Positions 1 through 64,000 of a stretch of DNA of 64,000 nt are shown here, one piece after another. The translations under genes and the position numbers were made by a program. Positions within the stretch are counted from its first letter, which is position 1, and every line of letters starts with the position of its first letter. Under the pieces are notes generated by a model. That model was not told the DNA's origin and did not search any database. It worked only from the letters and a program-made list of their open reading frames with translations. Location of the stretch: positions 2,345 to 66,344 of the forward strand of contig JACPHY010000016.1 of NCBI GenBank assembly GCA_016188355.1. Direction: 5' to 3'. This DNA is from Candidatus Uhrbacteria bacterium (lineage in GTDB: Bacteria; Patescibacteriota; Patescibacteriia; JACPHY01).

Positions 1-735
1 TGTGGAGAGAATGAAGAACTCATCGCGACGGAGTATAACGTGCCCATTCTTGGGGCGGGGAATCGGCTCAAAGAAGTCGAGGGGATCGTGATCCGTCGAT
101 CGGAAATCAAGGACGGTGCCGCCATGAGGACGGCACTTGTATCCGACGATCGGTTGTTCGAGATCGACCGTGAGCGTGACGCCACCACGGTCATCAAGTT
201 CGACGTGCTCGCGGGCGATGTGGATGCCGTTCTCCGTGTGGAGGAGCGCATCGTACGCATAGAGCGCCTCGAGTTCCGTTCGGCTGAGCGTGCTCTCCGC
301 ATTGAAGAATCGGATTTGATTCAAGGCGTCGCCCGCCGAGAGCTTCACCGAGAATGAACGCGGAATCACGAGGAGCCAAAGACTGCCATGGTACCCACGG
401 GGGAGCGCATCAAAACGAGGCACGCCATCCGCGAGTACGCGCGCCTGGAGGTTCACGCGTCCGGTGGAAGATTTGTTATTCGTGCGCGCGTAGACGGTGG
501 GACGCAACGCGAGCGTCTCGCGCAAGCGGATGAGGTAGATGCCTTGGCACTCGAGCGGCTTGCCGAGATCCCAGGGGAAAAGTGATCCCTCCTGGAGGAG
601 GTCGCTGATGGATTCCCCGGCACGCGGGAGAAAGACCCCCTTCATTTTGTAGATTTCATCGGAGATGGTGAGATCGAGCGATGAGGGCTGCGTGCGCGCC
701 AAATCCCCGCCGACGATTTCTCCGTCCGCGATCAT
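1..735 (-). CDS. dCTP deaminase-like protein (dUTPase superfamily); N-terminal 245 codons, gene continues beyond window start
   Basis: Hand translation of the minus strand gives an unbroken frame from ATG at 735 to base 1 (edge-truncated, so absent from the ORF track). Segment ARTNNKSSTGRVNLQARV resembles the dCTP deaminase RSSLARLGL region. Plus-strand ORFs 40-357 and 388-585 are antisense to it. Confidence 0.45.
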   Translation of the reverse strand, partial: MIADGEIVGGDLARTQPSSLDLTISDEIYKMKGVFLPRAGESISDLLQEGSLFPWDLGKPLECQGIYLIRLRETLALRPTVYARTNNKSSTGRVNLQARVLADGVPRFDALPRGYHGSLWLLVIPRSFSVKLSAGDALNQIRFFNAESTLSRTELEALYAYDALLHTENGIHIAREHVELDDRGGVTLTVDLEQPIVGYKCRPHGGTVLDFRSTDHDPLDFFEPIPRPKNGHVILRRDEFFILST

Positions 736-835
736 GCGCTCGATGCACTGACTGGGAAATGCGCCGAGAGCCACAAGTCATTGTGGGCAAACCTTCCGGT
801 TTTCCCACAGACCCTTTCCCTCCAGCCGGTCAGCA

Positions 836-900
836 CACCGATTCGGTCGCTTGCTTCCGGGCGAGCGAGGGCCGGGCAAAGCCCTTCCCCCCTCGTTCGT
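836..900. repeat. Diverged short copy of the 99-bp repeat family at 33186-33376 (core ccgggcaaagccc hairpin with a different but still complementary outer stem)
   Basis: Shares gccgggcaaagcccttc and cgttcgtcctc with the long copies. Outer stem is gaggg/ccctc here versus gcaggag/ctcctgc there. Confidence 0.4.
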
Positions 901-945
901 CCTCAGCTTCGCTCTGATCAGTTTGGAGGAGTGTCTGTGGATGAA

Positions 946-1626
946 TTAGAGCTGCACTTTCACGCTCGGACCCATGGTGGTGGTGAGGAAGGCGGACTGG
1001 ATGTACGTACCCTTGGCGGATGGGGGTTTGGCACGGCGGATCGCGTCAAGGAATGTGGTGGCGTTCTCGAGAATTTTTTCCGCTCCCCATGATGCCTTTC
1101 CAATAATTTGATGGACATTCGAAGTGGCATCATTCTTGAAGGCGACGCGACCGCCTTTGAGTTCACGAATCGCCTCTGCGATTTTTGGGGTGACGGTGTC
1201 ATTTTTTGGTGAGGGCATGAGACCGCGCGGACCCAAGATTTTTGCGATGGTCGCCAGGTCCTTCATGAGGTCCGGTGTGGCCACCGCAACATCGAATTCG
1301 ATGTGTTCCGTGGTGCGAATCTGATCGATGAGCTCCTTTCCGCCCACGAGATCTGCTCCAGCGGCGCGTGCGTCTGCCTCACGATCGGCGGGCACGAATG
1401 CGACGACGCGCTTCGATTTCCCGGTGCCGTGGGGGAGCGAGACGGTGCCGCGGACCTGCTGCTCTCCCTTTTTGGGGTCGATGCCCAGGCGCACGTGTAC
1501 TTCTACGGATGCATCAAACCGTGCTGGGGAGGTCGTCACGACGAGTGCCGCGGCGTCTGCGAGTGCGTAGGATTTCTTGGAATCGACGAGTGCTGCGCGT
1601 TTCTGATATCGCTTACCGTGTGCCAT
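946..1626 (-). CDS. rplA: 50S ribosomal protein L1
   Basis: 226-aa ORF with full-length L1-like sequence (MAHGKRYQK...GPRGLMPSPK). Confidence 0.95.
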   Translation of the reverse strand: MAHGKRYQKRAALVDSKKSYALADAAALVVTTSPARFDASVEVHVRLGIDPKKGEQQVRGTVSLPHGTGKSKRVVAFVPADREADARAAGADLVGGKELIDQIRTTEHIEFDVAVATPDLMKDLATIAKILGPRGLMPSPKNDTVTPKIAEAIRELKGGRVAFKNDATSNVHQIIGKASWGAEKILENATTFLDAIRRAKPPSAKGTYIQSAFLTTTMGPSVKVQL

Positions 1627-1698
1627 ATGGGTATGTGGTGCGAGCGTGTCGGAACAGAAACGTTCCGGGCACTCCCACGCGAGAGAAAATGAGAAAAA

Positions 1699-1989
1699 TT
1701 ATTTCGTGTGCTGCTCCCTGCTGCACGATTTCCGGCAGCACCACGTTCTTCCGGGGAGGACGAGAAGCGGAATACCGAGGATGAGGAATGTGGCGGCGCT
1801 GATCCATTGGCGTGCCGCGTAGGGGCCACTCGAGCTTCCGCCGTAATATCGGGCTGCCTCCGGAGCGAACAGGGTGAGCAGCTGCGTGATGCCGGCGTAT
1901 GCCCCAATGAGGATAAGGATGATCCCGGTGATCCGGAGGAGATACTGGTACACGGATCGAATGATGTCCATTTTTTCCGAGTGCTCCAT
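1699..1989 (-). CDS. Small two-helix membrane protein of unknown function between rplK and rplA
   Basis: 96-aa ORF with two hydrophobic segments. GAGGAG Shine-Dalgarno 7 nt upstream of the ATG, overlapping the rplK stop. Confidence 0.55.
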   Translation of the reverse strand: MEHSEKMDIIRSVYQYLLRITGIILILIGAYAGITQLLTLFAPEAARYYGGSSSGPYAARQWISAATFLILGIPLLVLPGRTWCCRKSCSREQHTK

Positions 1990-1993
1990 AGGG

Positions 1994-2419
1994 CTACTCC
2001 TCGGTCGTCACGCCCATCTGCCGCGCCGTGCCGGCGATGATCTTCATGGCGCGTTCGACGTTGGTGGTGTTGAGGTCGGGGATTTTTTTCTCTGCTACCG
2101 CGCGGAGCTGCTCCTTGGTGAGCTTACCAACCTTCTCCTGCCTCGGTTTTCCGGATCCCTTAGGAATGCCTGCGGCTTTTTTGATGAGCTCCGATGCGGG
2201 TGGCGTCTTCAGGATGAACGTGAACGATCGGTCCTCGTAGACCGTGATGATCGTCGGAACGATTTCGTCCACGCGTCCGGCCGTCTTCGCGTTGAATTGA
2301 CTGCAGAATTCCTGAATGGGCACGCCATGCTGACCGAGCGCCGGACCAATCGGCGGTGCGGGATTCGCTTTTCCTGCAGGAATCTGGAGCTTAATGAGGA
2401 CTTTAATCTTTTTTGCCAT
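1994..2419 (-). CDS. rplK: 50S ribosomal protein L11
   Basis: 141-aa [35 protein letters not shown], canonical L11 N-terminus. Confidence 0.95.
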
Positions 2420-2422
2420 ACA

Positions 2423-2968
2423 TCAAATTTTCTTCACTTGGAGGAAGTCGAGTTCCACGGGCGTTTCGCGGCCGAACATGGAGACGAGCACCTTCACCTT
2501 ACCGCGCGCATCATCCACCTCCGCGACCTTGCCCTCAAAGTCCTTGAACGGACCATCGGTGATCCGTACGGGCATGTCCGCCACCACGTCAATTTTATAC
2601 TTCGGCTCATCGACACCCATGCGTTTCATGAGTGCGTCAATTTCCTCCTGGGCAATCGGCGTCGGAGTCGTGCCGCTCCCAATGAACCCGGTGACGTTTG
2701 GTGTGTTGCGGACCACGTACCAGGAATCGTCCGTGACGGTCATTTCCACGAGCACGTATCCAGGGAAAATCTTTTCCTCGACGACGCGTCGTTTCCCGTT
2801 TTTAATTTTGATTTTCTTTTCTTTGGGAATGAGGATGTTGAAAATCTTGTCTTCCATCCCCATGGAGTCGATACGTTGCTGGAGATTGCGCGCCACGTTC
2901 TCCTCGTATCCGGAGTACGTGTGAATGGCATACCAGCGGCGACCAACGGTCGTGGCTTGGCGTGGCAT
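2423..2968 (-). CDS. nusG: Transcription termination/antitermination factor NusG
   Basis: ORF 2423-3007; likely start at internal Met (MPRQATTVGRRWYAIHTYSGYE), matching the NusG N-terminal RWY..SG.E motif, and a C-terminal KOW-like region. Confidence 0.9.
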   Translation of the reverse strand: MPRQATTVGRRWYAIHTYSGYEENVARNLQQRIDSMGMEDKIFNILIPKEKKIKIKNGKRRVVEEKIFPGYVLVEMTVTDDSWYVVRNTPNVTGFIGSGTTPTPIAQEEIDALMKRMGVDEPKYKIDVVADMPVRITDGPFKDFEGKVAEVDDARGKVKVLVSMFGRETPVELDFLQVKKI

Positions 2969-3007
2969 AGAGATGCGAACAAAAAGGACGGCGCGCCAAT
3001 GACGCAC

Positions 3008-3199
3008 TTACGCGCGCAGGCGCAAAAATTGTTCAAATCCAAGGGTGAAGAGGTAATCGATGCCACCAATGAAGATGGCGATGGCGGCGCTCACCCCAAA
3101 GACGAGGAGCGTGTGCTGGATGATCTGCTCCTTGCTCGGCCAGATCACCTTTTGGAGCTCTTGCCGTGCTTCGCGGACGTATGCAGTGAGCGTCGACAT
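3008..3199 (-). CDS. secE: Preprotein translocase subunit SecE
   Basis: 63-aa single-TM protein immediately upstream of nusG-rplK-rplA, the conserved synteny. Confidence 0.8.
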   Translation of the reverse strand: MSTLTAYVREARQELQKVIWPSKEQIIQHTLLVFGVSAAIAIFIGGIDYLFTLGFEQFLRLRA

Positions 3200-3249
3200 A
3201 AAATGCTGGGTTTGAAAACGCCCCGCGGTGCGGGGGTTCTCATGAAAAA

Positions 3250-3278
3250 AGTATCGCGTCCTTCCTGGGTACTGTCAA
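3250..3278 (-). promoter_or_regulatory. Putative sigma70-like promoter for secE-nusG-rplK-rplA (TTGACA-N17-GATACT on minus strand)
   Basis: Hexamers read directly; about 45 nt upstream of the secE ATG. The 5' UTR contains a ccccgc/gcgggg hairpin. Confidence 0.35.
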
Positions 3279-3302
3279 GTCTGTATTTTTCTCAGAATAC
3301 AG

Positions 3303-3337
3303 AAAAAATCCATCCCCAGGCCGTCGCCTGGGGATGG
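3303..3337 (-). terminator. Orphan intrinsic terminator on the minus strand (11-bp stem ccatccccagg/cctggggatgg followed by UUUUUU)
   Basis: Perfect 11-bp stem with 6-nt loop. U-tract is present only in the minus orientation. No annotated minus-strand gene lies upstream (3338-3627 is ORF-free). Confidence 0.4.
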
Positions 3338-3627
3338 AGGATTTGGTGTGTGTTGGTGGCTCTCGCGTGATCATCTTTCCGGAGCGAGCGCGTCGACAGC
3401 GCAGGCAATCCCAAGCGCTTGGGAGGGGTTCCGGTAAGAATATCCCGCAACTGAGCGAAAAGTAATTTGTATCCTGACTCGCCGCGTCATTGCGTGGCGG
3501 TCTCTACCTACAAGCATATCAGGCTACACGGTGTCCGTCGTCTGCATATCTGCGGATATGGAGTGGATTGTTTGTAGTTTGGCATTATTGGCAGGGTACG
3601 AAGCGTAGCTCTGGATTCCGGGAATTA

Positions 3628-3656
3628 TTGACAATAGAGATCTTTTCTGTTAGCGT
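3628..3656 (+). promoter_or_regulatory. Putative promoter TTGACA-N17-TAGCGT for the 3741 operon
   Basis: Consensus -35 with 17-nt spacer in an AT-richer intergenic stretch, about 85 nt upstream of the GTG start. Confidence 0.35.
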
Positions 3657-3740
3657 ACAGGAAACCGCACCAATGTGCGGATCGATCTTTCCCACACATC
3701 GGTTCGATTTTGACTTGGAAGCTGAGAAAGGAGCTGCCTC

Positions 3741-4481
3741 GTGGGTGAACAGGACACGTCAGAGCGATCGGGATCGAGGTCTGGCATCGGGAAGACGGTA
3801 CTGGGCTGGTTTGTGCAAACCGATCCGAGCGGCCCATCCGATCCGGCAGAAGTCGCGCCAACAGATTCGGGGCAAGCCGCAGATGCAATTCCGGCATCCC
3901 TCCGCAAGGACGTCCAGCCGACGGTGCCCGCGGGCGCTCCCGTGGAGTCTCCTCCCGTACCGTCGACCCCGCCGATCGATGTCGAGGTCAATCTCGATTC
4001 GATCTACGCGGAGCAGGGACTCGCCAGCAATCCTGATGCCGAGCGGATTCTCGGTGCAATCGAAGGCATGCAGGGCATCGATGCGTCCGCACGCCGTGCG
4101 GCAGTGGTCGCCATGGTGCGGGCATTCGCGGTGGATGCGTCGACGCTGCGTGCGACATTGATGGATCGGACATCTGCGCTGGATGCGACCATTACGGACT
4201 GCGAGCGGGTCGCAGAGAGCGGTCGCACGGAGCGTGCGCGCTCCCTCGCGGCGCTCACCGCGTCGACGCAACAGGAAATCGCGGCGCTCCAAGAGGAGAT
4301 TGCACAGAAGGAACGCACGCTCGAGGGGACGCGCACCATGATGCAGCGGACGGAAGCCGCAGAACAAGAGAAACTGGATGGGCTCCGGGCGAAGCTCGGG
4401 GCAGAGCGCGATCGATTGACCGCGCTCATGGAGTATCTCCCCATGACGGGGAGCAGCCCGAAGGAGGGACTGAAGCCATGA
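3741..4481 (+). CDS. Hypothetical coiled-coil protein (Pro/Ala-rich N-terminus)
   Basis: 246-aa ORF with GTG start preceded by AAGGAG. Stop overlaps the start of the next gene (ATGA). Confidence 0.5.
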   Translation: MGEQDTSERSGSRSGIGKTVLGWFVQTDPSGPSDPAEVAPTDSGQAADAIPASLRKDVQPTVPAGAPVESPPVPSTPPIDVEVNLDSIYAEQGLASNPDAERILGAIEGMQGIDASARRAAVVAMVRAFAVDASTLRATLMDRTSALDATITDCERVAESGRTERARSLAALTASTQQEIAALQEEIAQKERTLEGTRTMMQRTEAAEQEKLDGLRAKLGAERDRLTALMEYLPMTGSSPKEGLKP

Positions 4482-6313
4482 AGTTGAAGCCACAGGCGTG
4501 GGTCGCGATTGTTGTGATCGCGGGTGCGATCGGGTACTTCAGTATCAAGCAGTTCGCGCCAGATCTCTTCGCGAATCTCGCGGCGGCGGTCGCTCCGGCG
4601 AAACCGGTCGCGGAATCCACGGTGCCACCCGAGGCGAATCTGCCGGAGCTTCCGAAGGATGCGCCGCTCGCTGCGCCGACGCCGGTCGCGGCTGCGCCGA
4701 TGCCGGGTGAGGGTCCGGGGTGCGCGAATCTCGGGGAGGTGCGCGCGCACATCTGGGCCTGGAACGCACAGATGGGTTGGATGTTCGCGAACGGCGGAGT
4801 CCAGTCCACGGCCGGATCGCTCATGTGTCAGCGTGGAGTGAATCTCAAGCTGTTGCGACAGGATGACGTTCCGAAGATGCGCGAAGCGCTCATTGCGTTC
4901 GCGACGGATCTCCAGCGCGGCAATGCGAATCCCACCGCCGGCGTGCACTTCGTGGCCATCATGGGCGATGGCGTTGCGGGGTTCATTCAGCCGCTCAACG
5001 TCGAGCTCGCGAAATTCGGCATGCGCGCGCAGGTCATCGGCTCCGCAGGATGGTCCCGCGGCGAAGACAAGTTCATGGGACTCCCGGAGTGGCGAACGGA
5101 TCCCCAGAAAGCGCGCGGCGCGCTCGTTGCGGGATACGTGGGCGACGGCGACTGGAATATCGCCATCTTCTGGGCCTCTCGGAACGACATCTGCAACAAT
5201 CCCGACTGGACGACGTACGACCCCGAGTGCCTCAATTGGGTGAACGCGGAGAACTACGTCGACGCTGCCCAGAAGTACGTCATGAGCGCGGAGGGGTACT
5301 GCGAGGAGCGGCCGGTCGTTCGGAAGGGAAAGAAGACCGGCGACAAGCAGCGGGTGTGCGTGAATGGTGTGGTGACCTGGACGCCGGGCGACGTCACCGT
5401 CGCCGAGCGGAAGGGCGGTCTTGTCTCCGTGCTTTCGACGAAGGAGAACGCCTCGCAGATGCCGAACACGATTATCGGCGTCGATCGCTGGATGCAAGCG
5501 AATCGATCAACGGTCGAGAGCATGCTCGCGGCCATCTTCGCGGGAAGCGATCAGGTGAAGCAGGCGGACGGCAGGGCGCTCGCGCGAGCCGCGGCCATCA
5601 GTGCGACCGTGTACGGCGAGCAGGACGCGGCGTACTGGGAGAAGTACTTCTACGGTGTGAGTGTGCGCGATGCGAAGGGATTGTCCGTGGAACTCGGTGG
5701 TTCCGCAGTGAACAATCTCGCGGACAACCTGTACCTCTTCGGCATGAACGGGGGGACGAACCTCTTCGAGGCAACGTACCTCACGTTCGGGAACTTCCTC
5801 CAGCACTACCATCCGGACATGCTCCCGAGCGTGCCGCCGGTGCGGGAGATTCTCGATACGAGCTACCTCGCGGCGCTCGCGCAGCGGGAACAGCCGACGA
5901 CCAAAGCGGACACTCCGGTGTTCACGGGCATCCGCCCCGTCACGTCGGAGCAGCTGTCGAGCCAGCAGTGGCGGATCGAATTCGCTTCCGGCAGTGATGC
6001 GATTCTGCCATCGAGTCAGACGCAGCTCGAGCAGCTGCAACGTGAGCTCGCGATCGCCACGAAGACGATGGTCGACCTCGAAGGCCACACGGACACGACG
6101 GGAGATGTGAATGCGAATCAGGATCTCTCCCTGCGCCGTGCGCATGCGATACAGCGGTGGCTCCAGGAACGCGACGGAGTGAATTTCCCGGCAGCGCGAT
6201 TCCGGGTCACGGGCTTCGGAGAATCGCGGCCGATCAAGTTCCCGGAGACGACCGCGGCGGACAAGGCGGTGAATCGGCGCGTGGAGATCATCACGCACCG
6301 CACCGCGAGCTGA
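4478..6313 (+). CDS. ABC transporter substrate-binding protein (NMT1/SsuA-like) fused to a C-terminal OmpA-like peptidoglycan-binding domain; N-terminal TM anchor
   Basis: 611 aa. N-terminal hydrophobic helix, NMT1-like central region, and C-terminal LEGHTDTTGD...SLRRAHAIQRWL...NRRVEI, typical of OmpA_C. Followed by the permease and ATPase genes. Confidence 0.65.
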   Translation: MKLKPQAWVAIVVIAGAIGYFSIKQFAPDLFANLAAAVAPAKPVAESTVPPEANLPELPKDAPLAAPTPVAAAPMPGEGPGCANLGEVRAHIWAWNAQMGWMFANGGVQSTAGSLMCQRGVNLKLLRQDDVPKMREALIAFATDLQRGNANPTAGVHFVAIMGDGVAGFIQPLNVELAKFGMRAQVIGSAGWSRGEDKFMGLPEWRTDPQKARGALVAGYVGDGDWNIAIFWASRNDICNNPDWTTYDPECLNWVNAENYVDAAQKYVMSAEGYCEERPVVRKGKKTGDKQRVCVNGVVTWTPGDVTVAERKGGLVSVLSTKENASQMPNTIIGVDRWMQANRSTVESMLAAIFAGSDQVKQADGRALARAAAISATVYGEQDAAYWEKYFYGVSVRDAKGLSVELGGSAVNNLADNLYLFGMNGGTNLFEATYLTFGNFLQHYHPDMLPSVPPVREILDTSYLAALAQREQPTTKADTPVFTGIRPVTSEQLSSQQWRIEFASGSDAILPSSQTQLEQLQRELAIATKTMVDLEGHTDTTGDVNANQDLSLRRAHAIQRWLQERDGVNFPAARFRVTGFGESRPIKFPETTAADKAVNRRVEIITHRTAS

Positions 6314-6387
6314 TGGAGAGTTGGTGAACTGCGTGCCCGATCCCGATGCATCGGGGTCGGGCACATTCCTGAAGTGATCATGCGCTC

Positions 6388-7260
6388 ATGGTCCATTCAG
6401 GAATGCCCACGCAAGTGGCGCAGAGTCGTCGATCATTCTCAATGGATGAAAGGGAGGTGTGGACGATGCAGCTACTTCGTGCGGCGTTTTCGCCGAATCG
6501 CACGCTAAGTGCGCGGGTCATGTTCCTGTTCGCCATCGCATGGGCGGTGAGCGGTTGCTTGATTTGGATTGCGTCGCCGTTTGCAGTGCTCCCCGGTCCG
6601 GGAGCGGTGCTGCGTGCATTCGGATACCTCTGGATGCACCAGGGCATGAGCCGTGAGCTTTGGGCGAGTTTCAGTTTGAGCGTGCAGGCGGTAGCGATCG
6701 CGTTCGGGTGTTCGCTCCTCATCGCGTACGCGACGGTGCTTCCCATCTTTCGACCGTTTACGGCGGTCGTCTCGAAGCTGCGGTTTCTGGGGCTCATCGG
6801 CATCTCGTTCGTGTTCATGTTGATCGTGGGCGGCGGACGATGGCTCCAGGTGAGTCTGGTGGCATTCGGGATCACCGTGTTCCTTGGCACGTCACTGATC
6901 ACCATCGTGCAGAGCATTCCGAGTGATCGCTTCGATTACGCGCGGACGCTCCGGATGGGGGAGTGGCGAGTCGTATGGGAGGTGGTGGTCCGCGGAACGC
7001 GCGATCAGGCGCTGAGTGCGCTTCGGGAGAGTGCGGCAATTGGGTGGGTGATGATCACGATGGTCGAAGGGATTGTGCGTTCGGAGGGTGGCATCGGTGT
7101 GCTGCTCCTCAATGAGAACAAGTACAGCCACTTCGATCGCATTTTCGCGATTCAGATTTCGATTTTCCTGGTGGGGATCGCGCAGGACTACGGACTCGGA
7201 TTGCTTCGTCGCTGGCTTTGTCCATACGCGGATCTCACCACGGAAAGGAGAGGCGCATGA
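6388..7260 (+). CDS. ABC transporter permease (SsuC/TauC-like, nitrate/sulfonate/bicarbonate family)
   Basis: Multi-TM protein with EAA-like loop region. Start uncertain (internal Met candidates). Confidence 0.75.
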   Translation: MVHSGMPTQVAQSRRSFSMDEREVWTMQLLRAAFSPNRTLSARVMFLFAIAWAVSGCLIWIASPFAVLPGPGAVLRAFGYLWMHQGMSRELWASFSLSVQAVAIAFGCSLLIAYATVLPIFRPFTAVVSKLRFLGLIGISFVFMLIVGGGRWLQVSLVAFGITVFLGTSLITIVQSIPSDRFDYARTLRMGEWRVVWEVVVRGTRDQALSALRESAAIGWVMITMVEGIVRSEGGIGVLLLNENKYSHFDRIFAIQISIFLVGIAQDYGLGLLRRWLCPYADLTTERRGA

Positions 7261-8084
7261 TCGCGACCTATCATCCCGCCCCAGTGCTGCGGGTCGAGCA
7301 GGTGTCGTTGACGCTCGGAGGAAATGTGATTCTCCGGGACGTCTCCTGCATGATTCGCGATATCGTCGGGCGCGGGCAGGTGGTGGGACTTCTGGGGCCG
7401 TCGGGGATTGGGAAGACGCAGTTCTTTCGGATTCTCGCCGGACTCCAGCAACCGAATACGGGGCGCGTGCTCCTGAATGCGGCGGGCACCCCGGTGCGCG
7501 TGGGCGAGGTTGGCGTGGTCATGCAGCATTACCCGCTCTTTGCAGATCGGACCGTGCTCCAGAACTGCATGGATGCGGGTCGTCGCGCTGGCATGGATCG
7601 TGCGGCGGCAGCGACGCGCGCGACGGAGCTCCTCACGAAACTCGCGGTCGCGGATCGTGCGGAGTACTACCCCGCGCTGCTCTCCGGTGGACAGCGGCAA
7701 CGGGTGGCGATCGCGCAGCAGCTCATGTGCTCGCAGTACTTCCTGCTCATGGACGAGCCATTTTCTGGATTGGATCCGGAAGCGGTCGACACCGTATGCG
7801 AGCTCATCCATGACATCGCGGGCATGCATGAGCTGAATACGATCGTGGTGGTCACCCATGACATTCGTGCGGCCATGAAGGTTGCGGACGAGCTCTGGCT
7901 CATGGGACTCGATCGCGCCGCCGACGGGGCGTTTGTTCCTGGGGCACGCGTGCAAACCACGTACGATCTTGTGGCGCGAAACCTTGCGTGGGCACCCGAT
8001 GTGAGTCGGCGGCCGGAGTTCGACGCCCTGTACCATGAGGTGCGGGAGCGATTCCGCACGTTGAAACCAAAGCCCATCACGTGA
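7257..8084 (+). CDS. ABC transporter ATP-binding protein (SsuB/TauB-like)
   Basis: Walker A GPSGIGKT, signature LSGGQRQR, Walker B LLMDEP. ATGA overlap with the permease stop. Confidence 0.85.
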   Translation: MIATYHPAPVLRVEQVSLTLGGNVILRDVSCMIRDIVGRGQVVGLLGPSGIGKTQFFRILAGLQQPNTGRVLLNAAGTPVRVGEVGVVMQHYPLFADRTVLQNCMDAGRRAGMDRAAAATRATELLTKLAVADRAEYYPALLSGGQRQRVAIAQQLMCSQYFLLMDEPFSGLDPEAVDTVCELIHDIAGMHELNTIVVVTHDIRAAMKVADELWLMGLDRAADGAFVPGARVQTTYDLVARNLAWAPDVSRRPEFDALYHEVRERFRTLKPKPIT

Positions 8085-8099
8085 AGGAGGTGATGCATC

Positions 8100-9128
8100 A
8101 TGGCGGAACCATCCATCGCAAAGAAGACGGCGATGCGCGCTGCCTTCGCGAATGGAAATGTCGCTGCGGCGATTGCGGCGGGAGTGGCGAGTGTCGCGAC
8201 GGCGAATCCATTGCCGCTCATCCTCTACGGACTGGGATCGGGGTTGTGGGTGCTGCGGTGCACGCAATCACCGACCTATCGGCAACGAGTGTTGATGGAA
8301 GAACGCGTCGCGGCGGCGGCAGCAGCCGCGACGGCACGCAAGGCACATCGCGATCGTATCGCGGCGCAATGTACGGAAGAACCGCTCCGGACGTGGGTGG
8401 GAGGTGCGGATTTTCCGGAGTACCTCACTCGGTATGACGAGCTCGTGGAGGCGCATGATCGGATACTCGCGCTGTTGCGGGAGCGGCATACGGAAGCCGG
8501 AAGTACCGCGGATGATCTTGAGCAGCAGCTGGAAGATCTGCTCAATGCATACCTTCGGCTCGTCGATTCGCGTATCCTTATTGCGCGCGTGCTCACCGGG
8601 GCGTACCGTGCGAAAGCGCCACGGCCACGATCTCGTCGACCGGAGTTCGTTCCCCGTGAGCTCTGGCGAGTACTGGTGGACGAGGGAGAGGTAGATGATG
8701 CGCGAGATGAGTGCGTGGATGATACGGGTCGATCGCCGCGGCATCGTCGGCAACACGTCATCGATTTCGATCGACAGAAGCGGATCAATGAGCTCGATTG
8801 GCAGATTGCAGATCTCCGCGGGCAGATGGAGCAGCAGCCGCGACTTCGGGATGCGCTTGCGCCACTCCTCAAGCTTGCGGAGCAGCAGCGCGCGTCGATG
8901 GCGCAATGCTTGGATCGCGACGAGCGTATCGCGTTACAGCTCGAAACCTATCCACGTATGTTCGATCTCCTGTACACGCGATTGAGTCTCGCGCAGCCGA
9001 CTGCGGGGGATGTGCTGTACACGGAAATCACCGAGTTCGCAGATGGCGTGCAAGCGACGGAGCGTTCCGTCGCGGAAATCCAGCGGCTCGTCGGCGCGTT
9101 TGAGGCGCAGCATGGGCTTACCGCATAG
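8100..9128 (+). CDS. Hypothetical membrane-anchored coiled-coil protein
   Basis: 342-aa ORF with AAGGAGG RBS and an N-terminal hydrophobic helix; no family recognised. Confidence 0.5.
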   Translation: MAEPSIAKKTAMRAAFANGNVAAAIAAGVASVATANPLPLILYGLGSGLWVLRCTQSPTYRQRVLMEERVAAAAAAATARKAHRDRIAAQCTEEPLRTWVGGADFPEYLTRYDELVEAHDRILALLRERHTEAGSTADDLEQQLEDLLNAYLRLVDSRILIARVLTGAYRAKAPRPRSRRPEFVPRELWRVLVDEGEVDDARDECVDDTGRSPRHRRQHVIDFDRQKRINELDWQIADLRGQMEQQPRLRDALAPLLKLAEQQRASMAQCLDRDERIALQLETYPRMFDLLYTRLSLAQPTAGDVLYTEITEFADGVQATERSVAEIQRLVGAFEAQHGLTA

Positions 9129-9142
9129 GTGGTCGGAATATC

Positions 9143-9176
9143 AAGTCCCCAGGTCGCAAGTGCGATCTGGGGACTT
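9143..9176. terminator. Bidirectional hairpin between convergent genes (aagtccccag...ctggggactt)
   Basis: 10-bp perfect stem, 14-nt loop, T-rich flank on the plus side. Confidence 0.45.
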
Positions 9177-9254
9177 TCTTGTCTGCTTCCGTCTCCCATG
9201 GGAGATCCTTCGTCGGCGGCCTCCTCAGGATGACGAAGCAGGGGTGATGATGGA

Positions 9255-11315
9255 TCAAATATCCAAGTTTTTGACTGCCTTCGCGTGGGTCTGGATGAAT
9301 TTCTTTCTCGGCTCCACATCAGATCCCATGAGCACATCGAAGATGGCGTCCGCTTTTTGAGCATCGTCGACGGTGACGCGCTTGAGGACGCGACGTTCGG
9401 GGTCCATGGTGGTTTCCCAGAGCTGCTCCGGGTTCATTTCTCCCAACCCCTTGTATCGTTGAATCGATGCCTTGATTTCTGCGGGGATCTCCTCGTCCGT
9501 TTTTGCTTCCTTGTTTTTCCGCTCCTGCGTTTTTCCGTGCTTGCGTGATTCCTGGAGCTCGCGAAGGATATCATCGCGTTGGTGGTCGGAATACGCGTAC
9601 CGCACCTCCTTGCCCACCTGCACGCGGAAGAGCGGCGGCTGTGCGATGTAGAGATGGCCTTCGGTGATCACCTTGGAGAAATATCGCCAGAAGAGCGTGA
9701 GGAGGAGCGTGCGAATGTGTGCACCGTCCACGTCCGCATCGGTCGCGATGATGATGCGATCGTATCGGAGCTTTGCGATATCGAATTGTTCGCCGATGTT
9801 GGTGCCGAGCGCGATGATGAGTGACTTGATTTCGTTATTCGCCAGCATCTTGTCGATGCGTGCGCGTTCCACGTTGAGAATTTTTCCCCGGAGCGGAAGA
9901 ATCGCTTGGAATTCGCGATTGCGACCGGATTTCGCAGATCCTCCTGCGGAGTCACCCTCCACAATGAACATTTCGGAAACGCTGGGGTCACGAGATGAGC
10001 AGTCGGCGAGCTTCCCGGGGAGCGTGAGTCCTTCCAGTGCGCCCTTGCGGAGCACGGTGTCACGCGCCGCGCGTGCTGCCTTTCGGGCTTGCGCGGAGAG
10101 GAGACAGCGTCCAATGATCGACTCCGCGTCGCGGGGATGCTCTTCGAGGAATGCGGCGAACGAATCGCCCAATACCGTTGCGACCGCGGTTTGCGCTTCG
10201 GGGTTGCCGAGCTTCGCTTTCGTTTGCCCCTCAAACTGAGGATCTTTCACCTTGATGCTCACGATGGTGGTGAGTCCTTCGCGTACGTCTTCACCGGTGA
10301 GGTTCTCGTCTTTCTCTTTGAGCATCCCCTTCGCACGCGCGTACGCATTGAGCGTGCGGGTGAGCGCGGTGCGGAAGCCGGCGATGTGCGTGCCGCCCTC
10401 GGGGTTGAAAATGTTATTCGCAAACGCGAGCGCAGTTTCTTTGTAATCTTTCGTGTATTGCAGTGCGACCTCGACGTTGATTTCCTCCGCTTCTTTTTCC
10501 ACGTAGAAGACCGCATCCTGCGCGAGCTCTTTGCGGTGATTGAGGTGGCGCACGAATGCTGCAATGCCACCCTCGAAATGGAAGGTGTAGGTCGAGGTGA
10601 GGGGAACGGCGCCGGTGGCCTTGGGGTCAAATGCGGACTCCATGAATCGTTCCGCGAGTGCCGCATGGTTCCGGAGATCTTCCACGATGAGGGTGACGCC
10701 CTTCGTGAGGTACGCCTGCTGGCGAAGGTGGTCGAGGATCGTGGGGAGATCGAAGATGATCTCCGTGAAAATGGTGGGATCGGGATGAAACGTGACCGCC
10801 GTGCCCGTCCCGGGAAGCTGCGCGCGACCCACGGATTTCACCTTCCCCTGTGGAACGCCGCGGTGGTATTCCTGGACCCAGCGTTGCTTCTCCCGTTGCA
10901 CTTCTGCACGGAGCAGGGTGGAGAGCGCGTTCACCACGGAGACGCCCACGCCATGGAGTCCGCCGGAGACTTTGTAGCCGCCACCGCCGAACTTACCTCC
11001 CGCATGGAGCTTCGTCATGACGAGCTCTAGTGCCGAGGTTTTGAATTGCGGATGCGGATCCACGGGGATGCCGCGGCCGTCGTCGACGACCTGCACATAG
11101 TTGTCCGGCAGCATGCGCACGAGAATGCGCTTCGCGTGACCGGCCATGGCTTCATCGATGGAGTTGTCGACGACCTCCCAGACGAGATGATGCAGTCCCT
11201 GTGGTCCGGTGGAGCCGATGTACATTCCTGGGCGCTTCCGGACCGGATCGAGTCCCTCCAGCACGGTGATTTGCTGGGCAGTGTAGCCGGATTTTGGTGG
11301 AGTGGATTTGGGCAT
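9255..11315 (-). CDS. gyrB: DNA gyrase subunit B
   Basis: GHKL ATPase and TOPRIM motifs, C-terminal ...GLGEMNPEQLWETTMDP. Start placed at MPKSTPPKSGYTAQQI (internal Met of the ORF). Confidence 0.95.
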   Translation of the reverse strand: MPKSTPPKSGYTAQQITVLEGLDPVRKRPGMYIGSTGPQGLHHLVWEVVDNSIDEAMAGHAKRILVRMLPDNYVQVVDDGRGIPVDPHPQFKTSALELVMTKLHAGGKFGGGGYKVSGGLHGVGVSVVNALSTLLRAEVQREKQRWVQEYHRGVPQGKVKSVGRAQLPGTGTAVTFHPDPTIFTEIIFDLPTILDHLRQQAYLTKGVTLIVEDLRNHAALAERFMESAFDPKATGAVPLTSTYTFHFEGGIAAFVRHLNHRKELAQDAVFYVEKEAEEINVEVALQYTKDYKETALAFANNIFNPEGGTHIAGFRTALTRTLNAYARAKGMLKEKDENLTGEDVREGLTTIVSIKVKDPQFEGQTKAKLGNPEAQTAVATVLGDSFAAFLEEHPRDAESIIGRCLLSAQARKAARAARDTVLRKGALEGLTLPGKLADCSSRDPSVSEMFIVEGDSAGGSAKSGRNREFQAILPLRGKILNVERARIDKMLANNEIKSLIIALGTNIGEQFDIAKLRYDRIIIATDADVDGAHIRTLLLTLFWRYFSKVITEGHLYIAQPPLFRVQVGKEVRYAYSDHQRDDILRELQESRKHGKTQERKNKEAKTDEEIPAEIKASIQRYKGLGEMNPEQLWETTMDPERRVLKRVTVDDAQKADAIFDVLMGSDVEPRKKFIQTHAKAVKNLDI

Positions 11316-11410
11316 GCGTGAACAAAAATGACGATCCCCGTGGGGATCTGGAATCATCCACAGTGTACCAATGATTCCCGTGGCCGTTCAAGGGGGATTA
11401 TCATGCGGAG

Positions 11411-11439
11411 TTGACAAGAGAATGAGCCGCTGCTACGGT
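11411..11439 (+). promoter_or_regulatory. Putative promoter TTGACA-N17-TACGGT for the nfeD-flotillin operon
   Basis: Hexamers read directly. The same TACGGT -10 recurs at three other predicted promoters in this window. Confidence 0.4.
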
Positions 11440-11574
11440 CGCGACAGATCGTGGAGATGACGTCGGCGAGGAGTCTCGTCGAAAACTGCAGACGGCTTCA
11501 AGGCCGTCTGTGTGCGATCTCCGCTCGTTCACAATCCATGCGGCGTCTGACGCTGCAAAAGATCGGGGGTACCT

Positions 11575-12276
11575 ATGGAGTGGGCGTTCGCCTGGCAGAA
11601 TATCATCTTCCTCATCCCGCTCGTCTTCGGAGTGCTCATGGTCCTCGCGCAGGCGTTGGGTCTTCACGGGGATGGCGATACGGACGCGGACCATGATGTT
11701 GCGCACGATGCGCATGTGGGACATGAGCACGATGGGTCGAGTTCCGAGCAGCATCATGACACGCATCACGAGGGATTCGCCGCGAAAGCGCTCGGACTCC
11801 TTGGGGTGGGTCGTGTGCCGATGTCGACCATTCTCGCGTCATTGGGCCTGCTCTTCGGTGGTGTGGGCATCGGTATCAACCGGATGCTGGAATCCATACT
11901 GCCGGTTCCCATCGTGTACGGGATGATTTCAGTGGCGGTCGCTTCGGTGGCTGCGTTCATGGGAACGGGATTCATGGCTCGACTGATCGCACGGGTGCTT
12001 CCGAAGACGGAGACGTACTCGTTGCGGAAGGAGGGCTTGGTCGGGCGAACGGGTGAGCTCCTGTTTGGGATTAAGCCAGGCCAGGAGGGCGTGCTGTTGG
12101 TGCGGGATCCCTCGGGATCTCCGCATCAGGTGACCGCACGCCTAGAGCGGGCAGATCAATTCTTGCCGAAGGAGGCGAAGGTGCTCATCACGGGATACGA
12201 ACCGGAAGGGAACTGGTACCACGTGGTACCCGAGTCCGCGCTCTTCGAGGGTCGCTCCGGCGGAGCGACTTCCTAA
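11575..12276 (+). CDS. NfeD-like membrane protein (YqiJ-type; OB-fold C-terminus) with His/Asp-rich loop
   Basis: N-terminal TM helices, HxDxDxH-rich segment, C-terminal beta-rich domain; immediately upstream of the flotillin gene, the classical pairing. Confidence 0.65.
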   Translation: MEWAFAWQNIIFLIPLVFGVLMVLAQALGLHGDGDTDADHDVAHDAHVGHEHDGSSSEQHHDTHHEGFAAKALGLLGVGRVPMSTILASLGLLFGGVGIGINRMLESILPVPIVYGMISVAVASVAAFMGTGFMARLIARVLPKTETYSLRKEGLVGRTGELLFGIKPGQEGVLLVRDPSGSPHQVTARLERADQFLPKEAKVLITGYEPEGNWYHVVPESALFEGRSGGATS

Positions 12277-12335
12277 ATGCGCCGCGCAGACGTGGTGCAG
12301 GCAATCAGCAGGAACAAGAAGGAGGATATCTAGTC

Positions 12336-14216
12336 ATGGGTGGAATCATTGGCGCGCTCATCGTGTTCGGTCTCGCGCTCCTCGGTGTGGGGGTTGCGGG
12401 AAGTTCGTTCGGGCTTCCGATCAGCGGTCTCTCCGCGTTGGTCATGATTCTCGCGGGCATCGCATCGCTCGTCGTGGGAGCGATTCTCGCGACGATTTCT
12501 CGGCTCTACGTGCGGACGGGTGCGGATGTCGCACTCGTGAAGACGGGCCTCGGGGGACTCAAGGTCATCAAGGACGGTGGCGCAGTCATCGTGCCCATGG
12601 TGCATCAGGTCATCCGGGTGCCGTTGCGGACGTTCCGGCTCAAGGTCGTGCGCAATGGCGCCGAAGCGCTCCTCACGCAGAACAAGCTGCGGGCGGATGT
12701 CGAGGCTGAGTTCTTCATCAAGGTGCAACCGACCGACGAGCAGATCACTGCAGCGGCGCGCTCCATGGGTGATCGCACTGCGGATGAGAACAGCCTCATG
12801 CAGCTCCTCGGCGACAAGCTCGTCTCCGCGCTCCGGACCGTTGCGGCCCGGAAGACGCTCGAGCAGCTCAATGCGGAACGCGAAGAGTTCGTCGAGGCGG
12901 TCATCCAGGGCGTTCGGGCGGATCTCGAGCACAACGGGTTCACCCTGGAGTCGGTCACGATCTCGAAGCTCGACCAGGCGGACACGACGCAGCTCAACGC
13001 GAGGAACGTGTTCGATGCGGAAGGTCTCCTCACGATCACGAAAATCGCGGAGGAGAAGCTCACGGAGCGGAACGCGATCGAGCAGGAGCGCAAGCGCGAG
13101 CGGCTACAGCAGGACGTCGAAGCACAGAAGAAGATGCTCGCGCTCCAGCAGCAGCAGGCAGAAGCGCAGGCGGACCAGAGCGCGAAGATCGCGGCGGCGA
13201 GGTCGGCGCAAGAACGAGCGGAAAAGGAGGCGGAGATCGCGAAGGATCGCGCCGTCGCCGAGCTCGACTACAAGCGCCAGCAGGCGGTCGAGGTGGCGAA
13301 GCAGCAGGCCGAGCAAGCGGCGGAAGTCGCGGACCAGGAGCGCCAGCAGGCGGTCGAGGTCGCGCAGCGCGAGCGACAGATCGCAGTGGCCGACAAGGAG
13401 CGAGAGCGCGCCGAAGCGGAAACGAAGCGCCTCACCGCGATCAAGCTCCAGGAAACGGAGTCGCAGGCCGTCGAAACCGTGAAGGTCGAGGCGGCGGCAG
13501 AGCGGGCGAAGAAGCAGGCGATCATCGGCGCGGAGGCCGAAGCAGAGACGAAGCTGGTCGTTGCCCAGAAGGCGGCAGATGCGGAAGCGTACAAGACGAA
13601 GGCGCTTGCGGATGGCAAGAAGGCGGCGGCCGATGCGGACGCGGAGGCTATTCGCAAGAAGGCGGGGGCAGAGGCAGAGGCTGCGAAGCTCAAGTCGGAA
13701 GGCGACAAGGCCACTGCGCTCGTGCCGATCGAGGTGCAGCGACAGCAGGTCGAGATCACGAAGCAGCAGGCCATGATCCCCGTGAATGTTGCTGCGGCGC
13801 AGGTCACCGTCGACAAGGATCGGGTCGAGCAGGTGCTCAAGCCGGAGCTCGAGGCGCGCGACAGGTCCGGCAAGGCAGCACAGGAATTCGAGCTCGAGCA
13901 GCTGCGCATCAAGGGTCAGGTGGAGGTGCAGATCGCGGCGGCGCATGCGGCCGGCGCGTTCGGTGGCAGGGTCAACATGACCCTCTTCGGGACCGCGGAG
14001 GATGCCGCGAAGATGCAGGCGGGACTCGTGCGTGGCGCGGCGTTCGCGCGCACGCTGGACGGATTCCTCGGTGCTGCGAATGGTAACGGCGGCGGTTCCG
14101 CCCTGAAGCTCCTCGGCGCGGTTGCTGGGCATCTCGGCATCGACACGTCCGAGTTGCTCGGCAACAAGGACGCGAACGGCCACTCGAAGCCGGAGACGCC
14201 CGCGCAGCCGAGCTAG
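12336..14216 (+). CDS. Flotillin-like SPFH/band-7 protein (YqiK/FloT-type) with long E/A/Q-rich coiled coil
   Basis: N-terminal TM, SPFH core, then roughly 300-aa coiled-coil repeats (QQAVEVA... repeated at DNA level). Confidence 0.8.
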   Translation: MGGIIGALIVFGLALLGVGVAGSSFGLPISGLSALVMILAGIASLVVGAILATISRLYVRTGADVALVKTGLGGLKVIKDGGAVIVPMVHQVIRVPLRTFRLKVVRNGAEALLTQNKLRADVEAEFFIKVQPTDEQITAAARSMGDRTADENSLMQLLGDKLVSALRTVAARKTLEQLNAEREEFVEAVIQGVRADLEHNGFTLESVTISKLDQADTTQLNARNVFDAEGLLTITKIAEEKLTERNAIEQERKRERLQQDVEAQKKMLALQQQQAEAQADQSAKIAAARSAQERAEKEAEIAKDRAVAELDYKRQQAVEVAKQQAEQAAEVADQERQQAVEVAQRERQIAVADKERERAEAETKRLTAIKLQETESQAVETVKVEAAAERAKKQAIIGAEAEAETKLVVAQKAADAEAYKTKALADGKKAAADADAEAIRKKAGAEAEAAKLKSEGDKATALVPIEVQRQQVEITKQQAMIPVNVAAAQVTVDKDRVEQVLKPELEARDRSGKAAQEFELEQLRIKGQVEVQIAAAHAAGAFGGRVNMTLFGTAEDAAKMQAGLVRGAAFARTLDGFLGAANGNGGGSALKLLGAVAGHLGIDTSELLGNKDANGHSKPETPAQPS

Positions 14217-14294
14217 GCGACTGATCGACATGATGTCGTGCGCCCCCCGATTCGTTCGGGGGGCGCATTTACTGAAGAAGGAGGAAAGAGAATC

Positions 14295-14882
14295 ATGATC
14301 AGCAACCGTCAGCGAGATCCGGCCTTGCCAAAGCCGCCGCGACTACCCACTGCTCCTGCGACTGCGAAAGCGGTCGCGCCGCCCCCGTCGCCGGTCGCGG
14401 CAACGGGCGCTCGTCGCGCGCGCCTGGGAGACGGCATCCGTTCCGGAACGAAGTTCGTACCACATCCGCCCTCGACGATCGTTGTCGCGTGTGCGGACGG
14501 ACGGTACACGGTGAATGACGCGGACTTGCTCGAGGCGCTCAAGATTCCGGAGCCGCCGGATCGACAATCGCCTGCGGGTGGTCCGGCAACGTACCATGCG
14601 CTCTCGTGCCATCGGCACGCGGATCGGGAACGTGGACTCAATCGTCTCGCATTCCTCGTGGAACACCATGCGACGCAGCGGATCATTCTCGTGAATCACG
14701 AGGACTGTGCGCACTACAAATCGAAGTTCGCCCAGGACACGCCAGAGCGACGTCGTCAGCGACAGCTCGATGATCTCCTGGAAGTGCGCGCGGAGCTCCG
14801 ACGGCTGCATCCCGCAATCCGCGTGGATTGCTATTTCGCTCGCGCGCTCGAAGGATATGTGACGTTCTTCGTGGTGCAGTAA
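14295..14882 (+). CDS. Hypothetical protein with beta-carbonic-anhydrase-like zinc-site signature (CADGR...HEDC); Pro-rich N-terminus
   Basis: AGGAGG RBS before the internal Met MISNRQ. Motifs VVACADGR and NHEDCAHY resemble the CxDxR / HxxC ligand pattern; weak inference. Confidence 0.45.
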   Translation: MISNRQRDPALPKPPRLPTAPATAKAVAPPPSPVAATGARRARLGDGIRSGTKFVPHPPSTIVVACADGRYTVNDADLLEALKIPEPPDRQSPAGGPATYHALSCHRHADRERGLNRLAFLVEHHATQRIILVNHEDCAHYKSKFAQDTPERRRQRQLDDLLEVRAELRRLHPAIRVDCYFARALEGYVTFFVVQ

Positions 14883-14961
14883 TGCAATGCGGGGCTTAAC
14901 TTTTCCGCTGAGCTGTGCAACGATCGTAGTGCGCAAGGACAGCTGCGCAGAGGAGGTTTCG

Positions 14962-15201
14962 ATGTTCTGGAGGTTCTTGATCATGGCGGGCACTGGAGCG
15001 GTTGCCGCGCTGCAGATTTCGGATGACACGAAGTCCAAGGTTCGGGAGGCGGGCAGGGCGGTGAAGGGCGATCTCGCGAAACAGTTCGATCCGGTGGTCC
15101 GTACCGTGAGGGAGTTCTGGGGCGAGGCGGTGCATGGCGAGCCGTCGCAGCCGAAATCCAAGCAGCCGGAGCGGCCGCCGAAGGGTCCGCAGCCCTCGTA
15201 A
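14962..15201 (+). CDS. Small membrane-anchored hypothetical protein
   Basis: GAGGAGG RBS before MFWRFLIMAGTGAVAAL; 79 aa. Confidence 0.5.
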   Translation: MFWRFLIMAGTGAVAALQISDDTKSKVREAGRAVKGDLAKQFDPVVRTVREFWGEAVHGEPSQPKSKQPERPPKGPQPS

Positions 15202-15291
15202 GGATCGGTTCGTGGTACTGGCGGAGTTCTCTCCAAAGAGAACTCCGCCTTTTCGTTCCTCGGTCATTTCGCGGTACAATGGGAAAAATAA

Positions 15292-16209
15292 TTGCCTATG
15301 GATTCGTCATTTGGAGGAAGAGATCGGATTACCGATCGACAGCTCCGCTGGGGGGCGTGGTATGTGGAGCATCGGGCGCAGCTGCAGCGACTCGGTCGGT
15401 GGATTGCGATTGGGGTGACCACGATGATCGGATTGTACGCATTGTGGCGATTGACGTGGTACGGGGCAGTCGAGTGGCCCCGTTTTCTCCGGAGTGCTCG
15501 CGTATGGTCTACGCCGAATAATGCACGAGGGACGTACGTGGCACAGCTCCGTCCGAAGCCCCCGGTGCTTGGCGAGGTGATGTTGATTGCGAATGGCGGA
15601 ACGAGCTACGATGCCGTCGCACAGGTGTCGAATCCGAATGCGAGATGGGTCGGCATCATGACCTATGAGCTCGAAGTGCCGGGCGCAGAACCGCAGGTTC
15701 TGCGTACGACATTACTCCCCGGGCGAGATCGCTGGATTACGCGTTTGAATGCGGTCTCGACTACGAATCCGACCCGTGCAACACTCGTGATTCGGGAGAC
15801 GGTGTGGGAACGGATTTCGCTGGAGGCATCCCGTGATCCGGAGCGATACGTGAGCGATCGGCTACGGGTGGAGATTGTGGATCCGAAATTCGTTCCTCCC
15901 GCCGCGCTGGTCTTGCAGACGGGGACCCCGTCGGTCGCGGTTTCTGGTGGAGCTCCCGTCCGCATATCACGCGCCACGTTCGGCGTGCGGAACACGAGTG
16001 CGTACACATTCCGAGAATTAGAGCTCGACATTCTTCTCCGGAGAGGATCGGGCATCGTGGGGGTGAATCGGGTGACCATTAGCGACCTCGTTCCGGGCGA
16101 GCAGCGCGCGGTAGCTGCGACGTGGTTCCAGCCACTCGGGCTCGTGCAGTCAGTGGAGGTTATTCCTTATACGGATGTCTTCAATCCGGGATCGTTTGTC
16201 ACTCGATGA
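15292..16209 (+). CDS. Hypothetical membrane protein upstream of the SEDS-family gene
   Basis: 305-aa ORF with an N-terminal TM segment; no family recognised. Confidence 0.5.
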   Translation: MPMDSSFGGRDRITDRQLRWGAWYVEHRAQLQRLGRWIAIGVTTMIGLYALWRLTWYGAVEWPRFLRSARVWSTPNNARGTYVAQLRPKPPVLGEVMLIANGGTSYDAVAQVSNPNARWVGIMTYELEVPGAEPQVLRTTLLPGRDRWITRLNAVSTTNPTRATLVIRETVWERISLEASRDPERYVSDRLRVEIVDPKFVPPAALVLQTGTPSVAVSGGAPVRISRATFGVRNTSAYTFRELELDILLRRGSGIVGVNRVTISDLVPGEQRAVAATWFQPLGLVQSVEVIPYTDVFNPGSFVTR

Positions 16210-17395
16210 TTGTGTATCTGTGGTTGAACATCTCCGTGCGTTGTGGTCGCGATTGGATAGTGTGCTCATGGCCGCGTTGGCGTTGCTCGCGACCTTCGGG
16301 CTGGTCGGTCTCTCGAGCCTCGCGTTGCGTGGTCATGCGCCAGATTTTTCCGTGGTCATGCGCCAGGGAGTTGCTTTGGGATTGGGCGTCATCGCGTTTT
16401 TCGTCGTTGCTCGAATTGATTGGCGTGCATGGGAGCGATGGTGGCCATTCGTGGCGGTCGGTACCCTCAGCGTGCTGATCGCGGTCTTGGTGGTGGGTGC
16501 TCGCGTGCATGGGACACGGGGATGGCTCACGATTGGGTCCTGGACGCTCCAGCCGGTGGAGTTTGCGAAAATAGGTTTGATCGTACTGCAGGCGGTTTAT
16601 TTTCGTCGGCGCGCGCGGTCACTTGGGCGTCTTCGGACGATTCTGGAGAGTGCGGCGATTACTGCGGTCATTGTCGTCCCAGTGCTTTTGCAGCCGGATT
16701 TGGGTTCCGCATTGGTGCTCCTCGCGACCTGGTTTGGCATGCTGCTCGTTTTGGGACTGCGCCGTGCGCATCTTCTCATGTTTGCGTTGGGTGCCTTCGC
16801 AGCAGCGGTGGTGGCGTGGTTTACGGTATTGCAGCCATACCAACGCGAGCGGATGCTCACGTTCCTCGATCCGAATCGCGATCCGCAGGGCGCGGGGTAC
16901 AATCAACGGCAAGCGGTGATTGCGATTGGCGCGGGAGGGTGGTTGGGGCGTGGATTCGGCCAGGGCACACAAGCGCAATTGCGGTTTCTCCCGGAGGCGC
17001 AATCGGATTTTTTGCCTGCGGTGGTAGGGGAGGAGTTCGGTTTTTTGGGAATGGCGGTGCTGGTGGTGTGTCTTTTGGCTATTGCGATTCGTTTGGGTTT
17101 GCTGGCGCGTCGATGCCCAGATGATGCCTCCGCAGCATTGGTGGTCGGCATCGCGATCTGTTTTGGGGTGCAGTCGGCATTCAATCTTGCCATGAATCTC
17201 GGTGTGGCTCCGGTGATGGGCGTGCCCTTCCCTTTTGTGAGTGCGGGCGGTAGTGCGATCCTTGCGTTTGCGTGCGCATTTGGTATGGTGTCGAGCATTG
17301 CGGCGACGGTGCCGCGCGCGGAACCGCGAGCGTATGCATTTGATGTACTTGCTTCGGTCCGTGATGCTCATGGGACATCAGAGAGGTGTGGATGA
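16175..17395 (+). CDS. SEDS-family peptidoglycan polymerase (RodA/FtsW)
   Basis: About 10 TM segments and conserved motifs (QPVEFAKIGLIV, FLPEAQSDFLPAVVGEEFGFLG); 35-nt overlap with the upstream gene. Confidence 0.8.
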   Translation: MSSIRDRLSLDDCVSVVEHLRALWSRLDSVLMAALALLATFGLVGLSSLALRGHAPDFSVVMRQGVALGLGVIAFFVVARIDWRAWERWWPFVAVGTLSVLIAVLVVGARVHGTRGWLTIGSWTLQPVEFAKIGLIVLQAVYFRRRARSLGRLRTILESAAITAVIVVPVLLQPDLGSALVLLATWFGMLLVLGLRRAHLLMFALGAFAAAVVAWFTVLQPYQRERMLTFLDPNRDPQGAGYNQRQAVIAIGAGGWLGRGFGQGTQAQLRFLPEAQSDFLPAVVGEEFGFLGMAVLVVCLLAIAIRLGLLARRCPDDASAALVVGIAICFGVQSAFNLAMNLGVAPVMGVPFPFVSAGGSAILAFACAFGMVSSIAATVPRAEPRAYAFDVLASVRDAHGTSERCG

Positions 17396-17447
17396 CGGTG
17401 GGCATGGTATACTCGTGCGGTGACGCGTTATTTCCAGCCGGTCCCTT

Positions 17448-17789
17448 ATGCGTGCGAATCGACGACCTCCACAGTTTATCCAAGAGAGCCTCCGCCTCAT
17501 CTCATACTGTCCGGTGTGTGACACGAGCTACAACCCGATGGAGGCGCGAGTGATTGAAGATCGAGGCGATCAACACCTCATGCATATTCGGTGCAAGAAG
17601 TGCGCGCATTCTATTTTGGCGCTCGTGCTCACGAGCGGCATGGGGGTGAGTTCGATGGGTCTCCTCACGGATCTCGCATTTGAAGATGTGCTCAAATTTC
17701 GAGATGCGGCACCACTCACCCTAGATGACGTGATTGGATTTCACGAGCACTTGGAGGCGCAGGAGCGTGCCCCGAAAGAGCGGACATGA
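17448..17789 (+). CDS. Zinc-ribbon hypothetical protein (CPVC...CKKC)
   Basis: 113-aa ORF with two CxxC pairs. Confidence 0.45.
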   Translation: MRANRRPPQFIQESLRLISYCPVCDTSYNPMEARVIEDRGDQHLMHIRCKKCAHSILALVLTSGMGVSSMGLLTDLAFEDVLKFRDAAPLTLDDVIGFHEHLEAQERAPKERT

Positions 17790-17950
17790 TGCTGCATGAT
17801 CGTTCTTGTGCGGATCAGGGAACGGTGAGCGCTCGGGCGGATCGCGGAAGAAATGTTCGTGTGCGGCGGTAGGACTGGTGGATGGGCCATTGACAGGGAA
17901 ACGGGAGTTCGGTACGCTACCGATGTGCATCCGCGCGTACGGCGTGTTTC

Positions 17951-18125
17951 GGACCTATCGCCGAATGCCATTCCTGCTGCGAACGGCGATATTCGGCCGG
18001 AATCACCTCACCGGATATTGGCGTACCTTCCCAGTACGCCGGCAATCTGGATTCGGCGATTCCGTCTCGAATCTCGCCGTTCTCGCGACGGAAGCGCATT
18101 CGGCGATAGGTCCTTTTTGTTTTCC
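17951..18125 (+). ncRNA. Structured element A: 18-bp perfect outer stem enclosing a second 8-bp stem and three hairpins, ending in a U-tract, immediately upstream of the L25 gene
   Basis: ggacctatcgccgaatgc (17951-17968) pairs exactly with gcattcggcgataggtcc (18096-18113), followed by tttttgttttcc. Inner pairs gaacggcg/cgccgttc, gcgtac/gtacgc and cggcga/tcgccg. Confidence 0.4.
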
Positions 18126-18156
18126 GGCGCGTCGATGATTCGACGCATGTAACATT

Positions 18157-18810
18157 ATGGCTACGCATACTCTTGCAGCGACCCCTCGAACGGTATTGGG
18201 TCGAAAGGTGAATCAGCTGCGACGCTCGGGATCTATTCCGGCCGTCATTTACGGACACGGGGTGCCCGCACGTTCGTTGACCGTTTCTGCTGTAGAATTT
18301 CAGCGCCTGGAACGTTCCGCACCTGGTGCGGCATTGCTTGATCTGGCCATTGAAGGCGGAGCTCCGGTGAAGGCGCTCCTCCAGGAGGTGGCACGACATC
18401 CGGTGCACGGTCAGGTGGTTCATATTGATTTTCGGGAGGTATCGATGACCGAAGAAGTGGAGACGCAGATTCCGCTTCGTTTTACGGGCACTGCCCCGGT
18501 GCTTTCGGATGGATCGTACGTGCTGGTGAAGCAGCTCGATCATTTGGATGTTCGTGCCTTGCCCGGAGCACTCGTGGAGGAGATTGTGATCGACCTCGCG
18601 TCCTTGGTCACGGGAGACGACCTGATCGCCATTCGTGATATCGCCCTGCCTCCTGGCATTACGGCGGAACATGAACCGGAGGACATCGTGGTTTCGGTGA
18701 CGGAGGTGCAGGAGGAGGCGGTGGCTCCGGTCGCCGAGGTGAGTCCTGCTGATGTTCCGGTAGTGGAGAAGAAGGAGAAGGCGAAAGAAGATGAAGGAAG
18801 CGAGAAGTAA
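18157..18810 (+). CDS. rplY: 50S ribosomal protein L25 / general stress protein Ctc (long form)
   Basis: Begins MATHTLAATPRTVLGRKVNQLRRSGSIPAVIYG, canonical L25 start; acidic C-terminal extension. Confidence 0.85.
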   Translation: MATHTLAATPRTVLGRKVNQLRRSGSIPAVIYGHGVPARSLTVSAVEFQRLERSAPGAALLDLAIEGGAPVKALLQEVARHPVHGQVVHIDFREVSMTEEVETQIPLRFTGTAPVLSDGSYVLVKQLDHLDVRALPGALVEEIVIDLASLVTGDDLIAIRDIALPPGITAEHEPEDIVVSVTEVQEEAVAPVAEVSPADVPVVEKKEKAKEDEGSEK

Positions 18811-18825
18811 TACCTGCAGCATAGC

Positions 18826-20055
18826 ATGCGCGGTCATCGAGTTCGTCGCCACCGGATTGGGACTCGAACGTTCGCGCGCTTGCGCGGGATTTTATTGCAA
18901 TATCGATCAGCGGCCCTTCGATGGGCCGCTGATCGATCGTTTCGGTGGGGGGTGGTTGGCGTCGGCATTGTGGTGATGATGTTGGGGAGTGTGTCGATTT
19001 GGGCATGGTGGCACACGAGTATCCGTGGGCATAAAGCTCCCATGCAAGCTCCGGCGGTATTGGTACATTCAGATGATCGTGCGGTTCTAACCAGAGCCGC
19101 GCCCGTAGCGCCGGTCATACGCCGCTGGATTGATGGGCAACCGCTCCCTGAGGGCACTGCGCAGCCATTCGCCGTGGCGGTGGTCGTGGACAATGCGTCC
19201 GAAGCGCGTCCGCAGTCTGGACTATCAGAGGCACCGATCGTGGTGGAGGTGCCGGTGGAAGGTCGACGGACGCGGTTTGTGGTGTTTGCGTCACTCGATG
19301 GAGCATTGTCGGAGCTAGGACCGGTGCGATCCGCACGACCCTACCTCATCGGTATCGCGCGGCATTTCGGCGTCCCCTTGGTGCATGTGGGTGGTAGTCC
19401 GGAGGCGCTGACCCTCTTTCGGGATTTGCGTCTCTTTCACGTGAATCAGTATTATGATCCGCCGTTCTGGCGGAGCCGTTCGCGACCCGCGCCATTCAAT
19501 GTGTATACGGCAGTGGATCGACTCGCTGCATTTGTGCGTGCGCGTGCGCAAGAGCAGTGGAAGCGGCAGCCGCTCCCACTGCTCCCGTATGTGGAGTCTG
19601 TGCCCTCCACGCAGGGGTCGGTGGCCGCGCAACTCCGCATTACGTATTCCGCTGCTCATGTGGTGGAGTGGCGCTATGACGCGGAGCGCGCGGTGTATGT
19701 GCGTTCGCAGGATGGGCGTCCGCATCGCGATGCTGCGGGGCATTCGATTGAGGCGGTGAATGTGCTGGTGCTTGAGGTGCGTTCGCGGGTGCTTGATGCG
19801 ATGGGACGGCTTCGGATTCCGGACCTCGATCCGCGAGATCGCACCGCGGGAGACGGCGGCAAGCGGACCGCAATCGTGATGACGCGTGGGCGACGGGTGG
19901 ATGGGTTCTGGAATTGGCATGCCGAGCAGAACGCGGACCCGCCGTCTGCTGCGCGTATTCGATTCCGGCCCTCCGTACCTTCGGATGCGCCCACGGTATT
20001 GCAGGTGGGGAACACTTGGATCGAGATTGTGGACCAGGGGACCGCGGTACAGTAG
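18826..20055 (+). CDS. DUF3048-family (YerB-like) membrane-anchored protein
   Basis: N-terminal TM followed by a DUF3048-like region; start uncertain. Confidence 0.6.
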   Translation: MRGHRVRRHRIGTRTFARLRGILLQYRSAALRWAADRSFRWGVVGVGIVVMMLGSVSIWAWWHTSIRGHKAPMQAPAVLVHSDDRAVLTRAAPVAPVIRRWIDGQPLPEGTAQPFAVAVVVDNASEARPQSGLSEAPIVVEVPVEGRRTRFVVFASLDGALSELGPVRSARPYLIGIARHFGVPLVHVGGSPEALTLFRDLRLFHVNQYYDPPFWRSRSRPAPFNVYTAVDRLAAFVRARAQEQWKRQPLPLLPYVESVPSTQGSVAAQLRITYSAAHVVEWRYDAERAVYVRSQDGRPHRDAAGHSIEAVNVLVLEVRSRVLDAMGRLRIPDLDPRDRTAGDGGKRTAIVMTRGRRVDGFWNWHAEQNADPPSAARIRFRPSVPSDAPTVLQVGNTWIEIVDQGTAVQ

Positions 20056-20085
20056 CGAGTTGCCGGCTGCGTAAACAACCAAAAG

Positions 20086-20105
20086 CCCCGGAGGTTGGTC
20101 CGGGG
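20086..20105. terminator. Short hairpin between convergent DUF3048 gene and prmC (ccccgga...tccgggg)
   Basis: 7-bp GC stem; weak. Confidence 0.3.
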
Positions 20106-20108
20106 TGG

Positions 20109-20972
20109 TTATTGGTGCTTCATCTCTGGTGGGCGGAGTTCGAGCACGCGCCAACGATCCGCGAGGTCGCGATGCCATCCTCTGTGCCAGTGTGGTACTC
20201 GTTGTTGGGTGAGTCGAGTGAGTGCTGGTTTTCGTTGGGGATCGATTTCCAAGAAGACAGACCGGACGCGGTGGTGCGTGGCGAATGAGGAGAGTTGTCG
20301 GAAAAATGTTCGGAAACAATACAGTCCGTCGCGTCCACCATCAAACGCATTGCGCGGTTCAAATGTGCGAAGGGAGTTTGGGAGCGCACGCCATTCTGCG
20401 GTCGTGAGATACGGGAGGTTCGCGAGGATGACGAATGGGGCATTTTTCATTTTTCCATTTTTTATTTGGAAATCCAGGAGGTTGCTTTGGTGAAAGGCGA
20501 TTCGGTCACGTACCTGATGGGTGCGTGCGTTGTGGCGTGCGATGTGAAGTGCGCTCGGCGAAGCATCGAGTGCGATCACCCGTGCGCGCGGCCGTTCCGC
20601 TGCCATGGTGACCGCGATGCAACCGGAGCCGGTGCCGACGTCGATGATGGTCGTGGGCTCGGAGATCGGAACTGTGCCAAGCGCAAGCTCCACAGAGAGT
20701 TCTGTTTCTGGCCGTGGGATGAGCACGTCGTGGGTCACGCGGAACGTGCGTCCAAAAAACCACTGCGTGCCCAGGAGATGGGCAAGTGGCTCGCCGCGTG
20801 TTCGCCGGATCACCATGCGGCGGAATCGCGTGGCATGGCTCGGATGGATGGTTGTTTCGGGATGCGCAAGGAGCCACTCGCGTTCTCTGTGGAGCGCGTA
20901 CGCGAGGAGCAGGTCCGCATCGCGAACATCAATGCGTAGCCGGGCCCATTGGAGGAGTGTGGCGGCGTGCAT
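20109..20972 (-). CDS. prmC: Release factor glutamine N5-methyltransferase PrmC/HemK
   Basis: SAM-binding DVGTGSGCIA and ANLPY (NPPY-type) motif; follows prfA as usual. Confidence 0.85.
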   Translation of the reverse strand: MHAATLLQWARLRIDVRDADLLLAYALHREREWLLAHPETTIHPSHATRFRRMVIRRTRGEPLAHLLGTQWFFGRTFRVTHDVLIPRPETELSVELALGTVPISEPTTIIDVGTGSGCIAVTMAAERPRARVIALDASPSALHIARHNARTHQVRDRIAFHQSNLLDFQIKNGKMKNAPFVILANLPYLTTAEWRALPNSLRTFEPRNAFDGGRDGLYCFRTFFRQLSSFATHHRVRSVFLEIDPQRKPALTRLTQQRVPHWHRGWHRDLADRWRVLELRPPEMKHQ

Positions 20973-20990
20973 GTGCGGAGCGTACCGCGC

Positions 20991-22076
20991 TCATGCGGCA
21001 GTACCCGCATGAGGTGTGGATCCTGGCTTTCGGAGTTTATTGCGGATAAGCGTCATGATTTCCGTGAGGTCGCCATCAAGAATGCCGTCGAGGTGGTGCC
21101 AGGACTCGTTGATGCGGTGATCGGTGAGGCGATCCTGCGGAAAATTGTAGGTTCTGATTTTTTCTGAGCGTTCTCCAGATCCAATTTGCGACCGGCGCGC
21201 ATCCGATCGTTCTCGATCTGCGCGTTCTTGTTCTGCGGCAAAGAGACGTGCGCGGAGGATTTCGAGTGCGCGGAGACGATTCTGTTGTTGGGAGCGTTCA
21301 TCCTGACAGGTGACCACGAGGCCGGTGGGGATGTGGGTGATGCGGACCGCGGAATAGGTGGTTTGCACGCTTTGTCCGCCATGGCCAGAGGAGAGATACG
21401 TATCAATGCGGAGGTCCTTGGGCTCGATGTGAATCTCGACGGCCTCTACTTTAGGGAGAACGGCGACGGTGGCGGTGGAGGTATGAATGCGGCCAGATTT
21501 TTCGGTGGTCGGTACGCGCTGCACCCGATGGACGCCGCTTTCGTATTTCATCCAGCGGTAGACATGATCGCCGTCGACCATAAAGGTGGCGTGACGAAAT
21601 CCGCCGATGGGGGATTGCTCCGAGTCGAGGAGACGCGTGGTCCAGCCGCGGCGCTCCGCGAATCGTGCGTACATGCGGAGGAGATCTGCCGCGAAGAGCG
21701 CCGCTTCATCACCGCCGACTCCTGCGCGAATTTCCACAATGATGCCCTTTTCATCCATGGGGTCGCCAGGTTCGAGGAGCTCATTGAGGTGCGTGGTGAC
21801 GCGCGTTTGTTCCGCGAGCGCCTCGGCGAGTTCCTCCTCGGCGAGTGCATGGAGATCGGGGTCCGTAGTGGTTGCTGCGGTGTTCCGTGCATCCGCGATG
21901 CGGCGTTCGAGCTGGTCGAGGAGATGGAATTGCTCTAGCTGCGCGCATATTTCCGCATGAGAACGAGAAGCGGCCGCAAGCCGTTCGGGATTGCGGAACA
22001 CGTCAGGATTACTGAGGTCCTGTTCGAGGGCAACACGTTGTGCTTCGAGTGTGCGACGCTGCTCGAGAGAAGCCAT
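20991..22076 (-). CDS. prfA: Peptide chain release factor 1
   Basis: GGQ motif ([12 protein letters not shown]) and an RF-1 type N-terminus starting MASLEQRR (internal Met of the ORF). Confidence 0.9.
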
Positions 22077-22181
22077 AAGGAATGCGCGGCAGGGATCCGA
22101 TGAGGGAGGAGGGGCCTCGTACGCTATCGTACCGCACACCGCGAGCCTTTGGAGGCTCGCGGTGTGCGGTACGCCGTCAAA

Positions 22182-22481
22182 TTACTTTTCTGCACCGAGC
22201 GCTTCCGACTTTTCCTTACGTCGTGCGGCGGCGCGTTCTTTCTTCACGCGGCGACCCGTTCGGGCAGCGGCAACGGTCTCCTGCAGTGCGGTGCGTCGCT
22301 GGAAGCGGTCCACGCGGCGAGCGCTGTCTACCGTTTTCGTTTGTCCGGTGTAAAACGGGTGGCATGCAGAGCAGAGTTCCGTGTGAATCTCACTCACCGT
22401 AGAACCGGTCGTGAATGTCGTTCCACAGGAACAAACTACTTTTGCGGCGGGGTGGTAGGTGGGATGAATCTCCGTTCGCAT
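22182..22481 (-). CDS. rpmE: 50S ribosomal protein L31 (C4 zinc type, basic C-terminal extension)
   Basis: MRTEIHPTYHPAAKVVCSCG...CSACHPFYTGQ matches the L31 consensus. Confidence 0.85.
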   Translation of the reverse strand: MRTEIHPTYHPAAKVVCSCGTTFTTGSTVSEIHTELCSACHPFYTGQTKTVDSARRVDRFQRRTALQETVAAARTGRRVKKERAAARRKEKSEALGAEK

Positions 22482-22531
22482 AAACGTCATCAAGATACCG
22501 TCTGGTTTCGTCGGCAAAGTCTACGGTTGTT

Positions 22532-22560
22532 ACCGTAACGAAATATGAGGTACCTGGCAA
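22532..22560 (-). promoter_or_regulatory. Putative promoter TTGCCA-N17-TACGGT for rpmE
   Basis: Read on the minus strand, about 45 nt upstream of the L31 start. Confidence 0.35.
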
Positions 22561-22578
22561 GTGCAGTGGGAAGATAGG

Positions 22579-22609
22579 AAAACCCCCACCCTTGAAGGGT
22601 GGGGGTTTT
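22579..22609 (-). terminator. Intrinsic terminator of the large secreted-protein gene (13-bp stem aaaacccccaccc/gggtgggggtttt)
   Basis: Perfect 13-bp stem with ttgaa loop; U-run follows on the minus strand directly after the gene stop at 22624. Confidence 0.55.
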
Positions 22610-22623
22610 CCGGTTGCTGCTCG

Positions 22624-24840
22624 TTAGAGTCCGAACAGCTTTTCAAGGTCGCTTGCCCCGGAATTTCCGCTCTGTTTGCGGAATGTATCAAAGGCGTCGA
22701 GCTTGAGTCCTGTTGATGCACTCGAGCTTCCGAATGCGCTCGATGACTTTTGCCCGCGCGCTTCTTGAAGCGCGTTGTTGAGCGAATTTCGAGCCTCGGA
22801 GAGCTGCTCAAATGCCTCCAGAAGTGCATCGGTGTCCACCGGCTTCTTCTTGGCGAGGCCCTGAATCTGGGCGAGCACGATCTTCCCATCGCTGAGCGCT
22901 GCCTCGAGCGACTTTACGTCCACGCGTTTGCGCTTCAGGGTCGTGATCTCGCGCTGGATTTTCGAGACCTCCTTGGTCGCATCGGAAATACCGCGACCCA
23001 TGTCGGTCACCGATCGGATCGCTTCAATTTTTTCACGGATGTCATCGAAACTGTCCCGGAGTTCGAAGAGACGATCGAGCGACTCCTCACTGACCGATTT
23101 CATTGCTTCTGCGAGTGCGTTCTTGATTTCTCCGATGGATTTACCGGCAGCGTCGATTTCTTCGCTCACGTCGATCTTCGCACGAGTCGCTTGGCTGGTG
23201 ATTCGCTTGAGATCCGACTCCATGCGTCGGAGTTCGCTCGTGAGCTGTTTCGAGACGCGCGGGAATTCCTGGATGCGCTGACAGTGGTCCACGGTTTCTC
23301 GGACACGGTCACCTACGTCCGCGAATTCCGAGAAGTCCACATCCTGTACTTCTTCAACGTCGGTAGCAGATTGGACCTTCGTGAGCGAATCGCGCAGCAT
23401 CTGGAGTCCATCGGTTACCTCCTCTGGGACCTCCACCTTTGCTTTCGTGCAGATGGCTAGGGCGCTCGACATTCGCTTATATCCGGATTCCAGATCCTTC
23501 AATCGCTTCTTCGCCTCCTTCAGCATCTGCTCTTTCTGCTGTTTCTCCATTTCCTCGCCCATCTCGTCGTTGGGCTGCATCCGATCCGACGCGTCGCCCA
23601 TTTCCGGTCGACCAAGGGATTCGCTGCCGATGCCATCAGCAGAGCGGCGAGCGGGGGAGCATTTTTCTTGCACCATTCGGCGCTGTGCCTCACTGGGCCC
23701 GCTTCCACTGCGGAGTTGATCGACCTTGTCGCCGATGACGGAGCGGACGCAGGATTCGAACTCATTTGCCGCGGGGCGCATGTTTTGTGCCTCCCCACCG
23801 AATTTGTTGTTTTCATTGGGTCCAGAGAACGGCGCGCGAGCTCCTCCAAGGACTGAGGGGTCGTTATCGGGCATCCGTTTGGAATCCTGCATGCGCGTCG
23901 CATCCTCCATGGGAGGACCCTTCATCACTTCCCCGGGTCCCTGGGGGGCCTTTGGGGTGAGTCCCGATGGGTCGTTGCGGGTCATTCCATTGATGCCATT
24001 GGGGCCATTCACGCCGTTCATCCCATTCAAACCATTCATCCCGTTGATGCCGTTTAGTCCATTCATCCCATTCGGTGCGCCCGGAAAGTTCGTTCCCACA
24101 TTCGGCCCGGAGTTGGGATTGTTGAAATTATTTGGCTGGTTTCCACCGAAATTCGTATTGGGGCCACCCATTCCCCCAGGGGAATTCATGTTCCCGGATT
24201 TGAGCGGATCCTTGGAGTCACCGGAGCCGCCGGGGGGTTGTTGGCCGCCAAAGTTATTGCCACCCAATCCCGGCATGCCGCCGAAATTATTCCCTCCGGG
24301 CGTTCCACCGAAGTTTGGGCCACCGAAATTGCCTCCCGGATTTCCTGGATTCCCGCCAAAATTATTTCCGCCGGGATTGATTCCAGTGTTCCCTCCGCCG
24401 GGATTTCCCCCGAAATCACCTCCTCCGGGATTCCCACCGAACGATCCTCCTGGTGGCGGACCTCCGAACGATCCTCCTGGTGGCGGACCTCCGGGCGAAC
24501 CGCCTGGTGGCGGACCTCCTGGGGGTGGACCTCCTGGGGAGCCGCCGCCTGGCGGGGGTCCTCCGGGGGGTGGACCTCCGGGATCCTCTGCGGCGCGGAA
24601 AGTGGCGCTGCCCGATTTCGACCATGATGCACGAAGTTCCGAGCATTCCTCCTGCTGATCCATGCAGAAAGAGGTGCACTCTGCCTCCGTGGTGCATTTG
24701 CCATCAAGATATGGAGGAACAATGAAATCTGCGGTGACGCGGTACTGATCGATGGAATTCGCCGCAATGATGGTTGCGGATGGGGCGAGTACCACGATGA
24801 GTCCCGCAGTAATGAGCTGCTTGCGGTAGGGAAACGCCAT
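22624..24840 (-). CDS. Large secreted/surface low-complexity protein (signal peptide, Cys-rich head, GGPPPGG and GxNGxNG repeat arrays, C-terminal coiled coil)
   Basis: 738-aa ORF with an N-terminal hydrophobic signal-like segment. About 250 aa of Gly/Pro/Asn repeats, then an alpha-helical C-terminal half. Confidence 0.7.
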   Translation of the reverse strand: MAFPYRKQLITAGLIVVLAPSATIIAANSIDQYRVTADFIVPPYLDGKCTTEAECTSFCMDQQEECSELRASWSKSGSATFRAAEDPGGPPPGGPPPGGGSPGGPPPGGPPPGGSPGGPPPGGSFGGPPPGGSFGGNPGGGDFGGNPGGGNTGINPGGNNFGGNPGNPGGNFGGPNFGGTPGGNNFGGMPGLGGNNFGGQQPPGGSGDSKDPLKSGNMNSPGGMGGPNTNFGGNQPNNFNNPNSGPNVGTNFPGAPNGMNGLNGINGMNGLNGMNGVNGPNGINGMTRNDPSGLTPKAPQGPGEVMKGPPMEDATRMQDSKRMPDNDPSVLGGARAPFSGPNENNKFGGEAQNMRPAANEFESCVRSVIGDKVDQLRSGSGPSEAQRRMVQEKCSPARRSADGIGSESLGRPEMGDASDRMQPNDEMGEEMEKQQKEQMLKEAKKRLKDLESGYKRMSSALAICTKAKVEVPEEVTDGLQMLRDSLTKVQSATDVEEVQDVDFSEFADVGDRVRETVDHCQRIQEFPRVSKQLTSELRRMESDLKRITSQATRAKIDVSEEIDAAGKSIGEIKNALAEAMKSVSEESLDRLFELRDSFDDIREKIEAIRSVTDMGRGISDATKEVSKIQREITTLKRKRVDVKSLEAALSDGKIVLAQIQGLAKKKPVDTDALLEAFEQLSEARNSLNNALQEARGQKSSSAFGSSSASTGLKLDAFDTFRKQSGNSGASDLEKLFGL
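24420..24600. repeat. Tandem 15/27-nt codon repeats (ggtggcggacctcc...) encoding the GGPPPGG array inside the large gene
   Basis: Direct near-identical DNA repeats visible at 24430-24590. A second NG-repeat array lies near 23990-24075. Confidence 0.5.
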
Positions 24841-24997
24841 AGGCGAAGGGGCGATGGATTATCGTAGGACCGTTGCGGTGTTCGGCCCTGTGCATCGGCG
24901 AGATATGCACAGCACCGTAGCGGTTCGTACGGTTAGGAGAAATAGTATATCACGCGCAAGTGGTGATTTGCTGTGCATTGCGCATGCTACACTGCGA

Positions 24998-25729
24998 ATG
25001 CAGATTCATCATGCTATGCCCACGAAGCTCTCTCCGTCATTTGCGACCGAGCAATTGCGTCGACCACTCGTTGCGACGGATATTGTGGTTTTTGCGATTC
25101 GTGATGGCGCGCTTTCCGTGGTATTGATCCGTCGGGCAATGCCGCCATTCGCGGGAAAGTGGGCATTGCCGGGTGGATTTGTATTGCCGGAGGAGACGGT
25201 GGACCGTGCTGCGCAGCGCGAATTGCGCGAGGAAACTGATGTGCAGATTGCCGAGGGGTATCTCGAGCAGTTATATACCTTTGGCAATGTGCACCGTGAC
25301 CCGCGCGGTCGGGTCATTTCTGTGGCATATCTCGCGTTGATTCCGGGTGAGGCCGCAGTACCGCGTGGGGGTTCCGATGCCGCGGAGGCGCAGTGGTGGC
25401 CGATGGAACGGTTGCCGCCACTCGCTTTTGATCATGCGCAGATCATCGCGTACGCGGTGACGAGATTGCGGTACAAGCTCGAATACACGAACGTGTTGTA
25501 TGCAGCGCTGCCGAACCGTTTTTCGCTAACTGAGTTACAAGAAGCGTATGAGGCGGTGCTCGGTAAATCGCTGGATAAACGCAATTTTAGGAAGAAAATC
25601 GTTGCATTGGGTTTTGTGCAGCCGACCACACAGTACCGAAAGCCAGAGCAGGGGCGTCCTGCGCAATTGTGGCGTTTCACCAAACGAACGCCGGTGTCCG
25701 TAAAGACGTTTGTGACGAAGGCGGGATAG
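24998..25729 (+). CDS. NrtR-like Nudix hydrolase / regulator (Nudix domain plus C-terminal winged-helix-like domain)
   Basis: Nudix box GGFVLPEETVDRAAQRELREETDV. C-terminal region LYAALPNRFSLTELQEAYEAVLGKSLDKRNFRKK resembles the NrtR DNA-binding domain. Start could be 24998 or 25016. Confidence 0.7.
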   Translation: MQIHHAMPTKLSPSFATEQLRRPLVATDIVVFAIRDGALSVVLIRRAMPPFAGKWALPGGFVLPEETVDRAAQRELREETDVQIAEGYLEQLYTFGNVHRDPRGRVISVAYLALIPGEAAVPRGGSDAAEAQWWPMERLPPLAFDHAQIIAYAVTRLRYKLEYTNVLYAALPNRFSLTELQEAYEAVLGKSLDKRNFRKKIVALGFVQPTTQYRKPEQGRPAQLWRFTKRTPVSVKTFVTKAG

Positions 25730-25760
25730 GTTGCGGTGGGGCACAGAAGATGGTGTGGGC

Positions 25761-25790
25761 TTGACACTAAATTAGTGTTTGTTTTACAAT
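25761..25790 (+). promoter_or_regulatory. Near-consensus promoter TTGACA-N18-TACAAT upstream of the SPFH gene
   Basis: Both hexamers read directly in an AT-rich 230-bp intergenic region. Confidence 0.5.
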
Positions 25791-25850
25791 AATTACGAAG
25801 CTGCGATGCGGATGGAGTATGGTACGGACGGGAAGTGGTGGCGAAGCTGT

Positions 25851-25879
25851 TTAATTAGTGTGATAATTACACATTCAAG
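25851..25879. promoter_or_regulatory. Candidate operator ttaattagtgtgataattacaca (AATTAGTGT word also at 25771-25779 and a variant upstream of pncB)
   Basis: Repeated word AATTAGTGT plus near-palindrome TGTGATAATTACACA between the promoter and the SPFH start. Confidence 0.25.
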
Positions 25880-25964
25880 CAAGTGGAGGAGACGGGGGAT
25901 GCGCGTCCATTTGCTCGAGCGTGTGATGGACACACGCCGTTCCTTGGACAATGGAGGATGAGTC

Positions 25965-26849
25965 ATGCGACTACCGTTCACGTGGTACCGGGCAACGCCG
26001 GCAGAGTACGTCGTGAAGTTCGTGAATGGCGCGCGTCGCGCCGAAGGGAAGGGGAAGATCTTCTTCGTGGGGCCTCGCACGACCCTTGCGAGGGTGATGG
26101 CGACGGAATTCGGCATTGGGTATGCGTTCACCGAACGCACGGCCGATGGCCAGGAAGTCGTCGTGCATGGAGAAGTCGTCGTGCGGTTCGATGTGCAGAA
26201 GATGCTCGATCGGCATGACTTCTCGTTCGATCCGCGATCGGGTGTGGGCGAGGGGAGCGAAGACGTGGTGGAGAGTGAGGTGCAGGCCGTACTCCAGACG
26301 TATGTTCGTCGCGAGATCGCGACGAAGAAACTGAAGGATGCGCTTGCATCTGCGGCGGCGCTCCAGGCGACCGTGGCAGAGATGATCAAGAACGACAGCG
26401 CCGCATTCGACGCGTTGGGCGTCGGTGTGTGCAACCTCTTCGTGACGAACGTGTCGCCGGCGAATCTTGACCTCAAGAAGGCGCTCGAGGCCGAAGCGCG
26501 TGAGCAGATGCTCGCGGCGGCGGATCGTGCGCTTGCCGATCGACGCATGGATGCCGCGAGGAACGATCGTTCGCTCAAGGAGTTCGAATCCGATACGGCC
26601 ATGACGCTCGAGCAGCGGCGCGCGGCACTTGTCGAGGCGCGGAACAAGAACGTCGTGGCGGAAGCGGAGGCAGATGCAGAGGCGAATCGGAAGCGTCTCG
26701 AACCGTACGCGCATGTGGATCCGCGGATGGTGTTTGCGCTCGGCATTCGGGAGCTTGGCGCGAACGGTCGGATCGGGCAGTTCAACGTGACGCCGGAGTT
26801 TCTGGCGGCCATGCAGGGTGCGTCGAACGGCCGTATGCCGGGAGCGTGA
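25965..26849 (+). CDS. SPFH/band-7 domain protein without obvious TM anchor
   Basis: GGAGGA RBS. SPFH-like core followed by an E/A-rich helical tail; translationally coupled to the next gene (3-nt gap, GGGAG RBS). Confidence 0.6.
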   Translation: MRLPFTWYRATPAEYVVKFVNGARRAEGKGKIFFVGPRTTLARVMATEFGIGYAFTERTADGQEVVVHGEVVVRFDVQKMLDRHDFSFDPRSGVGEGSEDVVESEVQAVLQTYVRREIATKKLKDALASAAALQATVAEMIKNDSAAFDALGVGVCNLFVTNVSPANLDLKKALEAEAREQMLAAADRALADRRMDAARNDRSLKEFESDTAMTLEQRRAALVEARNKNVVAEAEADAEANRKRLEPYAHVDPRMVFALGIRELGANGRIGQFNVTPEFLAAMQGASNGRMPGA

Positions 26850-26852
26850 GCC

Positions 26853-27836
26853 GTGCCGACGCCCATCGAACGTGTGGTGCTCGTGACGAAGTCGTCGCGG
26901 CTGGCGGAGCTCCTCGATCGATATTGTGGTCGTGATCGGGTCCGGTTCGTGATCGAATCCCGTGGAGAGTCCTTTGCCGAGTATGAGGCAGAGGACGACC
27001 GATGGCGCATGGCAACGGACCGATTGCGGGCTGCCATCCCGCGGGAGATTGCGCATACGGTCATTTCCCGTGCCTACATCCCCACCGAGCTCTTCCGGCC
27101 CACGGATCTCGTGATGACGATCGGACCCGACGGACTCGTCGCGAATGCGGCGAAGTATCTCGACGGTCCGCCGATTCTCGCGGTGAATCCCGACCCAGAT
27201 CGGATCGATGGTACGATTGCGCGGTTCTCCCCGGATGCAGCGATCGCTGTGTTGCCGCGGCTGCTCCGCGGGCAGTATCGTACGGATCCGTTGACCATCG
27301 CGATGGCGACCACGAACGATGGACAGGTTGCCTATGCGGCGAACGATTTTCTCGTCGGTCGACGAGACACCGTTTCTGCACGGTATCGGCTCGGAGTAGG
27401 GAATGGACCGGATGTGGTTGCGTCCGAGCGACAATCCTCGAGCGGCGTTCTGGTGACGACTGGTCTCGGCTCCACTGCATGGGCAACGTCGATCGTATCG
27501 AGCGCATTTGCGATTGCCGCTGTCATGGTGGGATTCGGGACCGGAGAAGACCTCCGCGGAGAATTGCGCGTGCAGCAGGAATTTGAGGTTCCGTATCCCT
27601 GGAGTGCGCGTCATCTCCTCTTCTTTGTCCGCGAGGCATTCCCGACGCGTTCCACGAGCGCCCGACAGTGCTTCGGCCGCATCGAGGAAACAGGCGTGCT
27701 CGTGATCACCTCCGAAATGCCCGATGGGGGAGCGATATTCTCCGACGGCGTCGTCGAGGACGCGCTCCCATTCCTCGCCGGTACCACGGTCACGATCCGT
27801 CCGGCCGATCGTGTCGCGCAGCTCATTCGTCCCTGA
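26853..27836 (+). CDS. NAD-kinase-fold protein (divergent, GPDG instead of GGDG; non-canonical paralog of nadK)
   Basis: DLVMTIGPDGLV... and NDFLVGRR...VLVTTGLGSTAWATSI align to the NadK GGDG and NE/D...TPTGSTAYS segments; GTG start. Confidence 0.55.
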   Translation: MPTPIERVVLVTKSSRLAELLDRYCGRDRVRFVIESRGESFAEYEAEDDRWRMATDRLRAAIPREIAHTVISRAYIPTELFRPTDLVMTIGPDGLVANAAKYLDGPPILAVNPDPDRIDGTIARFSPDAAIAVLPRLLRGQYRTDPLTIAMATTNDGQVAYAANDFLVGRRDTVSARYRLGVGNGPDVVASERQSSSGVLVTTGLGSTAWATSIVSSAFAIAAVMVGFGTGEDLRGELRVQQEFEVPYPWSARHLLFFVREAFPTRSTSARQCFGRIEETGVLVITSEMPDGGAIFSDGVVEDALPFLAGTTVTIRPADRVAQLIRP

Positions 27837-27847
27837 TCCCTCATTTG

Positions 27848-27868
27848 AGCCCGATCCCAGCGATCGGG
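27848..27868 (+). terminator. Weak hairpin after the NAD-kinase-like gene (gcccgatc...gatcgggc), followed by a second palindrome
   Basis: 8-bp stem, no clear U-tract; factor-independent termination uncertain. Confidence 0.3.
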
Positions 27869-27966
27869 CGTCCTCTCGGGATCCGTACGGAATCGTACGG
27901 AGTCCGAGATGGTGGACATGAAAATACTATTGAACCCAGCGACAAAAACGTTCATGTTTCCAGGAC

Positions 27967-27995
27967 TTGACGTAATTGGTTTTTCTGTGTAGGTT
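27967..27995 (+). promoter_or_regulatory. Putative promoter TTGACG-N17-TAGGTT upstream of the PP2C-kinase pair
   Basis: Located in an AT-rich 320-bp intergenic region, about 200 nt upstream of the PP2C start. Confidence 0.35.
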
Positions 27996-28192
27996 TGGCG
28001 TATCTATCAGAAAAATAAGCGATTTTGTACATGGTGGCGGTGCTTCATGGGTAGCGATGCTACGGAGTGCTCACGTGAACGGGTGATGCGGGGCATCGTC
28101 TTTTCGGGTGAGCATTCAACGATCGTTGATTCACAATGTATCAATTACTGTAACTGCTCGTGGGTGTTGCTCACGAGGAGAGGGGAGGGTAC

Positions 28193-29095
28193 ATGCGAGA
28201 TCAGTTCGCGGTCGCGGGCGGCTCCATCGCCGGTCGCGACCACACGCGCGCGGGCAGAAATAATCATGATGCGTTCTCCTGGATTCAAGATCCGGACTGG
28301 ACTATCGCATTCGTCGCGGATGGCTGTGGTGGTGCGGATGACAAAGTGCCGATGGATGTACGCGTCCGGCACGGCGCGGGTCCGCATAGTGAGGTGGGCG
28401 CGAAGCTTGGGGTGCGTCTGGTTGCAGAGTCCGTCCGCCGAAGTTTGCGGCGATTCGCCGAGCATCCGATTGCAGCGACCGGCGTGTTGCCGGAGCACGA
28501 TTCCTTCTGGGAGCGGATTCGTCAGGATGTGCTCGCCGGTCTCCGTGTATTGGCGCTCCAGATGGGCGACAGCCTTTCCGAGGTGGTGAACGAGTATTTC
28601 CTCTTCACCCTCGTTGGAGCGGTGATCACGAAATGGGGAACGTCGATCGTTTCATTGGGCGATGGCATTTATGGGTGCAACGGCAACGTACGCGTCCTGG
28701 GTCCATATCCCGATAATGAGCCACCGTACCTCGCGTACGGTCTCGTGCCGACCTCCCTCGCAAATACAGATCCGCGGCTCCTGAAATTCGTGGTGCATGA
28801 AATGCTATCGACGGATCAGGTGCATTCGATTCTCCTGGGTACCGACGGCGGCAAGGATCTGCAGGAAGCCGCTGGCCGTTGTATTCCTGGCAGTGCAGAG
28901 CTCGTCGGTCCTTTGGATCAATTCTGGATGAACGATCTCTACTTCCGAAATCCGGACGCGCTGCGCCGTCGACTGGCGGTGATCAACCGTGATCGGAGTG
29001 TTCAGGGTGACGGTGGCGGTACGCAGAATGCTGCCGGCCTACTCCCGGACGATACGACGCTCATTGCCATCCGGAGACGATCCGGAGGTGCGTGA
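28193..29095 (+). CDS. PP2C-family Ser/Thr protein phosphatase
   Basis: GGGGAGGG RBS before MRDQFAVAGGS. PP2C motifs DGCGG, LGDGIYGCNGN, DDTTLIAIRR. Stop overlaps the kinase ATG (TGATG). Confidence 0.8.
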   Translation: MRDQFAVAGGSIAGRDHTRAGRNNHDAFSWIQDPDWTIAFVADGCGGADDKVPMDVRVRHGAGPHSEVGAKLGVRLVAESVRRSLRRFAEHPIAATGVLPEHDSFWERIRQDVLAGLRVLALQMGDSLSEVVNEYFLFTLVGAVITKWGTSIVSLGDGIYGCNGNVRVLGPYPDNEPPYLAYGLVPTSLANTDPRLLKFVVHEMLSTDQVHSILLGTDGGKDLQEAAGRCIPGSAELVGPLDQFWMNDLYFRNPDALRRRLAVINRDRSVQGDGGGTQNAAGLLPDDTTLIAIRRRSGGA

Positions 29096-30990
29096 TGGAC
29101 GTGTTCATCGATGGAAAGAAGTTTCGTGTTTCGCCGAAGCAGGCGATTGGAAAGGGCGGAGAGGCGGACGTCTACAATCTCGGTGATGGGCGGGCGCTGA
29201 AGATCTTCAAGCCGCCGACGCATCCCGATTATGCGGACATACCGGATCGCGGAGAGCGCGAACGGGAAATGTGTGGCGCGCGAGATCGGATCGCGCTCCA
29301 TCAGGAGAAGCTCCCCGCGTTTCCCAGAGACCTCCCGGATCACGTCGTGGTGCCCGCGGATCTGGCCATGGATGCAGGAGGATCATCAATCGTTGGGTAC
29401 GCGATGCCGCTCCTCACCGGTGCGGAAACGTTCTGGAAATACGGGCATCGCGGAGAGCGACCGGCGGGTATCACGAACGAGCACGTGCAGAGCATCCTTC
29501 GGAATCTCCATCGGACCGTGCAGGGATGCCATGCGAAGCAGGTGGTCATTGGCGACTTCAACGACCTCAATGTGTTGGTGGTCGGGGAGGAGCCCTACCT
29601 CATCGATGTGGACAGCTTCCAGTTCGGGAAGTATCTCTGCCGGGCATTCACGGTGCGCTTTGTGGATCCGCTCCGGTGTGATCCGCATGCATCGAGTTTG
29701 CTCCTGGCGCAGCCGCACACTCCCGATTCGGACTGGTACGCGTTCACTGTGATGCTCATGCGGAGCCTGCTCTTCGTGGAGCCGTACGGTGGGGTGTTCA
29801 AACCGAAGGATCGCACGAAGTTGGTGCCTCATGATGCGCGGCCTCAGCATCGTATTACGATCTTCCATCCCGAGGTGATTTGTCCCAAGGTGGCCATTCC
29901 GTATGGAAGACTTCCAGACGATCTCCTCCATCACCTGCAGCAGGTGTTCGAGAAGGATCTCCGTGGGGTGTTCCCGATGCAGCTGCTCGAGAGCATGCGT
30001 TGGACGACCTGCGCGCAGTGCCAGACGGAGCATGCGCGAGCGCTTTGTCCGAATTGCCAGCATGCGGCTCCGGCGGCGATTCGGGAGGTGACCGTGATTC
30101 GTGGCCAGGTGACCGCGACGCGGATTTTCCGCACGCATGGTCGAATCTGTCAGGCGGCGATGCAGGATGGTGCGTTGTGTTGGTTGTATCATGAGGACCA
30201 CGCATTTCGTCGGGAAGATGGCGCGTTGGTGATTTCCGGCGGCATGGATCCCAAGTTTCGCTACCGTCTCCAGGGTCGCGCGACGCTCATCGCCCGCGAT
30301 GATCAGCTCGCGACGATTTCGCCGCATGCGGGAACGCAACGACGGACCGTCGAACAATTCCAGGGTCGATTGCCCGTCTATGATACGAACGCGCGCCACG
30401 CCTACTGGCTGGAGGGTGGCACGATCTATCGGGACGGCGATCTCGCTCAGGAACGTATCGGCGATGTGTTGGCGGGACAGACGTTGTTTTGGGTGGGGCC
30501 GGCATTCGGGTTCGGGTTCTATCGAGCCGGCGAGCTCAATGTGGCGTTCGTCTTTGATGCAGAGCGTCGCGGTATCAATGATGCGGTATCATTGCCACGT
30601 TTCCACGGTCAGATCCTCGATGTCGCGACGACGTTCTCCAATGAGCGCTGCTGGTTCTTCGTTGCATACGAACACGGAGGGAAGACGGTGCATCGGTGCA
30701 CGGTGATCCGTCCGGATGGCGGCATCGAAGCAACCATGGAGGCGACGGCTGGGGAACCGGCGTGGTCGTGGCTCGGAACGATCCGTGGTCACGCGGCAAC
30801 GGGAAAGTTCCTCCTCGCGGCAACGGATGACGGTATCGTCCGCGTCGAAGTGCATCAGGGGCAGCTTGCGGCGACGAAGTCCTTTCCGGATACGGAGCCG
30901 TTTGTGGGGGCCGGTGACTTGCTCTTCGCGGGAAAAGACGGTCTCTACGTCGTGAGTCGCAGCGAGATCACGCGTCTCCAGATTCGCTAA
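29095..30990 (+). CDS. Ser/Thr protein-kinase-like protein with internal Zn ribbon (CAQC...CPNC) and C-terminal beta-rich domain
   Basis: Gly-rich loop IGKGGEADVY, lysine ALKIF, catalytic-loop-like VIGDFNDLNVLV, DFG-like IDVDSF. Confidence 0.7.
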   Translation: MDVFIDGKKFRVSPKQAIGKGGEADVYNLGDGRALKIFKPPTHPDYADIPDRGEREREMCGARDRIALHQEKLPAFPRDLPDHVVVPADLAMDAGGSSIVGYAMPLLTGAETFWKYGHRGERPAGITNEHVQSILRNLHRTVQGCHAKQVVIGDFNDLNVLVVGEEPYLIDVDSFQFGKYLCRAFTVRFVDPLRCDPHASSLLLAQPHTPDSDWYAFTVMLMRSLLFVEPYGGVFKPKDRTKLVPHDARPQHRITIFHPEVICPKVAIPYGRLPDDLLHHLQQVFEKDLRGVFPMQLLESMRWTTCAQCQTEHARALCPNCQHAAPAAIREVTVIRGQVTATRIFRTHGRICQAAMQDGALCWLYHEDHAFRREDGALVISGGMDPKFRYRLQGRATLIARDDQLATISPHAGTQRRTVEQFQGRLPVYDTNARHAYWLEGGTIYRDGDLAQERIGDVLAGQTLFWVGPAFGFGFYRAGELNVAFVFDAERRGINDAVSLPRFHGQILDVATTFSNERCWFFVAYEHGGKTVHRCTVIRPDGGIEATMEATAGEPAWSWLGTIRGHAATGKFLLAATDDGIVRVEVHQGQLAATKSFPDTEPFVGAGDLLFAGKDGLYVVSRSEITRLQIR

Positions 30991-31011
30991 TTTGTGTAGA
31001 TGTTTGTGGGG

Positions 31012-31054
31012 AATTGCGGCAGCCCACAGCATCGGTATCTCCACTGCCGCAATT
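31012..31054. promoter_or_regulatory. 11-bp perfect inverted repeat aattgcggcag-N21-ctgccgcaatt directly upstream of the nicotinamidase-like gene
   Basis: Read directly; lies between the kinase stop (30990) and the AAGGAG RBS of the next gene. Confidence 0.3.
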
Positions 31055-31079
31055 ACGAGACAAGAAGAAGGAGTTCGCC

Positions 31080-32243
31080 ATGGGTAAGGCTCTTCCGTTC
31101 CCGAAATTCTACGATCCGCACAACGTCAGCGACTGGAATTACGCGCCGGATCTCCAGGAGGTGCTCCTGGAGGCGCAGGAATACGTACGGCGCAACGACA
31201 TCAAGCCGGCGTCCACCGCGAAGGTGCGGATCGGCGTTCTCGGCATCGACAACCAGAAGGACTTCTGCTATCCGCCGGACGCGCGGGTCGTCCGTGGCAA
31301 GCCGCGCGGCGGCACGCTCTACGTGGCGGGCCGGAGCGGCACTGGCGCGATCGATGACAGCCGGCGGTACACCGAGTTCCTCTACCGGAACGCGGCACAC
31401 ATCACGAACATCTGGGACACGATGGACACGCACTTCCTATATCAGTGCTTCTTCCCGACGTTCTGGCTCCTCGAGAACGGTCAGCATCCCAATCCCCATA
31501 CGCTGATCGACCTCAATGCGCACGAGCAGCTCGTGAACCTCGATCTCGCGGGCAAGGAGATCGGCGCGGTGCGGGTGAATCCCGCCATCATGTCGTGGCT
31601 CCTCCCCGGGGTGTCGCCGAGCGCGGCGTTCACCTGGGCGACGAAGCAGATGGAATTCTATGCGCGTCAGCTGAAGCTGCCGAAGGGGCAGTACTCGAAG
31701 ACCCCGTACACGCTGTATCTTTGGCCGTTCCACTGCATCCTCGGCGGTGACGGGCACGCGCTCGTGGGGAGCATCCAGGAGGCACGGATGTTCGTCGCGG
31801 CGGCGCGCGGCATCCAGTCGTATCGCGAGGTGAAGGGAGGGAACGAGTGGTCCGAGAACTACGGCATCATCAGTGCCGAAGTACTCGAACGCCATGACGG
31901 CAAGGGGCAGATCGCGCAGAAGAACGTCGCGTTCCTGAAGAAGCTCCTCGAGCATGACATCATCATCATCGGCGGTCAGGCGGCGAGCCACTGCGTGAAG
32001 AGCTCGATCGAGCAGATCCTCGACGGTATCGTCGCGCAGGATCCGAAGCTCGCGAAGAAGGTGTACATCCTCGAGGACTGCATGTCCGCAGTCACCGTGC
32101 CCGACGGGAAGGGCGGATTCGCGGCGGACTTCACGCCGCAGGCGGAAGCGGCGATCCTCGAGTTCAAGAAGGCGGGCATGCACGTCGTCCAGTCGACGGA
32201 TTCCATCGAGAGCTGGCCGGGCGTCGGATCGCTCGCGGCCTAA
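31080..32243 (+). CDS. Enlarged isochorismatase-family cysteine hydrolase, nicotinamidase (PncA)-like
   Basis: GIDNQKDFCYPP resembles the PncA DVQNDFC motif; catalytic-Cys segment IIIGGQAASHCVKSS. About 390 aa versus about 190 for canonical PncA. Confidence 0.6.
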   Translation: MGKALPFPKFYDPHNVSDWNYAPDLQEVLLEAQEYVRRNDIKPASTAKVRIGVLGIDNQKDFCYPPDARVVRGKPRGGTLYVAGRSGTGAIDDSRRYTEFLYRNAAHITNIWDTMDTHFLYQCFFPTFWLLENGQHPNPHTLIDLNAHEQLVNLDLAGKEIGAVRVNPAIMSWLLPGVSPSAAFTWATKQMEFYARQLKLPKGQYSKTPYTLYLWPFHCILGGDGHALVGSIQEARMFVAAARGIQSYREVKGGNEWSENYGIISAEVLERHDGKGQIAQKNVAFLKKLLEHDIIIIGGQAASHCVKSSIEQILDGIVAQDPKLAKKVYILEDCMSAVTVPDGKGGFAADFTPQAEAAILEFKKAGMHVVQSTDSIESWPGVGSLAA

Positions 32244-32326
32244 TCCACTTCGGAGGGGTCGCCGGTGGTGCTTTCGGGTGCCATTGGCGATCCTTTCGAA
32301 CCACCAAAACCAAAGGAGTATCTACC

Positions 32327-33127
32327 GTGGCGAATACGGGTTCTTCCCAGAACGTCAGTCAGCTCTTCCAGGCCGCGCAGCAGGAGGGCGACCTCTCGGC
32401 GCAGTCCGCGGCGATTCTGCTCGCGCCGGATATGGGTCTCCAGATTCAGGCCGGGCTCGGCGCGCAGATCGATGATGTCCAGGCGAGCGAGGTGTTTCTC
32501 GTGGCGCTGATGCCGGATGACTCTGGGTCGATCGCGTCTGCGAACAATGAGCAGACCGTTCGTGACGGACACAACCTCGTGATCGAGGCCCTGCGGGATT
32601 CGAAGCAGGGCGATGGCATCCGGGCGCACTGCCGATATCTGAACGGCAAAGTGCTCTACGCGTTCGGGTCGCTCGACGCGGCCGTGAAGATGGATGGTCG
32701 AAACTACCGCGCGGACCAGGGGACGCCGCTCTACGATCAGACGGTGGTGCTCCTCGGGACGGTACTCGCGGAGGCGAAGGCGTTCGAGGATGCGGGCGTT
32801 CCGGCACGGACCGCGACCCTCATCATCACCGATGGCGCCGATCTCCACTCGAGGAGGAAGGCGAAGGATGTGAAGGCGATCGTCGACGATATGCTCCGCA
32901 AGGAAATGCATATCGTCGCGGCCATGGGCATCGATGACGGTGGCGGCACGGACTTCCGCAGGGTGTTCCGCGACATGGGCATCCGCGACGAGTGGATCCT
33001 CACGCCGGGCAACTCGGCGAGCGAGATTCGTCGGGCATTCTCGGTGTTCTCGCGGTCCGCGGTGCGTGCGTCGCAGTCCGCGGGCAGCTTCAGTCAGACG
33101 GCGGCCGGCGGTTTCGGCGCTCCGTAG
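32327..33127 (+). CDS. Small vWA-domain protein (TerY-like) with intact MIDAS
   Basis: DDSGS MIDAS, downstream Thr and TDGADL motif; GTG start with AAGGAG RBS. Confidence 0.7.
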   Translation: MANTGSSQNVSQLFQAAQQEGDLSAQSAAILLAPDMGLQIQAGLGAQIDDVQASEVFLVALMPDDSGSIASANNEQTVRDGHNLVIEALRDSKQGDGIRAHCRYLNGKVLYAFGSLDAAVKMDGRNYRADQGTPLYDQTVVLLGTVLAEAKAFEDAGVPARTATLIITDGADLHSRRKAKDVKAIVDDMLRKEMHIVAAMGIDDGGGTDFRRVFRDMGIRDEWILTPGNSASEIRRAFSVFSRSAVRASQSAGSFSQTAAGGFGAP

Positions 33128-33185
33128 CTGATCATCGGTACGCAGTTCCTTCTGACCGGTCCCACCATGCGTGGGGCCGGTCGTT

Positions 33186-33376
33186 CTTTTCACAAGGGAC
33201 TTCGTCCTCGGTGCGACCCCTGCCTCGCCACGGCGCAGGAGCCGGGCAAAGCCCTTCTCCTCCTGCTTGGGCTCGGCATGCCCTCTTTTCACAAGGGACC
33301 TCGTCCTCGGTGCGACCCCTGCCTTGCCATGGCGCAGGAGCCGGGCAAAGCCCTTCTCCTCCTGCTTGGGCTCGGC
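33186..33376. repeat. Two tandem 99-bp direct repeats (about 95% identical), each containing a nested stem-loop gcaggag-cc-gggc-aaa-gccc-ttct-ctcctgc
   Basis: Copies start at 33186 and 33285 with identical cores. Located between the vWA stop and a shared terminator; a third diverged copy is at 836-900. Confidence 0.7.
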
Positions 33377-33378
33377 GG

Positions 33379-33420
33379 TGAAAAAAAGAACACCGGCTCT
33401 GGGGAAGCCCAGAGCCGGTC
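33379..33420 (-). terminator. Intrinsic terminator for the convergent large vWA gene (11-bp stem ccggctctggg/cccagagccgg plus U7 on minus strand)
   Basis: Perfect stem with gaag loop. tgttcttttttt follows on the minus strand; T-rich flank also on the plus side (possibly bidirectional). Confidence 0.5.
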
Positions 33421-33446
33421 TTATTCATCCGTCGTTCACTGAAGTC

Positions 33447-35012
33447 TCAGGTGTCGGTGCCGCGATTGCCGCCGCCGAGGAGTTTCCCGAGGCGCTCGAT
33501 CACACTCGGCCGGCGTCGCAGTTCGGCGGTATTGCTCACTCGGAGCCGATCGCCGTCGATGATGATGTGGTTCGGATCCACGCCCGCCTGCCGCACTGCC
33601 TCGAAGTCTTTTATTTTGAGATCTCCGAGGATCGTCATGTCATCGAATGCCTGCTGCTGCTGGGCGGACGGCATGCCGAGCGACGTGTAGTCGGACCGAC
33701 CGCCGCCATAGCCCGACATGTACGTCCGTCCTGCATCCCGGAGGTGTCCCGCCTGCTCCGCGAATCGCTGTCGGTCTCCGAGGTCACTGCCGATCCGTTC
33801 GAGTTCGGCAACTCGTTCCTTTGCTTCCGGGAGATCGATGCGCTTCAGCTCCTCTCGAATGGCGAGGATGCGCTGCGCTGCGTCCGTGAATCGACTATCC
33901 CGTGCGTACCGCCACGCATCCTGAATGGCGATGCCGGCCGCGATCTGGAGTCGATCGAGCTCGATCTGCGGATCCGGTCGTTGCTCGGCGTCACTGGGTG
34001 CCACGTATCGGAATCGCGCCTCGCTCGAGATGTCGAACGGCGTGCCGTCCACCCGTTGACCGGTCACTCGAACCGTCGCTGCGGACGTCGCACGCGGGAA
34101 GACTTTGTCGACGGACGGAATCTGGAGTTCCGCCGTCACGGATGCCGGCTTTCCGTCGTACAGGTTGCCGATGGCCAGCGTGACGTCGTTGCCGTTTTGT
34201 CCCGCTGCAATGATCGGCACGTTCTCCAGGACGACGACGTGGAACGGATCATGTGCGGTGATGCGGACGCGCACGTTCGTCGCGGTGAGACTGCGGAGGA
34301 ACCCGAGCTCCATCGCGAACGCGTGGATGAGCGCATCTGCTCCCTCTGCGTGGTACGAGACGCCGCCACTCAGCGTTGCGATTGCCTCGAGCAGTTCCGG
34401 GTCGTATCCATCGGCACCGGCCGCATGACCGACTGGACCGAATCCGAACGTCGCGATGGGCACATCACTCATCGCGGCTCGTCGGCGTTCCCGAATTGCC
34501 GCGCAGATGTTGTCGTGCCCCGTAATGCCGACGGTCGGCACGCCATCCGTGAAGAGGATGATGCGTTGCGTGCGGAGCTGGTCTTCGGGCTGTGTCTCCT
34601 CCGCGAGCATCGTGATCGCTTCGCCTACACCGTCGACGAGGTTCGTGCTCCCATGCGCACCGATGCGTCGGATGCTCTGCTCGAGCATGGCACGCTTCGT
34701 CCGCAGGGTACCGATCGGCGTGAGCACGTGCGCGCTGTCCGAGAATGCGACGAGCCCGACGCGATCGTGGTCATCGAGCTGGAGCAGGAATCGGAACATG
34801 GCCTCTCGCGCGGCGTCGCGTTTGGTGGGACTACCGTGGCGATGATCCGTGGCCTCGCACATGGAGGATGATGTATCCGCGACGAGGACGATGTCCTTCG
34901 GCATCGGCTGCATCGCATGCGGCATGGGTCCGGCGACGCGCACGACGAGGTGTGTGGGTTCCGGATGGCGATGGTTGATTTTCTGTCGGGTCAATCGGAC
35001 GCTGACGTCCAT
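33447..35012 (-). CDS. Large vWA-domain protein with long C-terminal helical extension
   Basis: MIDAS DTSSSM, then T and LFTDG. GAGGAG RBS 7 nt before the internal ATG (MDVSVRLTRQ), so the start is placed at 35012, not the ORF-track 35078. Confidence 0.7.
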   Translation of the reverse strand: MDVSVRLTRQKINHRHPEPTHLVVRVAGPMPHAMQPMPKDIVLVADTSSSMCEATDHRHGSPTKRDAAREAMFRFLLQLDDHDRVGLVAFSDSAHVLTPIGTLRTKRAMLEQSIRRIGAHGSTNLVDGVGEAITMLAEETQPEDQLRTQRIILFTDGVPTVGITGHDNICAAIRERRRAAMSDVPIATFGFGPVGHAAGADGYDPELLEAIATLSGGVSYHAEGADALIHAFAMELGFLRSLTATNVRVRITAHDPFHVVVLENVPIIAAGQNGNDVTLAIGNLYDGKPASVTAELQIPSVDKVFPRATSAATVRVTGQRVDGTPFDISSEARFRYVAPSDAEQRPDPQIELDRLQIAAGIAIQDAWRYARDSRFTDAAQRILAIREELKRIDLPEAKERVAELERIGSDLGDRQRFAEQAGHLRDAGRTYMSGYGGGRSDYTSLGMPSAQQQQAFDDMTILGDLKIKDFEAVRQAGVDPNHIIIDGDRLRVSNTAELRRRPSVIERLGKLLGGGNRGTDT

Positions 35013-35347
35013 GGCAATTCTCCTCTGCTGGTTGGGTTGCGGATAGTCGATGCGGAGTGAGGGATGTGTCACTCCCAAATCGACCGAGATCCCATCCCCA
35101 CACCCTCAGCCATACGCAGCGGCGGTCATCCCAATTCCGGAGATCCGGAAGCGGACGACCCAACGGTGTCGTACGGTGGAGCGATGTGCGTGAACTCCCC
35201 GATTGGGAAGGAGCACCAGGACGATACCATAGACGATCCGTCATGTCCAGGGCTTGACGCGGTGCGGAAGGATGGGTATACCAAGGCTGGGAGTCCTCCC
35301 AAGGAATTGCTGTCGGTGTCCCATACAGGGGCGCAGAGAGGAGCATC

Positions 35348-35833
35348 ATGCGATTCGTAGTGATGACCGGGAGCTTCTTGCCGACCATACTGGTAATCGT
35401 ATGTATCGGCGTGGTGCTGTTTCGCTGGTGGCGCGCGGCGCGTCATCGATTGCCGACGATCGATGGTCCGGCGGTGCGGGAGCGGCAGTCGGTGCCATGG
35501 CAGTGTGACGAGCAGCCATCCGCGCCAACGTTGGTAGTGGTAATCCCCGCGCCAGAGGCGCCTCGCACTGCGGAGCTATCTCTCGTTCCGGCGTTCCCGC
35601 CGCTCCTGTTGCCGATTCCCTCGCGAGCGCCGTCCATGCCACAGGGTCATGCGCTGCGACTCGCCGAACGGGCGATTGCGCGCGCGGATCGTCGCCGTCG
35701 TACTCGGGGTGATCTCCGGCTGGTGCGCCGAAGCCGGAATCGTCCTCGCCTGTTGCGTGAGCGCTATGCATCGGAAGTGCCCACGGAGGATTTGGTGCCG
35801 CTCGCGCCGCCTGCATGGGAGCAGGAGCGATGA
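35348..35833 (+). CDS. Hypothetical single-TM protein, Pro/Arg-rich
   Basis: GAGGAG RBS; N-terminal TM helix. Confidence 0.5.
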   Translation: MRFVVMTGSFLPTILVIVCIGVVLFRWWRAARHRLPTIDGPAVRERQSVPWQCDEQPSAPTLVVVIPAPEAPRTAELSLVPAFPPLLLPIPSRAPSMPQGHALRLAERAIARADRRRRTRGDLRLVRRSRNRPRLLRERYASEVPTEDLVPLAPPAWEQER

Positions 35834-36070
35834 GGTATACGGGAGCCGCATGTTGCGGCTCCCGTTGTTCGTGGGTGAGCATTCGGCTCTCCTGGGCCAA
35901 TTCTGTGGTAGAGGTTGACAACTGAGCGGATTTGTGGTTGTCTGGGAGTGCATCAAAGGCGATGGGTCGGCGGAGCAGGTCCGTCGAGCCGCTCGTTCAT
36001 AATTGAGGTGGTTTTCCGTACAAAAACGATCCGCGCATGTGCGCGAGATCCGGGAAGGAAGGAGATCGTG

Positions 36071-38554
36071 ATGCAGAATCACCAAGGTGGGCGCGCGTAC
36101 CAACGCGTGCTGCTCATGATGCTCGGGCTCGCCGCGTTCCTCGCGGGGGTATCGACGCCGGCAATGGCGCAGGACTGCGATGCGGTGGTGGTGGACTCGG
36201 CGCGTTTGTTCGGTGGCGATACCGCGGCCGTGGAATCGGCTGCGCGTGCGTTGACGCAGCGCGGTGCGACCGTTCGCGTGCGCACGGTGCCGACGTTCGG
36301 CGGTGCCGGCAGTCTCGATCACTACGAGGCGGCCATCGAGCGGCAGTGCCCCTCGTGGCAAGCGCCTGGCGGAGGCACGCGGAATTCGCTTCTCGTGTTC
36401 ATGATCGCAGTCAAGGAGCGCGCGTCCGGCATGTACAGCGGCACGCAGTGGAAGCACATCGTTGGTCCGCACTGGGCGACGATTCAAGCGCAAGAAATGA
36501 ATCCGCGATTCCGCGATCGTGATTTCGCGGGTGGGTTTGCTGCCGGCATGCAGGCGGTCGATCGTCTCATCGGACAATCGCAAGTCGGAGTCGCGGCAGC
36601 GCCAACGACCAGCGCGCCGGTGCAGGTACATGTGCAAGTTCCGGCTGCTGCACCCGCGGGTCCGCCGCCCGATTACTCTGGGTTTGTTCGATTCCTCGGC
36701 TGGCTGCTCGCCATCGCGGTGCTCGGCGTCATCGTGTACGTCGTGCTCGCCGGGCGGGCGCGTCGCAAGCGAGAGGAGGAGGAGCGACAGACCGCCCAAT
36801 CTGCGGCGAGCCGCCAGAAGAAAGCGGTTGCCGCGCGGATCGGAGAGCTGACGGACAGCATGCCGCTCCTCAAGGCACGCGTCGGTGTCCTGGGTCAGAA
36901 GATCGATATCGAGCAAAAGGCCGCGTTCGATCGTCGATATCAGGAGGCGGATGTGTTGTTCGGAGGTGCGAGCACGGCGTTCGCCGATCTCTCGAGCAGC
37001 GCGGCGGATCCGGATCGTCCGGGACGGACGAAGCAGGAGTATGAGGACATCGCTCGGGAGTACCAGAGTGTCCTCAAGAAGCTCGATCAGGTCGCGGATG
37101 CGATGGCGAAGCTCAAGCAGGATTGCGAGCGTACCGATCGGGAGGCGAGTGAGCTGCCGCAGGCGATCGCGGTCGCGGAATCCGCCATCCAGGCGTATGC
37201 GGAGGCGGAGCGTACGCGATCCGGTGAGGGCTGGAAGACGGGCGCGGCGAGCGGGAAGGCGCAGGAAGCGGCCACGGAGTTTGCGAGGGCGAAGACCGAA
37301 CAGCAGGCGAAGCGTTTCGCGAAGGCGCTCGTCGCAGCGAAGGCGGCGACTGCAGCCGCGCGAGATGCGCAGCGGCTCGTGGACGAGCTACCGGCACGAC
37401 GCGAAACGCTCGCGGCGACGCTCACGAAGCTCGCGCAGCGGCTCACGGCGACCGAGGAGCGCGTCACGACCGACGCGAAGTCGGCGTTTGGGCGCATCCA
37501 GCAAGAGTTCGCGCGATCGTCCTGGCAGGATATCGCGGGGAACGGCAGTGAGGCCGAACGGCGCATCGATCAGGCGCTCGAAGCGCTCGAGGCGGGGAAC
37601 GCGGCGATCGCGCTCGAGGAGCAGCGGTGGTCGGATGCGGAAGCGCGCATCGCCGAGGCGCAGAAGCTCCTTGGCGAGGCGGACGGGCTGATCAAGTCCA
37701 TCACCGCGCTCGAGCAGCGTTTGCGTGAGGCCAAGGCGGCGGCACCCAATGAGATCAATGCGGCCGCGAAGGATCTCACGCGGGCGAAGGAGTATGAGCG
37801 GACGCACGATGACGACATCGACGATGCGATCAAGAAGGATATCCGCGTGGCGGATACGAAGCTCGCTGCGGCGCGTGAGGCACTCACGCTAGCGCAGCCG
37901 GACTATCTCGCCGTGGTCGACATGGCGCGTGCGGCGAACAACGCGGCGGATCAGATTCTTGCGTTCTGCCGGAACCAGCACGAAGCCGCCGAGCGGCAGC
38001 GCGCGAAGGCGGTGCAATCGGTTCGAGATGCAGAAGGCGCGATCGGGGATGCGCGACGGTACATCGACAACCATCGTTCGGATGTCGGTCGCTCCGCCCG
38101 TGATACGCTCCAGAATGCCGAGGTCGAGTACGAGCGTGCAAAAGTCGCGAGCGACCTCGCGTCCCGCATCCAGCATGCGGAACGCGCGGAGAGCGAGGCG
38201 AAGAGTGCGCTCACGCGCGCGAAGCGGGATTTTCGCGACGCTGAGGAGGAGCGCGAGCGAGCGGCAGAGCAGGTACGCGAGGCACAGCGTCGGGCGCAGC
38301 GTGCCGCTGAACGTGCCGCGGAAGATGCGGTGGATACGTTCGCGCGTGGTGCAGCGTGGGGAACGTATACGTCCCAACGTGCGCACCACTCCGCTCCGAC
38401 GCGCCGCGAGGACAGTGGTCCGTCGTTCCCGAGTTTCGGTGGCTCGTCGACCTTCGGAAACAGTGACAGCGACCGTTCCGGAGGTTCCTCGACCTGGGAG
38501 AGTTCCTCCCCGAGCAGTGACAGCGATCGTTCCGGAGGTTCCTCGACCTGGTAG
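36071..38554 (+). CDS. TPM-domain (TLP18.3/Psb32/MOLO-1-type) membrane protein with about 550-aa cytoplasmic coiled coil and C-terminal Ser-rich 18-aa tandem repeat
   Basis: AAGGAG RBS before MQNHQGG. Signal/TM, TPM-like VVVDSARLF...VRVRTVPTFGG...SLLVFMIAVKER, second TM, long E/A/R-rich helix, then SDSDRSGGSSTW twice. Confidence 0.7.
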   Translation: MQNHQGGRAYQRVLLMMLGLAAFLAGVSTPAMAQDCDAVVVDSARLFGGDTAAVESAARALTQRGATVRVRTVPTFGGAGSLDHYEAAIERQCPSWQAPGGGTRNSLLVFMIAVKERASGMYSGTQWKHIVGPHWATIQAQEMNPRFRDRDFAGGFAAGMQAVDRLIGQSQVGVAAAPTTSAPVQVHVQVPAAAPAGPPPDYSGFVRFLGWLLAIAVLGVIVYVVLAGRARRKREEEERQTAQSAASRQKKAVAARIGELTDSMPLLKARVGVLGQKIDIEQKAAFDRRYQEADVLFGGASTAFADLSSSAADPDRPGRTKQEYEDIAREYQSVLKKLDQVADAMAKLKQDCERTDREASELPQAIAVAESAIQAYAEAERTRSGEGWKTGAASGKAQEAATEFARAKTEQQAKRFAKALVAAKAATAAARDAQRLVDELPARRETLAATLTKLAQRLTATEERVTTDAKSAFGRIQQEFARSSWQDIAGNGSEAERRIDQALEALEAGNAAIALEEQRWSDAEARIAEAQKLLGEADGLIKSITALEQRLREAKAAAPNEINAAAKDLTRAKEYERTHDDDIDDAIKKDIRVADTKLAAAREALTLAQPDYLAVVDMARAANNAADQILAFCRNQHEAAERQRAKAVQSVRDAEGAIGDARRYIDNHRSDVGRSARDTLQNAEVEYERAKVASDLASRIQHAERAESEAKSALTRAKRDFRDAEEERERAAEQVREAQRRAQRAAERAAEDAVDTFARGAAWGTYTSQRAHHSAPTRREDSGPSFPSFGGSSTFGNSDSDRSGGSSTWESSSPSSDSDRSGGSSTW
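38462..38551. repeat. Two 54-nt in-frame direct repeats encoding SDSDRSGGSSTWESSSPS at the 3' end of the TPM gene
   Basis: agtgacagcga(c/t)cgttccggaggttcctcgacctgg present twice, 54 nt apart. Confidence 0.6.
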
Positions 38555-38629
38555 GGCGGGGGAGGGAGGACGCGGGGTCCTCACACCACAAGCAACATCG
38601 GCAAAGAAAGAAGAGAGAGGTAGTTACTC

Positions 38630-39352
38630 ATGGCAAGTTTCTTCGACAAGGTACGTACCGGAGTGCTCGCGATTGCACACCGAGCGGCCGACGCCGTCAT
38701 CGACCTCAATTCTGTCGAAGCGGTCAAGGTGCACATCCGCGACCTCGAGGAGGCGCAGGAAGACCTCCAGGGAGCTGCGGCGGAGGCGACGGGCGGCGTG
38801 CGGACGCTGCGCCGCGAGCGCGACACCACGCAGGCGAAGGTCACGGAGCTCGATGAAAGCATCGGCTTCATCCTCAGCGATGGCGACGACACGAACGACC
38901 ACCTCGCGGTCCCGCTCCAGGCGAGGCTCGACGGCCTCAAAGCCCAGCTCGCGGCCAAGGAAGACGAGATCGCGACCGCCGAGCAGGTCGCGCAGCAGAT
39001 GAACGAGGCGGCCTCGGCACTCCAGGCGAAGCTCACCTCCATGGTCGAGCGCGTGCGAGGTCTCGAGGCGCAGGAGCGAGCGGCGAAGGCGAAGGAGTCC
39101 GCGGCGAGCGCGGTCGCCCAGGCCGGAAAGATCGCAGCGGGCGCGGATGCGGTGTCGGTGGATGACATCTCGGCTCGGCTCCAGCGGCGAACCGATGTCG
39201 CGGACGAGAAGTTCAAGCGCGCCATGGGCGGCATCTCTGGGGGTCTCGAGCAGGACGTCGCGCTCGCGAAGGCGAAGGCGGCCATCGCGGCGCGCAAAGC
39301 GGCGCTCCAGAAGCCGAAGGAGGGCGACGCGCCGGCCGCCAAGGCGGGCTAG
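38630..39352 (+). CDS. PspA/IM30-family protein (phage-shock protein A / Vipp1 / LiaH-like)
   Basis: N-terminal amphipathic MASFFDKVRTGVLAI followed by a 230-aa heptad-rich helical protein, PspA-like length and organisation. Confidence 0.7.
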   Translation: MASFFDKVRTGVLAIAHRAADAVIDLNSVEAVKVHIRDLEEAQEDLQGAAAEATGGVRTLRRERDTTQAKVTELDESIGFILSDGDDTNDHLAVPLQARLDGLKAQLAAKEDEIATAEQVAQQMNEAASALQAKLTSMVERVRGLEAQERAAKAKESAASAVAQAGKIAAGADAVSVDDISARLQRRTDVADEKFKRAMGGISGGLEQDVALAKAKAAIAARKAALQKPKEGDAPAAKAG

Positions 39353-39374
39353 GCGCGCGGTAGGTGCGTATTCA

Positions 39375-39410
39375 GAGAGCTCCCGTTCAACGGGAGCTCT
39401 CATTCTTTTC
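39375..39410 (+). terminator. Intrinsic terminator after the PspA-like gene (11-bp stem gagagctcccg/cgggagctctc plus attcttttc)
   Basis: Perfect stem with ttcaa loop and downstream U-tract. Confidence 0.6.
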
Positions 39411-39420
39411 GGGACTCGTG

Positions 39421-39448
39421 TTGACGAGCATGGCAGATATGTTACGGT
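39421..39448 (+). promoter_or_regulatory. Putative promoter TTGACG-N16-TACGGT for paralog A
   Basis: Immediately after the terminator; GGAGGG RBS follows. Confidence 0.4.
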
Positions 39449-39478
39449 TCGGTTGGTTCATTTCCTGAAGGAGGGATC

Positions 39479-40366
39479 ATGCGAAAACGAGCGAATGGGT
39501 CGGCAGTCCCCGCGCAGGTGCGGCCCCACGGCGACACCAAAGATGGTCTGACGCCGGACGAGGCGGCCGCATGGGATGCGTGCCTCGGCGTGCATGTGGA
39601 TGATGTGCTGGTCTGGGGGTGGTTCATAGCCTGCACCCTGCTCCGGATTCCTCCGGAGCGTCGATATGCGCACATCGCGCACATGGTTCGGTACTACCCG
39701 TTTGTTCCGAGCACTGCGCCGGACCAGTTCACCGGAATTCCGTCGTTTGATGTGCATCGGGTGCGTCTCGCGCATTTCCAAATGTGCCACGTGGAGACTC
39801 CGTTAGCGCGCGACCTCATGCAGACCATGCAGCGACATGAAGATGCGGCGCCGGTCACCCCCGAGATGATCGCATCGTGCGTCCTCCGGCACCTCGATCG
39901 GTGCGAGCCGTCCGAACTTGCGGCGCTCTTCGTCCTCCTCTGCCGAGAGCCGGGATGCACGCCGCTCGGCCATTCGGTGGCATTGGGGAAGATGTGGGAA
40001 GTCCCACCCGCGGCCGTATGGGAAGTGCTCGTCGCCGAGCGCGATGTGGTCTGTGCAATCCTGGAGAACCTCTCGTGCCTTCGGTGTCAGTACCACGCCA
40101 CGCCATTCGGGGTTGCGCGCATCGTACTTGCGCAGGTGGAACGGATCGCGAATCCCGAGCATCGTGCAATCGTCCTCGGGCATTGTCTCGAGCATTGGTC
40201 CGAAACGCTCGAAGCGCGTGCGCGGCAACGGATGTGCGCAGCGATCGCCCATGCGGCACGGGAGGGGAATCTCGATGTGGCGGTGGTGATGATGCCGGAT
40301 GCGCAGGATGATGCAGCGGCGGATGACCACGATGAAGGCGATGCGCGGGGGCGATTTCTGCATTAG
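39479..40366 (+). CDS. Hypothetical Cys-rich protein, paralog A (shared motif H[IV]AH..R.YP[FY]VP)
   Basis: 295 aa. Clear similarity to the next gene (TP.E...W...LG..V...VVWG...R..H.AH..R.YP.VP); no family recognised. Confidence 0.55.
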   Translation: MRKRANGSAVPAQVRPHGDTKDGLTPDEAAAWDACLGVHVDDVLVWGWFIACTLLRIPPERRYAHIAHMVRYYPFVPSTAPDQFTGIPSFDVHRVRLAHFQMCHVETPLARDLMQTMQRHEDAAPVTPEMIASCVLRHLDRCEPSELAALFVLLCREPGCTPLGHSVALGKMWEVPPAAVWEVLVAERDVVCAILENLSCLRCQYHATPFGVARIVLAQVERIANPEHRAIVLGHCLEHWSETLEARARQRMCAAIAHAAREGNLDVAVVMMPDAQDDAAADDHDEGDARGRFLH

Positions 40367-40388
40367 TCCGTAGTCGATGCATCGTGTG

Positions 40389-40425
40389 CGCACCGGCCCT
40401 CAGGGCCGGTGCGATTCCTTTTGTG
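40389..40425 (+). terminator. Intrinsic terminator after paralog A (11-bp stem cgcaccggccc/gggccggtgcg plus ttccttttgt)
   Basis: Perfect stem, tca loop, T-rich tail. Confidence 0.5.
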
Positions 40426-40431
40426 GGAATA

Positions 40432-40460
40432 TTGACAACTGTCACTATTCCTGGTATGGT
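40432..40460 (+). promoter_or_regulatory. Putative promoter TTGACA-N17-TATGGT for paralog B
   Basis: Hexamers read directly; AAGGAGGG RBS before the ATG at 40511. Confidence 0.5.
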
Positions 40461-40510
40461 GGTGCTGCCCTTTTGTGTGCGATGCCTCATGCCAGCAGGA
40501 AGGAGGGCAC

Positions 40511-41269
40511 ATGTCGTTCGTTCTCACCCCCGCGGAGCAGCGCGACTGGGAATTGCGTCTCGGATGGCGCGTACAGGAGTCGGTTGTTTGGGGAGTGCGC
40601 GTTGTGGAGTACTTGTACGAAGAGGTGGCGGAAGATCGACGCGTGCTGCATGTGGCGCATGCGCTCCGCGTCTACCCGTATGTGCCGCGTATCGAGCGGG
40701 GCGTATTCGCGGAACGACGCATCGGTCCGCTTGCGCTTGCCGAATGTGAGCCTGCGTGTCGGCGGCTTCTCGATGCGTTGCTCGCGACCGCACGGGAGCA
40801 GCGATGGGGAGCGGATGAATTTGCGGCGCAGTGCGTGGAGCGGCTGTCTCCACTGGATACCACCGCCCGCGCCTATGTCTTCGGGAATTTGTTTCACGAG
40901 CGGGGGTGCTGCCCCTTCACGAGCAACGTGACGCTAGGAATCACGTTATCGGAAGGGGATCACTGGAGTGTTCTCGTGCGTTATCGCGACATCATCGCGC
41001 CGATCGTGCGGCGACTGCGTCACTTCGCATGCTGCATGACTGCGGATGAGTTGGCGGGTGCTTTTGACCAGTGCGCGCAAATAACCGCTGCTGCGGAGCG
41101 CCGAGTCGTACTCGTGCATCTCGCGCTGCTCATCATTTCGCATCGCGACCAGATGCGAGATGCCGCGCGCATGGTCGTTGCGGCGCTACAGGGGTCCGGT
41201 GGTGACGAGGAAGGCGCAGATGGCGACGGCCTCGTGTTTCCGGGTTCGCGGCCAGGACCTGCATCCTGA
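40511..41269 (+). CDS. Hypothetical Cys-rich protein, paralog B
   Basis: Start at the internal Met after a strong RBS; paralogous to 39479-40366. Confidence 0.55.
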   Translation: MSFVLTPAEQRDWELRLGWRVQESVVWGVRVVEYLYEEVAEDRRVLHVAHALRVYPYVPRIERGVFAERRIGPLALAECEPACRRLLDALLATAREQRWGADEFAAQCVERLSPLDTTARAYVFGNLFHERGCCPFTSNVTLGITLSEGDHWSVLVRYRDIIAPIVRRLRHFACCMTADELAGAFDQCAQITAAAERRVVLVHLALLIISHRDQMRDAARMVVAALQGSGGDEEGADGDGLVFPGSRPGPAS

Positions 41270-41331
41270 GTTCGACGACGGCCGCTGTCCCTCGCGGATG
41301 GCGGCCGGTTCCTTTCCAAGGAGGTGATGTC

Positions 41332-42282
41332 GTGATGGAGGAAGTGCTGCGTGGGCAACCCATACGGGTGATCGGGTGCGTGGTATCGGCGCATGCGCAT
41401 GCACAGGTGCTTGCGGAGCGATTGCGCCGCATCTGGAATTCGGCGGATGCGTCGGGTTTGGGATGGGTAGATGGGGAATCGCCCAAGGAACTGGCCGCGG
41501 CAATGGCATCCGCGCAGTCCACCGCATCCATTCCCGTTTCGTGCATTGATGCGGTCTTCGTGGTGGGTGGCGATGGATTTCTCATGGAGACATACCACGC
41601 ATTCGATGGCACGGGTCTCCGGCCGCTCCTCATAGGATGGAATGCGGGGCATGTGGGATTTCTCATGAATGATGCGCCGCACGCTGATGATGCGCTGCAG
41701 GTGCAGCTGGCGAATTTCCGTAACGGCGTCTACACCACGGAACTCGCGTATCCGGTGTGTGCGCAGGTGCAGCTCCGGGATGGAACGGAGCGCACCATTC
41801 GGGCGTTCAATGAGATTACGCTCCGCGCATCCGGTCGCCAGGCGGTCCGACTGCATCGGTGGATCAATGGAGCGGATTTGGGAGTATTTGGCGGTGGCGG
41901 ATTCATTGTGGCGACCCCGCAGGGATCCACGGCGTTTGCAGGAGATGCGGGTGGTCCGCTAGTGGATCCCGCCGTTCCATCGCTCGTGCTGGTCCCAATG
42001 ACGACGCATCGTGCGCGTATTTTCGCGCAACTTCATAACGCGCTGGTGCTCTCGCCCCATTCGTCCATCCGTGTGGATGTGCTGGAACGGGACAAGCGAC
42101 CGATCGCGGTGGAAACGGAAACGGAGCAGATCACGGACGTGGATCGCGTCCTGATTACGAGCGCGTATCGGCACGGCCCATCGCAGGCGATCGCATTGGG
42201 GTATGCGTATGCCCCGGACGGTCGACGCTTTCCCGCGCGAGTCGCCAAGAAATTCATCGGGAGGATTCGGGAGCGGCACTAA
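41332..42282 (+). CDS. nadK: NAD kinase
   Basis: VVGGDGFLM GGDG motif and GGGFIVATPQGSTAFAGDAGGP; AAGGAGG RBS. Confidence 0.85.
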   Translation: MMEEVLRGQPIRVIGCVVSAHAHAQVLAERLRRIWNSADASGLGWVDGESPKELAAAMASAQSTASIPVSCIDAVFVVGGDGFLMETYHAFDGTGLRPLLIGWNAGHVGFLMNDAPHADDALQVQLANFRNGVYTTELAYPVCAQVQLRDGTERTIRAFNEITLRASGRQAVRLHRWINGADLGVFGGGGFIVATPQGSTAFAGDAGGPLVDPAVPSLVLVPMTTHRARIFAQLHNALVLSPHSSIRVDVLERDKRPIAVETETEQITDVDRVLITSAYRHGPSQAIALGYAYAPDGRRFPARVAKKFIGRIRERH

Positions 42283-42312
42283 GGTATCCGTGGCGGTTCG
42301 CCGCAACGCAGT

Positions 42313-42346
42313 GGAGTCATTCCTTTGGAGTGACTCCGTTCTTTTT
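42313..42346 (+). terminator. Intrinsic terminator after nadK (ggagtca...tgactcc plus ttcttttt)
   Basis: 7-8 bp stem and U-run directly after the stop. Confidence 0.5.
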
Positions 42347-42361
42347 GATGTAGTTGACGAT

Positions 42362-42393
42362 AGTTAGTGTCAAATGCACAATAATTGTATACC
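42362..42393. promoter_or_regulatory. Candidate operator/promoter upstream of pncB containing agttagtgtcaa and cacaataattgtat
   Basis: Shares the TTAGTGT and ATAATT words with the 25771-25879 sites; preceded by TTGACG at 42354. Confidence 0.25.
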
Positions 42394-42601
42394 GGTTCCG
42401 GAATCGCTTTGATTGGGCATTTGGACATCCATTTGACGCTTTGGTGATTTCATGATAGGGTTTTGGGTCTGTAGAGGGAAATTGAGGTTCCGTGCGCTGG
42501 GCGCGCGCGGGTGCTCAGTGGCTCTCGATGGCTCTTTTGGATCGCAGGCAACAGACGGAAGCGCTGCGTGCAATGGCGCGTCAGCAGAAAGGAGCTTGGG
42601 A

Positions 42602-43900
42602 ATGCAATTTCTTCGATCACCGCATCCGCTCTTACGGCAGTTCGTGGTGGATGGACCGATCATCGAATCGCTGCTCGATGTCGACTTCTACACCTTCACG
42701 ATGCAGGCGTACATTCGGAGGTACCATCCCGGGACCCATGTGCGCTTTGGGCTTCGGAATCGCACGAAGATTCCGCTCGGGCGTTCCATCCGGGAAGGGG
42801 AGCTCCGTGAGCAGCTGGATCATGTCCGCTCGCTCCGCGCGACGCGGTCCGAATGCCATTACCTTGCGGGTACGTTCGAATACGGCCGGCGCATGTTCGA
42901 CGATGCGTACATCGACTGGTTCGCAAACCTGCAGCTGCCCGAGTACGATCTCGAGTATCTTCCGGATGGCCACATCCGCCTCGAGTTCGCGGGGGACTGG
43001 GAGGCGGCGCTGCATTGGGAGACCATCGGCATGCCCATCCTGACGCAGCTCTACTTCAAGAGCCTACTCAAGAACATGATGACGATCGAGTGTGATGCGG
43101 TCGTTGCGGAGGGCATCCGGCGTCTCCATGAGAAGATACAGATGGTCCAGCAGCGCTGCGCATCGGGGCGACCGTTCTCCTTCGCGGAGTTCGGCACCCG
43201 GCGCCGCGCGTTTCGTGACTGGCAGCGCTACACGGATGCCATGTTCGGGGAGAGCTTGCCGGGTCAGTATCTCGGTACCTCCAATACGTTGAACGCCATG
43301 CTCCTCGGGCAGCAGCCCATGGGCACGAATGCGCACCAGCTCCAGATGGTGGCGGTGGCGCTCGCATCTTCCGGGAGCGATGAGGACATGCGTGCCGCAT
43401 CGCGACAGGTGTACGAACGGTGGTGGGAGATGTTTGGGCATGGACTCTCAATTGCACTGCCGGATACGTACGGAACGCCTGCGGGTCTCGAAGACCTCGG
43501 TGCATCGGGGGCGGGGTACTGGAAGGGTACGCGTCAGGATTCGGGATCGCCTGAGCGGGACACTGACCGGAAGATCGCATGGTACCTATCGCACGACATT
43601 GATCCTCGGGAGAAGCTGCTCTTGTACTCCGATGGGCTCACCTTTCCGCGCGCGTTCGCAATCGACGACTACCGCGCCGGCGCAATCAAGAAATCGTTCG
43701 CGCTCGGGACGAATGCGACGAATGACTTCCCGGTTCCGTCCGCGCTCTCCATCGTCGTGAAGCCGCTCCGTGCGAACGTGTTCGGATGCGTGAAGCTCTC
43801 TGACAACCCCGCGAAGGCGCAGGGCGATGCCGAGCTCATCCAGCGATACTGTCGCGTCTTCCGGTACCAGGAGGGCGAACGGACAGAGTGCGTGTATTGA
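42602..43900 (+). CDS. pncB: Nicotinate phosphoribosyltransferase
   Basis: AAAGGAG RBS before MQFLRS. Motifs DVDFYTFTMQ, EFGTRR and LGTSN typical of PncB. Confidence 0.85.
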   Translation: MQFLRSPHPLLRQFVVDGPIIESLLDVDFYTFTMQAYIRRYHPGTHVRFGLRNRTKIPLGRSIREGELREQLDHVRSLRATRSECHYLAGTFEYGRRMFDDAYIDWFANLQLPEYDLEYLPDGHIRLEFAGDWEAALHWETIGMPILTQLYFKSLLKNMMTIECDAVVAEGIRRLHEKIQMVQQRCASGRPFSFAEFGTRRRAFRDWQRYTDAMFGESLPGQYLGTSNTLNAMLLGQQPMGTNAHQLQMVAVALASSGSDEDMRAASRQVYERWWEMFGHGLSIALPDTYGTPAGLEDLGASGAGYWKGTRQDSGSPERDTDRKIAWYLSHDIDPREKLLLYSDGLTFPRAFAIDDYRAGAIKKSFALGTNATNDFPVPSALSIVVKPLRANVFGCVKLSDNPAKAQGDAELIQRYCRVFRYQEGERTECVY

Positions 43901-43911
43901 GGTAGAAGTAT

Positions 43912-43938
43912 GAGCGGTCCGGAAGGACCGGACCGCTC
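43912..43938 (+). terminator. GC hairpin after pncB (gagcggtccgg aagg ccggaccgctc), no U-tract
   Basis: 11-bp stem read directly; termination function uncertain. Confidence 0.3.
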
Positions 43939-44026
43939 CTTGCTCGAGGCGCGAAGTGCGACGACGCATTTCGCGGCTCAAGCGAAGGAATGCTCATGAC
44001 GTCAACACCAAGAGGAGGGACGATCC

Positions 44027-44971
44027 GTGCAAATTCAGACGTTCAGCATCGTGGTAGGGACCAAAGCGTGCAACGCGCGGTGTCCGTTCTGCGTGAGCAG
44101 CATGACGGGATTCGGGGAGCTGCCGAAACGGGGAGCGATCGAGTTGGTGCATTTCGCAAAGGCCTGTCAGCTCGCGCGGCTCGCCGGCACCACGACGGTG
44201 CTCATGACGGGCAAGGGCGAACCGACGCTCTATCCGGAGGAGATCTCCGAATACCTCCGGCTGCTCGTGCGCAGCCAGTTCCCGTTCATCGAGCTCCAGA
44301 CGAATGCGCTGGATATCGGCTGGCTCGCGCGTGACGGTCGGGCGAAGCACGCGAAGTCACTCGAGCGCCACACGTTAGCGGGGTGGCGGCAGAGCGGGCT
44401 GAATACGGTCGCAATCTCGGTGGTGGGCATCGACCCGGAGCTGAATCGTCCCGTATACCACGATGACTACCCGGATCTCGCGACGACGATCAAATTCCTC
44501 CACGAGATCGGATTCACCGTGCGGCTGTGCGTCATGATGCAGCAGGGCAGTGTGGATACTCCGGAGGCGTTGCAGCGGGTCATCGATTTTTGTCGGATCA
44601 ACCTCGTGGAGCAGCTCACGGTGCGGCCGATTCGGAAGCCCGATCATAGCGAGGATCGCGACGTATCGACGTACGTCGTCGAGCGCGGGATCACCCACGA
44701 TCAGGAGTTGGTCATCCGTACGTGGGTCGAGCGGCAGGGGCGTCGGCTCCTCTCGCTCATGCATGGGGCTATCGTGTACGACGTTGGTGGGCAGAACGTG
44801 TGTCTCTCGGACTGCCTCACGAACGATTCATCGAATGGAGACATCCGGACGCTCATTTTCTACAGCGATGGGCGACTGACCTACGATTGGCAGTACGAGG
44901 GCGCGGTGCTCCTCGGCGGCGTGCCGATGGCATTGCGGGAGGCCGATCGCCGAAATCGAGAGGAGATTTGA
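44027..44971 (+). CDS. Radical SAM domain protein of unknown function (CNARCPFC)
   Basis: GTG start with GAGGAGGG RBS. CxxxCxxC cluster near the N-terminus, glycine-rich SAM motif GKGEP. Confidence 0.65.
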   Translation: MQIQTFSIVVGTKACNARCPFCVSSMTGFGELPKRGAIELVHFAKACQLARLAGTTTVLMTGKGEPTLYPEEISEYLRLLVRSQFPFIELQTNALDIGWLARDGRAKHAKSLERHTLAGWRQSGLNTVAISVVGIDPELNRPVYHDDYPDLATTIKFLHEIGFTVRLCVMMQQGSVDTPEALQRVIDFCRINLVEQLTVRPIRKPDHSEDRDVSTYVVERGITHDQELVIRTWVERQGRRLLSLMHGAIVYDVGGQNVCLSDCLTNDSSNGDIRTLIFYSDGRLTYDWQYEGAVLLGGVPMALREADRRNREEI

Positions 44972-45131
44972 GCGCGTGACGAAGGGATGAGGATGGGGAG
45001 ATAGGCTGGTGCGGTCCTGCGAATAGCGGGACCGCACTCCACCAGAGCTTCGATGATGATCGAGATTCTGGCGGAGTGAAAGCTCCGTGCTGCTTTCCCA
45101 ATTCAGACTACTGAGCAAGGAGGATGCGATC

Positions 45132-47180
45132 ATGGCACAGCATCAGGGATTCGTGCGCATTGCGACTGCGGTACCTCGAGTACATGTCGGAGATCCTGAG
45201 GCGAACGTGCGGGCGATGGTTGAGCTCGCGAAAACAGCGGGGAATGCCGGTGCGCAGGTGCTCGTGTTCCCAGAGCTTGGGATCACCGGATACACCTGCC
45301 GGGATCTCTTCCTGCAGCCGGAGCTGCAGCGGGCTGCGTACGCACAGCTGCGCACGTTTGTGATGCGAATGGATAATGAGGCGTGCCGCGGCATGCTTGC
45401 GATTGTGGGGCTGCCGCTCGCAGTGGACGGACAGCTGTTCAATGTGGCAGCGGTTGTGGTAGCAGGGGAGGCGCGGGTGCTCGCGTACATCCCGAAGGTA
45501 TACCTCCCGGGGTACAAGGAGTTTGAGGAGAATCGGTGGTTTGCACCTGCGGATCGATTGTGCAGCACGGTCCATGCGGATGATGGCGCGCTCATTGGCG
45601 CGGATATTCTGATCGACGTGCGCACGACCGCAATGCGGCGGTTCACGCTCGGCGTCGAGATTTGTGAGGATCTCTGGATGCCGATCCCGCCCAGCTCGCA
45701 TCTCGCAAATCAGGGTGCGACCGTGCTCCTGAATTGCTCCGCGTCAAACGCGGTTGTGGGCAAGGCGGACTACCGTCGCGAGCTCGTGCGGGGTCAGTCC
45801 TCGCGGTGCATCGCGGCGTACGCGTACGTCTCGTGTGGTCCGGGGGAATCCACCGCGGACGTCTCCTTTGATGGACATGCGTTCATTGCGGAGAACGGAT
45901 CGCTGCTCGCGGAATCGCCGCGATTTCAGCGGACGGGACACCTCACGGTCGCGGATGTGGACGTGGAGCGTTTGCTCCGCGAGCGAACCATGACCGGAAG
46001 TTTCGGGCAGTCCGTCGCGTCAGAGCAACGCGCGTACCGACGCGTGCTTGCGGATGGCATCACGGAACTCAATGTGCGGCAGTCGTTTCGGCGGAGTGTG
46101 GATCCGTTCCCGTTCGTACCGCGTGACCCCGCAACACGCGATGCGCGGTGTGATGAGGTGTTCGCGATTCAGGTGGATGGTCTGACGCGTCGCCTCGAGC
46201 ACCTCGAAGCGATGACCGGGAAGCGACAGGTGAGCATCGGCATCTCCGGTGGGCTCGACTCGACGCTCGCGCTGCTCGTCGTCGTCCGTGCGTTCCAGGC
46301 GCTTGGGTGGGATCTTTCGGGGATCCACGCATACACGTTCCCGGGGTTCGGAACCACTGACCGCACGAAGAGCAATGCGTACGCGCTCTGCGCAGCGCTC
46401 GGCGTTCCGTTGCGTGAGGTGTCCATCGTCGAAGCGTCATTGCTCACGTTGCGTCAGCTGGGGCACCTGCATGCGGACGAGCAGCCGCACCGCGATTGCC
46501 TCACCTGTCAGAACGCGCAGGCGCGCATTCGAACGCTCTTTCTGATGACGGACGGATTCGTCATTGGCACTGGCGACCTCTCCGAGAGCGCGCTCGGGTG
46601 GTGCACGTACAATGGCGACCACATGTCCATGTACAACGTGAACGCGGGCGTGCCGAAGACACTCGTCCGGTACGTGGTGGGCTGGGTGGCAGAGCGCGGG
46701 TTGCTCGGAGCAGCGGCATCAACCGTGCTCCGCGATATCCTCGCGACGCCGATCTCGCCCGAGCTCGATCCCGTAGCCGCAGATGGCCAGATGGGGCACA
46801 CGACCGAGGAGCAGATTGGTCCGTACGACCTGCACGATTTCTTCCTGTTCCACTTCCTTCGGAATGGGTATGGTCCCCGGAAGATTGTTTTCCTTGCGGA
46901 ATGTGCGTTCGCCAATATCCGATGGGAAGACGGTCCGCATCGCGGAGAACTCAAGTATCCGTCGTCCGTGATTCGGAAGTGGCTGCTCGAGTTCTTCCGG
47001 AGGTTCCCGAAGGCGCAGTTCAAGCGGGACGCGGCGCCGGACGGTGTGAAGGTAGGATCTGTCGCTCTTTCGCAGCGCGGAGACTGGCGCATGCCGAGCG
47101 ACGTGGACATGGCGCTTTGGGTTCATGAGGCGGAGGCTCTCCTCGCAGAGGCAGAGCATCGGGACGCAGACACGGATTGA
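45132..47180 (+). CDS. nadE: Glutamine-dependent NAD+ synthetase (nitrilase-type glutaminase domain plus NAD synthase domain)
   Basis: AAGGAGG RBS before MAQHQG. CN-hydrolase N-domain (VFPELGITGY) and PP-loop SGGLDSTLAL. Confidence 0.9.
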   Translation: MAQHQGFVRIATAVPRVHVGDPEANVRAMVELAKTAGNAGAQVLVFPELGITGYTCRDLFLQPELQRAAYAQLRTFVMRMDNEACRGMLAIVGLPLAVDGQLFNVAAVVVAGEARVLAYIPKVYLPGYKEFEENRWFAPADRLCSTVHADDGALIGADILIDVRTTAMRRFTLGVEICEDLWMPIPPSSHLANQGATVLLNCSASNAVVGKADYRRELVRGQSSRCIAAYAYVSCGPGESTADVSFDGHAFIAENGSLLAESPRFQRTGHLTVADVDVERLLRERTMTGSFGQSVASEQRAYRRVLADGITELNVRQSFRRSVDPFPFVPRDPATRDARCDEVFAIQVDGLTRRLEHLEAMTGKRQVSIGISGGLDSTLALLVVVRAFQALGWDLSGIHAYTFPGFGTTDRTKSNAYALCAALGVPLREVSIVEASLLTLRQLGHLHADEQPHRDCLTCQNAQARIRTLFLMTDGFVIGTGDLSESALGWCTYNGDHMSMYNVNAGVPKTLVRYVVGWVAERGLLGAAASTVLRDILATPISPELDPVAADGQMGHTTEEQIGPYDLHDFFLFHFLRNGYGPRKIVFLAECAFANIRWEDGPHRGELKYPSSVIRKWLLEFFRRFPKAQFKRDAAPDGVKVGSVALSQRGDWRMPSDVDMALWVHEAEALLAEAEHRDADTD

Positions 47181-47190
47181 CCTTCTGGTG

Positions 47191-47237
47191 GCCCCCGTGG
47201 TACGGTTTTTCCGTGCCCACGGGGGCTTTTCTTATTC
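47191..47237 (+). terminator. Strong intrinsic terminator after nadE (10-bp stem gcccccgtgg/ccacgggggc, U-rich tail ttttcttattc)
   Basis: Perfect GC stem, 16-nt loop with its own small stem, U-tract. Confidence 0.65.
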
Positions 47238-47345
47238 ATCACACACCCCTCTGGACTGCGGTGGCCCTGCTCTCAACCTGCGTTACAGGTGAGGGACCCA
47301 CGGCAGGAGGAAGGAGGGGGAGGCATAAGGGCAGTTTTTCTATTT

Positions 47346-48161
47346 ATGGCGACGATTCCCGCATTGGCAGAATTACTCGAGGCAGGAGTTCATTTTGGAC
47401 ATCGGGTTTCCAAACGGCATCCGAAGATGCAGCCGTATTTGTTTGGAAGTCGAAACGACATTTCGATCATCAATTTGGAGGAGACACGCACAAAGCTCGC
47501 TGCGGCGTGCGATGCGGTGCGTGCGCTTGCGGCAGAGGGGAAGACGATCCTCTTCGTGGGAACGAAGGATCAGGCGCGGAGCATGGTGCAATCCGCAGCA
47601 GATCGCGTCGGCATGCCGCATGTGACCGGCCGCTGGCTGGGAGGAACCATCACGAATTTCGCGATCATCGGGAAGCTCATCCAGAAGTATCGCGGACTTT
47701 GTCGGCAGCGGGATACGGGAGAGCTGCAGCAGAAATATACGAAGTTCGAGCAGGGAGAGCTCCTCAAGGAGATTGATCGGCTCGCAGATGCGGTGGGCGG
47801 GATTGCGGAGCTGAATCGCATTCCCGACGCAATTTTTGTCGTAGATATCTGCGAGGAGGAGATTGCCATTCGAGAGGCCAATCGATCCGGCGTGACGACG
47901 TTTGCCATTTGCGACTCCAATGTCGATCCAACCACGGTGACGTATCCCATTCCCGGCAACGACGACGCAGTTTCCGCGGTTTCCCTGCTGGTTCGTGTCT
48001 TCACGGATGCGGTCGCGGATGGCATTCAAGAGCGGGCGCGCACCATGGCATCTTCGGCGCCGACGCCTTCTGCAAAAATTGCGGAATCGGAACCCGTGAT
48101 TGTGGTTCCTGAACCCACGGTAGTGGCGGAAGAGGAGGACGGGGATGCAGTTGCGGCGTAA
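47346..48161 (+). CDS. rpsB: 30S ribosomal protein S2
   Basis: MATIPALAELLEAGVHFGHRVSKRHPKM canonical S2 start. Confidence 0.9.
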   Translation: MATIPALAELLEAGVHFGHRVSKRHPKMQPYLFGSRNDISIINLEETRTKLAAACDAVRALAAEGKTILFVGTKDQARSMVQSAADRVGMPHVTGRWLGGTITNFAIIGKLIQKYRGLCRQRDTGELQQKYTKFEQGELLKEIDRLADAVGGIAELNRIPDAIFVVDICEEEIAIREANRSGVTTFAICDSNVDPTTVTYPIPGNDDAVSAVSLLVRVFTDAVADGIQERARTMASSAPTPSAKIAESEPVIVVPEPTVVAEEEDGDAVAA

Positions 48162-48201
48162 TAAGTCACTTTTCATTGAACGATTTTCGTGTGCATTGCA
48201 T

Positions 48202-48783
48202 ATGGACGCGAAGCTGATCATGGAGCTCCGGAATATGACCGGAGCGGGGATCCTGGATGCGAAATCCGCGCTCGAGGAGACCGGGGGGAATTTAGAGACT
48301 GCTGCAGAGCTTCTCCGGAAGAAGGGACAGGCGAAGGCGGCGAAGAAAATGGATCGGATGACGAACGAGGGTCTCGTGGGCAGCTACATTCACGGCAATG
48401 GAAAGGTGGGCGTACTGGTGGAGGTTGCCTGCGAAACGGATTTCGTCGCACGGAGTGATGAATTCCAGCAATTGGTGCACGATTTGGCGATGCATATCGC
48501 CGCATCGAATCCGTCGTATTTGAAGCCGGAAGAAGTGCCCGAAGCAATCGTCATGAAAGAGCGAGAAATTGCTGCGGCGGAGTTTGCGGGGTCCGGAAAA
48601 CCGCCCGCCGTGATTGAGAAGATTGTGGACGGGAAAATATCCAAATTTTACGCGGATGTTTGCTTGTTGCCGCAGGCGTTCGTGAAAGATGATGCGATCA
48701 CCGTCGCGCAGCGAGTCGAACAGGCAGTGGCGAAGCTGGGAGAGAACATTCAGATTCGCCGATTCTGTCGGTTCGCACTGTAG
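48202..48783 (+). CDS. tsf: Elongation factor Ts (short form, about 194 aa)
   Basis: MDAKLIMELRNMTGAGILDAKSALEETGGNLE UBA-like N-terminus and dimerisation core; follows rpsB. Confidence 0.9.
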   Translation: MDAKLIMELRNMTGAGILDAKSALEETGGNLETAAELLRKKGQAKAAKKMDRMTNEGLVGSYIHGNGKVGVLVEVACETDFVARSDEFQQLVHDLAMHIAASNPSYLKPEEVPEAIVMKEREIAAAEFAGSGKPPAVIEKIVDGKISKFYADVCLLPQAFVKDDAITVAQRVEQAVAKLGENIQIRRFCRFAL

Positions 48784-48803
48784 AAGTCTCGGTGATATGA
48801 GGA

Positions 48804-48832
48804 GAACAGCCACCCGGACGGGTGGCTGTTCT
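48804..48832. terminator. Bidirectional hairpin between tsf and the convergent gene (12-13 bp stem gaacagccacccg/gggtggctgttc)
   Basis: Perfect stem with 3-nt loop. Confidence 0.5.
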
Positions 48833-48843
48833 GGTGAATTGCG

Positions 48844-50058
48844 CTATCGGACGACGACGCGGAGGAAGTTGTTCCCGCGTTGACCGACGTACGAGACCGC
48901 CTGCTCCGCATGGAGCCAGCGGACGTGGTGCACGGCATCGAATCGTGGACCCTCGTCCTCATCGATGACGACGCACGAGCCGTTGATGTCGTGTGCGGTG
49001 ACGACGAGCGCGCCGCGGGGGGTGAAGAACGGGTACTCCGCGTATCGGTAGCCCTTGCGCCACGCGGCGTGCTGCGTGGCGGGGAAGTACCGGCGAGAGC
49101 GTAGCGCGAATGCGCTGCCGATGCCGCCGTTTGGGGTGAAGAGCATGGCGAGCGGCATGGCGATGTATCGCGAGCGCCACCCATCCTCCCTCGGTTCCTT
49201 CCGCTCGACCCACTCGAGGATACGATATGCGGTGGCGCTCATGGAATCGATGATACTGCCGTACCGGGTGCCAATGTAACCCGCGAACATGCCGTCATCG
49301 CTGATCGCGAAGTCGGGCATCCCGTCCTCTCGTTCGATGGCGTGGAACACGGGTCCAGTGACACCGCGGAACGTGACCCGATGCATCCTTCCTGCGACTG
49401 TTACTTGGGGCTGTTGCGGGTTGGCATTGCAGAGCGGCGGAATGTCCGTGAACAACCCCCAGTTGCACCGTGGGATCGGTCCCTCGTGTGCGGGGATCGG
49501 ACGTGGCGGCGTTGCGAATCCGGTGTCATCGACCGTCCACCACGCCTTGCGCGTGTAGTCGACGGCGGTGAGCCCGTGGCGATCCGCTGGCGGTGTCATG
49601 AAATGTTCGTCGAAATCGAACACTCCGGTGACATCCTCGCCGTTTCGGAACACGCGGATGCGCTCGAGACCGCGCCTGCCTTCCTCCGCGTCGCGCGAAG
49701 CGAAAGCGGACCAGCAGAGCGTTCCCGAATCGAGCCAAGCGAAGCGCGATACCACGTCGAATGGTACCTGGTACCGAGGCTCGCCGTTCACGGTGATGGA
49801 GTAGGTATCTGCGCGTGGCGGATCGAGAAATCCGTACATCGCGAACTGCTTGCCGTCCGGTGAGAGCTCCGCTCGCGTATGCCCGGTGCCTCCCTGCACG
49901 CGGTCCTGGAAGATGTACGCCCGGTCGCAGGCGTCATCGGTACGGATCCCGAACGCGACCGCGGAGTTGTTTCCGGCGCACAGCACGTGGTCGAGTGGCG
50001 CTTGCCATCGTTCCGGTTGGTACGTTGCAACGTGATCAGTATCGTGTCGAGCAGACAT
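48844..50058 (-). CDS. Hypothetical protein with beta-propeller-like repeats
   Basis: GGAGGG RBS 7 nt before the internal ATG (MSARHD). The upstream 148 codons of the track ORF look non-coding, so the start is placed at 50058. Confidence 0.55.
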   Translation of the reverse strand: MSARHDTDHVATYQPERWQAPLDHVLCAGNNSAVAFGIRTDDACDRAYIFQDRVQGGTGHTRAELSPDGKQFAMYGFLDPPRADTYSITVNGEPRYQVPFDVVSRFAWLDSGTLCWSAFASRDAEEGRRGLERIRVFRNGEDVTGVFDFDEHFMTPPADRHGLTAVDYTRKAWWTVDDTGFATPPRPIPAHEGPIPRCNWGLFTDIPPLCNANPQQPQVTVAGRMHRVTFRGVTGPVFHAIEREDGMPDFAISDDGMFAGYIGTRYGSIIDSMSATAYRILEWVERKEPREDGWRSRYIAMPLAMLFTPNGGIGSAFALRSRRYFPATQHAAWRKGYRYAEYPFFTPRGALVVTAHDINGSCVVIDEDEGPRFDAVHHVRWLHAEQAVSYVGQRGNNFLRVVVR

Positions 50059-50110
50059 GGCATGTCCCTCCTGGAAGGTGCTGCGCGCAGCGTAACAAAA
50101 ATCGATGTGG

Positions 50111-50139
50111 TTGTCAATGGTGTTGCGGTTGTCTACGGT
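50111..50139 (+). promoter_or_regulatory. Putative promoter TTGTCA-N17-TACGGT for gap
   Basis: Located 30 nt upstream of the gap ATG in the divergent intergenic region. Confidence 0.4.
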
Positions 50140-50169
50140 ACGAGTATAGGCAACTACCTTTCTCCTCCT

Positions 50170-51204
50170 ATGATTCGCGTGGCAATCAATGGGTTTGGTC
50201 GGATTGGTCGGAACACGTTCAAGGCGATCGTGGAGCGCGGTTTGGATCGGGAGCTCGAGGTGGTTGCGGTGAATGACCTCACCGATGCGCCCACGCTGGC
50301 GCATCTCCTCGCGTACGACACCGTCTTCGGTCGATTTGGTGCTTCCGTGGAGGCGGTGGATGGTGGGCTGCTGGTGGATGGCCGACGGATCGCGGTCGTT
50401 GCCGAAAAAGATCCCGAGCAATTGCCCTGGGGAACATTGAACATTGATGTCGTGCTGGAGTGTACCGGGCGATATGCCAAGGATGGTGCGGCGCGTGCGC
50501 ATATCCGCGCAGGGGCGAAGCGGGTCATCGTCTCGGCACCGACGAAAGGGGGAGAGGTGAAGACCTTTGTGCTTGGGGTGAACGATTCAGAGTATGCGGG
50601 AGAGGATGTGATCAATAATGCATCTTGCACCACGAATTGCGTTTCTCCGGTGACGCGCGCCATTCATGAGGCATTCGGTGTAGAGCGCGCCGTTCTGACG
50701 ACGATCCATGCGATTACCGCGGAACAGAACGTGGTCGACGGTCCGCCGCCCGGATTGAAATCCGGTGATCTCCGCCGCGCGCGTGCCGCGGGATTCAACA
50801 TGGTACCCACGACCACGGGAGCGGCGATTGCGGTCACGGAAGCGATCCCGGAGCTTCGAGAGAAGTTTGATGGGCTGGCGGTCCGCGTGCCGGTCATGGA
50901 TGTCTCGCTTACCGATTTCGTTTTTGTGGTAGCAAAACCAGTTACTGTGGAGGCGGTCAATGCCGCATTCCAGGCGGCAGCGGAGCATCCCTCTTACCGT
51001 GGGGTGCTCGGCGTGACTACGGAGCCGCTCGTTTCCTCAGATTTTATCCGCAGTCCATATTCCGCAGTGGTGGATTGCACGTTGACGAAGGTGGTGGACG
51101 GGACGCTGGTGAAGGTGATCGCCTGGTACGATAATGAGTGGGGGTACAGTTGTCGACTTGCAGAAATGGCGCGGGAGGTGGGTCGGGGGATTGGGCAGGG
51201 GTAA
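50170..51204 (+). CDS. gap: Glyceraldehyde-3-phosphate dehydrogenase
   Basis: INGFGRIGR Rossmann motif and catalytic ASCTTNC. Confidence 0.9.
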   Translation: MIRVAINGFGRIGRNTFKAIVERGLDRELEVVAVNDLTDAPTLAHLLAYDTVFGRFGASVEAVDGGLLVDGRRIAVVAEKDPEQLPWGTLNIDVVLECTGRYAKDGAARAHIRAGAKRVIVSAPTKGGEVKTFVLGVNDSEYAGEDVINNASCTTNCVSPVTRAIHEAFGVERAVLTTIHAITAEQNVVDGPPPGLKSGDLRRARAAGFNMVPTTTGAAIAVTEAIPELREKFDGLAVRVPVMDVSLTDFVFVVAKPVTVEAVNAAFQAAAEHPSYRGVLGVTTEPLVSSDFIRSPYSAVVDCTLTKVVDGTLVKVIAWYDNEWGYSCRLAEMAREVGRGIGQG

Positions 51205-51318
51205 GATACGGTGCGCGGTATCGATGATTTGGGAACAGCAGGAATACGCAGTCACATCCCCCGGCCGCGATGGCTCGGGGGATGCTGCTGATCCTGCTAT
51301 GATAGCGATGTACACCCT

Positions 51319-52632
51319 ATGCCTCGGACGATTGTCGTTATTGGTGCGAGCTTTGCGGGTCTTGGCGTCGCGCAGGCGCTCGAGTCTCGGGCGGAAAGTG
51401 TGGATGCGGAGGTGGTGCTTATTGATAAGCGCCCCTATCACGAATTCCACGCGTTGCTCTACGAGGTCGCGACTGGAGCAGTGGAGGGCCGTCCGGAGGA
51501 TTGCGAGAAAATACTGGCGAGTGGGGTGAGTGTGAATTTGCACGCGTACGAGCGATTGCTCCGTGGCCGTCGCCTCACGTTTCGTTGCGCGGAAGTCATG
51601 GCGATTGATCGGCTCACGAAGCGGATTCAATTACGTGGGGGAGAGGAGTTGGCGTACGACGCGCTCGTCCTTGCGGTCGGCGCGGAAGCGGCATTTTTTG
51701 GCATTCCTGGTCTTCGGGAGCATGCGATCCCATTAAAAACGACCGCGGACGCGCTGCGTATTCGGCGGCGTGTTCTCCAGATGTTGGCGGAGGTCGCATC
51801 GGATGCCGTGCGGCCCCGTACGATTTTGATTGGTGGCGGCGGCCCTACGGGGGTCGAATTTGCGGCGGAACTCGCGAACACGCTGCAGGCGTTTGTCCGC
51901 CGAGGAACGTTGCAACCGGGGCGTGTATTGGTGGCATTGGTAGAAGGATCTGCTCGATTGCTCTCCATGTTTCCGGAGCGACTCGGTCGCAGCGCGCTGC
52001 AGCGGCTTCATGCGTTTGGTGTGCGAGTGTGTCTCGATGCACTGGTGCAGCGCGTCGAATTCGGTCGCGTCACGGTGGTGCCTCGCCACCTGCGAACCGG
52101 AGAATCGCGTGCACAGCTCCTCTGCGGATTTGATGGGCCATCATGTACAATTGATGCGGAGCTGGTGGTGTGGACGGGCGGAATACAATTTTCCCCGTTG
52201 CCCAGTCGCGCAGGATTTTGCTGCGACGAGAAAGGGCGCGTGCAAGTCGGGGAAGATTTTTTGGTACGAGACACTGCAGAGGTTTTCGCGCTGGGCGATT
52301 GCGCTGCATTTCTCCATCATCGGACCGGAAAAGCGCTGCCGCCTGTTGCCTCGGTGGCCGTCCGGCAGGCGCCGGTAGCTGCGGACAACATTCTCCGGTT
52401 GCTCAACGGATATCCATTGCGACGCTTCCGACCCCCCACACTGCCGGCGATCGTGCCGTTGGGAGGGAAATGGGCAGGATGTGTGTACCGTGGACGGACG
52501 ATCATGGGTCGGATTCCGTGGATGCTGCGGCTCGCCGTGGATAGTTGGTACTTCATGACGACGCTTGGATGGTGGCGCGGATTCCGTGTGTGGTGGCGCG
52601 GTGCGCGGGTATACGTGCAGAACGACGGATGA
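51319..52632 (+). CDS. ndh: Type II NADH dehydrogenase / FAD-dependent pyridine nucleotide-disulfide oxidoreductase
   Basis: Two dinucleotide-binding motifs (VVIGASFAG, ILIGGGGPTG) and the GDCA motif. Confidence 0.75.
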   Translation: MPRTIVVIGASFAGLGVAQALESRAESVDAEVVLIDKRPYHEFHALLYEVATGAVEGRPEDCEKILASGVSVNLHAYERLLRGRRLTFRCAEVMAIDRLTKRIQLRGGEELAYDALVLAVGAEAAFFGIPGLREHAIPLKTTADALRIRRRVLQMLAEVASDAVRPRTILIGGGGPTGVEFAAELANTLQAFVRRGTLQPGRVLVALVEGSARLLSMFPERLGRSALQRLHAFGVRVCLDALVQRVEFGRVTVVPRHLRTGESRAQLLCGFDGPSCTIDAELVVWTGGIQFSPLPSRAGFCCDEKGRVQVGEDFLVRDTAEVFALGDCAAFLHHRTGKALPPVASVAVRQAPVAADNILRLLNGYPLRRFRPPTLPAIVPLGGKWAGCVYRGRTIMGRIPWMLRLAVDSWYFMTTLGWWRGFRVWWRGARVYVQNDG

Positions 52633-53171
52633 CGACCGCTCGTATGTTTCGAATGCGTGGGCCGAGCATGCTCATGGGAATCGCAGCGACGGTACTTGTC
52701 GTACACGGCGCATTTGCGATGCTCGGAGTGTATGCCGTTTTTCCGTGGATGGATAATCTCATCCATGCGAGCGGCGGCGCGTGGGGGGCGTTGGTGGGAT
52801 ACTGGCTACTCACGGATGCGCGATGGCGACGACGCTGGGGCGCGCCTTCGCGTCGGTTGATTGCCCTCGCAATTTTCGGGGTTGCTGCGGTAGTGGGTAT
52901 CGCATGGGAAATATTGGAGTTTGTGGTGCTTTGGCTTTCCGCGACGACCGCGGAAATGCTGCAGTTCACCTCGGCGAGTGTGGGGGATATGGTGAGCGAT
53001 CTCTCCGCAGATCTCGTGGGGGCGCTGGCAGTGGGTATGGGGGTAGTGCGGGGGCGGCGCGTGCGCCGTCCGAGTGCTGCGCCCCGATCTCCGCGAAAGA
53101 AGCGAGCACGACGAGCACGGGTTTCTGTGCAGCCGGTGGCGGTTGGAGCAACGAGCATTCCCCCAGCATGA
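52629..53171 (+). CDS. Hypothetical multi-TM membrane protein
   Basis: ATGA overlaps with both ndh (upstream) and pgk (downstream); start inferred at an internal Met. Confidence 0.45.
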   Translation: MTTARMFRMRGPSMLMGIAATVLVVHGAFAMLGVYAVFPWMDNLIHASGGAWGALVGYWLLTDARWRRRWGAPSRRLIALAIFGVAAVVGIAWEILEFVVLWLSATTAEMLQFTSASVGDMVSDLSADLVGALAVGMGVVRGRRVRRPSAAPRSPRKKRARRARVSVQPVAVGATSIPPA

Positions 53172-54376
53172 GTATGCAACTCCGTACGCTCGCACATCTT
53201 GGTGATAGTCGTGGCAAGCGCGTACTCCTTCGGGTGGACTGGAATGTGCCGATGGAGCGTTCGCGTATTGTGGATGATACGAAAATTCGGTTGAGTCTCC
53301 CTACGTTGGCTGCCCTGCGCGCTTCCGGGGCCGCAGTGATCGTGGTATCGCATCTGCGGGAAGGCGCAACGGGCGATACATTAGCACCCGCAGTGCGAGC
53401 GGCGGGACGTCTTTTAGGAGGGCGACGACCCACGTTGGTGCGTACGGCCGTCGGGAGTCCCACCCTGCTTCGCGTATGTCGTGCGTTGCGACCGGGCGCG
53501 GTGCTCGTGCTCGAAAACATCCGCCGGTATCCGGGAGAAGAGCGGAACGAGCGCGCATTTGCTCGTACATTGGCTGCATTGGCGGATGTATATGTGAACG
53601 ATGCATTTGCGGCATGCCATCGCCGTCACGCATCCGTTGCGGCGGTCGCAGATTATTTGCCTGCCGTCGCAGGACTGCTCCTGCAGCGTGAGGTGGAAGT
53701 GCTCCAGCGAGTGCTCGAACAGCCCGCGCATCCCATGATTGCGCTCATGGGTGGCGCAAAGATAGCAACGAAGGCACCGGTCATTGATCGGTTGCGGCGT
53801 TCAGCTTCCGCAGTGCTTTTGGGCGGTGGTCTCGCGAACACCGTTTGGGCGGTTCGGGGGTACGGGATCGGCGCGTCATTGGTGGATTCGGACGCAGCTC
53901 CCGTCGTGCGGCAATTACTCCGTGCACGGCGGCACGGAGCCGTACGAATGCCAGTAGATGTGGTCGTGGGGGATCCATCGGCCCGCGGTCGTGGGCATCG
54001 TGTAGTTCCGGTGGGTCCGCGTCCGCACGTCATCTGTGAACGGCCGGAAGCGGTACTCGACATTGGACCTGCGACGATTCGGGCGTATAGCGCCGAGCTC
54101 CGTACGGCGGCCACCATGGTATGGAACGGACCGATGGGGTGGTTGGAGTGTTCCCCATTTCATTACGGGAGCGTCATGTTGGCGCGGGTCATCGCATCAC
54201 GCGCGTCCGGTCGCGCCTTCGGTGTGGTGGGCGGCGGTGAGACGCTCGCCGCGCTCCAGCAGACACAGATGGCGCAGTATATTGATCACGTTTCTTCTGG
54301 CGGAGGAGCGATGCTTGCATTTTTGGGAGGCGAGGCGCTCCCCGGTTTGCTACCGTTATATCGAACAGGCGCATAA
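53168..54376 (+). CDS. pgk: Phosphoglycerate kinase
   Basis: Start placed at MSMQLRTLAHL (ORF-track N-terminal extension rejected). PGK motifs RVDWNVP and GGGA. Confidence 0.9.
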   Translation: MSMQLRTLAHLGDSRGKRVLLRVDWNVPMERSRIVDDTKIRLSLPTLAALRASGAAVIVVSHLREGATGDTLAPAVRAAGRLLGGRRPTLVRTAVGSPTLLRVCRALRPGAVLVLENIRRYPGEERNERAFARTLAALADVYVNDAFAACHRRHASVAAVADYLPAVAGLLLQREVEVLQRVLEQPAHPMIALMGGAKIATKAPVIDRLRRSASAVLLGGGLANTVWAVRGYGIGASLVDSDAAPVVRQLLRARRHGAVRMPVDVVVGDPSARGRGHRVVPVGPRPHVICERPEAVLDIGPATIRAYSAELRTAATMVWNGPMGWLECSPFHYGSVMLARVIASRASGRAFGVVGGGETLAALQQTQMAQYIDHVSSGGGAMLAFLGGEALPGLLPLYRTGA

Positions 54377-54448
54377 GGATGCACTCATGCGCGATTCCTT
54401 CGTTCTTTGGTGCTCGAGCTCGCTCTCCTTGTTCTTCAATTTTTCTAT

Positions 54449-55216
54449 ATGTGGCCCGATTATCGAAAGCAGCCGTTGTTTGCTGGACTTTTTGCGTTGG
54501 TACTACTCGGAGCGTTTGCGTGGGAGCTTGCTGCAGCAACCGAGCACGCGCGGAATGCTGCTGCGGTGCGAAAACCAACTCCACCCATTCGTGAGCTCAC
54601 CGTTTCCGGTACGGGTAAGGTACGCGGTATTCCCGATACCGCGGTGATTACTGCCGGCATGACGGTGCAGGGAACCGAGGTGCGTATCGTGCAGTCGGAA
54701 GTGAACAAGAAGACGACTGCGCTGATTGCGGCGGTAAAGCGTGCGGGAGTTGCGGCAGAGGATATTCAAACCGCTCAATTTTCGATTACCCCGCGTTACG
54801 TGTACGGCGAGCGCGTCGCGCCTTCTATTAGTGGATACGAAGCATCGCAGTCGGTTGAAGTGCGCATCCGAAATCTCGAAAAGGTGAACACGGTGCTTGA
54901 TGCAATGGGTGATGCGGGTGCCACGAATATTGGTAACCTGCAATTTATCATTGATAATCCACAGGGGCTGCAGGCGGAGGCGCGGGAGCGGGCAATTGCG
55001 GATGCGCGCGCAAAGGCGGGAACGATCTCGGGTCAGCTGCGCGTGCGATTGGTTCGTGCGGTAGGCTTTCAGGAGGGCGGCGGCTATGTTCCTCCCATGA
55101 TGCCGCTCATGCTCCGAGGTGACATGGGCGGCGGTGAGGCGGTGCCCGCGCCGACCGTGGAAAAGGGGAGCCAAGATATCGTGTCGAATGTGTCGGTGAC
55201 GTTTGAAATTGAATAA
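54449..55216 (+). CDS. SIMPL-domain (DUF541/YggE-like) periplasmic protein
   Basis: Signal-like MWPDYRKQPLFAGLFALVLLGAFA, then TVSGTGKVRGIPDTA and a typical SIMPL core. Confidence 0.7.
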   Translation: MWPDYRKQPLFAGLFALVLLGAFAWELAAATEHARNAAAVRKPTPPIRELTVSGTGKVRGIPDTAVITAGMTVQGTEVRIVQSEVNKKTTALIAAVKRAGVAAEDIQTAQFSITPRYVYGERVAPSISGYEASQSVEVRIRNLEKVNTVLDAMGDAGATNIGNLQFIIDNPQGLQAEARERAIADARAKAGTISGQLRVRLVRAVGFQEGGGYVPPMMPLMLRGDMGGGEAVPAPTVEKGSQDIVSNVSVTFEIE

Positions 55217-55393
55217 CGAGACCTCTGCGAAAATCCAGATTCGCGCCAGGAACGCGCTGTTCGGCTGCGCTGCGTTCCTCGACCACTCACGAGATCCGCT
55301 GGATATCGCTCGGGTCTGCGTCGCGCAGCTCGCTCGAACATCACGTCCCTGGCGCGAAAGCGATTTTTGTAGAGGTCTCTAACGTTGTTTTCC
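55217..55393 (+). ncRNA. Structured element B: 19-bp imperfect outer stem, nested 9-bp stem and inner hairpins, U-rich tail ending 8 nt before the eno start
   Basis: gagacctctgcgaaaatc (55217-55234) pairs with gatttttgtagaggtctct (55362-55380). Inner cgcgccagg/cctggcgcg and aggaacgc/gcgttcct. Same architecture as element A. Confidence 0.4.
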
Positions 55394-55400
55394 CGCGTCT

Positions 55401-56711
55401 ATGTCGTCCATTGCGTCCGTGCGTGCATGGGAAATTCTGGATTCTCGCGGTAATCCGACCGTTCGTGCAGAAGTGCGCACGGATTCCGGACATGTAGGTG
55501 TGGCGGCGGTGCCTTCCGGCGCGTCGACCGGCGTGCATGAGGCACTCGAATTGCGTGATGGCGATGCAAAGCGGTACGGCGGAAAGGGGGTGCGGAAGGC
55601 CGTGGCCAATGTGAATGGTCCCATCGCGCGAGCGGTGGTTGGCCATGCGGTCCATGCGCAGGGGGAACTGGATCAGATCATGCGCGAATTGGACGGGACA
55701 CCCAATAAATCAACGCTGGGCGCAAACGCCGTGCTCGCGGTGTCCCTCGCCGCCGCTCGGGCTGCGGCGCTTGCTGCCGGACTCCCGTTGTATCGGTATC
55801 TCCGGGGGGTAGCGCAAATTGCGTCCGATGAGTTTCGGCTTCCCGTGCCCATGATGAATATCCTGAATGGCGGGCGACATGCGGATTCCGGACTTTCGAT
55901 CCAGGAATTCATGGTAATTCCGAAGCATCGAAAATTTTCCGAACGATTGCGCATGGGGACCGAGGTGTTCCACGTGCTCCACGACATTCTCCGGAAGCGT
56001 GATTTTGCGACGACCGTCGGCGATGAGGGAGGATTTGCACCTCGGTTGGGCGATAACGAGCGCGCGCTGCGCGTGATCCTGGAGGCAATTCGAAAAGCGG
56101 GCTATACGCCGGGGCGTGACATCGCGCTCGGGCTCGATGTTGCCGCGTCGGAATTCTACACTACTCCCGAAGCGGATGCATCGTCGTCGAACGGCAGCGG
56201 AAAAGGAACGCGTGGGGGACGGTACTTTTTTAAGGATGCGGCTACGCCGTGGACCCCGGTGCAGATGATGGCGTGCATGGAGCGTTGGGCGAGGAAGTAT
56301 CCACTCATTTCGATTGAGGATCCGCTCGCAGAGGATGATTGGGATCATTGGACGCAACTCACCTCACGCATCGGGAAGCGGGTGCAGTTGGTCGGCGATG
56401 ATCTTTTCGTGACCAATGTCGAGCGCCTCGAACGGGGTATCGCGGAGCACGTAGGAAATGCGATCTTGATCAAGGTCAATCAGATTGGTTCGCTCTCGGA
56501 GACGCTCGCCGCGATTACGCGCGCCCGCGCAGCGAAGTATCGGGTCATTATCTCGCATCGTTCCGGAGAGACCGCGGATACGTTCATTGCGGATCTCGCC
56601 GTCGCGGTCAATGCAGAGTACATCAAGACGGGGTCACTTTCGCGGAGTGAACGCGTGGAGAAATACAATCGACTACTCGAAATTGAATCCGAGGTTCGTG
56701 CGGATCGATAG
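55401..56711 (+). CDS. eno: Enolase
   Basis: [21 protein letters not shown] canonical enolase N-terminus, full length 436 aa. Confidence 0.95.
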
Positions 56712-56717
56712 GACGAT

Positions 56718-58298
56718 ATGGCGACGCGGCGTCCGAAACCGGTGGTCGTCTGTGTGCTCGATGGGTATGGAGTGGCGCCCGAGAGCACGGGCAACGCGAT
56801 TGCGCACGCGGAGCGTCCGGTGTTCGATCGTTTGATTCGGGCGTACCCCGCCATGACGCTCCACGCATCAGGACTGGAGGTGGGATTGGCGCGGGGAGAA
56901 ATGGGAAATTCGGAGGTCGGGCACCTGAACATCGGCGCGGGCCGCGTGTTCTATCAAAGTCGGCCGCGAATCGACAAGGAGATCCAGCAGGGGTCGTTCC
57001 ATGAGAATCCGGTGTTTCGGAATGCGGTGGCCCATATCCAGAAGCACGGATCAAAGCTCCATATTATGGGGCTCCTCTCTCCTGGTGGCGTGCATAGTCA
57101 TCAGGAGCACTGTTTCGCGTTGTTGGAATTTGCGCAGCGCGCACAAGTGGCGCCGGTGTATCTTCACCTGTTCCTCGATGGACGGGACGCAATTTACAAT
57201 AGCGGCATTGGATTTGTGCGGGAGTTGCTGCGCGTCGCGCAGGAGCGCGGGCGGGGGACCATTGCGACGCTCGCGGGACGCTATTACGCCATGGATCGAG
57301 ACAACCGGTGGGATCGAGTAGAAAAGGCGTACCGCGCGATGGTGGAAGGAGTGGGGATGATGGCGGATGACCCCCTGCATGCCATTGCGGCGAGCTACGA
57401 AATGAAGATGTACGACGAGGAGTTCCTGCCTACGGTATGCACGGCGAGCGGGAAGCCGGTGGCGACCATTGGCGATGGAGACGCGGTGCTCTTCTTCAAC
57501 TTTCGTGCGGACCGCGCGCGACAAATCGCGCAGGCATTCGTGAGCCCGAAGTTTGCGGGCTTCGATCGAAGGAAGCTTCAGAATTTGTTCTTCGGCGCGA
57601 TGATGGAATATGAGCAGGGACTGCCGATGGAGGTGGCCTATCCATCAGAATCCATCCCCACGTGCCTCGCGAAAGTTTGGAGCGAGAAAAAGTTGCAGCA
57701 GCTCCACATTGCCGAGACGGAGAAATACGCACACGTCACCTTCTTCTTCAATGCCATGCGTGAGGAGCCGTATCCTGGTGAGGAGCGCATCCTCATTCCG
57801 TCGCCCAAGGTGGCCACCTATGACCTCCAACCGGAGATGTCCGCACGTATCCTGACGGACCGCGTGATCGCGGAGATCGAGAGCGGGAAATACGATGGTG
57901 TGATCATGAATTACGCGAATCCGGACATGGTGGGGCACACCGGAAAACTGGAAGCCACGATCGAAGCGATTCGTGTGGTCGACGCATGCATCGGGAAATT
58001 GGAGGCAGCGGTCACTGCGGCGGGGGGAATACTGGCAATCACGGCGGACCATGGCAATGCAGAGGAGGTACTCAATTTACAGACAGGAGAAATCGATAAA
58101 GAGCATGCGACGAACCCGGTGCCATTCATTGTCTGTGGGAAATCTCTTGCGGGGCAGGTGAACGAAGAGTTGCGCGATGTGGATTGGAACCTGCACCTGT
58201 TGCCTCCGGTGGGGATGTTGGCCGACGTGGCGCCGACGGTGTTGCAGCTCATGGGAATTCGGCAGCCCGAAGCAATGACCGGTCGAACATTATTATAG
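56718..58298 (+). CDS. gpmI: 2,3-bisphosphoglycerate-independent phosphoglycerate mutase
   Basis: VLDGYG, NSEVGHLNIGAGR and ADHGN motifs; 526 aa. Confidence 0.9.
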   Translation: MATRRPKPVVVCVLDGYGVAPESTGNAIAHAERPVFDRLIRAYPAMTLHASGLEVGLARGEMGNSEVGHLNIGAGRVFYQSRPRIDKEIQQGSFHENPVFRNAVAHIQKHGSKLHIMGLLSPGGVHSHQEHCFALLEFAQRAQVAPVYLHLFLDGRDAIYNSGIGFVRELLRVAQERGRGTIATLAGRYYAMDRDNRWDRVEKAYRAMVEGVGMMADDPLHAIAASYEMKMYDEEFLPTVCTASGKPVATIGDGDAVLFFNFRADRARQIAQAFVSPKFAGFDRRKLQNLFFGAMMEYEQGLPMEVAYPSESIPTCLAKVWSEKKLQQLHIAETEKYAHVTFFFNAMREEPYPGEERILIPSPKVATYDLQPEMSARILTDRVIAEIESGKYDGVIMNYANPDMVGHTGKLEATIEAIRVVDACIGKLEAAVTAAGGILAITADHGNAEEVLNLQTGEIDKEHATNPVPFIVCGKSLAGQVNEELRDVDWNLHLLPPVGMLADVAPTVLQLMGIRQPEAMTGRTLL

Positions 58299-58582
58299 GT
58301 ATGGTGCATTTTTTGAAACGTTGGTTGCGGGGATCGCGCGCGGCGTCTGCTCCCGCGCGCGCGCAGCATTCCGGTATCGATCAGGAGCACCTCCAGCTGC
58401 GGCGCGCGATCGAACGCTGCGATAGCTTAAAATTTGCGGTGATCGCAAAGCAGATGTCGATTTTGGATGTCGTGGAGAAACTCCAGAGCAATAATTTCAC
58501 TGCCCCGATTATTCGACAGGCAATTGCGGAGAGTTTCGGAGAGGCTGCAGCAAAGAAGTACTGCGGCGCGGCACAGGCTTGA
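58293..58582 (+). CDS. Possible small hypothetical protein overlapping the gpmI stop
   Basis: 96-aa frame from an internal ATG; no RBS and no family; weak. Confidence 0.25.
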
Positions 58583-58644
58583 CGGAGCGACGATTCCTTG
58601 ATACGGTGCGGGTGCTCTGGAGTCTTCGGAGCGGGAGGTTCTGC

Positions 58645-58941
58645 ATGCGTCACTGGATTGCATATCTTCGACGAACGGATTGGCGGCGGACGCTGCCGGA
58701 AGTGCTCCCCGCGCTGCGGGTGATGACGGCGACCGTGTTCCGTGGTCGGAATGCCGTGGTCGTCGTGGCGACGCTGCTTTTCGCGGGGCTGCTGACGTTG
58801 CTCGGATTCTCGACCCATTGGGCGGTTGGTGTGCTTGCGCTGTGGGCCTGGGCTGCTGCATTTGCCATGGCGTACCTCATGGAGCGCGCACGTGCGGTAC
58901 ACGCGCGCCGATTGGTCCCGGTTGCGGTACGACGCGGGTAG
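58645..58941 (+). CDS. Small two-TM hypothetical membrane protein
   Basis: GGGAGG RBS before MRHWIAYL. Confidence 0.45.
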   Translation: MRHWIAYLRRTDWRRTLPEVLPALRVMTATVFRGRNAVVVVATLLFAGLLTLLGFSTHWAVGVLALWAWAAAFAMAYLMERARAVHARRLVPVAVRRG

Positions 58942-58975
58942 ATCGGTGCCCCGAAAAACCATCCACCGTGGGGAT

Positions 58976-59203
58976 GTGGGAACCATCAAGCATCGAAAGC
59001 TCGTGGTGCAATTGCGGCGAGAAGATGAGGCTGCCATCGCAGCGGTGCGACGGCGATTTGGGATTTCGAGTGACACCGCCGCACTGCGATCAGGGCTTCA
59101 GCTGCTCCGGGTTCTGGGTGAATACCACGAAGGGGACGGTCCGGTGCTTTCGGTGACGGTCATGCACTGCGGTAAACCGAAAACGTTTGACTACGCGACA
59201 TAA
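58976..59203 (+). CDS. Possible ribbon-helix-helix (CopG/Arc-like) DNA-binding protein, GTG start
   Basis: KLVVQLRREDEAAIAAVRRRFGISSDTAALRSGLQLL fits beta-strand plus two helices of RHH proteins. No SD and no partner toxin gene. Confidence 0.3.
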   Translation: MGTIKHRKLVVQLRREDEAAIAAVRRRFGISSDTAALRSGLQLLRVLGEYHEGDGPVLSVTVMHCGKPKTFDYAT

Positions 59204-59267
59204 TGCACATCGCCTCGGGCTGCGGTCAGCGGCTCGAGGTTTTCTGTTACGCTGCTAATGATCATGT

Positions 59268-60488
59268 ATGTGCCCCGTCATTATCCTCCATTATCACGAA
59301 ATCGCCTTGAAAGGCCGCAACCGCGATCAGTTTGAACGACAACTCGTCGCGAATGTGCGACGAGGAATTGGCGGCGGGGAGGCGGTGGAGGTACGACGCA
59401 TGTCGGGACGCATTGCGGTGCGATGGATGGAGGATGTATCGGTTGCCCGGCTTCGGGATATGGCGGCGAAACTGCGACGGGTATTTGGTATTGCAAACCT
59501 GCGTTTGGGATATGAGGTCCGTTCGGACCGGGAGGGGCTCGCAGAAGAGACCGTACGCGTCGTCCGCATGCATCTCGCTGCGTATCCAGTGGACTCGCAG
59601 CCGAAAACGTTTGCGGTGCGAGCGAAACGATCTACCAAGATGTATCCGGAGCATTCTACGGAGATCGAACGACGCATTGGAGCTGCGGTGCAGGTGGCAA
59701 CCGGCCTGCGGGTGCATCTCGATGCGCCGGATTGTTTGGTGTCTCTTGAAATAGTGGAGCGCACTGCATTTGTCTTATTGGAGAAGATTCCAGGAGTAGG
59801 AGGGTTGCCGGTGGGTTCGTCGGATCGGGTACTCACCCTGCTTTCCAGTGGATTCGATTCTCCGGTTGCCGCATGGAAGCTCCTGCGGCGTGGTTGTGTG
59901 GTCGATAGCATTCATTTCCATAGCTACCCTTATACATCGGATGCGTCCATACGGAATGTGGAGGACATCGTGCAGCGCCTCGTCGAGTGGGGTGGATCCG
60001 GTGTACTGCATGCGGTGCCGCTTGCGGAGTTTCAGAAATCGGTCCTCATGAGCGCGCCCACAGAGCTTCGTGTGGTGCTCTATCGACGCATGATGGTGCG
60101 CGTCGCAGAGGCAGTGGCACGGCAAACACGTGCATGGGCGCTGGTCACCGGGGAGAGTGTGGGGCAGGTGGCATCGCAGACGTTGCCGAATATTGCTGCC
60201 GTAGACACGGTGGCGACCATGCCGATTTTACGCCCCCTCATTGGAGAGGACAAGCAAGATATTATTGATCGTGCATCGGTGATTGGGACTGCGGAAATTT
60301 CTGCGCGGCCATACGATGACTGCTGCTCGCTTTTCACCCCGGAGCACCCCACCACGCACGCCCGCATCCAGGAGTGCGAAGATGCCGAGCGAGCGCTGCG
60401 CGTGACTGATTGGATTCCGCGACTGCTCGCGCAGACGACCAGTCGTTGCTTTGTGGGGGGTGGAATTTGGAAGAATGTGATACGCTGA
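59268..60488 (+). CDS. thiI: tRNA 4-thiouridine synthase ThiI (THUMP plus PP-loop)
   Basis: HYHEIALKGRNR start and PP-loop LLSSGFDSPVAAW. Confidence 0.85.
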   Translation: MCPVIILHYHEIALKGRNRDQFERQLVANVRRGIGGGEAVEVRRMSGRIAVRWMEDVSVARLRDMAAKLRRVFGIANLRLGYEVRSDREGLAEETVRVVRMHLAAYPVDSQPKTFAVRAKRSTKMYPEHSTEIERRIGAAVQVATGLRVHLDAPDCLVSLEIVERTAFVLLEKIPGVGGLPVGSSDRVLTLLSSGFDSPVAAWKLLRRGCVVDSIHFHSYPYTSDASIRNVEDIVQRLVEWGGSGVLHAVPLAEFQKSVLMSAPTELRVVLYRRMMVRVAEAVARQTRAWALVTGESVGQVASQTLPNIAAVDTVATMPILRPLIGEDKQDIIDRASVIGTAEISARPYDDCCSLFTPEHPTTHARIQECEDAERALRVTDWIPRLLAQTTSRCFVGGGIWKNVIR

Positions 60489-60494
60489 ACGCCT

Positions 60495-61466
60495 ATGATG
60501 GATGCCGCAATTCGTGCGTTTCCGAATCAATTTTTGTATCAGCCGCAGGTCGGAAACGAAGATCGGCTGGATCGTCGCTCGGGAGTGATTGTGGCCGGTA
60601 TGGGCGGATCGGCGCTCGCACCGGAACTGTTACGTTTGCGACGACCGGAACTCGATTTATTGGCACACCGTAATTATGGTCTTCCGCACATGGTTTCCGG
60701 GCGGGAATCGCAGTACTGGTGTATTGCCTCCTCCTATTCCGGGAATACCGAAGAGACTCTGGATGCCCTGCAGCGCGCGGAGGAAATGCAGATGCCGATC
60801 GCGGTGATCGCAGTAGGTGGCGTGCTCCTCGATCGTGCGATCGCAGAGCATATTCCCTATGTGCAGTTACCCGACACCGGCATTCAGCCGCGCTCAGCAC
60901 TCGGGTTGAGCACCATTGCGCTGGTGACCTTGCTGGGAGACCGAGTGGTGTGCGATGAGCTCCATCAGCTTCCGACGCAGCTCCGTGTGGAGCAGGCAGA
61001 AGCAGACGGACGCGCACTGGCGATGCGCCTTCGCGGCAAGATCCCGATCATCATCTCTTCGCAGGACAATGCTCCGGTGGGGTATAACTGGAAAATCAAG
61101 TGCAATGAGACCGGGAAAATACCGGCATTTGCGAGCGTCCTTCCGGAGTTGAATCACAACGAGATGACGGGTTTTGATGCGATGACGGCGACCCGTGGAT
61201 TGGTGGAGTCGTTTGTCGCGGTCTTTCTCCAAGATGTGACAGATCACCCGCGCGTGCGTCGCCGCATGGAGGTGTGTGCGGATTTATATGCGGAGCGGGG
61301 GATGGGAGTGGAGCGGGTCGAGATGCAGGGCGCATCGCTGTGGCAGCGCGTCTTCCAGTCATTGCTGCTGGCGGATTGGACTGCCTTCGCGATTGCGGAA
61401 GCGAATGGCGCAGAGGCTGAACAGGTTCCGATGGTCGAGGACTTCAAGCGGCGGATTCGTGATTGA
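60495..61466 (+). CDS. pgi: Bifunctional phosphoglucose/phosphomannose isomerase (SIS-domain, archaeal type)
   Basis: VIVAGMGGSALAPEL SIS motif and about 320 aa, characteristic of the PGI/PMI family. Confidence 0.75.
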   Translation: MMDAAIRAFPNQFLYQPQVGNEDRLDRRSGVIVAGMGGSALAPELLRLRRPELDLLAHRNYGLPHMVSGRESQYWCIASSYSGNTEETLDALQRAEEMQMPIAVIAVGGVLLDRAIAEHIPYVQLPDTGIQPRSALGLSTIALVTLLGDRVVCDELHQLPTQLRVEQAEADGRALAMRLRGKIPIIISSQDNAPVGYNWKIKCNETGKIPAFASVLPELNHNEMTGFDAMTATRGLVESFVAVFLQDVTDHPRVRRRMEVCADLYAERGMGVERVEMQGASLWQRVFQSLLLADWTAFAIAEANGAEAEQVPMVEDFKRRIRD

Positions 61467-61475
61467 ATACAATCT

Positions 61476-62027
61476 GTGTTCATTCAAGAACTTCGCGCGT
61501 TCGATCGACAGCTGACCCTTGCGATACATGGTCTTGCGGGTCACTGGGCGATATTGGACGGTATTGGTTGGATATTGGCGGTGCTCCTGATCTGGGTTCT
61601 GATCGGCGGGGTTGCGTACTGCGTGCACCGGCAGTCTCCGGAGCAGCGCAGGCGATTGCTTGGGGAGATTGGCGCGACATTGGTGATTGCATGGAGCTGT
61701 AATCAGGTGATTGGCGTGTTGGCATTCCGGGAGCGACCATTCGTCCGGGGAAGTACGCAGCAGCGCATTACGATGGATGCTCGATTGAAGTCATTTCCAT
61801 CCGACCACGCGGCGCTCGCCATGGCGCTCGTGCTGCCGATTTTGCCGTACGTGCGTCGGCGCTCCCTGCGTGCAATGCTCGTGGTTGCGGCAATGGGGGT
61901 GGCAGTGGGACGAGTATATGTGGGAGTACACTACGTGACTGATATTTTGGCGGGTATGGTGGTGGCGATGGGGAGTTGGGGGAGCGTGCGATGGCTCCAA
62001 ACACATTTGCGTCGATGGGATGGATGA
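61476..62027 (+). CDS. PAP2-family phosphatase (undecaprenyl-diphosphate / phosphatidate phosphatase-like)
   Basis: PSDH and GRVYVGVHYVTD motifs of PAP2; several TM helices. Confidence 0.7.
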   Translation: MFIQELRAFDRQLTLAIHGLAGHWAILDGIGWILAVLLIWVLIGGVAYCVHRQSPEQRRRLLGEIGATLVIAWSCNQVIGVLAFRERPFVRGSTQQRITMDARLKSFPSDHAALAMALVLPILPYVRRRSLRAMLVVAAMGVAVGRVYVGVHYVTDILAGMVVAMGSWGSVRWLQTHLRRWDG

Positions 62028-62039
62028 GAAGAGATTGGA

Positions 62040-62074
62040 AAAGCGCCCCGCTCCATTTCGGAGCGGGGCGCTTT
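62040..62074. terminator. Bidirectional terminator between PAP2 gene and convergent lipoprotein gene (15-bp stem aaagcgccccgctcc/ggagcggggcgcttt)
   Basis: Perfect 15-bp stem with atttc loop; A/T tracts on both sides. Confidence 0.55.
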
Positions 62075-62077
62075 GGT

Positions 62078-62926
62078 TCACGGACTCGGCGCGTATCGGA
62101 CGTATTCGCCGCCGACTTCCCCTACGAGGCGTTTCAGGTTGGCCTCACAGAGATAGTCGCTGCCTTCCGGCAGGCAGGTTGCGATGACCTTCGGGAGGCC
62201 CATGCTCGAGAGGAGCCCGGGCCATTCCCAGTCATCGCCCGGTTCATCGGTCACGAGGACGATGAGGTCCGGGTTCGATTTCGCGGCCTCCTTCAGGGCG
62301 CCGTACGTGTTTTCGAGATTCCCGCCGGTCGATCGGAAGTCCACGAACCCTTCAGGGTCGAGGTGCTGGACTTGGCCATCGCCATACATCCAGATACCGG
62401 TAATCTGTCGTCCGTACTTCCGGAGCGCGGCACTGTAGTAGAGTGCCACGATGCGTTGGTCATTCGCCATGGATCCGGTCGCGTCTACGACGATCGCAAC
62501 CTTCTCACCCTTCGTACGATCAATGACGTCGGCGATGACTGCCGGTGCCTTGCCGATCGGAATGATGAGTTTCCAGCCGGGGAGCAGCGTGTTTGCGTAT
62601 GGCCGCTTGTACCGGTCATTGCAGAACGTGCCCCGGCGTCTGGGGTTGTTCCGGTACCGTGACGACTTTCCGTTGCACACGTTCTCGTACTCGCCCTGGA
62701 GGAACTCCATGTTGGCGAGGAACACGTCCTCCCAGCCCACGTTCGTGTACTGGGGGGCGATGCTGCGGAGGAATTCTCCCTTTCGTACCGTGTGTGTCGC
62801 CTGGATCGGAATGTGGATATCCCGAGGAGCTTCCTCCTCGCTGCACGCGAAGTAGCCCACTGCGAGCAGTACGATCGCGAAGCAGCATCCCGCGATCGCG
62901 AGATTTCGTCGGTTCATGTGGCTCAC
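62078..62926 (-). CDS. Lipoprotein with LysM-like segment and vWA domain
   Basis: Lipobox-like LAVGYFACS. HTVRKGEFLRSIAPQY LysM-like; MIDAS DATGSM and LVTDEPGDD. Confidence 0.65.
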   Translation of the reverse strand: MSHMNRRNLAIAGCCFAIVLLAVGYFACSEEEAPRDIHIPIQATHTVRKGEFLRSIAPQYTNVGWEDVFLANMEFLQGEYENVCNGKSSRYRNNPRRRGTFCNDRYKRPYANTLLPGWKLIIPIGKAPAVIADVIDRTKGEKVAIVVDATGSMANDQRIVALYYSAALRKYGRQITGIWMYGDGQVQHLDPEGFVDFRSTGGNLENTYGALKEAAKSNPDLIVLVTDEPGDDWEWPGLLSSMGLPKVIATCLPEGSDYLCEANLKRLVGEVGGEYVRYAPSP

Positions 62927-63047
62927 CTCCCATCCATGTATTTCGAAAGAGTCTGCGCGCAGATTATCACGAAATCACCCGAAAGTCAATAAGGAAATCA
63001 AAAGAACGTGTTACTCGGGTAACACGTTGCAGCGTCCTTCCGTTTGT

Positions 63048-63605
63048 TTACGCGTGGTGGAGTCCCGAGGGGAGCGCATGCCAGAGGCGGAGGTTCGGGG
63101 CTTGTCGTTCGCCGAACATTTGGACAACGACGATAGTAGGGATGCCTGCGAAGTCCCCTGAGGCGATGCCGATCCCTGTATCGGTGTATTGCGTGTTCCA
63201 GAGGTTGCGTCGGTGGTCCGGGCTTTGATCCCATGCGCGCATTAATGGGTCTTCTGCTGTAAAGGCGATTGCGAGATTTTCGGCAACGCGGGAAAACGGA
63301 TACCGTGCATCCTGTGCGGCCGTGGCAAAGCTCGTGCCATTCGGGCGTTCATGGGCAAAGTGTTGTCGGGTAAGGATTTCCTCTGCGCGCTGCTGGGCGG
63401 CAGCGGTGAGAGCGGTGTCCATGTGGAGCGGGGGAGCGCCTGCAGTCGATCGAATACGATTGGTGTCCACTAGGACTGTGTCCGCCCGAATGCCTGCAGA
63501 AACAACAAACCGCGGCATCGCGAGGAGTGCGAGCGCGGCAATGACGGCGAACAGGTGATAGGTGACGGAACGCTCCTGCGAAACGGAGCACGAAGTGACG
63601 GACAT
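63048..63605 (-). CDS. CAP/SCP/PR-1 domain secreted protein (YkwD-like)
   Basis: HFAHERPNG, ENLA and SPDHRRNLW motifs of CAP domains after a signal-like N-terminus; start uncertain. Confidence 0.6.
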   Translation of the reverse strand: MSVTSCSVSQERSVTYHLFAVIAALALLAMPRFVVSAGIRADTVLVDTNRIRSTAGAPPLHMDTALTAAAQQRAEEILTRQHFAHERPNGTSFATAAQDARYPFSRVAENLAIAFTAEDPLMRAWDQSPDHRRNLWNTQYTDTGIGIASGDFAGIPTIVVVQMFGERQAPNLRLWHALPSGLHHA

Positions 63606-63815
63606 GCGTTTTTGGGTATTGGTATTGAGATGGAGAACACGTGGGAGCGGGATTTGTGCTCCCACGTGTTCATTGTTGTCCGGCTGGCGTGGTGGCCCGC
63701 TGAAATTCTTGGGGCGCGATACGCTCAGGTCCGGTATCCACAGGAAGGTGCGATTGCTACATTACTCAGTATAGCACGTCAACGGCCGCGCGTCGATGAT
63801 TTTGCAGATTTTCTA

Positions 63816-64000
63816 TGCGCTACGCAGTAATTCTGGCGGGCGGGTCCGGTAAACGTCTCTGGCCGCTTTCTCGGCAATGCGCGCCGAAGCAGGTATGTGC
63901 GCTCCTGGATGCGGAAACACTCCTCCAAAAGACGTACCAGCGCGTGCGGCGTGCATTTCCGGTTCCGGCGGTTTGGGTGGCCACGACCGCTGCGCATGCG
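63816..64000 (+). CDS. Mannose-1-phosphate guanylyltransferase-like nucleotidyltransferase, N-terminal fragment (continues past window end)
   Basis: MRYAVILAGGSGKRLWPLSRQCAPKQ matches the G-rich NTP-transferase loop; edge-truncated, so absent from the ORF track. Confidence 0.6.

Follow-up and report, generated by a model that had tools for sequence, protein, structure and literature searches.

Palindromic MITEs, such as Correia/CREE of Neisseria, ERIC/IRU and YPAL of enterobacteria and RUP of S. pneumoniae, are palindromic over nearly their full length: their 100-170 nt, non-coding and bounded by terminal inverted repeats, form a single long hairpin. They insert in transcribed spacers, and an element present at an intergenic site in one genome may be absent from the orthologous site in another. 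They are flanked by short direct repeats, form families of tens to hundreds of similar copies and are co-transcribed with neighbouring genes; cleavage by RNase III or an effect on mRNA stability has been reported for them, the former for the duplexes of Correia type (PMC10969869). REPINs consist of two inverted ends and a spacer in a symmetric hairpin; the length and the pairing of the spacer are conserved, its sequence is not, and compensatory changes are common (PMC3116915). Some interspersed repeats give transcripts that end like a terminator, in a hairpin and a U-tract, and E1, the element described below, resembles them in this (PMC10969869; PMC3049150). Autoregulatory leaders of ribosomal protein genes, for instance the Rfam L25 leader, occupy the same place in the 5′ UTR as E1. 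A full-text literature search returned no paper specifically on MITEs in Patescibacteria/CPR, and the papers containing both terms treat other subjects.

In a 64-kb stretch of Candidatus Uhrbacteria DNA, analysed over its whole length and referred to as the window, two hairpin elements were found on the plus strand. E1 (17951-18113) is a 163-nt imperfect palindrome in the 5′ leader of the L25/Ctc gene rplY, identified by folding and by its inverted repeats, and E2 (55218-55379) is a 162-nt rod-like hairpin between a SIMPL gene and the enolase gene, identified by an energy scan and by a covariance-model match. With a probability of about 70%, we read E1 as a palindrome of the MITE/REPIN class, mobile but non-autonomous, that entered the rplY leader, the mobile unit being the hairpin of 162-163 nt. 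Like the palindromic MITEs, both elements are non-coding units of this size with terminal inverted repeats, one long hairpin and a patchy presence at orthologous intergenic sites; E2 also has a short direct repeat at its flanks, and E1 is probably co-transcribed with its downstream gene. Unlike the known families, only two members are found here, they are about 50% identical, no parent insertion sequence is known for them, and their host is a small-genome CPR bacterium.

Locus and fold of the palindrome upstream of rplY

E1 lies in a 367-nt spacer between a gene for a small Cys-rich protein (17448-17789), which follows an FtsW/RodA gene (16175-17395), and rplY (18157-18810), all on the plus strand; a DUF3048 gene is found 3′ of rplY on the same strand, and prmC and prfA are on the minus strand around the rplY locus. 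The rplY gene is intact and encodes a ribosomal protein L25/Ctc of 217 aa (Pfam PF01386 and PF14693) that is 100% identical to a Candidatus Uhrbacteria protein at NCBI; the RodA, PGK, SIMPL and enolase proteins of the window likewise have identical NCBI entries. Upstream of E1 and separated from it by 32 nt is a promoter-like site (17890-17918, plus strand) composed of TTGACA (17890-17895), a 17-nt spacer and TACGCT (17913-17918), which a generic consensus scan omitted since the -10 hexamer agrees at only three of six positions. From this site, transcription is predicted to start near 17925, which would place E1 within a 5′ UTR of ~230 nt. The 31 nt before the L25 ATG (18157) contain no Shine-Dalgarno sequence of the GGAGG type, as the original prediction had stated, and the L25 genes of two relatives likewise have none. 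No tRNA or tmRNA gene was found within the 64-kb window.

The outer stem of E1 is an exact 18-bp helix, a candidate terminal inverted repeat, formed by the left arm GGACCTATCGCCGAATGC (17951-17968) and by the right arm (18096-18113), its reverse complement. The arms are 127 nt apart, and the right arm is directly followed by the T-rich tract TTTTTGTTTTCC (18114-18125), which adjoins the stem and holds the 9-mer TTGTTTTCC at 18117-18125. This stem, its spacing and the U-tract behind it had all been named in the original prediction and were confirmed by the sequence and by an inverted-repeat search; the second stem named there, GAACGGCG/CGCCGTTC, was also recovered, as part of 15-nt arms (17981-17995 / 18068-18082) that are 93% complementary. 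On the left, E1 is flanked by TTTC (17947-17950) and on the right by TTTT (18114-18117), possibly an imperfect 4-nt target duplication; as these letters fall in a T-run, the likeness has no statistical meaning.

The 175-nt segment comprising E1 and the tract has a minimum free energy of -100.9 kcal/mol, compared with -55.1 ± 4.2 kcal/mol for 200 dinucleotide shuffles (z = -11, none of the 200 as stable), so that the structure is far beyond chance. When 817 segments of the window, those anchored on inverted 7-mers, were folded, E1 had the lowest energy per nucleotide of all (-0.61 kcal/mol per nt). In the minimum-energy structure as well as in the centroid, ~65 pairs stack into one rod without branches, interrupted by small bulges and closed by an apical loop of 7 nt, and the multi-stem architecture with internal branches that had been proposed is thus not supported; the local hairpins do exist, as a far weaker alternative, the two halves folded apart reaching only about -48 kcal/mol vs about -100 kcal/mol for the rod. 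The reverse strand folds at -104 kcal/mol, as well as the forward strand, which indicates that E1 is a palindrome at the DNA level with no strand bias and no G-U signature of one strand. The plus orientation given to E1 here was assigned through the covariance-model comparison with E2.

The 18-bp basal stem accounts for -36.2 kcal/mol and is followed by TTTTTGTTTT; stem and tract together correspond to the G+C-rich stem and U-run of an intrinsic terminator. Terminators are compact hairpins at the end of a transcription unit, whereas E1 is 163 nt long, several times longer than a normal terminator hairpin, and stands between the L25 promoter and the ATG; a generic terminator scan skips it because that scan demands a loop of 3-8 nt.

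Searches for known RNAs and for coding potential gave the following results. Rfam yielded no match over the whole window at gathering thresholds, and in 17700-18300 at E ≤ 10 the sole match was irrelevant (E = 8.3), with none to 6S RNA, 5S rRNA or ribosomal protein leaders. The two plus-strand open reading frames over E1 match no Pfam family, and six-frame translations of E1 compared with 5.8 billion protein clusters returned no homologue. Among 1.84 billion representatives, the sole match was a 582-aa tandem-repeat protein, 44% identical over a best stretch of ~37 aa, which was judged spurious because its score is inflated by the repeats. A coding gene at E1 was therefore rejected, in agreement with the earlier view that neither reading frame belongs to a protein family. 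The 18-mer of the outer stem does not recur in the window outside the two arms of E1 (blastn-short, nhmmer and a pattern search allowing three mismatches), and in GTDB representatives, JGI metagenomes and IMG/VR, none of which includes the source genome, the 18-mer and a 16-mer gave only chance matches to a single arm with no second arm near. Plasmid collections gave only matches of 26-29 nt with E values of 0.1-0.5, which were taken as chance, and phage collections gave no match.

A related hairpin upstream of the enolase gene

E2 lies between the SIMPL stop codon (55214-55216) and the enolase ATG (55401). It was found by a sliding energy scan, while nhmmer and a covariance search with default filters missed it; its fold has an energy of -90.4 kcal/mol (z = -7). 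The element is bordered by TAAC on the left (55214-55217) and TAAC on the right (55380-55383), a candidate 4-nt target-site duplication that is perfect and has a chance probability of 1/256. Five nucleotides after E2 stands TTGTTTTCC (55385-55393), the same 9-mer that follows E1 after 3 nt and of which only three exact copies exist on both strands of the 64-kb window. E1 and E2 end 21-43 nt upstream of start codons.

Several lines of comparison point to kinship between the two elements. They share their length, an 18-bp outer stem, which in E2 includes two G-T positions, and the termini G(A)GACCT...AGGTC(T)C, and in both an asymmetric internal loop comes right after the outer stem (CA/GC vs CAGA/AGC). 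Aligned globally with both in one orientation, E1 and E2, which are about 50% identical, scored z = 4.3, and none of 1000 palindrome-preserving shuffles aligned as well. Using a covariance model built from E1 only, with filters off, E2 was the best non-self match in 128 kb of strand (40.9 bits, E = 5.7e-6) and was matched end to end; in the opposite orientation, E2 scored 30.1 bits, 10.8 bits below the plus orientation. When E1, its reverse complement and E2 are aligned, both sides have changed in 27 of the 65 pairs and 96% of the cells are paired, a count that comes from just two independent sequences in an alignment fitted to the model. Pattern, energy-scan and covariance searches detected no third copy in the 64-kb window. 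Since a related element stands upstream of enolase, the design of E1 is not specific to L25.

Orthologous sites in relatives and assembly breaks

Of the relatives available, GCA_016206015.1 is the closest, with 78% identity in L25. Upstream of L25, the window reads CCATTGACAGGGAAACGGGAGTTCGGTACGCTACCGATGTGCATCCGCGCGTACGGCGTGTTTC, then the 163 nt of E1, then TTTTTGTTTTCCGGC...CATTATG, and the relative reads CCATTGACAGGGGAATCGGGGGTCGCTACGCTACCGATGTGCATCCGCGCGTCCGGTGTTTTTTTGTTTCTGGC...CATTATG. The relative thus keeps the promoter-like TTGACA-N17-TACGCT (123-128 / 146-151 in the sequence from the relative), the leader up to ...GCGCGTCCGGTG and the T-rich tract, and precisely the 163 nt of E1 are missing, so that the boundaries of presence and absence coincide with the base of the E1 stem. 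These junctions were read by eye, a MAFFT alignment of the two leaders being misleading. Where the window has TTTTTGTTTTCC, the hairpin-free relative carries TGTTTTTTTGTTTCTGGC; the presence of the tract there indicates that the U-run belongs to the target site rather than to E1 and predates the hairpin. The promoter-like site, the leader and the T-rich tract shared with the relative also place E1 inside the rplY 5′ UTR. In a more distant relative used as outgroup (L005), the order FtsW / small protein / L25 is kept, the spacer is 59 nt without a hairpin, and the counterpart of the promoter-like site is TTGACT-N17-TACTAT (3955-3983). Conservation of the stems in relatives had been set in advance as a test of the original prediction, and the stems are missing at the orthologous L25 site: E1 is not a conserved part of the rplY leader.

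At the second locus, E2 is likewise missing in GCA_016206015.1, where 25 nt separate the SIMPL stop from the enolase ATG. Both elements are therefore present here and absent in the same relative with precise boundaries, as is typical of MITEs. The polarity, a gain in this genome as opposed to a loss in the relative, is judged from one relative and one outgroup for E1 and from one relative for E2.

Independent evidence on E2 came from Logan contigs, which are built with k = 31. In independent runs, contigs of the same organism stop at 55247 and resume at 55350, each break falling exactly 30 nt (k-1) within E2 as counted from its nearer end, and such k-1 breaks at both ends are expected if the 162-nt unit occurs in another flanking context in those metagenomes. 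An empty-site allele was rejected as their cause, because its breaks would fall at 55218 and 55380, as was self-complementarity, because the two terminal 30-mers differ. The breaks imply at least one more copy of E2 in those metagenomes, and they delimit a repeat unit that is exactly the hairpin. Both E2 junctions were reproduced with identical sequence in independent runs. The break within E1, seen in three runs, is at 18075, which is 39 nt from the end and not a k-1 position; it is not diagnostic of copy number and may stem from a sibling copy or from strain variation. The right arm of E1 and its junction with the L25 leader were reproduced in three independent assemblies.

A probable mobile element, competing explanations and significance

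The reading of E1 as a mobile element of the MITE/REPIN class rests on the structure, the presence and absence at two loci, the kinship and common orientation of E1 and E2, the breaks of repeat type and the flanking motif that both share. E1 is non-coding and, at 163 nt, below the ~500 bp that bound MITEs, and its exact 18-bp arms correspond to their terminal inverted repeats. As in REPINs, two inverted ends and a spacer form a symmetric hairpin with compensated pairs, as counted above from two sequences, and the arms of E1 can also pair locally, recalling the alternative 'clover' fold. In contrast to the REPINs of SBW25, whose invariant 16-mers are 71 bp apart, E1 and E2 are longer, and in place of a high-copy REP 16- to 25-mer, the 18-mer of E1 is confined within the 64-kb window to its own two arms. 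Weighing against a MITE or REPIN are the presence of only two, diverged members within the window, a target duplication that is perfect only at E2, and a window in which no transposase was found, either among 30 previously uncharacterised open reading frames (Pfam) or among the genes identified earlier, nor by tblastn with a Y1 transposase query. Near-perfect hairpins maintained despite divergence could also reflect selection on an RNA function.

If E1 is such an element, a transposase acting in trans would move the hairpin unit. Candidates are a DDE enzyme, provided that the 4-nt repeats at the flanks arose by target duplication, and a Y1/RAYT enzyme acting on single-stranded hairpins; the TAAC/TAAC pair favours DDE, as a 4-nt duplication is not expected from Y1 transposition, and hairpin biology together with the context of the clade allows Y1/RAYT. 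Insertion would take place in short T-rich spacers just upstream of genes, near TTGTTTTCC, and for E1 the target would have been the T-run of the rplY leader, downstream of the conserved promoter and ahead of the start codon. Co-transcribed with rplY, E1 would form a duplex of ~65 pairs, a plausible substrate of RNase III, and its 18-bp base set on the pre-existing U-run UUUUUGUUUU would create a site like an intrinsic terminator, giving an RNA of ~190-200 nt and less read-through into L25. Such effects on RNA would be by-products of insertion and not an evolved control specific to L25. E1 differs from the terminator-like repeats in that, at L25, the U-tract is that of the target.

The clade context comes from other Uhrbacteria genomes. 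GCA_043805865.1 carries a Y1 transposase (PF01797, 31 bits) with four copies of the palindrome GTTCAAAGCCNGGCTTTGAAC in and around its gene, an arrangement of RAYT/REP type; this RAYT-like gene with REP-like palindromes is known in that related genome and has no counterpart in the window, and GTTCAAAGCCNGGCTTTGAAC is unrelated to E1 and E2. The same genome has, 8 nt before a gene, a hairpin of 145 nt and, in its SIMPL-enolase spacer, a hairpin of CGAAT/ATTCG repeats, and a further genome (L041) has a 105-nt AT-rich hairpin. Homology of E1 and E2 to the long hairpins of these two genomes was not supported (z ≤ 2.7). Long palindromes of diverse sequence just upstream of genes seem to recur in the clade. 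A bolder proposal, which we regard as doubtful, is that E1 and E2 belong to an undescribed CPR family of ~162-nt hairpins in which geometry and not sequence is maintained and which home to TTGTTTTCC spacers upstream of highly expressed genes, either as a long-unit REPIN-like system of Y1/RAYT type or as co-opted attenuator or RNase III modules. If the latter is true, the portable modules would modulate the expression of genes for ribosomal proteins and glycolysis in a streamlined genome.

It is somewhat less likely still that E1 and E2 act in cis as copies of an RNA module that was selected for function in this lineage alone: a giant hairpin with a U-rich tail, in front of highly expressed genes (rplY and eno), would serve as attenuator or terminator, RNase III site or mRNA-stability element, and a mobile origin would be secondary or absent. 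The contact of the E1 stem base with UUUUUGUUUU and the UAACGUUGUUUUCC that comes after E2 fit such a module, as do the same orientation of both elements relative to the downstream gene, their closeness to start codons, the compensation of pairs between such divergent members and the unrelated long hairpins just upstream of genes in other Uhrbacteria. Against it, the U-run at L25 is older than the hairpin, the nearest relative has the element at neither orthologous site, both strands fold equally well and so give no RNA-strand signature, and the E2 unit acts as a repeat in assembly graphs; moreover, a strong terminator between the promoter and an intact ribosomal protein gene would be an odd design.

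The original prediction had favoured a small structured RNA or a ribosomal protein leader or attenuator; its description of a non-coding, strongly structured segment in the L25 leader with the geometry of a terminator or attenuator stands, and neither dedicated function is borne out by the Rfam search, by the hairpin-free leader of the relative or by the related copy at enolase. An independent, trans-acting small RNA gene of ~190-200 nt (e.g. 6S-like), running from TTGACA-N17-TACGCT to the U-run, is very unlikely. Its size, the promoter-like site 32 nt upstream and the terminator-like end would suit such a gene, but no Rfam family including 6S matches at E ≤ 10, a large central bubble is absent from the rod of E1, the promoter belongs to L25 and, conserved in relatives, serves a hairpin-free L25 gene there, and E2 lies inside an operon where no promoter-like site was noticed nearby on reading the sequence. 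L25 leaders are known in Gammaproteobacteria, and the position of E1 in the rplY leader would agree with an autoregulatory leader mimicking the L25 site on 5S rRNA (loop E / helix IV). We nevertheless consider this more improbable again, as no model of 5S rRNA or of a ribosomal protein leader matched at E ≤ 10, no loop-E-like motif was seen by eye, the leaders of relatives have no hairpin, and the related element precedes enolase; E1 thus lacks the conservation and the L25 specificity of such leaders. That the palindrome is an artefact of assembly, made by a fold-back or a chimeric join in the MAG, is hardly credible: palindromes are classic sites of misassembly and Logan contigs break within E1 and E2, but the bulges and the 7-nt loop of this imperfect palindrome are unlike a fold-back, and independent runs agree exactly in sequence at the right E1 junction and at the two E2 junctions.

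Little has been written on interspersed palindromic repeats in CPR/Patescibacteria, whose genomes are small and densely packed with genes. The novelty of the present elements is modest and lies in the host range, no new principle and no new class of regulatory RNA being demonstrated. Such palindromic elements exist in CPR, one of them between a promoter and a ribosomal protein gene and the other in a glycolytic operon. Elements of this type break short-k-mer assemblies at predictable positions, which matters for the assembly of MAGs, and spurious open reading frames are called over them in annotation. For the biology of the organism, E1 offers a testable case in which a mobile hairpin may have made a terminator-like site before an apparently intact housekeeping gene.

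The second hairpin and the motif beside it

A second rod-like hairpin of 162 nt, E2, was found on the plus strand between the SIMPL and enolase genes (window 55218-55379), and it is related to E1, the palindromic hairpin in the 5′ leader of rplY, the L25/Ctc gene. E2 is flanked on each side by TAAC (TAAC/TAAC) and is missing from the nearest relative, GCA_016206015.1 (L004). The 9-mer TTGTTTTCC occurs in only three exact copies in the 64 kb (18117-18125, 46885-46893 and 55385-55393), two of which follow E1 and E2 at a distance of 3-5 nt on the downstream side, suggesting that it may be a target motif; the third copy is located within the NAD synthase gene, in unremarkable surroundings.

Independently made k=31 assemblies of this organism (Logan contigs L001-L003, L036, L037 and L039) were all found to break inside the hairpins E1 and E2. 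The E2 breaks, at window 55247 and 55350, fall exactly k-1 from each end of the hairpin; the E1 break, at 18075, is 39 nt from the E1 end and may reflect either a sibling copy or variation between strains at 18074.

Other palindromes and repeats in the window

Short palindromes, perfect or nearly so and with arms no longer than 21 bp, are present at window 22128-22173, 22577-22611, 6333-6364 and 18902-18937, and the covariance model matched all of them through stems only. These may be ordinary terminators, a possibility that follows from the position of at least the 22128-22173 and 22577-22611 palindromes at the edges of called ORFs. Within a long minus-strand ORF (22624-24840), for which no Pfam match was obtained, positions 24392-24583 hold tandem repeats in which CCTCCTGG/GGCGGACC is abundant and whose periods are 15, 27 and 45 nt. 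Across the whole 64 kb (window 1-64000), no tRNA, tmRNA or any Rfam family was detected; GC skew is positive in all 2-kb bins, and the plus strand carries most of the genes.

Transposases and long hairpins in related Uhrbacteria

In the related genome GCA_043805865.1 (L040, contig JAZDHL010000036.1), a Y1 (IS200-like) transposase gene is encoded on the minus strand (L040:3736-4422), and the palindrome GTTCAAAGCCNGGCTTTGAAC occurs four times within and around it (L040:3709-4518), a RAYT/REP-like layout located between tsf and gap. Three long hairpins, each intergenic and directly upstream of a gene, were compared with E1 and E2, and none showed a sequence relation to either: a 145-nt C/G-run hairpin (L040:17218-17362), a hairpin of CGAAT/ATTCG repeats located between the SIMPL and enolase genes (L040:9861-9992), and, in a further Uhrbacteria genome, an AT-rich hairpin of 105 nt that contains short repeats (L041:12654-12758).

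The region upstream of L25 in relatives

No Shine-Dalgarno sequence precedes L25 in any of the three genomes inspected (window 18126-18156; L004:200-222; L005:3984-4000), and in L005, a more distant relative, the predicted 5′ UTR of L25 is only about 10-14 nt long, so this absence is a clade-wide trait of the gene and not an effect of the hairpin. In L004, the end of contig JACQSL010000012.1 carries the C-terminal tail of a DDE transposase of the rve type (L004:1-108), recognized by an rve_3 match (E = 7e-4) covering a 19-aa stretch. About 15 nt separate this tail from the L25 promoter downstream of it, and it replaces the FtsW and small-protein genes; therefore, the region upstream of L25 is an insertion site in that genome too.

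Follow-up and report, generated by a model that had tools for sequence, protein, structure and literature searches.

Gene content and domain assignments

The window (the whole stretch of DNA analysed, 64,000 nucleotides from a 'Candidatus Uhrbacteria' MAG) carries seven consecutive plus-strand open reading frames, G1 to G7, positioned as in a first-pass annotation (Table 1). All seven of the domain assignments made there passed our tests, some by HMM and the others by AF2 models or profiles, and the domain identities are established as NrtR, SPFH, NAD-kinase fold, PP2C, Ser/Thr kinase with zinc ribbon and beta-propeller, long nicotinamidase-like hydrolase and MIDAS vWA. The genes are genuinely linked and make up an NAD-recycling operon, which carries sites fitting the known operator of the ADP-ribose-sensing repressor NrtR. 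G3 begins 3 bp past the G2 stop, the G5 start lies on the G4 stop in a TGATG overlap, as previously noted, and the latter two genes are translationally coupled; the G5-G6 and G6-G7 spacers measure 89 and 83 bp, both with ribosome-binding sites, and a terminator follows G7 only.

Table 1. Features of the gene cluster and of the associated NAD genes, with positions in the window
Feature	Position	Strand	Evidence
G1, NrtR-type regulator: Nudix sensor, winged-helix DNA-binding domain	24998-25729	+	Pfam, NCBIfam
Candidate NrtR operators, tandem pair 22 bp apart: ATGGTGTGGGCTTGACACTAA and TTAGTGTTTGTTTTACAATAA	25750-25792	.	Pattern scan
Sigma-70-like promoter TTGACA-18-TACAAT, upstream of G2	25761-25790	+	11/12 matches
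Third, weaker NrtR-like box TTAGTGTGATAATTACACATT	25855-25875	.	GTGT-N7-ACAC pattern scan
G2, soluble SPFH/Band-7 protein, C-terminal coiled-coil-like region	25965-26849	+	Pfam Band_7 4e-9
G3, NAD-kinase-fold paralogue	26853-27836	+	NAD kinase models, NADK2 match
G3-G4 spacer	27837-28192	+	Hairpin 27849-27869; weak promoter-like TTGACG-17-TAGGTT 27967-27995
G4, PP2C-type Ser/Thr phosphatase	28160-29095	+	Pfam PP2C_2 5e-15
G5, kinase (1-300), Cys4 zinc ribbon (C306/C309/C318/C321), beta-propeller (335-631)	29095-30990	+	Alignment, AF2, Foldseek
Perfect 11-bp inverted repeat AATTGCGGCAG-N21-CTGCCGCAATT, G5-G6 spacer	31012-31054	+	Read from sequence
G6, long-form nicotinamidase-like cysteine hydrolase	31080-32243	+	Family alignment, profile matches
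G7, vWA protein, complete MIDAS, conserved Ser/Gln-rich C-terminal tail	32327-33127	+	Alignment, AF2
Intrinsic-terminator-like hairpin (13 pairs) then TTCTTTTC, end of plus-strand operon	33153-33183	+	Hairpin with T-tail
Tandem duplication, 99 bp x 1.9	33185-33376	.	TRF score 363, 96% matches
Terminator hairpin of convergent VWA gene	33392-33419	-	T-run on minus strand only
Convergent canonical VWA protein	33447-35078	-	Pfam VWA_2 5e-18
Rest of NAD block: nadK 41332-42282, pncB 42452-43900, radical-SAM 44027-44971, nadE 45087-47180	41332-47180	+	Pfam, NCBIfam
Second perfect NrtR box TTAGTGTCAAATGCACAATAA, upstream of pncB	42364-42384	.	Pattern scan, gene position

The regulator G1 matches Pfam NUDIX (5e-21) and NrtR_WHD (6e-22) and NCBIfam NrtR (1e-47), and its Nudix box (G-x5-E-x7-RE-L-x-EE) reads as nearly intact in the sequence; its longest reading frame begins at 24854, with a likely start at 24998 or 25016. 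The Band_7/SPFH match of G2 is above the Pfam cut-off. G3, with no match in a Pfam search, matches NCBIfam NAD kinase models (2e-6) and, as its best solved structure, human NADK2 (PDB, 3e-7). Like bacterial NadK/PpnK and human mitochondrial NADK2, it carries GxDG, ND (here NDF) and TGxGSTxW motifs; unlike them, it belongs to a separate small family (142 cluster representatives at E ≤ 1e-30) that is invariably found paired or fused with SPFH at NrtR boxes, and it resembles the canonical nadK also present in the window at the motif level only. Because the gene at 41332 is this canonical NAD kinase, G3 is an extra paralogue, as had been claimed. G4 probably starts at the ATG at 28193, preceded by GGAGG, and its translation shows DGxGG, TDG and DDxT motifs. 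G5 matches the Pkinase HMM only at 0.008; its AF2 model (pLDDT 89) has Foldseek matches to LRRK2, PknA/B, CaMKII and propellers, and the G-loop, K36, GDFNDLN and DxDSF are invariant in its alignment. G7 has no HMM match; its AF2 model (pLDDT 87) matches vWA/MIDAS domains at E 1e-6, and the MIDAS motif DxSxS..T..D (D64-D-S-G-S68, T133, D169) is invariant.

The reading frame of G6 opens at 31014 and its likely start is the ATG at 31080. The protein itself falls below every Pfam and NCBIfam threshold; its more than 2,600 homologues are ~350 amino acids long, many are named nicotinamidase or contain PF00857, and IDxQxDF, MDTHF, WPxHC, EVKGG and ASHCV are invariant in the family. Profile matches to the nicotinamidases of Leishmania (3r2j) and M. 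tuberculosis (3pl1) fall at the catalytic motifs, and the nicotinamidase-type triad and DxH...H metal site are kept. G6 shares with these canonical PncA/Pnc1 enzymes the IDxQxDF Asp, the KG lysine, the HCV Cys and the DxH...WPxHC metal site that typifies nicotinamidases, but differs in its length (about 350-390 versus about 185-230 amino acids), its N-terminal extension, a large insertion between DxH and WPxHC, its divergence from Pfam and NCBIfam models, and its occurrence almost always within a PP2C, kinase and vWA triad. The reported doubling in size of this PncA-like protein is not an oddity of one gene, as ~350 amino acids is the family norm; some relatives reach ~600 amino acids with a further N-terminal domain.

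Candidate NrtR operators

The main organising element of the locus, its NrtR operator sites, was missed by the first-pass annotation. The operator pattern has six matches in the window against 0.6 expected, a number reached in none of 100 shuffles, and the palindrome TTAGTGT-N7-ACACTAA agrees with the GT-N7-AC core published for NrtR (Rodionov et al., 2008; PMC2330246). The tandem candidate operators, at 25750 and 25772, overlap the -35 and -10 elements of the promoter at 25761; the arms of the third box are palindromic only in part, and the box before pncB is the same as the box upstream of SPFH. Two strong promoters had been proposed, of which that at 25761 is the best-scoring (11/12) within 24500-35500, whereas that at 27967 is weak (8/12) and was not called by our scan. 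Beyond the window, at least one GTGT-N7-ACAC palindrome lies within -300 to +20 of the PP2C gene in 49 of 62 loci, the density near PP2C being 3.18 per kb versus 0.11 per kb elsewhere, or 28 times background. The cyanobacterium L082 and the acidobacterium L094 also have such palindromes, L085 and L087 have them ahead of SPFH, and the 22-bp tandem spacing recurs in other phyla ahead of either PP2C or SPFH. The conservation and placement of the operators are established.

As in published NrtR regulons, a Nudix plus winged-helix regulator adjoins NAD salvage genes and a 21-bp palindromic operator with a GT-N7-AC core overlaps the promoter; NrtR binding is antagonised by ADP-ribose (Rodionov et al., 2008; PMC2330246). 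Typical members of those regulons are pncA, pncB and nadE, with nadV-prs, niaP and nrtX-nrtY of unknown function also listed. The regulon table of that paper and a term search gave no member of the protein kinase, PP2C, vWA, SPFH or NADK-like types, and the table does not include the Myxococcota, Elusimicrobia, CPR and Acidobacteria covered here.

Conservation and NAD gene context

Among 80 genome loci, which are the best matches and mostly Myxococcota, the order PP2C-kinase-long PncA-vWA is colinear in 59 of the 63 with enough flank, and the cassette spans at least five phyla (Myxococcota, Elusimicrobia, CPR/Patescibacteria, Cyanobacteria and Acidobacteria) with identities across phyla of 40-62% for G4-G7 and, taken by itself, 56-65% for G7. 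In 35 of the 59 cassette loci the gene immediately preceding PP2C encodes an NrtR homologue. This recurrent gene order establishes the linkage and bears out the earlier claim that the genes belong together functionally and are not scattered. The further description of the locus as an island is not supported, however: its GC is like that of the surroundings, synteny is kept in related MAGs, G4-G7 are conserved across phyla and the vWA family has no match in the plasmid and phage sets searched, and it is not a mobile island.

NAD and ADP-ribose hold up as the unifying theme. In L001, L004, L044, L064, L096 and L097 the neighbours of the cassette include pncB, nadE, prs and a predicted NadD-like-NADK fusion; the pncB-radical-SAM-nadE order is also found in L001/L002 and L004, and the wider order of NrtR, cassette, convergent VWA and pncB-radical-SAM-nadE is kept in related MAGs. 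The view that both NAD-related genes of the operon are extra, non-housekeeping copies holds for G3 but is doubtful for G6, as no other nicotinamidase-like gene was seen in the window. The G6 homologue of L096 is likewise the only such gene identified in its operon, which otherwise encodes PncB, NadE, Prs and a predicted NadD-like-NADK fusion. The substrate or role of the long form may nonetheless differ, since in L001 and L004 the same operon has a further PncA-like gene of ~247 amino acids.

The SPFH and NADK-like genes are a recurrent pair at NrtR boxes, in line with their previously claimed coupling: a G2 homologue immediately precedes a G3 homologue in L044, L064, L083-L085, L087-L089 and L091, one gene (PARG) separates the two in L094, and P0363 is an SPFH-NADK-like fusion protein. 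We judge it improbable that nrtR, SPFH-NADK-like and PP2C-kinase-PncA-vWA are three independent units whose proximity in a compact genome is accidental. A gap of 323-356 bp between G3 and G4, with its hairpin and weak promoter, is consistent with separate units, as are L085 and L087, in which SPFH-NADK-like-NrtR occurs without the cassette within 10 kb, and the lack of SPFH and NADK-like genes in most Myxococcota cassettes. Yet both modules are together again in three other phyla or MAG groups (Elusimicrobia L044 and L064, Acidobacteria L094) and have an operator type in common, the L096 cassette adjoins a canonical-type NAD kinase (Pfam NAD_kinase) fused to a NadD-like domain, and the boxes and only strong promoter of the block lie upstream of G2, with its only strong plus-strand terminator after G7. 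As pattern and promoter scans of the G3-G4 gap gave no NrtR box and no strong promoter, co-transcription of both modules is our assumption.

Comparison with phosphorylation and ADP-ribosylation systems

The TerY-P triad, attributed to Anantharaman, Iyer and Aravind in 2012, reportedly comprises a TerY-like vWA protein, a PP2C and a Ser/Thr kinase fused to a zinc ribbon. The same architecture is found here, as the first-pass annotation had recognised for the PP2C, the kinase and the MIDAS vWA protein. In agreement with the description in PMC11090510, one operon encodes the MIDAS vWA, the PP2C and a eukaryote-type kinase with a Cys4 zinc ribbon immediately after it. Unlike TerY-P, nearly every locus here has a nicotinamidase-like gene between kinase and vWA, the kinase has an extra C-terminal beta-propeller, and the context is NrtR and NAD salvage rather than ter genes, McrBC/CoCoNuT or nucleases.

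An anti-invader role had been suggested. In an anti-phage or conflict module of TerY-P type, the triad would sense infection, NrtR would switch the operon on upon ADP-ribose and the PncA-like enzyme would be the effector, either destroying nicotinamide so that phage cannot rebuild NAD or relieving NADase product inhibition. The triad with its zinc ribbon directly after the kinase fits the description of TerY-P, TerY-P-like modules are stated there to be stand-alone anti-phage systems (PMC11090510, citing Gao et al., 2020), and ADP-ribose, which appears to regulate this operon, is a product of defence NADases. We nevertheless consider this role unlikely. PADLOC, even at E ≤ 10, returned nothing credible for G4, G5 or G7, its only matches being short, weak ones of G5 to non-TerY-P models (MkoA, E 8.5e-4; PD-T4-6, 0.086), and the G7 vWA family has no match among 72,556 plasmids or 50,697 phages. 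Composition is normal, the neighbours are NAD biosynthesis genes rather than nucleases or other effectors, and the high cross-phylum conservation of the proteins and fixed gene order are unlike fast-evolving defence loci.

In Cyanobacteria, Acidobacteria and some CPR genomes, ARH, NADAR, PARG, Nudix and OGFr_N genes also belong to the cluster, so that its role may be to reverse ADP-ribosylation instead of plain salvage. ARG-centred systems regulated by Nudix-HTH or WYL proteins are predicted to counter ADP-ribosylation, and a combination of ARG, Nudix-HTH regulator, phosphatase and vWA chaperone is described in section 3.8 of Iyer et al. (2022; PMC9503650). Were the locus a relative of these systems, proposed to strip ADP-ribose from host proteins, the vWA protein would be a peptide-binding chaperone for modified proteins, PP2C and kinase would act on targets and PncA would only recycle nicotinamide. 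In both, a vWA protein and a phosphatase accompany an NrtR-like repressor, some loci related to that of the window encode ARH, NADAR and Macro-type enzymes, and ARH, NADAR, PARG, DUF4291 or OGFr_N lie inside or beside related cassettes. We give this relationship a low probability: the window has no ARG gene, its operon lacks ARH, Macro, NADAR and PARG genes, it is PP2C-kinase-PncA-vWA and not ARG that forms the invariant core, nuclease effectors are absent, and the sequences are conserved, not fast-evolving. Moreover, the phosphatases in that paper are of rhodanese, calcineurin, HD or HAD type rather than PP2C, term searches of it gave no nicotinamidase, PncA or isochorismatase, and its section 3.8 has no kinase partner (PMC9503650).

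Proposed function

We found no description in the literature searched of a long nicotinamidase that has a kinase, a phosphatase and a metal-binding adaptor as its gene neighbours. The reading we favour, and regard as fairly probable, is a single ADP-ribose-inducible, NrtR-controlled NAD-recycling unit of two recurrent modules, in which the nicotinamidase step is gated by a TerY-P-like phospho-switch. NrtR would probably bind the tandem TTAGTGT-N7-ACA(C/A)TAA boxes over the 25761 promoter and the identical box before pncB. From published NrtR work we infer that, in this organism too, ADP-ribose, a by-product of NAD cleavage, would release the repressor, allowing transcription of SPFH-NADK-like-PP2C-kinase-long PncA-vWA, presumably across the G3-G4 gap to the 33153-33183 terminator, and of pncB(-radical-SAM-nadE). 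The most likely reaction of G6 is the deamidation of free nicotinamide, yielding nicotinate; the Preiss-Handler route begins with this step, and PncB and NadE would carry that route to completion. The kinase with its zinc ribbon and propeller, the PP2C and the MIDAS vWA protein would form a reversible phosphorylation switch; nearly always coupled to the long nicotinamidase, it most likely gates or scaffolds that enzyme, the putative target of kinase and phosphatase, and nicotinamide removal would then track the NAD-consumption state of the cell. The SPFH and NADK-like genes would be a second module at NrtR boxes, in the window inserted between operator and PP2C, with SPFH as the probable scaffold on which the NADK-like enzyme phosphorylates NAD or a related dinucleotide.

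Downstream boundary of the operon

The terminator that G7 had been thought to share with the convergent VWA gene is not really shared, because its T-run is on the minus strand only; two terminators are present instead, G7 having its own. The convergent VWA gene, kept only in the closest relatives (L001-L003, tblastn), is a neighbour outside the core unit. The two 99-bp repeats reported at the 3' end are real, with no further copy in the window or 82 loci and no Rfam match. The duplication lies between the two convergent terminators, and each copy begins with the T-tail of the plus-strand terminator.

Gene identities in the block

An ORF scan of the window gives seven plus-strand genes, encoding NrtR, SPFH, NADK-like, PP2C, kinase, long PncA-like and vWA proteins (G1 to G7). 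The seven genes and their motif assignments, as put forward in the first-pass annotation, are borne out by HMM searches, alignments and, for the kinase and vWA proteins, structure prediction (AF2) with Foldseek searches. On its domain matches G1 is a textbook NrtR, its Nudix domain at the N-terminus and its winged helix at the C-terminus (Pfam NUDIX 5e-21 and NrtR_WHD 6e-22; NCBIfam NrtR 1e-47). G2 is an SPFH/Band-7 protein (Pfam 4e-9, 37.1 bits versus a cut-off of 23.6) and G4 a PP2C_2 phosphatase (Pfam 5e-15, 56 bits versus a cut-off of 24). G3 lacks any Pfam match, matches NAD kinase models at 2e-6 and human NADK2 at 3e-7 (PDB), and keeps GPDG/GQDG (GxDG), NDF and TGxGSTxW, corresponding to the GGDG, NE/D and TGSTAY-type motifs of NAD kinases. 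Its score of 27 bits versus curated NADK cut-offs above 300 places it below the threshold for NadK orthology; the canonical nadK is indeed elsewhere, as first proposed, at 41332 (NCBIfam NAD kinase, 7e-31), and its likeness to G3 is at motif level only.

The Pkinase HMM match of G5 is weak (0.008). Alignment of 24 homologues reveals an invariant G-loop, catalytic Lys, GDFNDLN, DxDSF and a Cys4 zinc ribbon (C306, C309, C318 and C321) immediately C-terminal to the kinase domain, and in the AF2 model (pLDDT 89) kinase domain and ribbon are followed by an all-beta propeller. Foldseek searches with this model returned LRRK2 (kinase plus WD40), PknA/B, CaMKII, CDK2 and propeller proteins. Phosphorylation of a small molecule by G5 was considered and is less likely, as the best folds are bona fide protein kinases and the partner is a protein phosphatase. 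For 11 Kofleriaceae/Haliangiales loci (L030, L032, L058-L060, L068, L070, L073, L075, L077 and L080) the best tblastn segment covers only 51-57% of the length of G5, suggesting that the C-terminal region of the kinase is shorter or diverged there. G7 had no HMM match and no useful PDB match for its sequence profile, hence the recourse to structure prediction; its AF2 model (pLDDT 87) matches vWA/MIDAS folds (TRAP, CMG2, C2a and integrin I domains, E about 1e-6), and the MIDAS residues DxSxS (DDSGS), T133 and D169 are invariant in 22 sequences. G5 and G7 are 100% identical to the hypothetical proteins HYV74_04375 and HYV74_04385, respectively, of a 'Candidatus Uhrbacteria bacterium' MAG.

No Pfam PF00857 or NCBIfam PncA match was obtained for G6, and a PDB sequence search gave nothing useful. 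The G6 family numbers more than 2,600 proteins of ~350 aa, some of them named nicotinamidase and some with precomputed PF00857, and keeps the motifs IDxQxDF, MDTHF, WPxHC, EVKGG and ASHCV. Candidate residues for the Asp-Lys-Cys triad of the isochorismatase fold, D57, K252 (or R243 as the lysine position) and C305, are invariant, as are D116, H118 and H218 in MDTHF and WPxHC, a DxH...H metal site of the type that binds the unsubstituted pyridine nitrogen in known nicotinamidases (PncA structures). At these motifs the G6 profile aligns to the nicotinamidases 3r2j (Leishmania) and 3pl1 (M. tuberculosis), with E-values of only 0.01-0.03. A predicted nicotinamide to nicotinate activity of G6 is supported by pathway context: PncB, NadE, Prs and a NadD-like-NADK fusion are all encoded in locus L096, where no PncA-like gene other than the long form was identified. 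The label 'non-housekeeping' initially given to the long PncA is thus wrong or unsupported. Longer homologues of about 600 aa also exist (604 aa in L096; P0043, P0053 and P0098 among the searched proteins), and their extra N-terminal region of ~250 aa has no Pfam match. The predicted fusion in L096 joins a NadD-like (CTP_transf_like) domain to an NAD kinase.

Features of the window and of related loci, with coordinates in each sequence
Feature	Sequence	Position	Strand	Remark
738-aa protein	window	22624-24840	-	divergent to nrtR
Seven ORFs (G1-G7)	window	24854-33127	+	
NrtR box, second	window	25750		22 bp before the 25772 box
Promoter	window	25761		11/12
NrtR box TTAGTGTTTGTTTTACAATAA	window	25772		upstream of G2; overlaps strong promoter
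NrtR box, third	window	25855		weaker
Promoter-like site	window	27967		8/12
Inverted repeat, AATTGCGGCAG-N21-CTGCCGCAATT	window	31012-31054		perfect, 11 bp
Terminator of G7	window	33153-33183	+	
Tandem repeat	window	33185-33376		99 bp x 1.9
Hairpin	window	33392-33419	-	T-run on minus strand only
Convergent VWA protein (543 aa), then divergent 879-aa protein	window	33447-38554		pair also in L003, 6163-8408
NAD block: nadK, pncB, radical SAM, nadE	window	41332-47180		
NrtR box	window	42364		upstream of pncB
Radical-SAM gene	window	44027-44971		between pncB and nadE
Radical-SAM gene	L001	12693-13625		between pncB and nadE
Radical-SAM gene	L004	17419		between pncB and nadE
Short PncA-like gene	L001	1347-2090		247 aa
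Short PncA-like gene	L004	6081-6830		247 aa
Long PncA-like gene	L096	10919-12733		604 aa
NadD-like-NADK fusion	L096	13814-15199		predicted
Cassette region	L082	713-10792		Kovacikia minuta

Conservation of gene order

The genes of the block are tightly linked across phyla. With an alignment of long PncA homologues we fetched 80 genome loci, one per species, and searched them with the window proteins by tblastn; 63 were usable, having at least 3 kb on the 5' side of the PncA-like gene and at least 1 kb on its 3' side. PP2C, kinase, PncA and vWA genes (hereafter the cassette) are colinear on a single strand in 59 of these 63, with median identities to the window proteins of 41, 49, 51 and 62%, respectively, as the claim of linkage in the first reading had anticipated. 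NrtR lies immediately upstream in 35 of the 59 cassette loci and within 10 kb in 41. Four loci lack the full cassette: L037, L049 and L055 have no PP2C, kinase or vWA match and carry NrtR directly 5' of PncA, and L019 has PncA and vWA only. Many of the loci are from Myxococcota, and others from Elusimicrobia, Uhrbacteria, Parcubacteria, Komeilibacteria and gammaproteobacterial MAGs; protein searches add Cyanobacteria (Leptolyngbya, Kovacikia, Planktothrix, Nostocaceae) and Blastocatellia. Three cassette families are alike in size, with 2,638, 2,542 and 1,928 matches.

Gene order in representative loci; those with the cassette read from precomputed Pfam
Locus	Order
L001 (Uhrbacteria)	NrtR, 112-aa gene, short PncA-like, PP2C, kinase, PncA-long, vWA, convergent VWA, ARH, Nudix, pncB, rSAM, nadE
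L096	NrtR, PP2C, kinase, PncA (604 aa), vWA, NadD-like-NADK fusion (predicted), ARH, Nudix, PncB, Prs, NadE
L097	PncB, PP2C, kinase, PncA, vWA
L044, L064 (Elusimicrobia)	PP2C, kinase, PncA, vWA, PncB, SPFH, NADK-like
L094 (Blastocatellia)	PP2C, kinase, PncA, vWA, 173-aa gene, DUF4291, NADAR, SPFH, PARG, NADK-like, NrtR
L082 (Kovacikia)	PP2C, ARH, OGFr_N, ARH, kinase, ..., PncA, ..., vWA
L089	NrtR, Nudix, NadV, Prs, NADAR, SPFH, NADK-like, ARH

Of the two Elusimicrobia loci, L044 runs on to NrtR and the L064 contig stops within the NADK-like gene. In Kovacikia minuta two ADP-ribosylglycohydrolase genes and an OGFr_N gene lie between PP2C and kinase, and the cassette is interrupted by Uma2-family genes. 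The NAD theme first proposed for the block holds, and these neighbourhoods repeatedly set the cassette in an NAD context. The reading of the block as an island with an anti-invader role is not borne out: GC content (0.55-0.64) is like that of the flanks, gene order is kept in related MAGs and the proteins are strongly conserved. Nor does the locus appear variable or mobile, the vWA protein being without a tblastn match in 72,556 plasmids or 50,697 phages.

The SPFH and NADK-like genes, separated by 3 bp in the window, form a second module. A metagenome scan with the G3 alignment gave 11 loci, seven of which have SPFH directly 5' of the G3 homologue (L083-L085, L087-L089 and L091), and NrtR follows directly 3' of the pair in L085, L087 and L088. 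The G3-like family comprises 142 cluster representatives at E<=1e-30 in an exhaustive HMMER search, among the homologues being P0363 (574 aa), a fusion in which SPFH takes up residues 16-197 and a G3-like NADK-fold domain, 52% identical to G3, residues 283-573. The slot of this pair in the window is occupied in L001 and L004 by a second, short PncA-like gene between NrtR and PP2C (NCBIfam PncA 1.6e-20 over the C-terminal half), so that two PncA-like enzymes are encoded per operon in these two loci.

Candidate NrtR operators and transcription layout

The NrtR operator is a 21-bp palindrome with a GT-N7-AC core that overlaps promoters, and binding of NrtR to DNA is antagonised by ADP-ribose, as known for the Shewanella and Synechocystis proteins (Rodionov et al. 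2008; PMC2330246). Candidate NrtR boxes occur upstream of SPFH in the window, and the arms of the 25772 box recur identically upstream of pncB. The window holds six matches to the pattern versus 0.6 expected, a number reached in none of 100 shuffles. We then scanned all loci, asking of each 21-mer that it carry GT at positions 6-7 and AC at 15-16 and that at least six of seven arm positions be palindromic. At least one box falls within -300 to +20 of PP2C in 49 of 62 loci, and box density there is 3.18 per kb versus 0.11 per kb elsewhere, a 28-fold enrichment. Boxes are commonly paired 22 bp apart and have the consensus TTAGTGT-N7-ACACTAA, in which GTGT/ACAC is essentially invariant though not demanded by the scan. 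They are also found 5' of SPFH (L085, L087), of PP2C in cyanobacterial and acidobacterial loci, and of nrtR and Nudix-nadV (L089). The boxes fit the published operator and are candidate sites for binding of G1.

In the window the pattern scan found no box 5' of G1, G4 or G6. The gap between G3 and G4 is likewise free of boxes, a layout which suggests that the SPFH-NADK-like pair entered between the operator-promoter and PP2C, with a probable single unit running from 25761 to the G7 terminator. The promoter scan calls the 25761 site only; the site at 27967, taken at first for a second strong promoter, was left uncalled. The TGATG overlap of G4 and G5 and the 99-bp repeat are both real. The 'shared' terminator resolves into two separate ones, G7 having its own and the hairpin at 33392-33419 serving the convergent VWA gene, as its T-run is on the minus strand only. 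The repeat lies exactly between these two convergent terminators. Each copy opens with the T-tail of the plus-strand terminator, and in L001, from the closest relatives, the spacer there is only 87 bp. We rejected a dispersed element in favour of a local tandem duplication, as no further copy of the unit was found in the window or 82 loci. An Rfam search of 24000-36000 (E<=1) returned no match, indicating that repeat and spacers resemble no known RNA family. The inverted repeat falls in the spacer of 89 bp that separates the stop of the kinase gene from the start of the PncA-like gene; it could control G6 separately, either as an RNA hairpin or as a site bound by a protein.

Comparison with known systems

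The TerY-P triad is described as a TerY-like vWA protein, a PP2C phosphatase and a kinase that bears a zinc ribbon (PMC11090510). The cassette has the same architecture, with a MIDAS vWA protein (G7), PP2C (G4) in the same operon and a kinase-zinc ribbon (G5); the likeness to this triad suggested at first stands on the MIDAS, PP2C_2 and Cys4 features. Unlike TerY-P, it has an inserted nicotinamidase, a beta-propeller on G5 and an NAD context, its neighbours being NrtR, pncB, nadE, nadK, prs, ARH and NADAR rather than ter, DNA-processing or restriction modules. ARG-centred systems likewise combine an NrtR-like repressor, a vWA protein and a phosphatase, but differ from the cassette in core and phosphatase class, and term searches of their description turn up no nicotinamidase, SPFH or NADK (Iyer et al. 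2022; PMC9503650). None of the non-metabolic genes of the block appears in the regulon table of the 2008 NrtR paper or in term searches of it (PMC2330246). A literature search yielded no description of the cassette or the SPFH-NADK-like pair; a 2012 Ter paper might mention a nicotinamidase-linked triad, which would limit novelty. As far as could be determined, the block is a widely conserved, undescribed NAD-recycling operon under predicted NrtR control, with a TerY-P-like switch set around a long nicotinamidase and, in the window, an SPFH-NADK-like module joined to them.

PADLOC-DB presumably contains TerY-P models, and PADLOC gave no match for G4 or G7 at E<=0.01 and E<=10. Matches among the eight proteins scanned were only weak (the Nudix protein to PDC-S07; G5 to MkoA at 8.5e-4 and PD-T4-6 at 0.086, short and non-TerY-P), and membership of a known defence family was rejected on this basis.

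Proposed function

PncA, PncB, NadD and NadE constitute the Preiss-Handler route. We propose that the operon would be induced while NAD is being cleaved, that G6, with its nicotinamidase-type DxH...H metal site, would deamidate free nicotinamide, and that kinase, PP2C and vWA proteins may act as a reversible switch gating or scaffolding G6. Two candidate phospho-substrates are the Ser/Gln-rich tail that is conserved in G7 and the insertion specific to G6. With SPFH as its scaffold, G3 may phosphorylate NAD or a related dinucleotide. Plain salvage is argued against by the second PncA-like gene in L001 and L004 and by the ARH, NADAR and PARG enzymes in several versions of the locus, which make a role linked to reversal of ADP-ribosylation conceivable.

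The cassette might instead be an ADP-ribose-triggered, kinase-gated module that destroys nicotinamide during conflict, which we consider improbable. NAD cleavage driven by a phage or toxin could lead NrtR to free the operon and the TerY-P-like switch to activate the long nicotinamidase; the nicotinate formed from nicotinamide could be reusable by the host PncB route only, denying phage NAD-reconstitution pathways, and nicotinamide inhibition of NAD-consuming defence enzymes could be relieved. If true, immunity in at least five phyla would gain a metabolic arm.

Bacterial NAD salvage is thought to be controlled chiefly at transcription, by NadR, NiaR and NrtR. The NAD-recycling operon points to a conserved post-translational layer, comprising a eukaryote-type kinase, PP2C and a MIDAS adaptor around the nicotinamidase step and spanning more than 2,000 protein clusters in Myxococcota, Cyanobacteria, Acidobacteria, Elusimicrobia and genome-reduced CPR. 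Retention of the whole set by a CPR genome of limited size suggests that the function is important. The enigmatic TerY-P-type triad thereby gains a concrete, assayable metabolic partner, and the cassette and the SPFH-NADK-like pair extend the predicted NrtR regulon by two modules that are uncharacterised. Tractable hosts for work on function include Myxococcus xanthus and filamentous cyanobacteria.

Neighbouring genes

In the 738-aa protein divergent to nrtR a hydrophobic segment lies at the N-terminus, the C-terminal half is helical, and there are long low-complexity repeats of the GGPPPGG and GGNxGG types; tblastn of the searched related loci gave no match to this protein. On the other side of the block, the convergent VWA protein is a canonical one, and the 879-aa protein beyond it combines a TPM domain with a long coiled-coil-like Ala/Glu-rich region. 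The radical-SAM gene of the NAD cluster has weak MoaA-like similarity and is kept in three CPR-like genomes with 50-66% identity.

Follow-up and report, generated by a model that had tools for sequence, protein, structure and literature searches.

An SPFH protein encoded directly ahead of an NADK2-like kinase-fold protein in a conserved gene pair that appears to be under NrtR control

Results

A gene pair with features of an NrtR-controlled NAD kinase operon

The window, that is, the whole 64,000-nucleotide stretch of Candidatus Uhrbacteria DNA analysed here, carries two adjoining genes, the first for an SPFH/Band-7 protein and the second for an NAD kinase-fold protein that resembles human mitochondrial NADK2. 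The best explanation of the pair, in which our confidence is slightly better than even, is an NrtR-controlled NADK2-type NAD(H) kinase for which the SPFH protein is a dedicated scaffold, the two being induced by ADP-ribose. Judged from its sequence, the kinase is a separate family, distinct from ordinary NadKs and diacylglycerol kinases, and its adjacency to the SPFH gene is far beyond chance.

The features of the locus are collected in Table 1. The TGA stop codon of the SPFH gene (26847-26849) is followed by gcc and then by the GTG start of the kinase gene, leaving 3 nt between the genes, and the GGGAG within the 3' end of the SPFH gene lies 8 nt from that GTG. These details agree with the first-pass annotation, as does the GPDG sequence of the kinase (residues 91-94, encoded by 27123-27134). 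The GTG start fits, since the kinase homologues in our alignment start 3-5 residues ahead of the conserved ERIVVVTK strand. The SPFH gene has GGAGG 8 nt 5' of its ATG. The bona fide NadK with GGDG that had been noted further downstream was likewise confirmed; it is a housekeeping paralogue outside the module. The PP2C and kinase-like genes and a 409-aa open reading frame located 3' of the kinase gene were rejected as parts of the module, because none of them is conserved in 80 related loci and because a gap of 324 nt follows the kinase gene.

Table 1 Positions of the features of the SPFH-kinase locus and of related features in the window.
Feature	Position	Strand	Evidence
nrtR-like gene (Nudix effector domain and NrtR winged-helix DNA-binding domain)	24854..25729	+	Pfam NrtR_WHD 6e-22, NUDIX 5e-21
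NrtR-box-like 21-bp palindrome 1, ATGGTGTgggcttgACACTAA, overlapping the -35 hexamer	25750..25770	.	pattern match
Sigma-70-like promoter, TTGACA, 18-nt spacer, TACAAT, 11/12 matches	25761..25790	+	sequence
NrtR-box-like palindrome 2, TTAGTGTttgttttACAATAA, overlapping the -10 hexamer, 22 bp from box 1	25772..25792	.	pattern match
NrtR-box-like palindrome 3, TTAGTGTgataattACACATT, downstream of the promoter	25855..25875	.	pattern match
SPFH/Band-7 gene, nrtX type, 294 aa	25965..26849	+	Pfam Band_7
GGGAG ribosome-binding site of the kinase gene, within the 3' end of the SPFH gene	26840..26844	+	sequence
NADK2-like kinase gene, nrtY type, 327 aa, GTG start	26853..27836	+	PDB sequence search, AF2, Foldseek
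Canonical NadK with GGDG (context only)	41332..42282	+	Pfam NAD_kinase_C 1e-12
NrtR-box-like palindrome 4, TTAGTGTcaaatgcACAATAA, upstream of pncB, half-sites as in box 2	42364..42384	.	pattern match
pncB (nicotinate phosphoribosyltransferase)	42452..43900	+	Pfam NAPRTase 2e-30, NAPRTase_N 3e-16

Conservation of the gene pair

An SPFH gene was found directly upstream of the kinase gene and on the same strand in all 80 related genome loci, which span Saccharibacteria, Planctomycetota, Verrucomicrobiota, Chloroflexota, Acidobacteriota, Firmicutes, Bacteroidota, and Proteobacteria. The intergenic gap had a median of 22 nt and was 30 nt or less in 52 of the loci, some pairs being overlapping. When two distant SPFH relatives were taken as the starting points, the same kinase again followed. 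The kinase family as a whole amounts to 550 or more clusters when grouped at 50% identity (E<=1e-30) and to 589 genome loci, and is present in organisms as different as CPR bacteria, Proteus, Bradyrhizobium, and Streptomyces.

NrtR aside, each neighbouring gene family was limited to 10 of the 80 loci at most. A gene for an ADP-ribosylglycohydrolase lies immediately 3' of the pair in five loci, nadE is close to the pair in some, and the neighbours in Providencia and in one further locus (L086) are housekeeping or NAD-biosynthesis genes. One fusion of the SPFH protein and the kinase was also found (P0186, 574 aa). This protein was set aside because the SPFH tail and strand one of the kinase are lost at the junction, and we do not rely on it as Rosetta-stone evidence, since it may be an artefact.

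The kinase-fold protein

The AlphaFold2 (AF2) model of the kinase had a pLDDT of 94.5, and together with a Foldseek search it predicts the two-domain NAD kinase fold. The top 50 matches to the model in the PDB were all NAD or NADH kinases, with E-values down to 2e-20, and the best of them were the NADK2 structures 7r4l and 7r4j (TM 0.74). Human NADK2 was the best PDB match at the sequence level too, at an identity of only about 19-21%. A profile of the family matched NADK2 at an E-value of 1e-21 versus about 1e-5 for canonical NadKs, and the kinase itself fell below the cut-offs of Pfam PF01513 (14.9 versus 25.5 bits) and of the NCBIfam NadK equivalogs (27 bits at best versus 309). It had been asked in the first-pass annotation whether this NadK-fold clade is distinct and consistently linked to SPFH proteins rather than grouping with housekeeping enzymes; the profile and threshold results set the clade apart, and the linkage holds in every locus compared as well as from the two distant SPFH starts, so that the idea of a separate, SPFH-linked clade stands.

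The family shares with canonical NadK/PpnK (PF01513, PF20143) the two-domain fold and the catalytic Asp, and its ND and STG-x-GST motifs are equivalent to the NE and TPTGSTAY motifs of those enzymes. In contrast to canonical NadK, it contains a long insert, scores below the curated thresholds, and coexists with a true NadK in the same genome. The resemblance to NADK2 (C5orf33; PDB 7n29, 7r4j-m) is more extensive. Both have the N-terminal strand VVV-x-K-x-T, which carries the diphosphate Lys, and a loop of the form N-x-D-P-x-R-x-x-G; the catalytic Asp and the Trp that stacks on nicotinamide are common to the two, as is an insert of two helices that has the same position and a similar length. 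The roles of K76, D161, H191, and W319 of NADK2 have been described (PMC9245612). Among 120 family sequences, the equivalent of the diphosphate-contacting K76 (K13) is Lys or Arg in 118, that of the catalytic D161 (D93) is kept in 119, and that of the nicotinamide-stacking W319 (W210) is kept in all; the ND and STGxGSTGW motifs are also invariant.

Two positions set the family against NADK2, which has GGDGT and the adenine-stacking His191. The family motif is G-x-D-G, where x is P, Q, I, V, A, or R and never Gly in the 120 sequences, and the position of His191 is occupied by Val, Ile, or Thr in the alignment. The GPDG variant emphasised in the first-pass annotation is thus present in this protein but is not family-wide, being typical only of its closest relatives; GQDG, GIDG, GVDG, GADG, and GRDG occur in the others. 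As for a loss of NAD-binding residues, which had been proposed as a check, most of these residues are retained: the Asp, the Lys/Arg, and the Trp are kept, whereas His191 is replaced and the second Gly of GGDG is absent. The missing Gly may bear on catalysis or on which phosphoryl donor is used, and because of the replacement of His191, the substrate may not be NAD. The family further differs from NADK2 in that it is bacterial, lacks a targeting peptide, has a gene that in every case follows one for an SPFH protein, and often appears to be controlled by NrtR.

The insert occupies residues 211-253, with helices modelled at 210-225 and 233-237. Its length across the family is 27-52 aa (median 36), and it aligns to the NADK2 insert, which lies between the helices flanking the Trp motif, measures 22-47 aa versus 3 residues in other NADKs, and has been reported as specific to animal NADK2 (PMC9245612). 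What had been read as a long C-terminal extension is therefore a misreading: in the NADK2 alignment and the model, the extra length consists of this internal insert and an N-terminal helical region, both common to NADK2. The modelled insert helix is hydrophobic, like the dimer interface of NADK2, which is suggestive only as to a dimer.

The SPFH protein

The upstream product matched Pfam Band_7 with 37.1 bits against a cut-off of 23.6. Its AF2 model (pLDDT 86) is composed of an SPFH domain (residues 1-165), a single helix of about 80 residues (168-248), and C-terminal helices. Full-length Foldseek matches of the model were HflK/C, stomatin, erlin, prohibitin, flotillin, QmcA, and the major vault protein, and all of the matched structures have been solved as large rings or cages. 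The predicted arrangement of SPFH domain, long helix, and C-terminal helical cap thus resembles that of HflK/C-FtsH, QmcA-YbbJ/NfeD, stomatin, prohibitin, flotillin, and vault.

Inspection of the sequence revealed no transmembrane or hydrophobic N-terminal segment, and an N-terminal anchor was likewise absent from 46 aligned SPFH homologues, all of which begin directly at the SPFH domain, at residue 1. Unlike membrane SPFH proteins, the protein therefore has no N-terminal transmembrane or hairpin anchor and is nearer the vault protein in that respect. It is encoded with a dedicated partner, as are HflK/C and QmcA, but the partner is a nucleotide kinase instead of a protease or an NfeD protein; no NfeD domain was found among the neighbours in the window and the 80 loci.

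NrtR, its candidate operators, and the nrtX-nrtY operon

The nrtR-like gene adjoins the pair in the window, as an nrtR gene does in 36 of the 80 loci. The NCBIfam entry 'ADPR responsive transcriptional repressor' matched its product at 1e-47, aligned from residue 63, and the true start is probably the in-frame ATG at 25016. According to PMC2330246, the NrtR operator is a 21-bp palindrome with a GT-N7-AC core, and NrtR comes off DNA in vitro in the presence of ADP-ribose or 2'-phospho-ADP-ribose.

A search with the pattern TTAGTGT-N7-ACACTAA (a 21-bp consensus derived from other loci, with up to 3 mismatches) gave four matches in the 64 kb, against 0.26 expected. Three of them are located in the 235-nt leader of the operon, where the first two overlap the hexamers of the predicted promoter, and the fourth lies 5' of pncB. 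No further promoter-like site was seen within 25650-28200. A 15-bp palindrome, TGTGATAATTACACA, was not significant as an operator on its own, and the 21-bp consensus was used instead. In 77 other loci, NrtR-type boxes were enriched 90-fold upstream of the SPFH genes, and the tandem spacing of 22-23 bp recurred in many of them. From these sequence patterns the pair appears to be under NrtR control, and pncB probably belongs to the same regulon. Such control may not be universal, since the single box consensus was matched in 30 of the 77 loci and an adjacent nrtR was present in fewer than half of the 80.

In Proteus mirabilis and Providencia, NrtR is divergent from the SPFH-kinase pair. Rodionov and coworkers listed in 2008 an operon 'nrtR<#>nrtX-nrtY' of unexplained function for Proteus mirabilis (PMC2330246, Table 1). 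The likeness extends to two genes adjoining or divergent from nrtR with 21-bp GT-N7-AC palindromes ahead of them, and by this analogy the SPFH-kinase operon is very probably nrtX-nrtY. The identification is drawn from the Proteus architecture, because the text of that paper gives neither protein families nor locus tags. In the literature searched, we found no later paper using the names nrtX and nrtY, no paper joining NrtR with an NAD kinase, or either of them with SPFH/band 7 proteins, and no report on the activity, binding, or expression of any family member.

Discussion

In the mechanism that we favour, NrtR in the resting state would occupy the tandem operators over the -35 and -10 hexamers. 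Consumption of NAD would cause ADP-ribose to build up and NrtR to leave the DNA, and the operon would then be expressed along with pncB. The nrtX product would act as a dedicated oligomeric SPFH scaffold that may bind, confine, or gate the kinase, and the nrtY product, an NADK2-type kinase and presumably a dimer, would phosphorylate NAD+ and/or NADH to NADP(H). As an outcome, the supply of NADP(H) would be secured while the NAD pool is low and under rebuilding. Since the genome already has a canonical NadK, we also have to infer that a second NAD kinase is needed.

The same operon and regulation could also serve a kinase that phosphorylates another NAD-derived molecule, such as ADP-ribose, NaAD, or a cyclic or other ADP-ribose derivative, in which case the module would process or signal NAD breakdown and not synthesise NADP. 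We consider this reading unlikely. It would suit the missing second Gly of GGDG and the missing adenine-stacking His, the predicted induction through an ADP-ribose sensor, the ADP-ribosylglycohydrolase genes directly 3' of the pair, and the presence of a canonical NadK. Against these points, the nicotinamide-stacking Trp is invariant, the catalytic Asp and the diphosphate Lys/Arg are kept, the fold neighbours are all NAD kinases, and with canonical NAD kinases no phosphorylation of ADP-ribose is evident (PMC8553519).

A more far-reaching form of the NAD(H) kinase reading is speculative, and we consider it rather improbable. NrtX would form a membrane-free, vault-like cage, with a dimeric NADK2-type kinase housed in it or gated by it, the whole working as an ADP-ribose-induced 'emergency' generator of NADP(H) when stress, toxins, or NADase immunity destroy NAD, and the family, in which the supposedly animal-specific insert is already present, would be the evolutionary source of mitochondrial NADK2.

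The first-pass annotation had pointed to membrane-associated conflict systems. Put as a mechanism, an SPFH assembly and a kinase would answer the depletion of NAD by phage, toxins, or NADase immunity, either by sheltering pyridine nucleotides as NADP or by triggering dormancy. NADase effectors yield ADP-ribose, the spread of the pair over phyla is patchy with neighbourhoods that vary save for NrtR, Ser/Thr kinases or PP2C are close by in the window and in six loci, and copies exist on plasmids and chromids. The plasmid copies were rejected as evidence of mobility: most are on Rhizobium chromids or mislabelled chromosomes, and those on small plasmids are truncated passengers beside tetR-tet(H). 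Moreover, no PADLOC family matched either protein at E<=0.01, PADLOC and PHROGs scans gave nothing relevant, and the kinase was not found by tblastn in 50,697 phage records; the neighbourhoods in the 80 loci contain no conserved effector of toxin-like or nuclease type. The absence of a membrane anchor, the NrtR-type operators, of which the sole one elsewhere in the window precedes pncB, and the housekeeping or NAD-biosynthesis neighbours, including nadE, argue in the same direction. The conflict proposal was consequently not retained as the main reading, and we regard it as quite improbable. Since its switch appears to be NrtR, the pair is better placed in NAD(P) homeostasis than among defence systems.

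The view that the kinase-fold protein is an inactive pseudo-enzyme, which would bind NAD(P) or ADP-ribose and control SPFH assembly as a ligand sensor, draws on the GGDG loop altered in every member and on scores below all curated NadK thresholds, but it is very improbable, since a nearly universal catalytic Asp and NADK active-site motifs that, as a full set, do not vary even between distantly related members are what one expects of a working enzyme.

The apparently NrtR-controlled NADK2-like kinase with its putative SPFH scaffold looks like a so far uncharacterised component of NAD(P) homeostasis. Published reviews attribute just one type of NAD kinase to bacteria and restrict the NADK2 insert to animal mitochondria; at the level of sequence and structure model, the kinase family contradicts both statements. 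The pairing very probably gives a protein-level identity to a widespread operon that was flagged as NrtR-regulated in 2008 and for which the literature searched contained no follow-up. The kinase family offers a tractable bacterial system for NADK2-type enzymes, and its partner, a rare anchor-less SPFH protein with a defined enzymatic counterpart, could reveal roles of SPFH cages beyond the organisation of membrane proteases.

Gene pair and its conservation

The reading frames described in the first-pass annotation were found in the window sequence as it had described them, including the 3-nt spacing, the GTG start, and the GGGAG and GPDG motifs. The SPFH gene ends with TGA, followed by gcc and the GTG of the kinase-fold gene; GGGAG lies at 26840-26844, the GTG 8 nt further on, and GPDG is encoded at 27123-27134. 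Both ORFs share one reading frame with only TGA and one codon between them, and read-through of this single stop would yield a fusion protein. A database protein, P0186, is a 574-aa SPFH-kinase fusion; since its junction lacks the SPFH tail and the first kinase strand, a deletion or an assembly error may account for it.

Features of the window relevant to the SPFH-kinase pair
Feature	Position	Strand	Remarks
738-aa protein	22624-24840	-	very long Gly/Pro/Asn-rich low-complexity region; GGPPPGG and GGNNFGG repeats
NrtR-type regulator gene	24854-25729		just upstream of SPFH gene; probable start 25016
Box 1 (predicted NrtR-type palindrome)	25750-25770		overlaps -35
Box 2 (predicted NrtR-type palindrome)	25772-25792		overlaps -10
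Promoter-like site			TTGACA-18-TACAAT; sole such site found; -35 and -10 overlapped by boxes 1 and 2
Box 3 (predicted NrtR-type palindrome)	25855-25875		3' of promoter-like site
SPFH ORF	25965-26849	+	294 aa; above Pfam Band_7 threshold
Kinase-fold ORF	26853-27836	+	GTG start at 26853; 327 aa
PP2C phosphatase gene	28160-29095	+	4-nt overlap with next gene
632-aa protein	29092-30990	+	weak protein-kinase core (LanL-like, MkoA, TCAD9 traces)
409-aa ORF	31014-32243	+	immediately 3' of kinase-like gene
vWA-domain protein gene	33447-35078	-	near PP2C and kinase-like genes
879-aa protein	35915-38554	+	N-terminal TPM (phosphatase-like) domain
Canonical NadK	41332-42282		GGDG present, as first annotated; pncB comes next
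Box 4 (predicted NrtR-type palindrome)	42364-42384		immediately upstream of pncB; half-sites identical to box 2

Of 589 loci detected by scanning species-representative genomes, the best 80 were analysed. These came from Saccharibacteria, Planctomycetota, Verrucomicrobiota, Chloroflexota, Abditibacteriota, Acidobacteriota, Lachnospiraceae, Paenibacillaceae, Flavobacteriia, and Alpha-, Beta-, and Gammaproteobacteria. When their ORFs were searched with an iterated HMM, a same-strand SPFH gene stood immediately 5' of the kinase gene in all 80 (median gap, 22 nt), and the same kinase also follows two distant SPFH relatives (~24% identity); the linkage whose conservation had been in question holds in all these loci. 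The SPFH-kinase pair is a real, strongly conserved module. When all neighbours were clustered, NrtR was the only other widely common one, adjoining the pair in 36 of the 80 loci (upstream, divergent, or immediately downstream). An ADP-ribosylglycohydrolase gene lay immediately 3' of the pair in five loci and a Ser/Thr kinase gene near it in six.

Kinase-fold and SPFH proteins

The kinase-fold protein matched Pfam NAD_kinase only at E 0.033 and scored ~27 bits against NCBIfam NadK models, whose cut-offs exceed 300. The closest solved structure by sequence was human mitochondrial NADK2 (E 3e-7, single-sequence query), and the family profile gave E 1e-21 for NADK2 versus ~1e-5 for canonical NadKs. 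NADK2 was also the best fold match (TM 0.74) of the AlphaFold model (pLDDT 94.5), the top 50 PDB matches otherwise being NAD or NADH kinases only. These scores and the constant SPFH linkage bear out the distinct clade proposed earlier.

An exhaustive profile search yielded 550 family clusters (50% identity) at E<=1e-30. A database search found >2,500 relatives, of which the best 120 were mostly ~300-345 aa, nearly all at >=98% query coverage, indicating that the length is a family feature. The presumed C-terminal extension proved, on alignment with NADK2, to be an internal insert between the Trp motif and the following strand, common to NADK2 and the bacterial family (27-52 aa in the latter). 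Du et al. (2022, PMC9245612) reported inserts of 22-47 aa in animal NADK2 versus 3 aa in every other NADK; they considered the insert restricted to metazoan mitochondria. A divergent subgroup (P0251 and P0301, ~500-560 aa) does carry a long C-terminal extension; by eye, that of P0251 appears to contain several hydrophobic, membrane-spanning-like segments, and such proteins could be membrane-tethered kinases.

Residues 91-94 are GPDG among close relatives and GQDG, GIDG, GVDG, GADG, or GRDG elsewhere; GGDG occurred in none of the 120 sequences. As to a possible loss of NAD-binding residues, most are retained: the diphosphate-binding Lys on the N-terminal strand (NADK2 K76, here K13; K or R in 118/120), the catalytic Asp (D161, here D93; 119/120), and the nicotinamide-stacking Trp (W319, here W210; 120/120), whereas the adenine-stacking His191 is replaced by V, I, or T.

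No hydrophobic N-terminal segment was found in the SPFH protein sequence, and all 46 aligned homologues begin straight at the SPFH domain. Its model (pLDDT 86) comprises this domain, a single 80-residue helix, and C-terminal helices, with full-length fold matches to HflK/C, stomatin, erlin, prohibitin, flotillin, QmcA, and major vault protein, each of them a ring- or cage-forming protein.

Predicted NrtR boxes and the probable nrtX-nrtY operon

The NrtR operator is a 21-bp palindrome with a GT-N7-AC core (PMC2330246). Scanning upstream regions of the loci for such palindromes gave the common consensus TTAGTGT-N7-ACACTAA, often in tandem, 22-23 bp apart. With <=3 mismatches allowed, the 64-kb window contained four boxes against 0.26 expected, a number reached by no shuffle; one precedes pncB, a classical NrtR target. 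Across 77 loci, the 300-nt regions 5' of SPFH genes held 2.18 boxes per kb, compared with 0.024 per kb elsewhere, and boxes also occurred at loci without an adjoining nrtR. The Nudix box of the window's NrtR-like protein is almost intact (G-x5-E-x7-REL-x-EE-x-D-V); judging from this sequence, the protein might retain ADP-ribose pyrophosphatase activity, unlike NrtR proteins characterised to date.

Rodionov et al. (2008, PMC2330246, Table 1) listed nrtX-nrtY as a two-gene operon under NrtR control, with no function assigned, in Streptomyces, Kineococcus, Frankia, Hahella, and Proteus mirabilis; the P. mirabilis entry reads 'nrtR<#>nrtX-nrtY'. On the P. mirabilis chromosome and a Providencia replicon, an NrtR-like gene diverges from the SPFH gene, followed by the NADK2-like kinase. 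By this arrangement, rather than by locus tag, the SPFH gene very probably corresponds to nrtX and its NADK2-like partner to nrtY. The pair's existence was noted in 2008; the literature searched contained no published function and no later paper using these names or joining NrtR, SPFH, and NAD kinase.

Other neighbours and mobile loci

The window's PP2C, kinase-like, and vWA genes are reminiscent of vWA, PP2C, and Ser/Thr-kinase triads; this set, like the 409-aa gene, was not conserved beside the pair in the 80 loci. The 632-aa protein has a zinc-ribbon-like CxxC...CxxC motif. The 409-aa ORF had no match in Pfam, NCBIfam, PADLOC, or PDB sequences; its stretch GGQAASHCV presumably resembles isochorismatase/nicotinamidase-type cysteine hydrolases. 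The 738-aa protein, with a coiled-coil-like C-terminal region, is probably secreted or displayed at the surface by this Candidatus Uhrbacteria (CPR) bacterium. ORFs 32240-33292, 35576-36916, 38624-39403, 39479-40366, and 40475-41269 had no Pfam match.

In P. mirabilis (4001-6849 of the locus), the pair immediately adjoins tetR-tet(J). A nearly identical kinase gene lies beside tetR-tet(H) on small mobilisable plasmids bearing tet(H), as well as on large plasmids of Moraxella and Acinetobacter; on pAST2 (6144-9610 of the locus), a short ORF (~200 aa) occupies the SPFH position. The pair seems to have travelled along with a tetracycline-resistance determinant.

Proposed role

ADP-ribose and 2'-phospho-ADP-ribose release NrtR from DNA in vitro, and ADP-ribose was proposed as a signal of NAD consumption (Rodionov et al., PMC2330246). 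The most economical reading is that NAD consumption would derepress the operon jointly with pncB, that NrtY would phosphorylate NAD(H), and that NrtX, judging from its fold, would be its dedicated oligomeric scaffold or gate. Because the Km of NADK2 for NAD is much lower than that of the cytosolic enzyme (PMC8553519), it is plausible by analogy that NrtY would serve as a second kinase, of high affinity, when NAD is scarce. Given the altered G-x-D-G loop and the loss of His191, NrtY could use another substrate or phosphoryl donor. That NrtY is a pseudo-enzyme is unlikely, because the active-site residues of the family are invariant. The conflict system hinted at in the first-pass annotation is improbable: PADLOC matched neither protein, 50,697 phage records held no kinase copy, no effector was conserved near the 80 loci, and the neighbours in Providencia and one further locus are housekeeping or NAD-biosynthesis genes. 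It is possible that the module matters during conflict once NAD is depleted.

On sequence evidence, the module's place would be in NrtR-controlled NAD homeostasis, not among known defence systems. It combines an NADK2-type kinase in bacteria with an anchor-less SPFH protein that has an enzyme partner.
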